Source: Octopus bimaculoides (Eukaryota). From it: a DNA stretch of 37,258 nucleotides. Of the stretch, positions 1 to 37,258 are shown piece by piece (position 1 is the first letter of the stretch; every line of letters starts with the position of its first letter). The notes under the pieces were generated by a model. The model ran no database searches. It saw only the letters and a list, made by a program, of their open reading frames with translations, and was not told the origin of the DNA. The position numbers were made by a program, and so were the translations under genes. The stretch spans positions 33,760,025 to 33,797,282 of the forward strand of contig NC_068989.1 of the NCBI RefSeq assembly GCF_001194135.2, read 5' to 3'.

Positions 1-11357: not shown

Positions 11358-11712
11358 NNNNNNNNNNNNNNNNNNNNNNNNNNNNNNNNNNNNNNNNNNN
11401 NNNNNNNNNNNNNNNNNNNNNNNNNNNNNNNNNNNNNNNNNNNNNNNNNNNNNNNNNNNNNNNNNNNNNNNNNNNNNNNNNNNNNNNNNNNNNNNNNNNN
11501 NNNNNNNNNNNNNNNNNNNNNNNNNNNNNNNNNNNNNNNNNNNNNNNNNNNNNNNNNNNNNNNNNNNNNNNNNNNNNNNNNNNNNNNNNNNNNNNNNNNN
11601 NNNNNNNNNNNNNNNNNNNNNNNNNNNNNNNNNNNNNNNNNNNNNNNNNNNNNNNNNNNNNNNNNNNNNNNNNNNNNNNNNNNNNNNNNNNNNNNNNNNN
11701 NNNNNNNNNNNN
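11322..11712. repeat. (TA)n microsatellite and assembly gap
   Basis: TA run 11322-11357 followed by N run to 11712. Confidence 0.9.
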
Positions 11713-11739
11713 CTTTTTGACTTTGTTTTCTTTATTATT

Positions 11740-12290
11740 CTTAATACTAGGTCACCGAATATATGTGTTACCTAAGGTCTAGATTAGACACTCATTAAAA
11801 TAAAATAACATGTAAACCAATTTTTGATTCTTGACACATTTTGGTGATAAAAATAATTAACATTTCTAATTTATTCAAAATAATTCCAGTTTTTAAAGGA
11901 GTTGCACTTGTTACAGGAAATGTTAAATAAATCTTTTGTTGCATTGTTTTTAAACACATTACACTTTGTTTGAAACGATGGCACATTTTTTTCTATTTTT
12001 CACAGATTTTAGTAATGCATGGTAATTTAGATAAAAGTTTAAGATTTTTGGTTGAACTGACTCAATCATAACACAATTGGCAAAGAAGAATTATCTTTCC
12101 TGCTACAATCTTGACAATTTGTTTAATTGAAGGATCTTTCTTAACTACATTTTCTTTTTCCATTCAAATAAAACACATTTTGATACGTCCTTGTAAGTTG
12201 GCAAAACTTGCTCACTAAGATCACATAGAGTACCAAATATTGGGCATTCAATATCATGACACGTTATTGGCTTATGAGTCATCACTAAAT
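11740..12290 (-). mobile_element. hATm-like transposase N-terminal fragment (decayed)
   Basis: Minus reading MTHKPITCHDIECPIFGTLCDLSEQVLPTYKDVSKCVLFEW...KKDPSIKQIVKIVAGKI...SLPIV...LFNISCNKC matches the remembered N-terminal pattern CPIFG..L....LPTY.DV / LFDI..CKC of hATm-type transposases. Confidence 0.6.
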
Positions 12291-12599
12291 GTAAACAACA
12301 CTAAATTTAACATGATCATTAACTTTAATACAATGGTCTAAAGTCAAGGTGCAAAGCAGAAAACTTCACACATGTACCATGTATGTCCACAGCAATGACC
12401 ATTGCAGCGGCACTGGAGAGAAGTTCACACTCACATTCTCTTTATAGTCAATGCAGAACCTCAAGACATTAGTCAATTGTATTGACTAATATCTTGATAT
12501 TAGTCAATTGGTATGCAATGTCTTAAGGATACTATATTTACTGTTTTGCATTCTGCTATGTAGAAATATGTATTTGTTACAACTTATAATCCATGAAAT

Positions 12600-14240
12600 C
12601 CAAAAAGTATTCTTTGGAAAACAACTGCAGAATACCAATGAAACTTCAAATAGTCAGTCACTACCTGTTCCTTGGAGGTACCATCAAAGGAAAGAAAGAA
12701 AGAACAAAAGGAAATTTCGATAGAAGTAACTTTTTTTATGGCAAAAGAAATTAAATTCCCATATTTATCAATTCAAAATGTACAAGCAAAAGTAGAAAAA
12801 GTGCTGAATACAATAAAAGTGTAGGTACAATAAAAGTGTAAAGTGACGAAAATATGATTCATTGAAAGGAATTTTTGACATCACAAAGGAAAACAGTGAA
12901 TGGCTGTGCAGTGAAGATAGAAGGTTATATTATCTTCAAATTGAAAGCAAGGCTCAGGTTGGGTATGGAACTGAAAAGGTGGCCAGTTCCAAAACTATCC
13001 ATCCATCCAAAAGAAGAAAAGTGTCCTTAATGCCAACTTCAACCAGAGCAACTCCAGTGTCATCGTTAACATCTGAAGCAGAGACTGAAAGGGAATATCA
13101 AGAGTCTGAGAAATCAGATGAAGAATTCACGCAAACAAGGAAGAAGTTTAGCAAAACTGGAACTGTAACCAAGTTAGTAATATCTTCCAAGCTTTCAACC
13201 CAAAAAGCAGCAATAGTTTGTCGCCAATTATCTCAAGATGGAATCAAAGGAGCTGTTAAACTAAAAAAGAAAATGAAGAAAACACTATATTTAGAAAACT
13301 GGTCATTGCATTTTGATGGTAAGTGTATTGATGACCAAGAATACCAAGTGCTAGTTTTAAAGAATGAACAGAGAGAAGCTAAGTTAGAAGCACTCCAATT
13401 ACCAAACGGAAAAGCCAATACTGTTGTGAAAGGAATAACAGCTGTTTTAGATGAATGCAATCTATGGAACTGTGTAAAGATGATTGTCACTGATACGAGT
13501 GTGATCACTGGGAAAAGAAATGACATTGTCATTCAGTTGCAAAGACTGTTTGCTCAAAAGGGTTTGAGAGAACTGCAATTTATTGGTTGTCAGCATCATA
13601 TCCTTGATAGAGTTCTTCGTGTTGTAATGGTTAACGAACTTGGAGAAAAAAAATCATCTCCCAATATTGAATAAACATTCATTCCAGAGCTTCTAAGTAA
13701 TTACAAGAAGCTCCAATCTAATTTCAACAATGGTGCAGAAAAGATTACTGAATCAGCAAGATGACATGAAATTTCTATTTCATTTGACCAGAGTTTTTCG
13801 TTTCTTTGAAGAAACCGGAAAATTTCCTATTGGAAAGTCTCAAAATATACCCAACTTAATTAATGCAAGATGGAATTCTCGAGCAATACTAGCTCTTTTG
13901 GCATTACTTCTTCTACCACCAAAAAAGAGTTTTGCTTCTCAATGTTTGTTGATTCATCTCTTACAGCTGAGCAGATTTTTGGTTTACTGACCAAATGTTC
14001 AGTGCACATGATTATCAGAAGTTATGTGGTAGCCTGCAAGTTCATAAAAAAGCATTGAACTCTGTTAAAAACTTTGGAGTAAAGAACCATCAGAACTGGA
14101 AATCCCCAGAACGAAATCACAGTGCAGAACAGGCAATCAAGTGCCTTCAAAATTTTTATGATGTTTGTTAAAAGAAGGAGAAACTTCAGCTTCGATTTAT
14201 TTTATCTAACAAGACATTAATTCTTTATGTTTAAAAATTT
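12600..14240 (+). mobile_element. hATm-like DDE transposase pseudogene
   Basis: ORF 12862-13674 contains LHFDGK (first D), VTDT.VITGK (second D region) and FIGCQHHILDRVL (CxxH-type motif). Frameshifted continuations give PNLINARWNSRAILALLA and NHSAEQAIK (catalytic E). Upstream remnants read LPVPWRYH and KEIKFPYLSIQNV. Confidence 0.75.
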
Positions 14241-14344
14241 GCTAACATTTAGCACCCTTTTTCTTATACAGTTATTTAAAATTGGAATTAAACCTATAAA
14301 GTTAAAAATATGTATTGTTTTTAATTTTGAATGTTTACTGACCG

Positions 14345-14428
14345 TAAGGGCATCCAGCTGTTACTCAGTCAAATCGTCCAACCCATGCTAGCATGGAAAG
14401 CGGACGTTAAACGATGATGATGATGATT
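14345..14428 (+). mobile_element. SINE 3' tail fragment
   Basis: AAGGGCATCCAGCTG...CATGCTAGCATGGAAAGCGGACGTTAAACGATGATGATGAT. Confidence 0.8.
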
Positions 14429-14564
14429 GAATGCTTGTAGTGGTCTCTGTCTTAAAATAGCCTAGTTTTCAACCTTTGCATAGAGTGATTTCAATTCAGT
14501 AATCTTAAAAATGTATAAATACACTTTTATTCCACATCTCTCTTGAATTTACAAGGATTTAGGC

Positions 14565-14900
14565 AGCGGAAATACTGAAGTGTGAATCAAGTGACACCTA
14601 GTGATTATAGTTTAAAAAGTCCATAACTCCCAAACTACTTCAACTAGAAAGCTGAAATTTCAGATCTAGTATTTCTGCATTGCATTGAGTCAGCACACCA
14701 AGTTTAGTAAAAAGTTGAGCAGGTGTTACAAACCCCACTAGAATTTTGCAAGATTTGGGTCAAAAATGGTGATCGATTTCGTAAGTTGGGGGTGATGTTT
14801 TTTTCAAATAAAGCAAAATAAATGTTAGTTTCCTGATTTTCATGAAATTATTCATCAAATATAGGGTTATTAGGCTGTGAAAAAGTCATAACCCTGCTTG
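14565..14900. mobile_element. DNA-transposon subterminal-type sequence (possibly the hATm 3' end)
   Basis: CCATAACTCCCAAACTACTTCAACTAGAAAGCTGAAATTT resembles subterminal motifs of invertebrate non-autonomous DNA transposons; no TIR pair was resolved. Confidence 0.35.
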
Positions 14901-15147
14901 AAGGGTTATGAGGAAAAGCAATTAGAAGGTAAAAGTATGTTTTGTAGATAATCCTTTGTCAATTACTAGATTAAATCAGATAAGAAAAAAACCAAGAAAA
15001 AACGCACATGGGTTAGGTTCACATGTTTGACCTCTGACAAACTGGATGTGTGAGAGGTAATTGTGGTTTTAATGTTGAAAGTGGTGAAGGAATATCTGTT
15101 TGTATGTATGTAATTGCAAGCATATGTATGAGGATACATATATATAT

Positions 15148-15520
15148 TCTTTTATTTTACTTGTTTCAGTCAGTTGACTGCAGCCATGCTGGAGTACTGA
15201 CATAATGGTTTTAGTTAAAGGAATTGACCCCAGGACTTATTCTTTGTATGCCTAATACTTATTCTATTGATTTCTTTTGCCAAACCACTAAGTTATGGGG
15301 GCATAAACACACCAACATTGGTTGTCAAGTGATGGTGGGGAGACAAACACACACACACACACACACACACATACATATATATACACATGATGGGCTTTCA
15401 GTTTCTGCCTGCCAAATCCTGAGGCTATAGTAGAAGACACTTGTACAAGGTGCTACACAGTGGGACTGAACCCAGAATCATGTTGTTGGGAAGCAAGCTT
15501 CTTACCGCACAGCCACTCAC
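15148..15520 (-). mobile_element. tRNA-derived SINE (octopus OK/OR-like), near full length
   Basis: Minus head GTGGCTGTGCGGTAAGAAGCTTGCTTCCCAAC...GGGTTCAGTCCCAC (A/B boxes), CORE-like GCACCTTGTACAAGTGTCTTC, an internal (TG)n and the tail. Confidence 0.85.
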
Positions 15521-15636
15521 ATGTGTATACGTATAGGAGGTATGGACAGTGTGTGTGAGAGATTTAGTGTAAGGAGTAGATTAGATTTGTATGTGTAGGT
15601 GCATGGTTTGCTCAAGCAGACTGAGCAGTGGATGTA

Positions 15637-15828
15637 CAGTAATCCCTCAACTACAGTGGGTGTTGCATTCCAAAAGCTCTCACAGAAATAATTAAAATCT
15701 AAAAAGATATAAATACCTATCAGCTGCAGAAACCTGGATATACTGAGGAGTCCACGATATAAATTTACATATATTTTACCAGACAAATCTGTGATGTACT
15801 GTGTGTGCAATATGGTGAGGGATCACTG
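15637..15828. mobile_element. pogo/Tigger-type MITE (192 bp)
   Basis: TIRs CAGTAATCCCTCAACTA and reverse-complement CAGTGATCCCTCACCATA; TA on the left, TG on the right. Confidence 0.65.
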
Positions 15829-16147
15829 TGTAGGAGGTATGAGTTCTGCATAAGGGTATAAATACATACATAAATATGCATACACACACATGTATAATCA
15901 TGGCATCAAATACAGACATGTTGGCAGAGGAGACCATACATTCTCTGGATAATAAATAGTGTCCCTTATAATTTTTGCCAATAATAGAAGCATGGTAAGA
16001 ATACTAAAACTGGTATCTTTGAATGCCAAGAAACAATCATTTTTGGAAAGATTTTACTTTCATAGATCACAACTTATTTCCATTCCATTGTCTTTTTACT
16101 TTGAATTTCTTGACTTGTTTTGAATGAAAATGATTAATTTCATTAAC

Positions 16148-16298
16148 TTAATAAACCAACATAAAAGCTATAATGAGAAGACTGTCTATAGAACTGATGT
16201 TCTTATAAGCATATAAAAGCCGAAATCCCACTTCTAGCATGTCTTTCCTTGCATGCTGACAACCTTGCAATGTTTTCAAATGGAATGGTTCCAGAAGT
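16148..16298 (-). CDS. mtnK: Methylthioribose kinase-like gene, terminal coding exon
   Basis: Acceptor tctttctgtgatttttcag, phase 2. Encodes (R)LLEPFHLKTLQGCQHARKDMLEVGFRLLYAYKNISSIDSLLIIAFMLVY-stop, in frame with exon 23234-23144. Confidence 0.75.
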
Positions 16299-17044
16299 CT
16301 GAAAAATCACAGAAAGATATGGTCTTTTATTATAATTATCAAAGGAACAGAATTGTATCAGATTTCATTAACAAGGGATCCTCCACATAATCGCTAGAAA
16401 TAACAATCACACCCTACAAAAACGAAAAGATCGCATTATATAAGGTGCAAGATACAGTATGTAAAAAAAATGATAGCCTGGCAATGGATGGAACATCTTT
16501 CCTCATAAGTCTGTCTGATCAGATTTAACCTGGGACTAAATAATAACAATTTTGGTTTCATATTGATTGAGTTTCAGAAAAAAATACTCAAGTAGTTTTA
16601 ATATATACAGTGAGAATTAATTACAATATATATTTGGGAAGAAAAGACTAGTTCATTAACCTGTTTTAATGTTTTCAGCAAATAGGAGTATGTTTTAATC
16701 TTATTGCAAAACAAACTTCAATTAATCAAACTCATTTATTATAACATATTAAAATAAGCAAACTGGGCTAACATTGTATTTCTCTCACATGTAATTATGT
16801 CTTTAATGCTCACTACATTAAATATATTTGGTCATGAAGATGTTAATTCTGAGTAATTAAACTTCATTTTTCTTTTTTTAAAAAAAAGTCAAGTATTTAG
16901 TTGACATTACTTCACCATCACAAGGTTCTAAGTTTGATCTCACTGTATGGCACCTTAGAAAAGTGTCTTACTATAGCCTTGTTTTGACTAATGCCCTGTG
17001 GAAGCCCATTGGATAGGACTGTTTTATATATATATATATATGCA

Positions 17045-17445
17045 CAGGCATGTCTGTGTGGCCGAGGTCGACTTTACCTTTCATCCTTTCGGGGTCGATA
17101 AATTAAGTACCAGTTACGCACTGAGGTCGATGTAATCGACTTAATCCGTTTGTCTGTCCTTGTTTGTCCCCTCTATGTTTAGCCCCTTGTGGGCAATAAA
17201 GAAATAAGAAGCTTGCTTCTCAATCACATGGTTCCAGGTTCAGTCCCACTATGTGTTATCTTGGGTAAATGTCTTCCATAGCCTAGTGCTGACCAAAGCC
17301 TTGTGAGTGGATTTGGTAGACGGAAACTGAATGAAGCTCATATATATGTGTGTCTGTCCCCGCACGACTGCTTGACAACTGATATTGGTGTGTTTGTGTC
17401 CACGTAACTTAACGGTTCAGCAGAAGAGACAGAGTAAGTGCTCAT
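17045..17445 (+). mobile_element. tRNA-derived SINE whose head is interrupted by a second SINE fragment (about 17062-17205)
   Basis: The head GGCATGTCTGTGTGG / TAAGAAGCTTGCTTC is split by CCGAGGTCGACTTTACCTTTCATCCTTTCGGGGTCGATAAATTAAGTACCAG...AATAAAGAAA, which is the same central domain as the SINE at 30177-30390. Confidence 0.8.
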
Positions 17446-17499
17446 TCTTAAAAAAAAAAAGTACTGTGATCAATTCATTTGACTAAAGATATGTCTGGT

Positions 17500-17760
17500 A
17501 ATTATTCCATCAATCACTTTTGCCAAACTGCTAAGTTATAGGGACGTAAACACTAACACTGGTTGGGGGGGACAAACACAGATACAAAGACACACACACA
17601 TGCATAATAGGTTTCTTTAAGTTTCTCTCTACCAAGTCCACTCACAAAGCTTTGGTTGGCCCAAGGCTACAGTAGAAGATATTTGCCCTATAGTAGAAGA
17701 TAGGACTGAACCTGGAGCCACATGGTTGTGAAGCAAGCTTCTTACCACACAGCCCTACCT
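17500..17760 (-). mobile_element. tRNA-derived SINE, inverted relative to the 17206-17445 copy
   Basis: Minus reading GGGCTGTGTGGTAAGAAGCTTGCTTCACAACCATGTGGCTCCAGGTTCAGTCC...CCAAAGCTTTGTGAGTGGACTTGGTAGA. Confidence 0.85.
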
Positions 17761-17770
17761 GTACGTTATA

Positions 17771-18002
17771 CAAGGTGTTCAAAAAGTCTCTCCGCAGTAA
17801 GTATTGAATGGTTTTTGAGCAATTCTTGTACACTGATCCTTTACTTGCTCCCCAGAAAAAGTCTGGCAGTGTTAAATCAGGTGATCTTGGTGGCCAAAGT
17901 CCCTTTGAAATAATCCATTCGCCAAAAAACTCTTGAAGTAGTGCCATGATGATGCGCAGGATGCAAAAAAACTCACTGTGGAGAGAGTTTTTGAACACCC
18001 CG
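17771..18002 (-). mobile_element. Internally deleted Tc1/mariner derivative (232 bp)
   Basis: TIRs CAAGGTGTTCAAAAAGTCTCTCCGCAGT and reverse-complement CGGGGTGTTCAAAAACTCTCTCCACAGT, with TA on the left. The interior encodes FFGEWIISKGLWPPRSPDLTLPDFFWG, a transposase C-terminal motif. Confidence 0.85.
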
Positions 18003-18005
18003 TTT

Positions 18006-18040
<35 letters not shown>

Positions 18041-18054
18041 TTATACACATACAT

Positions 18055-18660
18055 ATATCATCATCTTTTAACATCCGTTTTCCATGTTGGCTTGGGTTGG
18101 ACCGTTTGACAGGAGCTGACCCACTAAAGAGCTGCCCAGGCTTCATGCCTGTTTTGGCACAGTTTCTACAGCTGGATGCCCTTCCTAATGCCAACCACTT
18201 TATAGTGTACTGGGTGCTTTTACACATCACTGGCATGAGTGCGTTTACATGGTACTAGTATGAGTGCTTTTTACGTGACACCAGTTCCTGTGAACCTACA
18301 AGGTTTGGAATACTCAGCTGGAGAGGGATGCCTGGTACAGTCTGTATGCAAAGACAACCATGCTTTTACTTAACTTGACGTGTCTTTTCAAGCACAGCAA
18401 CACATCATCCCCTCTGTGAGTCCCAACATCTGTAGATCTTTTCTCACCACTTCATCCCATGCTTTCCTGGTTGTGAAGCACGGCCAAGTATTTCTTCTGC
18501 TGTGTACTCACAGAAAGATTGCATCAGTGGTGCTTCTCCCTGGCACAAATCCAAACTGCATCTCGTTTAGGCTGACTCTCTTCTTTATTAATTGGGCTAT
18601 GACCCTTTCTGCAACTTTCATCACTTCCACATGTTCCCTCTACAATTTGAGATCAGCAGC
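18055..18660 (-). mobile_element. Internally deleted RTE LINE 3' piece plus SINE-like tail
   Basis: An RT N-terminal piece (18485-18640, repeated at about 19510-19655) is fused directly to the C-terminal ...KAWDEVVRKDLQMLGLTE, followed by the GGAAGGGCATCCAGC tail at 18055-18350. Confidence 0.75.
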
Positions 18661-18669
18661 TGTCATCAT

Positions 18670-21300
18670 TCATATGCATTACATGGCTGTACCTGTGCAG
18701 TCTTCTCTTTTGCACGCTATATCTGATTCTTTGTATACCCAGTTTTTCTCTCAAGTCACTTTATCATCAGTTGTATATGCACACTGACATTACCCATCCA
18801 TCAGAGCATACTGGTTTCATTTCTTTGAAGCCTTCACATATCCTCAGTAGTCACAGCCCATGTCTCACTGCCATGTAGCATAGCTGTTCATACACAGGCA
18901 TCATAACAATCTGCCTTTCACTCTGAGGGAGAGGCCCTTTGTTACAAACAGAGGTAGTAGCTCTCTGAACTTTGCCCAGCATATTCTTATTCTAGTAGCT
19001 ATGCTTTCAGAACAACCTCCCCCATTACTAACTTGGTCACCTAAGTAACAGAAACTGTCTACTACTTCTAAGGAGCTCCCCTGACATTTGAGAGAGTCTA
19101 TTTTTTGTACATTCCTGGTGTTTATTGTACCTGCACATCTGTCACATGTAAAGGCTACTTTCTCTGTTAGTCTTCCAATGATGCCATTACAGCTCTTATT
19201 TGTCCATAGCTTGCACTGGGTACACCTTATTGAGTTCCTCCCAACAAAGCCATCTCCCTGAAGGGATCTGTGATTTGTCTGTTTTCCTACTTACCAATAC
19301 TCTTTGCTAAATTATCTCTAGGGCCCTTTGATTCCAGTCTGTGCTTCCATACCTGAAATTTCTTCTCTAGTTTTGGTAGTGATTCAGCAATAAGAATGAG
19401 GTCATTAGCCTAGAGGAGCTCCAAAGGACAACCAGTCTTACATTCTTCAGTTATATAATAAAGAAGAGGGGGCTAAGAACTGATCCTTACCAGAGACAGG
19501 TTTGTTTTTGGCCAAGTATTTCTTCTGCAATGTCCTCACTGAAAGGTTGCATCAGTGGTGCTTCTCCCTGGCACAAATCCAAACTGCATCTCATCTATGC
19601 TGAATCTCTTCCTTATTAATTGAGCTATGACCCTTTCAGCAACTTTCATCACCTGGCCCAGCAATTTGATGCCTCTGTTATTATTTCTGTCCAGCCATCA
19701 CCCTTGCCTTTGTAGTGGTTGACTACAATTCTGCTACACCAATCATTAGGTATGACTCCCTCGTGGACAACCTGATTAACTATGTGGGTGACCAAATCAT
19801 ATCCCACTCCACCAGATGTTTTAAGCATTTCAGTGCTGATACCTGCTGGGTTGGAGGCTTTCCGTTTTCATATTCTTAATTGCTTTATCCACTAAGCTAC
19901 TGTTGATTCAGATAGCTGGCCCTTCTGTTGGGTCCACATTATGCATTCTCTACATTTCGCAATCTTTCATAGTGGCACTTCCAAGACTTCAAAGAATCAC
20001 TAATTGCAAATGAGCCATCATCCATGTGAAGACATTTCTCTCCTACCACTTCATGATTTTCTGACACACTGTTTTGCAATCCTAAACACTTCAGGCGTCT
20101 GGTCCTCACGTTATAAAACATTGGCAAACTTCCTCGTTTCTGCTTCTCCCCTGACTAAGTATACCTCCCTTCTAGCTACCTGATATAGATCTCTGTACCA
20201 TCTGTGTCCAGACCTTCCATCTCTGCTTTCAGGCCTGTTTCTTCACTTTAATGGTCTTGTCTACAACATCATTCCACCACCACATCACCCTAGGTCTGGT
20301 TGGGACTTTGCATCAGCCACAGATTTGGTCTGTGACACTCAGCAAGCTGTCTCACAAAAACTCCCAGTTGCCCTTTATGTTACAAGTCTGTAGTTCCTCT
20401 TTCTCTCAATTTAAGTGCCCCTAAATTTCTGATCATTTAGAGGATCCTTAAGCTTCCAAATTCTTTTCCAGATTGATCTACTTCTTGAAATTTTAGAATG
20501 AAGTCTAAAGTCACTAATAACTAATCTATACTTGTGGAATGGGTACATTCTTCACCAGAGAAGGTTTTTGCATTTCTAAGCAACCATGCATCTCACTTTC
20601 TGGTGAGAATGTAATCAGTCTGACAAGTATGGTCACCTGATTGATAGATTAGGTGACTGGTTAGCTTCCTGCAGTTAGTGTTGCAGATCATTAGGTTATT
20701 TGCATCACAGAACTCCAGTAGCCTTGTTTCCTGCTCGTTTCAGGAACCAATTCCATGGTCCCCATGTACACCATTGAAGATACCTAGCTGTTGCCCAACA
20801 TGTCCATTGAAATCACCAGCCATGAAGATGAGGTCATTGTCATTTGTCTTTGAGGTAACCTGCAGGAGAATACCATGAAAGCAGTCCTTTTGTTCATTTG
20901 GCACACACTGGGACGGTGGAGGATAGGCAGAGATAATTGTTACTGTGCTACTCTGAAAGACTAGCTTAAGCTCAAGTTCTCTATTGCACACCCTGACTAC
21001 CTGAATGACCTTATCAATCTATTTCTCTGTGAGAAGTATAGCCACACCACCTACTTCATCACTGTTACTTTCCTGGAAGATTTTATACCTATATGTCTTG
21101 CCCATAAGGAACCTAGCTGATGCTCCCCTCCACCTTACTTCCTGAATGCAGCAAACATCAGCACACCTCTGTTAAAGCATCTTAACAATCTTGCCAAACC
21201 TACTTTTCAATGTGACTGCATTGACAGTACCAAATCTGAGGAAGTGAAAAGGGACGTAGGAGGGAACATGCAAAGGGGTGGGGTGGCATTCAGCATAAGT
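18670..21300 (-). mobile_element. Near full-length decayed RTE-clade LINE (AP endonuclease, RT, PHD-like Cys insert) in the last mtnK-like intron
   Basis: Minus readings include VTIISAYPP, LIFMAGDFNGHVG, SWKCHYERLRNVEN, DEMQFGFVPGRSTTDA, VGRNSIRCTQCKLWTNKSCNGIIGRLTEKVAFTCDRCAG and LEVVDSFCYLGDQVSNGGGCSES. Part of the RT core is deleted at about 19500. Confidence 0.9.
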
Positions 21301-22014
21301 GCAAGGAAATAGATGGTTTGTTAATTGACTAAATAAGTAATGCTGTCTCCTTTTGATGCATACAGTAATATGGATGAGACCACTGGTGGGAAGAGCTATG
21401 AGAGCCTTCTGGTACGGTGGAGAGATTTCCAGTATAGGTGATGGGTGTGGGTATAAGTGGTGGGGGTTGGAATGGAGGGGCACATTGTGAATAAGGAAGG
21501 GTAGAAAGATTGCTCCTTTCTTAGCTACAACAGAAATAAAAAAAAAGTCAAGGAGGGAAAATATAAACCTTGAAGGGAGGGTGCATATTTAATGAGTGAC
21601 AAAAAATTACGATAACAATAGTTTAGCTTAAATTAAATTACAAGTGGGTTAGTATTTTATAAGGTAGAAATGTAAATTGATGTATGATCAAGGCAAAGAA
21701 AAGGCACATTTAGTTGGATATGATACATATGGCAGAGAGCAAGCAATGCATATTGAAGAGATCTGCATGTACAGAAGGATTTGTATAAAGGTAGCAACAA
21801 GAAGAAGGAAATGAAAAGAGAAAAGGTTACCACCAGAAATGGCCATCAAGACAGAGATATGAGGAAGCAGCTATGCTAGCTTCCAGGGAATGGACAGTAG
21901 TAAACATCATGAATAAAGAAGGGCAGAAAGAGTACTCTATAACAGAAATAAAGAGACAGAGGGAGAACAGAAATCAGAGAGGGAGAAATGTAAATATATA
22001 TATATAAAGCATAT

Positions 22015-22400
22015 ATAAGCTGAGTAGCTCATTATTGCCAGAAAATTTTCGCAATAGAATACCTTTATTTCAATCTTTCTTTCTTCCATGTCTTCCCTGA
22101 TGGATAAACCTCTTGATCAGGACAGATTTCTGCATTATTTGGGGTAATTTACAATGTTCCAGTAAACAAATTTTTTGTTGTTCCATCTTGTAGGTAGATG
22201 TAAATTTTTTTCTCTTCTTTCCTATTCTTGAACATCCAACATAGAGCTGACCATGGGTGAGTAGGGCTCTTTAAGGTGTAAACCAACAACTAAAACTGTT
22301 TGCCCTTGTGATTTGTTGATGGTCATGGCAAAACTAAGACACACTCAAGATTGAAGTTGTTTGAATTGAAATAGAACATAATCTCCTGAGTCTGTGCAAA
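22015..22400 (-). mobile_element. Helitron 3' fragment (PIF1-family helicase C-terminus and decayed 3' end)
   Basis: Minus reading FQFKQLQS*VCLSFAMTINKSQGQTVLVVGLHLKEP then frameshifted THGQLYVGCSRIG matches helicase motifs V/VI. Confidence 0.85.
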
Positions 22401-23143
22401 GGAGGCTCTTGTATCCTTATTATCTAATCAATGCACCCTATGCTCAGGTATCTCCTGAGATTGTGCAATGGACACTTGTGTTCACATATCAAGTCTATTC
22501 ATTTTGTGTTTGGGTGTCTCCTGAGCTTGCTGCTGATACTTTGTGAGGGTTTTTAACTCTGTTGTCCTAATGAAATTCCTTACTTGTATACATACATGCG
22601 CAAAGACAGGAAGATACACACACACACATACACTCAATATGAGTGATATACATATACAGAGAGAGTGTGGCAAATATATATATAAAGAGGGAGAAAGTTT
22701 ACAATGAGAAAAGCATAAAAGACAAAGAGAGACAGATAGAAAGAGAGGATCTTTTCTGTTGCTGTCACAGATTTTGAAATTTTAAAATTAAGTGAAAATT
22801 TTCAAATTTGGTATGTATGCACATATTTTTAGTCACTAAGGGACATGCTCAAGTGGTTAAGGTCAAGCAAATCTGTGGTATTGAGCAGAATATTTGCTAT
22901 AATAATATTTCTGCTTCAACCACCCAACACTGAATCTATCTAAAATGTAATGGAAAATAGGTTAGTTTCAAAACATTGATGTCCAGGTCACAAAAGCAAA
23001 GTTTGAAGCAAATAGTAGTCATTTCCTTTGATTTTGAGATAGAAGCAAATAGGAAATAACACTTACTGACCAAAGTCAAAAAAATAAATAAATAAATAAA
23101 AATTTTGTTACACAATGTAATTAGTAATTGACTTGGAACTCAC

Positions 23144-23234
23144 CGCTTAATAATTTCACATCCAGTGAATCCAGCAACCTCAGACCAAAATTTCTGATCT
23201 GATTTCAGCTTCATTAATTCACTGTACTTTAATC
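23144..23234 (-). CDS. mtnK: Methylthioribose kinase-like gene, internal exon (twin-Arg motif region)
   Basis: Acceptor tttatttttttatttcag, donor gtgagt, 91 nt, phase 1 to phase 2. Encodes (G)LKYSELMKLKSDQKFWSEVAGFTGCEIIK(R), compared with remembered MtnK EEA.GFAGCELIRR. Confidence 0.85.
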
Positions 23235-23399
23235 CTGAAATAAAAAATAAATGTTACAACCAATGCAGTGCATTTTAAAGTTTGTCTTCTGGGTTTTGCT
23301 GCTTATTTCCTTTTTTCAATAATAAACGTCCAATGGAATAAGTTTTGCTTAAGCAATTGTTGTTGTTGTTGCTGATTAAGCCCAGGTAGATTCTTATGA

Positions 23400-23780
23400 A
23401 GCAGATGAACAGTGAGTGGTACATTGAGTCAAACAGACTAGAGAAGCGATTAGGAGGAAAAGATCAAACAAGAATCTAAAAACAATCCAATTCGCCATAA
23501 TGTATGGGAACACACTCTTTTGGCAACAATCAAACAATTGGCAATTTGGGCTGATTAGTGATCCCCACCATCAACTGTTTAGTACAGATCTGGTGCCCTC
23601 CTATTTTGATTCAATAAAAGATAGTCTTTTGGGACAACAATTTGATGATACAGACAAGATGAAAGTGGTGATGAAGTAGGCATAAGAATGCAACCTTGAA
23701 TTTTTTCTAAGAGGATCAATGGTGCAACTACATTGCTTGTGATTGAGATTGTTGAGTAATACCTTTGTATAGAGGACAGT
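23400..23780 (+). mobile_element. Old mariner transposase C-terminal relic
   Basis: PHH...STDLVPSYF and LLGQQFDDTDKMKVVM...EFFLRG resemble the PHPPYSPDLAPSDF...L.G..F pattern. Confidence 0.5.
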
Positions 23781-23889
23781 CTACCAGCATGTACAATTTG
23801 AACATCATCATCATCATCATTTAATGTCCATTTTCCATGCCAATTAATAGAAAACTGAGTCCACTTATAAATTATTTTTGTTATAACTC

Positions 23890-25440
23890 TTGTGCATGCT
23901 TACCGTTGCTCAAGAAATTACTAACTGGTTCCATAGAAGAAGAATTATATAACTTACAGGGAGAAGGAAAATCTATTATCAGAAAACTTGGAGAGGAATT
24001 TTTTATGGAGACTTGGTATCTCCATTACTTTATGTGATTACATTGATTCTTTGACAAGCATACTGAAAAAAAATCCAAACTTGCTTATAAGCTTGCTAAG
24101 ACTAGGGAGAAAAATCCTCTGCTACATATGGATGGCCTGAAACTATATACTATAAATGAAAAAGACCTAGATTCTGTTAACACTAAGAATATTTAGCAAG
24201 GATATTGGTATGCAGTTTGTAGTGAATAAGTGTGGAGTTTTAATTACAGAGAGAGGTTGAAAGATTAAATCTGAGAGTAAAAAGATACAATATATTGCTC
24301 AAAAAGAATGAAAGAAAGAAGTACTTAGGGTTGTTGCAGGATAATAAGTTAATGGAAAGGTGCTTGAAAAAAAAAAAACTAAATAGAGGTAATATCAAGG
24401 CAATTAATGTGGACCATGCTGATATTGAGATACTCTGCTCCTGGACTAAGACATAGCTGCAGGAATTAGATAGAACAACTAGGAAGCTACTCACAATACA
24501 CAACAAGTACCATACTAAAAGTAATATCAGGCTCTACACACCAGGAAGGGAGCAAACGTTTGTTAATAACAGAAGATACCATCAATACTGCAATTTTTAG
24601 TTTGGAAAACTATGTTGTGGATAGTAAAAAAGAATATCTGCAGAAAGAAATATCAAAGAAGTCACTAAAACAGAAAGAACAAGAGAACAAATAGCTGGAA
24701 AGACAATCAACTCTATGACCAATTCATGCAACAAACCAAGGTTTGTTAACAGTGAAGAATGCTGGTTGAGGCTGACAGAAAGAAACCTGAAACAAGAAAC
24801 TGATTCTCTGATTACAACCACTCAGGGTAAACCCATTAGGACAAATTTGAGAAAGACAGAGATTGATAAATCTCAGAGAGCAAATGCAGAATATGGAAAA
24901 AAATGGACGAAGGTATTTCCTAAGTGAGTGCAGTAAACTAGCTCAAAATGAGTGTAAGTACAGGCATGACTATGTCAGTAAAAGGGTGCACTGGGATGTT
25001 AGCCAAGTTTGTGGATTCAAGGTGTCAAAAAAGTGATATGAATACACAGTGGAGAGTGTGATGGTAAATGATAATTACAAGATTTTATAATATTTCTTCA
25101 GAGAGACTGAAATAAGAAGACCAAATATGATTGTAGAAGACAGAAAGAACAGTGTAAGATCATTGAATTCGCAATATCATATGATTGGAGTAGAGTGAAT
25201 ATCAAGAAAACTAAGAAATGCTAGGACTGAGCTAGAAAGATGAAGATGATACTTGTTCCTGTGGTAATTGGTGTACTTGGTACAACACCCAAACTGCTAC
25301 CTTGAATGATATTGGAACTGCTACTTTGAAGGATGCTAGAATTGAGACATGTGTTGTCAACCTGCAGAAAAGTGGCATTCTGTATTCTTGAGATTTTACG
25401 AGACTTGTCACCAAAGCTTAGGATAACATTGCTGCTAATA
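23890..25440 (+). mobile_element. R4/Dong-clade non-LTR retrotransposon relic (RT and restriction-like endonuclease)
   Basis: Readings GIFYGDLVSPLLYVI, LLHMDGLKLY, IFSKDIGMQF, ELDRTTRKLLT, LKQETDSLI, SECSKLAQ.E.KYRHD.V, RRPNMIV, IIEFAI and ILVPVVIGVLG; many frameshifts. Confidence 0.8.
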
Positions 25441-25868
25441 AAATTTGCAAGCAATAGCTTTTGAATGATGCTGATGATGGAGGTCATGATGATAGTCAGC
25501 AGCAGTGTCATCATCATTATCATCATACAAAAATGATCACATGCTAATTTAGTCAGCATAAATTGATCCTGAGGTTTAGAATGTTATCATGAGATTTAAA
25601 TTTCCATAAATCGTAAAGATTCTTGCAGAATATAGGCTAGCACTTTCTACTGGTTGACAGTACAGTCCTTTTGAAAAAATACCTTGGAGGCTGTTTGTTT
25701 CACTTGAGATAGACAGAGCTTCTTTTATTATTCTCATCACCATAAATGCAGTTAGTCAGTGACTAGTCAACAACAATATTGCTCATCAAATAAGATATAG
25801 AATAACTAAATATGATTCTTCTGCTAAAATTTGAAAGTGGCATTGCAAAGAATCAAGCAAGTTATCAA

Positions 25869-25871
<3 letters not shown>

Positions 25872-25932
<61 letters not shown>

Positions 25933-25962
25933 ACACACGTGTGTGCGTGCGTGTGTGTGTGT
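25872..25962. repeat. (GT)n microsatellite
   Basis: About 29 perfect GT units at 25872-25930 plus an imperfect extension. Confidence 0.95.
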
Positions 25963-26003
25963 GAAGTGCATAAATTTGGTGAGTAACCCACACCAACACC
26001 TAC

Positions 26004-26166
26004 CTGAAATCTTCATGAATTCAATCAAACATTGGCTGAACTGACTACTGATGTCTGGCTGGTCAAAGTGCTCAAGATGGTAGTAAAAGAATGTAATGTA
26101 GTTAACAAGAAGACATGCCATATCATATGATACTGGGCCAATGTGGGAAAATTCAAAGTTAGTCAG
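26004..26166 (-). CDS. mtnK: Methylthioribose kinase-like gene, internal exon (Mg-binding DxE region, here NxE)
   Basis: Acceptor ctctatattttgcag, donor gtaggt, 163 nt, phase 0 to phase 1. Encodes LTNFEFSHIGPVSYDMACLLVNYITFFYYHLEHFDQPDISSQFSQCLIEFMKIS(G), compared with MtnK VIDPEFAFYGP.GFD.G...ANL. Confidence 0.88.
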
Positions 26167-26703
26167 CTGCAAAATATAGAGTAAGTATGGCATTAGCTCA
26201 CATTGAAAAAATGAACATGGAATGTTACAATTCACCAGTTGGGTCTGATAAAAATTTACATTATAAAATGGTTTTATTAGTTTAACATACATGTACACAT
26301 GCATGTGTGTGTATGTGTATGACTATATATATATATATATATATATNNNNNNNNNNNNNNNNNNNNNNNNNNNNNNNNNNNNNNNNNNNNNNNNNNNNNN
26401 NNNNNNNNNNNNNNNNNNNNNNNNNNNNNNNNNNNNNNNNNNNNNNNNNNNNNNNNNNNNNNNNNNNNNNNNNNNNNNNNNNNNNNNNNNNNNNNNNNNN
26501 NNNNNNNNNNNNNNNNNNNNNNNNNNNNNATATATTGGCTAAACTGGCAATATGACCATCCCCAAGTACAACAACATATATATATATACTTATGTATATA
26601 CATATGTACATATGAAATATAAATGCAACAAACAATAAAAAACACAACAGGAGGGAAAATGTTTAACAAATACAGTAAGATTAATGCTCTAATGGGAAGA
26701 GAG

Positions 26704-26747
26704 TCTTAACATTTTAACATTTTGAACATTAGTCCTTCATCAAAAGA
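26704..26747 (-). ncRNA. Decayed minimal type I hammerhead-ribozyme motif (Penelope-associated type)
   Basis: Minus reading TCTT-TTGATGA-A-GGAC-TAAT-GTTC-AAAA-TGTTAAAATGT-T-AAGA. Stems I (TCTT/AAGA) and II (GGAC/GTTC) can pair; the core has decayed from CUGAUGA/GAAA. Confidence 0.4.
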
Positions 26748-26814
26748 AAGAGAAAAGAATAGAGTGAGTGAGAAAGTCATTTTCTGTAAGCAGATTGATG
26801 AACTTCTACAATTC

Positions 26815-27550
26815 ACTCTGGATCAAAATGCAGCTCAAAGGTTGCCATCTCAACAACAGTGATAAAATGGCAACCTTTGAGCTGCATTTTCCTCTTGGGA
26901 AAGAGATGGAAGCCTGCAGATGCTAAATCTGGTGAATAGGTCAGGTGCAGAAGTGATACCATGTTGTTTTTAGCAAGAAACTCACAAGTAACAGGGTGCA
27001 CTTTCATCATGAGGTATCCAATTATTCACGCACCACAGATCCAGTCACTTTCACCAAATAGCTTCCCTCAAATGCTTCAAAATGTTGCAGTAGAACAACA
27101 TTTTGACAGTCTGGCCCTGAGGGATGAATTCTCAATGCACAATACTACATTTCTAGGCATGATGTTCATGGCAAGTCTTCCAGATTGCTCATCATCTTCC
27201 AGGGACATCCTTCTGCTTTTGAAGTACCCATGCTACCCAAAACATAGCTTACAACCCATTGTGTCATCACTGTATGCTTGCCAAAGCATGTTCAATGTCT
27301 CTGTAGCAGGTTTCCCAAGTTTAATGCAAAATTTCATGTTGGCTCTTTGTTCCTGTCCATGACAAAATCACAGACTACAGCATATATGTGATCACAAAAA
27401 GACAAATTTCACAACTTGCGAAGTAAACACAGCAATGTCACTTGGCACACTGCCGCATGAAGGTCACTGCTAGCTCTCACTGTACATACAGCCATGTGCT
27501 GCCATCTGTTGGTGTGCTACAGAATTAGTCAAGGAACTTTTTGATACCAG
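26815..27550 (-). mobile_element. Internally deleted mariner element
   Basis: Minus readings MKFCIKLGKPATETLNMLWQAY, SLEDDEQSGR, EFIPQGQTV and FLAKNNMVSLLHLTYSPDLASAGFHLFPK; one TIR-like end (ATCAAAAAGTTCCTTGACTAATT) at about 27525-27548. Confidence 0.85.
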
Positions 27551-27801
27551 GTAAAGAAGAAAAATAAAAAAGATAGAAAATAGATAGGCAGTTAGTAACC
27601 AGATGAGCATGCAGTTGTATGGTGGGAGATAAGAAGGGAGGAGAGATGGCTATTTATGTGCAAGAATAAGAGTGTTTCTGTGTCTGGAAGTGGGAATATG
27701 GTTGGGTTGAGTGCTATAGTGATTTTGTAGGGTGGGTGTATTTGTGTAGATGTTTGCAAGTGTGAAATATAGTGGTGTTGAACAGGGAAGTGTGAGGTAC
27801 T

Positions 27802-27818
27802 GGTGTGTGTGTGTGTGT

Positions 27819-27863
<45 letters not shown>

Positions 27864-27870
27864 CACACAC
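27802..27870. repeat. (GT)n immediately followed by (CA)n: self-complementary compound microsatellite
   Basis: GTGTGTGTGTGTGTGT-CTG-CACACACA... read directly. Confidence 0.9.
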
Positions 27871-27879
27871 TTGAATCAA

Positions 27880-28480
27880 GCATACATGGTTACTTTGGCA
27901 GCTGTGATTCGTATCAACTCTTCAGTTTTTCTTCAGCTGTTTGTCTCTGAAACAAACTTAAACTTTTTAATTCTCTTCTCTCCTCATCCTGTATTTTGTG
28001 ACTGAGAATCATGGTGATCTATATTAATAAAAGCTAAATTCTGTCTGTCTGCCTGGGACCCCTGTATCTCAGTCTGCCTTTGTTCTACATAGACATATTA
28101 TACCTTTTTGGAACCAGGATGATCCCGGGATTGAAAATCTGCCCTTCATTTAGTTCTTGAACATCCAGCATTGGGATCTGATTTAAAAGCATTTGGGTTG
28201 CTAGTTCTAGCAGTTTGCTATTTCTTGGCTGATTCATGCCATCTTGTTTGATATTTATCAGATGACATCAGAGATCAATGGGGTGATAAATGACATTCGC
28301 TTTGTAACTTTCATGTTGAGATATAAACTTTGGGACAAATTGGCCAACAGTTGGAATTCAACTTGGGACTGGAATGATTGCATTACAGAATTAATTCTCA
28401 TGTCCTTAACCTCTGATCAAACACCACCGGGGTATATAGTCATTATAGATGTATTATAGTCATGCTATTTAGCTCTCTTT
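27880..28480 (-). mobile_element. Probable Penelope-like element relic (pre-RT region)
   Basis: Minus readings SQVEFQLLANL, KVTKRMSFITP and IILVPK loosely follow the Penelope order L...E..LL..GL.F.P ... IVILPADKG; multiple stops. Confidence 0.4.
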
Positions 28481-30176
28481 AGTTTTGGGCTGCAGACCCA
28501 ATTAACCCTCTGCAGGAGCTAGCTTAAAAGTCCACACAGAGTGTGGCTTATAAGCTAGTTCTGTATAAATCTATTGTTTGTTTCAAAAAGTTGGAGTTCT
28601 TATCAAAGCACACCATAAAACTTTTTTTTGTTTTTGTTTTAGATGATTTCTTTGGATTTACATGAATCTTATGTAGTAGATTACAATAATATTTGAAAAA
28701 TATTTTTCAAGTTTCATTTATTTTGAAATTTTGCCTTTCCCTCTACTTCTTTATTTAAAGAATTTTTTTTATTTGTATGCTTTGAAAAAGTAGATAGTAT
28801 GATTTGGCTAAAGATGTTTTTTCAAAACTTGAAATGAAAAATTTATGTACAGTTACATATATACCAGCAGAACAAGACAAATTATAACTTCATTGATTTT
28901 GTGTATGTAAAGGTAATGCTTATATTTAATTTTACATACAAATTATTGAAAGACAGAGCAGAGACTTTCTTTCTAAAACGTTTATAAAGACTTGCTACTA
29001 GTCTTACCAGAAGCAGATAAAGCTACAGCATTTTTGATACCATATTTCTGTGTGGTTTTCCTATAGCAAATATATTTTTTCTATATACAAACAAAAGAAA
29101 AGCTTTGTGTAGACACATACACAATGAAAGTAGTCAACTTTTATCTTGTGCCATGAAGATGCCTGAAATTGCGTTAACTTCTTTCATTTATTTCAAAAAT
29201 TATATTGAAATTATAAAAAAAAAAATTTTTAATTTCTTTTGCTAAATAATACTGTCTGTGTGTGTGTTTGTGTGTTTTGTGTTTTTGCATGTTTCTTCCT
29301 ATTTATTCTCTTCCAGAAATGGGAAAAAATTATTTTCCATGTTTATAAAATACAGAACAAAATTCTTTTGTTTTAAAGCTTTTGGGGCCCAGAAATGTGC
29401 TGTAAGTCATTTTAAACAAAAGGCTTGTTTGTAGGAGTACATTAATTAAAGCATTTTTGTAATAAAATCAACTATTTTCACAAAATTTAAGGTAGAAACA
29501 AATACATGAATATACAGATAATCTATTGCCACAAAAGTAAGTGCAATAATATTCACAAAACAAAACGGTTCAATGTAGTGGTAAGAAAGCCTATTTCTTC
29601 CCAATAAAACATTAAAATTCTCTCCTCCTGACAGCATATGAATTTATTGTTTTATGAATATTATAGAATTGATGTTTTTTTTAGCTAAGAATCAAATTGG
29701 CAATTAAAATTTAGATAATGGTATAGCCACAGCCATCCAGCTGGAACTAGTAAAAATAGCCTCTGTTGTAGTTTAATCTATGTTACCATATTCAATTTAA
29801 TCTTGATATGAATGCATAGTTGACTGATGAAGAAATTGGCTTCTTAACCACAAAATTCTTATGTTCAATTTTACTGCACATATAGCCTCAGCCCAACTCA
29901 AAATACTGAATGTGAGTGGGTATCATAAAGACATAAATACCTCATGGTATTTAATTACATCCTTTTATGGTCTGAGTTCAAATCATGCTAGTGTCATCTT
30001 TGCTTTTTATCTTTCCAGGATTAATAAAATAAATACAGCCAAATATTAGAACAATCTAATCAATTATAACCCTCCCTCCAAAAATGTTAAAGATTCTTAT
30101 TCCATGTAGTCTACACTACAGTCAGAATAGTGTAATCTGTAGAGCACCAAAACAATGCATTATTATATTTAGTTAT

Positions 30177-30390
30177 AAGGTGGTGAACTGGCAGAATCGT
30201 TAGCATGTCGAGCAAGATGCTTAATAGCATTTCATTCATCTTTTACTTTCTGAGTTCAAATTCCACCGAGGTCGACTTCGCCTTTCATCCTTTTGGGGTT
30301 ATAAATTAAGTACCAGTCAAGTACTCAGTTCGATGTGATCAACTATACCCCTCCCACCAAATTTAAGGTCTTGTGCCTATAGAAGAAAGG
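30177..30390 (+). mobile_element. Full-length tRNA-derived SINE with an 18-bp flanking direct repeat
   Basis: A-box-like TGGCAGAATCG, B-box GAGTTCAAATTC and central GAGGTCGACTTCGCCTTTCATCC. ATTATTATATTTAGTTAT occurs at 30159-30176 and 30391-30408. Confidence 0.88.
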
Positions 30391-30816
30391 ATTATTATAT
30401 TTAGTTATGTCCCTATAAGTCCCAATCTTTCCAGTTGATTTCATCTGATCTCTCAGTAGGACAATAAAAAGAAAAGTACCAGTGGTGTATTAAGATGGAT
30501 TTAATCATCATTTCTCCACTTCCATACATGTGCACACACACACACACACACATTTGTGGTCTTGTGACAATCTTAGAAATAATAATAGTGGTGGTTGTGA
30601 AGGCAGTGCTATTGATAAGGATTCTACAAAAAAATAATTGTGTGTCTCCTTGTTGTAAATGAGTATCACTATCATACAAGTGATATCAATTGTTTCCAAT
30701 CTTCTTCTAAAACATATCGATCACAGGAAGAGCATCTGACCATAAAGCATTTGCTTTAAAAAAACTCTATTTGACCCAAACAAACAAGGAAAAGTGGTTA
30801 TTAAAATGAAGATTAT

Positions 30817-30817
30817 A

Positions 30818-30855
<38 letters not shown>
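30817..30855. repeat. (AC)n microsatellite
   Basis: Direct reading. Confidence 0.95.
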
Positions 30856-30857
<2 letters not shown>

Positions 30858-31448
30858 GGTGCATTCCAGACGTTTTAGGATCTTTTTTTTTTAAGTGAGG
30901 CAGTGATAGTTGTCCTAGATTACTGTAATTTTAGTTTATCATTACTATACATTTAATAAGCTGACCTGGCAACTTTCGTTATTCCAGATTGAAGGAGACA
31001 GCTGTAACAGCAGTTTGAACACATCATGTTAAAACACTGCTTGTCACAGTTGACTAGTTTGAAGAATGTAACTGGGATGTCAATAAAGTTTTGTGTTAAA
31101 CTTGGTAAAAATGCTACAAAAACTTATGAACTGTCCAAGACTAGTTATGGATTAATTTGCATGAGCTGAGCATGTTTTTCACTGGCACAAGAGGCCAAGC
31201 AAAGCAAGTCAACTAGGAAGCCTATGATGATTCCTTTTTCAACTGAAAGGGTATCATCTATACTATTATATGTCCTGGATACCTTCACTTTGGAGAACTT
31301 ACATGGACTGTCACAGCAAGGCTGGAGTGCTACAACAAATGTATTGAAGTCAGAGGATCCTACTTTGAAGGAGATTAGAGTTTTGTACTTCTTTGAAATT
31401 AATAAATATCCCTCTTGAAAAAGTCCCAAAATTTCTGATATCCACTTT
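30854..31448 (+). mobile_element. Internally deleted mariner element
   Basis: Encodes SIKFCVKLGKNATKTYELSKTSYG and HWHKR. Degenerate TIRs AAGGTGCATTCCAGACGTTTTAGGATCTTTT and reverse-complement AAAGTGGATATCAGAAATTTTGGGACTTTT. Confidence 0.7.
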
Positions 31449-31920
31449 CATCATCATCATCATCATCATCATTGTTTAACGTCCGTTTTCCATGCAAGCA
31501 TGGGTTGGATGATTTGATTGAGGACTGACAAACCAGATAGCTACACCAGGCTCCAATCTGATCTGGCAGAGTTTCTATGACTGGATGCCCTTCATAACTC
31601 CAACCACTCTGAGAGTGTAGTGGGTGCTTTTACATACCACCGGCATGAGGGCCAGTCACACGGTACTGGCAATGGCCATGCTCAAGTGATGTTTTTCACA
31701 TGCCACCTGCACAGGAGCCAGTCCAGCGGCACTGGCAATGACCTTGCTCAAATGTTTTTTCACATGCCACCGGCACAAGCACCAGTAAGTAACGTTAGTA
31801 ATGAACACGTTTGAATGATGCTTTTTACGTGCCACCAGCAGAGAAGCCAGTCAGCTGCTCTGGCAATGATCATGCTCGGATGGTGCTGTTAGCACGCCAC
31901 TGGCATGGGTGCCAGTCATC
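31449..31920 (-). mobile_element. SINE/RTE-tail repeat with an internal tandem array (about 60-70-bp units)
   Basis: (CAT)n tail, GGATGCCCTTC motif and repeated CATGCCAC...GCCAGTC...CTGGCAATG..C.TGCTC units at 31625-31880. Confidence 0.8.
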
Positions 31921-32113
31921 AAATTTGCAAATTTGATTTGATTTTGATTTGTATATTAAAAATGAGTGTTGGAATAACCATAAAACAACAAACACTGACT
32001 GAAGAAAGGATTCAGTATGTGTTTAGAGTCAAATATTACCCTCCCCCCCCCCNNNNNNNNNNNNNNNNNNNNNNNNNNNNNNNNNNNNNNNNNNNAAATA
32101 GTATAATATTTAC

Positions 32114-32342
32114 ATAAGCATTATTTGAAGAGGTGAAATAAATGGAATCCAATTGGAGATTTCCATGAATTAAGCATTCCTTGGTAAAATGGAAAACATT
32201 CTTCATGTCTTTTACTGCTGTTGACACAATGGGTTTCTCATTCACTCTTTTAAGGGTTTCGTCTTTTTCAATTAATCTGTTGTTTTTTTGGTATGGTGCC
32301 ACAAATGTAAGCTGTTCCATAATGTCTTGGCGATGATGTGTT
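32114..32342 (-). CDS. mtnK: Methylthioribose kinase-like gene, internal exon (catalytic loop HGD, here HGN); upstream exons not found in the window
   Basis: Acceptor gagttctttctacag, donor gtaaat, 229 nt, phase 2 to phase 0. Encodes THHRQDIMEQLTFVAPYQ...FTKECLIHGNLQLDSIYFTSSNNAY, compared with remembered MtnK ITERLVFTDPF...AETLIHGDLHTGSI. The four exons total 634 nt with one open frame. Confidence 0.88.
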
Positions 32343-32587
32343 CTGTAGAAAGAACTCAGAAAGGTCACTATAATACAGTTAGGGAGCATTCAAAAAGCTA
32401 ACTAAAAATAATTATGTAGCAAGTGAAAAGAAAAATCATGAGCAATAATATTGTTTCCATTTTACCAGCAAATACAGGAGACAACTCTAAATATGCTTCA
32501 ATTTTATTTTGATCTCATTATCATATATTCATTTTCAGTGAATAAATAACTTAAAATAAAGAATAAAGTTAAATTCAAAACAGAATA

Positions 32588-33146
32588 TGAGGTCTGATCA
32601 AAAAGTACCGGGACTGGTGCTATATAAAAAAAATAATTACAGCACATATGAATTCAGTATTTAATCTCCTTTGAAGTAGTCCCCTTCTGAAGCCACACAC
32701 TTAATCTAGCATCATTTCCATTGATGGAAGCATTCCTGAAACTCCTTTTATGGGATAGTGAGTAGCTACCTCATTGCATTCTCTTGGGTTTCCTTCATGT
32801 CATGAAATTTTGTTCCTTTCAAGTGAGATTCTTTCCAAGCTTTGGTTTTGGGGTCATAGGCATAGATCCATGATTTGATACCTGCAATAACCCTTTTCAA
32901 AAAGTTTTTGTCTTCCTTGACACAATGAAATCCTGCACAGTTGAAACCCATTCTTTTTGAGATGACCACATTCTGCACACATCACTTCCAAGCACTACTA
33001 TAAATAACAGAAGTGAGTGAGAATGTTATATCTTTAGTGTGCATGTGCAACAGAGTTCAAGATGAATCTGTGCCAAGTGGCTTCACTCTGCACCCTTTAG
33101 GCCTGTTACAAAAGCGACAGTCCTGGTACTTTTTGATCAAACCTCG
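32588..33146 (-). mobile_element. Internally deleted mariner element (559 bp) with intact ends
   Basis: TIRs TGAGGTCTGATCAAAAAGTACCGGGACTG and reverse-complement CGAGGTTTGATCAAAAAGTACCAGGACTG, with TA on both sides. The interior encodes NFLKRVIAGIKSWIYAYDPKTK. Confidence 0.9.
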
Positions 33147-33921
33147 TATTCTCTAAAATAGAAAAGAAAATTTCTACTTTCTGTTTTCCATGAAAATTTA
33201 AGTTTCTACACTTACTATTCTAACATTTGTTAGTTGGAAGATTTATTAACAGAGAAGTGTAAATGGTAAACATAAGGAAGCTTTTGTTTTAGGAAATAGT
33301 TTTCACACTATACCATATAGAACATCCCCCACCTCTTTTGATAATTGATTATACCCAGTTTCTTTAGAAATAAATTTTCCAAATTTATTAGTAGCTACAC
33401 CTGTTTATATACTAGTCATGAGAATTGCTATGCAGAATGTGAAACTCTTATTTCTAGTTCTTATGTTTTGTATTACTGCAGTTCACTACCAGGGTGGTAA
33501 CACTATAACTATAGTTTTGGTATCATCCACTTGTTGCAAATGGCTGAAGGCAGATGAAAATTTGTTTAGCATTCCATTAAATTTTCTAGGAGTATTTTGC
33601 ATTTAGAATTCAGTTTGTTTATTCATTCACATTGTGCCTTCATTTGTTAGAGAGAGGAGGAGTGAGCTAAGAGTTGGAGAGAGAGTGAAAGAGAGGGAGG
33701 GGTGAGTGAAATAACACATAGCCAGCCAAGAGAATGCAATGAGGTAGCTACTCACTATCATGTGATTAGTGGAAATGAGAGGTGAAGAGAAAGAGAGAAA
33801 TATTTATGATATGAAGAGGGGAATTACATAATTAAAAAGTTTAAAAGTTTGTTAAAATAAAAGAGAGAGAGAGAGAGTGTGTGTGTTTAGCAGAGGGAAA
33901 TTTTAAAATCATATAATATAT

Positions 33922-34337
33922 TGTTACGAACGCCAGCACGCGAAGCACCTCCTCAACACCGAAGGGGGGACTCGCGCACGCGCGAACATTCAACACTCAG
34001 TGAGCTAGCAAAATTCGTCTGTCGGTACAATCCTGACCGATAATAAAGCCCCGGCTGGAGCACGTAACGAAGAACAACACAGGCAAATAGGACGGGGAGG
34101 AAGAAACAACACGAAGACCATGCGTTGGGTAACTTTTTCTTTTTCTTTACATAACATCACAGAATACATTTAAAACATTAGAATAGAGCATTACATAATA
34201 ACAATTCCAATACATGGCATAACAATTCAATAACGTTGACAAAGTTTCCAAACAATTATAAGCTTTCCAATCATTTTTACATCGCAAAGTTCGTGTCTCA
34301 AGTTTCATTTGACAACAAAGTTCTTCTGCTTCTTTCT
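33922..34337. mobile_element. CpG-rich LTR-like insertion truncated by an assembly gap
   Basis: Abrupt rise in CpG starting at TGTTACG (33922), a typical LTR terminus; near-inverted CGTAACG at 34063 and AATAAA at about 34042. Confidence 0.35.
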
Positions 34338-34710
34338 NNNNNNNNNNNNNNNNNNNNNNNNNNNNNNNNNNNNNNNNNNNNNNNNNNNNNNNNNNNNNNN
34401 NNNNNNNNNNNNNNNNNNNNNNNNNNNNNNNNNNNNNNNNNNNNNNNNNNNNNNNNNNNNNNNNNNNNNNNNNNNNNNNNNNNNNNNNNNNNNNNNNNNN
34501 NNNNNNNNNNNNNNNNNNNNNNNNNNNNNNNNNNNNNNNNNNNNNNNNNNNNNNNNNNNNNNNNNNNNNNNNNNNNNNNNNNNNNNNNNNNNNNNNNNNN
34601 NNNNNNNNNNNNNNNNNNNNNNNNNNNNNNNNNNNNNNNNNNNNNTGCTACCCTACCCCCTGCCAAGATGGGTCGGTCGGTACATGATTCCTATGCTGCC
34701 TTTTTTTAAC

Positions 34711-34744
34711 TTTCGCTGACCTTTCGCTGACCTTTCGCTGACCT
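34711..34744. repeat. 11-bp tandem repeat (TTTCGCTGACC)x3
   Basis: TGACCT at 34717, 34728 and 34739, separated by TTCGC. Confidence 0.9.
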
Positions 34745-35637
34745 ACGCTAAAAATAGCTGTGGTTGCCGACGAGACAAAGGAAATACCATTCTCCCCAAC
34801 TGACCAGAGTACGGGTTCAAAACCCAGCCCAGGAGATAGGGATATAATGCCAACTGTATTTTTGGTCGTCGCATCAATATTATTGTGACTGGAAGTGAAA
34901 TAATGTAGCAAAATAGCTGTGGATGTTATTTTTTTAAAATTTGCAATGGAATTGAAACTAATTGTGTAAATAAAATCATTGTGTATATCTCTATATCATT
35001 TTATGTACATTAATTGTATATAATGTAAAGTAATTATGATAAAATATTGTGTAATAAGGAATATAAAACTATATATTGGTCTTGCAGTTTCAATAGAATT
35101 AAATACTAATGAATGATATGTTTATTAAGCATTGTATAAATTGTTATTGTATATTTTTGTATCATTTATTGCACATGGAACAATAAGATTTATATGCAAT
35201 AAAAATGCATATCATCCTTTCTTTCTTAAACAGCTCCTCTTCATTTTTTCAGTCCGTGGAATTTTCATGGGTCCTGCTAGTCATTTAATAATGTAAGACT
35301 TATCAGGTGTATTTTACATATGGTAGAAAAGGAAATACAATGAGATGAGGTGACTTCCCCATACAACTGCCAACGTACTATAAGCAATTTCTCATAAGTT
35401 TCTGTTAACGGATTAACATTTTGGTTTTGTTTCCAAATGTCTTATTATTTCTGAAAATTATTGTGCCTAGTGGACTGAATGCTCATCCAGCTCCCTACCC
35501 TATGGCATTCAGTCTCCCATCCAAAGTATGGTCACATTAGACACAGGGCAATTATGTGATACATATAAAATATGTCTTTTGTTATATCTTCATTTAAAAC
35601 CTGTTGCTACGAACACTTTCTAGAATATGATTTGTGT

Positions 35638-35960
35638 ATATCATCATCATCATCATCATCATCATCATTATCATTATTTTCTATGCTGGCATGGGTTAGA
35701 CAGTTTCAGAGAGCTGCATCAAGCTCCAGTTGCCTATTTTGGCATGTTTTCTATGGCTGGATGCCCTTCCTAATGCCAACCACTTTAAAGAGTGTACTGA
35801 GTGTCTTTTACATGTCACCAGCACAGATGCCTTTTATGTATCACCAGCACAGGTGCCTTTTATGTGTCACCAGCACTGGATATGACCACAATTTCATGTA
35901 GCTTGATGTGTCTTCTAAGCACAGCAAGTTACCAGAAGTCTTGGTCACTTGTCATTGCCT
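35638..35960 (-). mobile_element. SINE/RTE-tail repeat with a short internal tandem array
   Basis: (CAT)n tail, GGCTGGATGCCCTTCCTAATGCCAACC and TCACCAGCAC...TGCCTTTTATGT units. Confidence 0.8.
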
Positions 35961-36067
35961 TTATAAACAATTATACACATACATGCACAATTTCATGTAT
36001 GTATATTTATAAATGCATACAAATCTAGAAACGTGTGAGTAAGTGTATGAATGTGTAGGAGTGTATA

Positions 36068-36275
36068 TTTATATATATAAAACTCAGAATGTGTGTCTGT
36101 CTGTCTGTGTGCATAACTAAAACTTGAGAACTACTCAACAGATTTCATTCAAATTTTAGGCATGCCTTACTTTGGGTCCATGCAGCATCATGGGCCAAAA
36201 AATGTTCAGCTTCTTGCCTCAGCTTGTTCCCTCAATATACACAAGAGAAAAAAGCTAGGTCAGTTCCTCCTCAAC
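36068..36275 (+). mobile_element. Non-autonomous Helitron-type 5' end
   Basis: TATATATAAAA...TGTCTGTCTGTCTGT...AACTACTCAAC.GATTTCATTCAAATTTT, a typical 5' pattern of invertebrate Helitron-derived interspersed repeats (remembered consensus). Confidence 0.5.
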
Positions 36276-36376
36276 TNNNNNNNNNNNNNNNNNNNNNNNN
36301 NNNNNNNNNNNNNNNNNNNNNNNNNNNNNNNNNNNNNNNNNNNNNNNNNNNNNNNNNNNNNNNNNNNNNNNNNNNN

Positions 36377-36411
<35 letters not shown>

Positions 36412-36624
36412 TGTGTGTCTATATATGTATATGTCATCATCATCATTGTTTAATGTCCGATGATGATGATGATGACATAAACATATATAGACACATATAT
36501 ACATACATAAACATATACATATACAGATACATATATATATATGTACATAAATGTACATACATACATATAAATACACACATATCTATATATGCACACATAA
36601 ATATACATACATATGTCTGTATAT

Positions 36625-36906
36625 ACAAGTGTTGGACAAAATAATAGAAACACCTTAAAATTTCAAAGAAATTTATTTTAATATGGGGTAGGACTGACTT
36701 TGGCAGTAATTACAACTTGACTTCTATGAGATATGGACTCATACAAAGTTTGAATTGTTTCCAAAGGAATTTTTGTCCATTCTTCAGCTAAAACAGTCTC
36801 CTGGTCTTGTAGTGATGATGGTGGAGGATATCAACTCCTTACTTGTTTTTCTAAAATGCACCATAAATGCTCAACGATATTGAGATCTGGGGACTGTGGT
36901 GGCCAG
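36625..36906 (-). mobile_element. Tc1 transposon 3' end, interrupted by a SINE
   Basis: TA followed by CAAGTGTTGGACAAAATAATAGAAACACC (TIR). Minus reading WPPQSPDLNIVEHLWCILEKQV...LAEEWTKIPLETIQTLYES. Confidence 0.85.
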
Positions 36907-36909
36907 ATT

Positions 36910-37138
36910 AGATACTCCCTTTACTCTTTTTACTCTTTTACTTGTTTCAGTCATTTGACTGCGGCCATGTTGGAGCACCGCCTTTAGTCGAGCAAATCGA
37001 CCCCAGGACTTATTCTTTGGAAGCCTAGTACTTATTCTATCGGTCTCTTTTTGCCGAACCGCTAAGTTACGGGGACGTAACCACACCAGCATCGGTTGTC
37101 AAGCGATGATGGGGGGACAAACATAGACACACAAACAC

Positions 37139-37171
<33 letters not shown>

Positions 37172-37258
37172 CATATATACGACGGGCTTCTTTCAGTTTC
37201 CGTCTACCAAATCCACTCTCAAGGCTTTGGTCAGCCTGAGGCTATAGTAGAAGACACT
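36910..37258 (-). mobile_element. Relatively young tRNA-derived SINE (runs off the window end)
   Basis: (ACTCTTTT)n tail; many CpGs retained; CCAAATCCACTC.CAAGGCTTTGGTC...GAGGCTATAGTAGAAGACACT as in the other copies. Confidence 0.88.

Follow-up and report, generated by a model that had tools for sequence, protein, structure and literature searches.

A methylthioribose kinase-like gene preserved in cephalopods as a candidate pseudokinase

HER3/ErbB3 is a pseudokinase in which the catalytic Asp is replaced by Asn (HRD to HRN), and it works by dimerising with active paralogues. The bacterial spore kinases (BSK; CotI/YtaA family) are spore-coat proteins that share a kinase-like superfamily with choline kinase, APH, and MtnK, and some of their subfamilies are reportedly predicted pseudokinases that have lost catalytic residues. 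The HGD catalytic loop of 5-methylthioribose (MTR) kinase is strictly conserved and its Asp polarises O1 of MTR, both acidic residues of DxE bind Mg and the subsequent Phe contacts MTR, the first Arg of the RR motif contacts O2/O3 of MTR, and the GxGNxN G-loop anchors the nucleotide (PMC2194712).

The window analysed in this work is a stretch of 37,258 nucleotides from Octopus bimaculoides (NC_068989.1) that matches CM046609.1 of the same species with 100% identity, gaps included. It contains exons 5-8, the final four of the eight coding exons of LOC106882578, which extend across about 95 kb. The preliminary description had proposed a spliced frame of four exons and 210 codons, and this frame was confirmed. 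Joining the window exons on the minus strand gives 210 codons without a stop, and the peptide is identical to residues 182-391, the C-terminus, of RefSeq XP_052826543.1 ("methylthioribose kinase-like isoform X1"). The chain of exons equals the RefSeq model, and the same junctions are present in spliced cephalopod transcripts. The exon structure was already known, since RefSeq includes an annotation of LOC106882578.

All features of the gene are on the minus strand. Exon 5 (32114-32342) encodes residues about 181-257, is identical to XP_052826543.1, and carries the catalytic loop ECLIHGNLQLDSI, of which the motif HGNLQLDSI occupies 32141-32167. This exon includes the AAT codon of Asn242 (32159-32161), where the family residue is Asp, and the GAT codon of Asp246 (32147-32149), which is new and invariant in cephalopods. 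Exon 6 (26004-26166) encodes residues 258-312 with LTNFEF. Its TNFEF motif lies at 26149-26163, where the AAC codon of Asn260 (26158-26160) replaces the Mg-binding Asp of DxE, and Glu262 and Phe263 are kept. Exon 7 (23144-23234) encodes residues 312-342 with KFWSEVAGFTGCEIIK(R), and the AAG codon of Lys341 (23146-23148) stands in place of the MTR-contacting first Arg of RR. The GCEIIKR motif lies at 23143-23163 and its final Arg codon is split by the last intron. Exon 8 (16148-16298) encodes residues 342-391 and ends with a TAA stop codon (16148-16150). The three motifs that had been read earlier from the letters were thus all recovered. Each of the four exons is preceded by an AG acceptor with an upstream pyrimidine tract, and the donors of the three internal junctions are GTAAAT, GTAGGT, and GTGAGT. 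RefSeq isoform X3 swaps exon 8 for an alternative terminal exon (13233-13260; …IIKR-LTAPLIPS*), which would truncate the C-lobe. Exons 1-4 are located past the end of the window, and the search for N-terminal exons in 32343-37258 found only transposon remnants. The Argonauta orthologue shares the 8-exon structure and the BRCT-gene neighbour, and introns lie at identical positions in both octopod genomes where they could be mapped.

Intron 5 (26167-32113) contains a 66-nt tandem repeat at 31628-31786 and both N runs of the locus (32053-32095 and 26347-26529). The first N run begins 19 nt beyond the exon-5 donor and the second stops 180 nt short of the exon-6 acceptor. Colinearity at the exon 5/6 junction (…NNAY|LTNFEF…) holds both for Argonauta and for the Sepia-type transcripts, which are intron-free; hence, given the positions of the gaps, the frame is unaffected by them. 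The equivalent intron of Argonauta has 380 nt and no additional exon, and the first gap is spanned by a sister-species contig that shows no coding similarity there. An assembly-gap artefact was therefore rejected, since both gaps are intronic and without hidden coding sequence.

The homology to MtnK that had been proposed for this peptide was borne out by profile, sequence, and fold. TIGR01767 (MtnK) is the best and sole strong family match (E = 1.5e-17 for the 210 residues of the window; E = 1.3e-19 for the full protein, model positions 27-397 of 401). The word-indexed protein search of the 210-aa peptide gave one genomic ORF, and the orthologues were found by an exhaustive representative search, in which the Argonauta orthologue matches with E = 9e-87. 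Chance similarity is excluded by these TIGR01767 and Argonauta matches. The TIGR01767 scores of O. bimaculoides (70.6 bits), Argonauta (71.3 bits), and Sepia (94-96 bits) fall below the curated equivalog cut-off of 275, around which scallop, oyster, urchin, and amphioxus score (258-282 bits). The best PDB matches by sequence are 2pyw/2olc. The AlphaFold2 model (pLDDT 83, pTM 0.87) has 2pyw (A. thaliana) as its top Foldseek match with TM-scores of 0.81/0.76, so the predicted fold is that of MTR kinase. The next Foldseek matches are 13 B. subtilis MtnK entries (12 crystal chains and the integrative model 9a5i). The Pfam APH model is below threshold on the O. bimaculoides protein and is too weak for classification.

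The O. bimaculoides protein has HGN, NFE, and KR in place of the family HGD, DxE, and RR, so none of the three motifs is canonical. Outside the cephalopods, bivalves, gastropods, a chiton, a brachiopod, annelids, echinoderms, and amphioxus were sampled. HGD, DxE, and RR are canonical in all nine aligned animals of this sample and the G-loop is kept in eight; the chiton model (P0203) is without the N-terminal segment that carries it. Among those eight, the G-loop reads GDGNLN in seven and TGNLN in Patella. Within the cephalopods, HGN is present in O. bimaculoides, O. sinensis, O. vulgaris, Argonauta, and Sepia pharaonis, as well as in five Sepia-type transcripts and one further decapod. The Asp-to-Asn change that had been noticed in the window is accordingly coleoid-wide, except for HGS (Ser, AGT) at position 242 in one octopus. 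Octopods have Asn at the first position of DxE, Sepia has Gly (GGT), and one decapod has Asp. The G-loop is degenerate (NDGQFS in O. bimaculoides, encoded by exon 2 outside the window; HSGAFF in Sepia). The third change stood only in part: KR is present in octopods and RR is intact in decapods, but a sea-cucumber homologue that retains HGD also has KR, so this change is weak evidence.

Other features of the active site are retained (beta3 Lys74, alphaC Glu95, Glu262, Phe263, and the RR-bearing helix). Across all cephalopods, 43 of 107 positions that are nearly invariant in other animals are lost and 34 are kept. The best conserved segments in cephalopods are the catalytic loop ECLIHGNLQxDSI, in which H, G, N, L, D246, and S show no variation between octopus and cuttlefish, and the helix FWSEVAGFxGCxIIxR. 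The Gly-to-Asp change at HGN+4 (Asp246) is present in all cephalopods and in no other animal of the alignment. The predicted fold and the alignment together show a kept kinase fold from which at least one canonical catalytic residue is gone, as in a pseudokinase. Cephalopod monophyly was recovered in 200 of 200 bootstraps, with a long stem within lophotrochozoans, and no canonical cephalopod copy was found among the relatives of scallop MtnK.

The selection acting on the gene bears on whether the open frame is accidental. Nei-Gojobori omega is 0.197 between Octopus and Argonauta (386 codons; Fisher P = 4e-30; full-length synonymous sites near saturation) and 0.147 between two decapods, calculated from two transcript contigs (250 codons; Fisher P = 9e-21). 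The baseline omega of the scallop pair is uninformative as the two transcripts are 99% identical. Between Octopus and Argonauta, the N-lobe has an omega of 0.43 and the C-lobe has a pN of 0.20 with saturated synonymous sites; the N (ATP-binding) lobe is evolving faster than the remainder. At least six cephalopod species have an intact open frame of 391-401 aa, and all indels among the compared sequences are in-frame. Intron-free 401-aa ORFs occur in five RNA-seq runs of Sepia-type cuttlefish and represent spliced full-length mRNA; the transcript evidence for O. bimaculoides consists of the RefSeq models.

A decaying pseudogene or an annotation artefact would agree with the sub-threshold Pfam APH match, with a frameshifted decapod transcript that skips exon 3, and with the truncated C-lobe of isoform X3. 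It would also agree with the comparison to the sister octopus contig, where exon 5 (93.9% identity) and the flanking intron do not differ significantly in conservation (6.1% against 8.5% divergence, P = 0.34), although this comparison is too short to reveal constraint. This explanation is barely credible against frames kept intact in at least six species, identical octopod intron positions, indels that are only in-frame, and an omega of 0.15-0.20 despite near-saturated synonymous sites. It was rejected on the intact frames, the low omega, the spliced mRNAs from five runs, and the confident AlphaFold2 fold. The gene is under purifying selection and hence is not a pseudogene, as the preliminary description had argued, and dN/dS is not near the value of 1 that would have spoken against that argument.

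The findings in this work support the reading of a preserved candidate pseudokinase, and all the refuting checks proposed in the preliminary description that were run had outcomes favourable to it. The window probably holds exons 5-8 of a single cephalopod MTR-kinase-like orthologue that is a preserved non-catalytic relative of the sugar kinase; this is the most likely reading because the catalytic Asp is lost in all cephalopods examined and the frame is kept by selection. The gene may have evolved rapidly along the coleoid cephalopod stem with loss of the residues for MTR-kinase chemistry. The HGD Asp, the polariser of ribose O1, would have become Asn on that stem, the GxGNxN nucleotide loop would have degenerated, and the Mg-binding Asp of DxE would have been released from constraint. 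In octopods, Lys would have taken the place of the MTR-contacting Arg. Retained features would be the kinase fold, the RR helix, the E and F of DxEF, and the Lys and Glu of beta3 and alphaC, respectively, and the protein has been under purifying selection since then. Phosphorylation of methylthioribose with Mg-ATP at a useful rate would thus have been lost. The Asn at the catalytic position reduces phosphotransfer and need not eliminate it. The protein presumably persists because its remodelled cleft has a non-catalytic role, in the binding of a ligand or in interaction with proteins. This role is favoured by the observation that, within cephalopods, no segments are more conserved than the old catalytic loop and the RR helix. 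The role of sensor or scaffold that had been suggested for the protein is speculative.

The conservation of these two segments also enters the case for a protein that has remained an enzyme, in which the active site has been remodelled for another substrate or mechanism. Asp246 or Glu262 could then substitute for the lost aspartates, or the chemistry could be nucleotide transfer, which occurs in some former 'pseudokinases'. The appearance of an invariant Asp at HGN+4, the retention of Lys74, Glu95, Glu262, and Phe263, and an omega down to 0.15 would all suit such an enzyme, and the invariant catalytic loop with the gained Asp246 fits a working remodelled site as well as a binding site. However, the G-loop, which places the phosphates of ATP, is degenerate and differs between octopods and Sepia, the first DxE position is N, G, or D, and one octopus has Ser at position 242. 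This variation indicates that the Mg-ATP ligands are not conserved within the clade. The conservation of the catalytic loop is common in non-catalytic pseudokinases too, and the remodelled enzyme is considered unlikely.

A-to-I RNA editing of AAU and AAC to Asp was not considered in the preliminary description. Editing could restore Asp at residue 242 (AAU to IAU) and at residue 260 (AAC to IAC) and yield an active, possibly tissue-gated MTR kinase. The octopod Asn codons AAT and AAC are one first-position A-to-G step from Asp codons, and extensive recoding is known in coleoids (PMC8382921). Sepia-type transcripts vary between A and G among runs at CDS 756, two codons past the Asn codon, and also vary at CDS 311 (Gln to Arg); these differences could be editing or SNPs. 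On the other hand, residue 242 is AAT in all six decapod RNA-derived contigs, and most of their mRNA is therefore unedited at this codon. The Gly codon of the Sepia DxE (GGT) and the Ser codon at 242 in one octopus (AGT) cannot become Asp by editing, nor could editing mend the G-loop, which is degenerate, or the W-loop region, or bring back the 43 other family-invariant positions that are lost. LOC106882578 is not listed in the consulted supplements of a cephalopod RNA-editing paper. Restoration by editing is thus regarded as quite improbable. If it were true, the octopod gene would encode a kinase with catalytic residues written in RNA, which could be switched by tissue or temperature. More broadly, there is a modest chance that the cephalopod protein is not inert, either because the MtnK cleft has given rise to a new enzyme or ligand receptor in which Asp246 replaces the catalytic Asp, or because octopod editing restores both aspartates.

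For the preserved non-catalytic relative, the gene model is already known and its pseudoenzyme status appears to be unreported; a targeted search for literature on MTR kinase in cephalopods or octopus found none. The gene is named "methylthioribose kinase" in databases for O. sinensis and, in UniProt, for O. vulgaris, and that of Sepia pharaonis is named "mtnK". From this naming, metabolic reconstructions of cephalopods would wrongly include the MtnN/MtnK branch of methionine salvage. The gene would be a clean natural case of a small-molecule kinase that became a conserved pseudoenzyme in one animal lineage, and the canonical orthologues of sister molluscs serve as controls, so that the role of a kept dead metabolite kinase and the rescue by editing are directly testable. 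Nothing known is overturned, and pseudokinases are common.

The octopus protein resembles HER3 in the replacement of the catalytic-loop Asp by Asn in a kinase fold that is maintained by selection. It differs from HER3, a protein-kinase domain, in that its ancestor is a small-molecule kinase and in that no active cephalopod paralogue was found. The BSK, unlike the octopus protein, are bacterial and lie on an unrelated branch. The closest described system is 5-methylthioribose kinase (MtnK/MTK, EC 2.7.1.100; 2pyw, and 2olc/2pun of B. subtilis), to which the homology is full-length with similar length. Both share the bilobal protein-kinase-like fold (predicted for the octopus protein; TM-score of 0.81 to 2pyw), the beta3 Lys, the H-G of the catalytic loop, the E-F of DxEF, the GF(A/T)GC…R helix, and the C-terminal helices. 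The octopus protein differs from MtnK in having HGN, NxE, KR, and xDGQFS (HGD, DxE, RR, and GxGNxN in MtnK), in the loss of the W-loop region and the 'PTN' segment, and in the gain of the invariant Asp at HGN+4. The canonical animal MtnK-like proteins (for example Ylistrum balloti XP_060076671.1, Magallana gigas XP_011454843.3, Patella vulgata XP_050404564.1, and S. purpuratus XP_030835761.1) are orthologous by phylogeny and equal in length, and they keep all catalytic motifs. Their mutual identity across phyla is 45-53%, whereas their identity with the octopus protein is only 22-28%. The cephalopod sequences nest among those of lophotrochozoans, and the octopus protein is a descendant of a mollusc MtnK-like gene.

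The motifs HGNLQLDSI (32141-32167), TNFEF (26149-26163), and GCEIIKR (23143-23163) quoted in the preliminary description were located on the minus strand of the window and extended to splice sites. Exons 5 (32114-32342), 6 (26004-26166), and 7 (23144-23234) of the MtnK-like gene were obtained, and exon 8 (16148-16298, also minus strand) ends in a TAA stop codon at 16148-16150. All four exons exhibit an AG acceptor with a preceding pyrimidine tract, the donors are GTAAAT, GTAGGT, and GTGAGT, and the phases are compatible, where a codon begun in the upstream exon ends with the first base of exon 5 and the final Arg of GCEIIKR is split CG/A by the last intron. The joined exons comprise 210 codons with no stop codon, and their product matches XP_052826543.1 ("methylthioribose kinase-like isoform X1", LOC106882578) at every position from residue 182 to 391. 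The described four-exon MtnK homologue with 210 open codons is thus confirmed.

LOC106882578 has eight coding exons across about 95 kb, with exons 5-8 in the window and exons 1-4 past its high end. The 2015 annotation split this gene into two models, XP_014788790.1 (N-terminal part) and XP_014790197.1 ("methylthioribose kinase-like"), the latter being the C-terminal 203 residues, that is, the described chain from residue 8. Since the window peptide matches the RefSeq model and the C-terminal 2015 model, the exon structure is real but is already annotated, and the gene model is already known. RefSeq isoform X3 has an alternative terminal exon at 13233-13260 (minus strand). An intact 270-residue ORF with no Pfam match (12862-13674, plus strand) is antisense to this exon and overlaps it; the ORF may be transposon-derived or an unannotated gene.

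Six runs of N are present in the window, which is 100% identical, gaps included, to the Octopus bimaculoides chromosome record CM046609.1 (GCA_001194135.2). Both flagged runs (32053-32095 and 26347-26529) are inside the intron between exons 5 and 6 (26167-32113), where the first begins 19 nt past the exon 5 donor and the second stops 180 nt short of the exon 6 acceptor. The contig of a sister octopus continues uninterrupted across the first gap, and its coding similarity ends at the donor. The junction SSNNAY/LTNFEF exhibits the HGD-to-DxE spacing of the MtnK family and is colinear both with the orthologue in Argonauta, where the intron measures just 380 nt without an additional exon, and with intron-free cuttlefish transcripts. 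The reading frame is therefore untouched by the assembly gaps.

The exon structure of the gene and its downstream neighbour, a large BRCT-domain gene, are common to Argonauta and Octopus, so the synteny is conserved. This neighbour adjoins the MtnK-like gene tail-to-tail in the window (1-9760, plus strand), in L002 (108346-114873), and in L003 (21808-24685). Its product in O. bimaculoides has 1743 residues with BRCT_2 and a faint match to a RING-type zinc finger. With no difference in exon structure, the MtnK-like gene occupies about 95 kb in O. bimaculoides and 14.7 kb in Argonauta, which indicates massive intron expansion. Transposon remnants were observed in the introns and flank at 36834-36920 (minus), 32769-32981 (minus), and 7662-9166 (plus). 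They include one DDE_3 (Tc1/mariner-type) transposase fragment (E = 5e-6), a second mariner-like fragment with no Pfam match, and reverse-transcriptase-like ORF fragments. A (TG)46 microsatellite (25872-25963) starts 41 nt past the exon 6 donor, and a 66-nt unit is repeated 2.5 times in intron 5 (31628-31786).

The only strong family match of the octopus protein is TIGR01767 (S-methyl-5-thioribose kinase), with E = 1.5e-17 for the 210 residues (model positions 173-397 of 401) and E = 1.3e-19 for the full protein. The TIGR01767 scores are 258-282 bits in other animals and 70-95 bits in cephalopods, with a cut-off of 275. Among solved structures, the top sequence matches are Arabidopsis thaliana MTK (2pyw) and Bacillus subtilis MtnK (2olc). 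The AlphaFold2 model of the full octopus protein (pLDDT 83, pTM 0.87) retrieved 2pyw first in the fold search (TM-score 0.81/0.76) and then the Bacillus enzyme, with PsiK and the choline/ethanolamine kinases ranked far lower. The assignment to the MtnK family is upheld by TIGR01767, by 2pyw and 2olc in sequence, and by 2pyw in fold.

In the structure of Arabidopsis MTK, the Asp of the HGD motif, which is called strictly conserved, polarises MTR O1, both acidic residues of DxE are Mg ligands and the next Phe touches MTR, MTR O2/O3 are bound by the leading Arg of RR, likewise a strictly conserved motif, and the GxGNxN loop anchors the nucleotide (PMC2194712). The corresponding states in O. bimaculoides are HGN (AAT), N-F-E-F (AAC), K-R, and N-D-G-Q-F-S. 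The reported replacement of HGD, DxE, and RR by HGN, NFE, and KR is thus present in the sequence, and HGN is shared by all sampled cephalopods but one. O. bimaculoides, O. sinensis, O. vulgaris, and Argonauta hians exhibit HGN, Asn at the first DxE position, and KR. Sepia pharaonis and five Sepia-type RNA-seq assemblies exhibit HGN, Gly (GGT in the assemblies), and RR, and one further decapod transcript exhibits HGN, Asp (GAT), and RR. Scallops, oyster, limpet, abalone, chiton, brachiopod, annelid, sea urchin, and amphioxus all exhibit HGD, Asp, and RR.

The exception is the sister octopus contig (L001, Logan SRR11869391; about 90% nucleotide identity), which carries HGS and does not cover the DxE and RR sites. 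The codon corresponding to AAT (Asn) at 32159-32161 of O. bimaculoides is AGT (Ser) in this contig, so the former catalytic position (residue 242) is not strictly constrained. Exon 5 of the same contig is also longer by an in-frame insertion of 12 nt.

The G-loop is degenerate in all cephalopod sequences that cover it (decapod transcript P0003 and the sister octopus contig do not). GDGNLN is kept in non-cephalopod animals, except in Patella (TGNLN) and in the chiton model, where the segment is missing. Eight non-cephalopod animals share 107 near-invariant positions; 34 of these are retained throughout the cephalopods and 43 have been lost throughout, with the other 30 retained in some. Some non-cephalopod MtnK-like sequences (P0007, P0014, P0016) have HGD but a varied RR motif, namely SK in a gastropod-like Logan transcript, KR in a sea cucumber, and KW in a third sequence, a hint that the family has diversified in substrate or function in other invertebrates.

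In octopods, a change of AAU and AAC to Asp codons by A-to-I RNA editing is chemically feasible, and heavy recoding is known in coleoids (PMC8382921). However, AAT was found in six of six decapod RNA-derived contigs, neither Gly in Sepia nor Ser in one octopus is editable to Asp, and the other lost positions are beyond repair, which makes rescue by editing very improbable. For an editing readout, the first codon bases in the window are 32161 (codon 242) and 26160 (codon 260), and the peptides are ECLIHGDLQLDSIYF and ECLIHGNLQLDSIYF. The Sepia-type assemblies (L005-L009) differ by A/G at CDS 756 (Gln252 CAA/CAG, two codons past the HGN Asn) and CDS 311 (Gln104/Arg); these differences could be SNPs or A-to-I editing.

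The dN/dS ratios were calculated by the Nei-Gojobori method. O. bimaculoides versus Argonauta (386 codons) gave dN 0.278, dS 1.41, and omega 0.197, and a Sepia-type transcript versus another decapod (250 codons) gave dN 0.095, dS 0.648, and omega 0.147. Neither ratio is near 1, and the synonymous excess is highly significant (Fisher P = 4e-30 and 9e-21, respectively). Among octopods, omega is 0.43 in the N-lobe half, and the window-encoded C-terminal half has pN 0.20 with saturated synonymous sites. The closest comparison, of exon 5 with its sister-octopus counterpart, covers too little sequence to inform (6.1% exon versus 8.5% intron divergence, P = 0.34), and its omega of 0.31 comes from 14 changes. 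Every interspecies indel is in frame, and intron-free full-length ORFs of 401 residues are present in five independent Sepia-type RNA-seq assemblies. These observations agree with the earlier view that the frame is intact and the gene is not a pseudogene. A pseudogene or artefact is ruled out by the gap analysis, the RefSeq identity, the purifying selection, and the spliced ORFs. A decapod orthologue transcript (L004, Logan SRR27666076, 2-1110) lacks exon 3 (127 nt) and is frameshifted between its N- and C-terminal parts, as a result of either non-productive splicing or misassembly.

The search seeded by scallop MtnK recovered orthologues in many molluscs and other phyla and no canonical cephalopod copy. 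The cephalopod proteins form one clade (200/200 bootstraps) with a long stem, nested among lophotrochozoan sequences in the neighbour-joining tree. These results are most simply explained by a single orthologue that was altered on the coleoid stem.

The losses affect the phosphotransfer machinery, namely the catalytic Asp, one Mg ligand, and the nucleotide-positioning loop, and the lost Mg-ligand position is now free to vary (N, G, D). The ATP-binding lobe is the faster-evolving half of the octopus protein. The best conserved regions within cephalopods are the ex-catalytic loop (226-247), the RR-motif helix (326-342), and the alphaC helix, with no variation at the beta3 Lys, the alphaC Glu, Glu262, or Phe263. 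We infer that Mg-ATP-dependent MTR phosphorylation is lost or drastically reduced. A Gly-to-Asp change four residues past the lost Asp (HGNLQxDS) is also invariant in cephalopods, which shows that the cleft has been remodelled and is not merely decaying. The conserved loop and this new Asp246 would favour an enzyme that is still active with a changed mechanism or substrate, but the G-loop and position 260 are not conserved and residue 242 is Ser in one octopus, which disfavours a conserved Mg-ATP site and leaves such an enzyme unlikely. The protein is probably retained for a role of the remodelled substrate cleft in binding a ligand or partner. The octopus protein fits the bioinformatic definition of a pseudokinase. 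The pseudokinase proposed earlier stands as a candidate on motif loss, fold, and constraint, and the functional loss claimed with it is a prediction.

The protein is named methylthioribose kinase in O. sinensis RefSeq, in UniProt (O. vulgaris), and in the Sepia annotation. No paper in our literature search pairs methylthioribose kinase with cephalopod or octopus, and the lone paper pairing it with "pseudokinase" concerns bacterial spore kinases. The lineage-wide pseudoenzyme state appears unreported. Editing rescue or a new catalytic activity, if demonstrated, would sharply raise the significance of the cephalopod protein.

Compared with MtnK, the octopus protein is a homologue and descendant that lacks four of the catalytic features by which the family is defined in sequence and scores below the curated equivalog threshold. 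It should not be classed as a methylthioribose kinase. Its pseudoenzyme state is a variant within a familiar kind of protein. HER3 has HRN in place of HRD in its catalytic loop, and the Asp-to-Asn change in the catalytic loop of the octopus protein parallels it.
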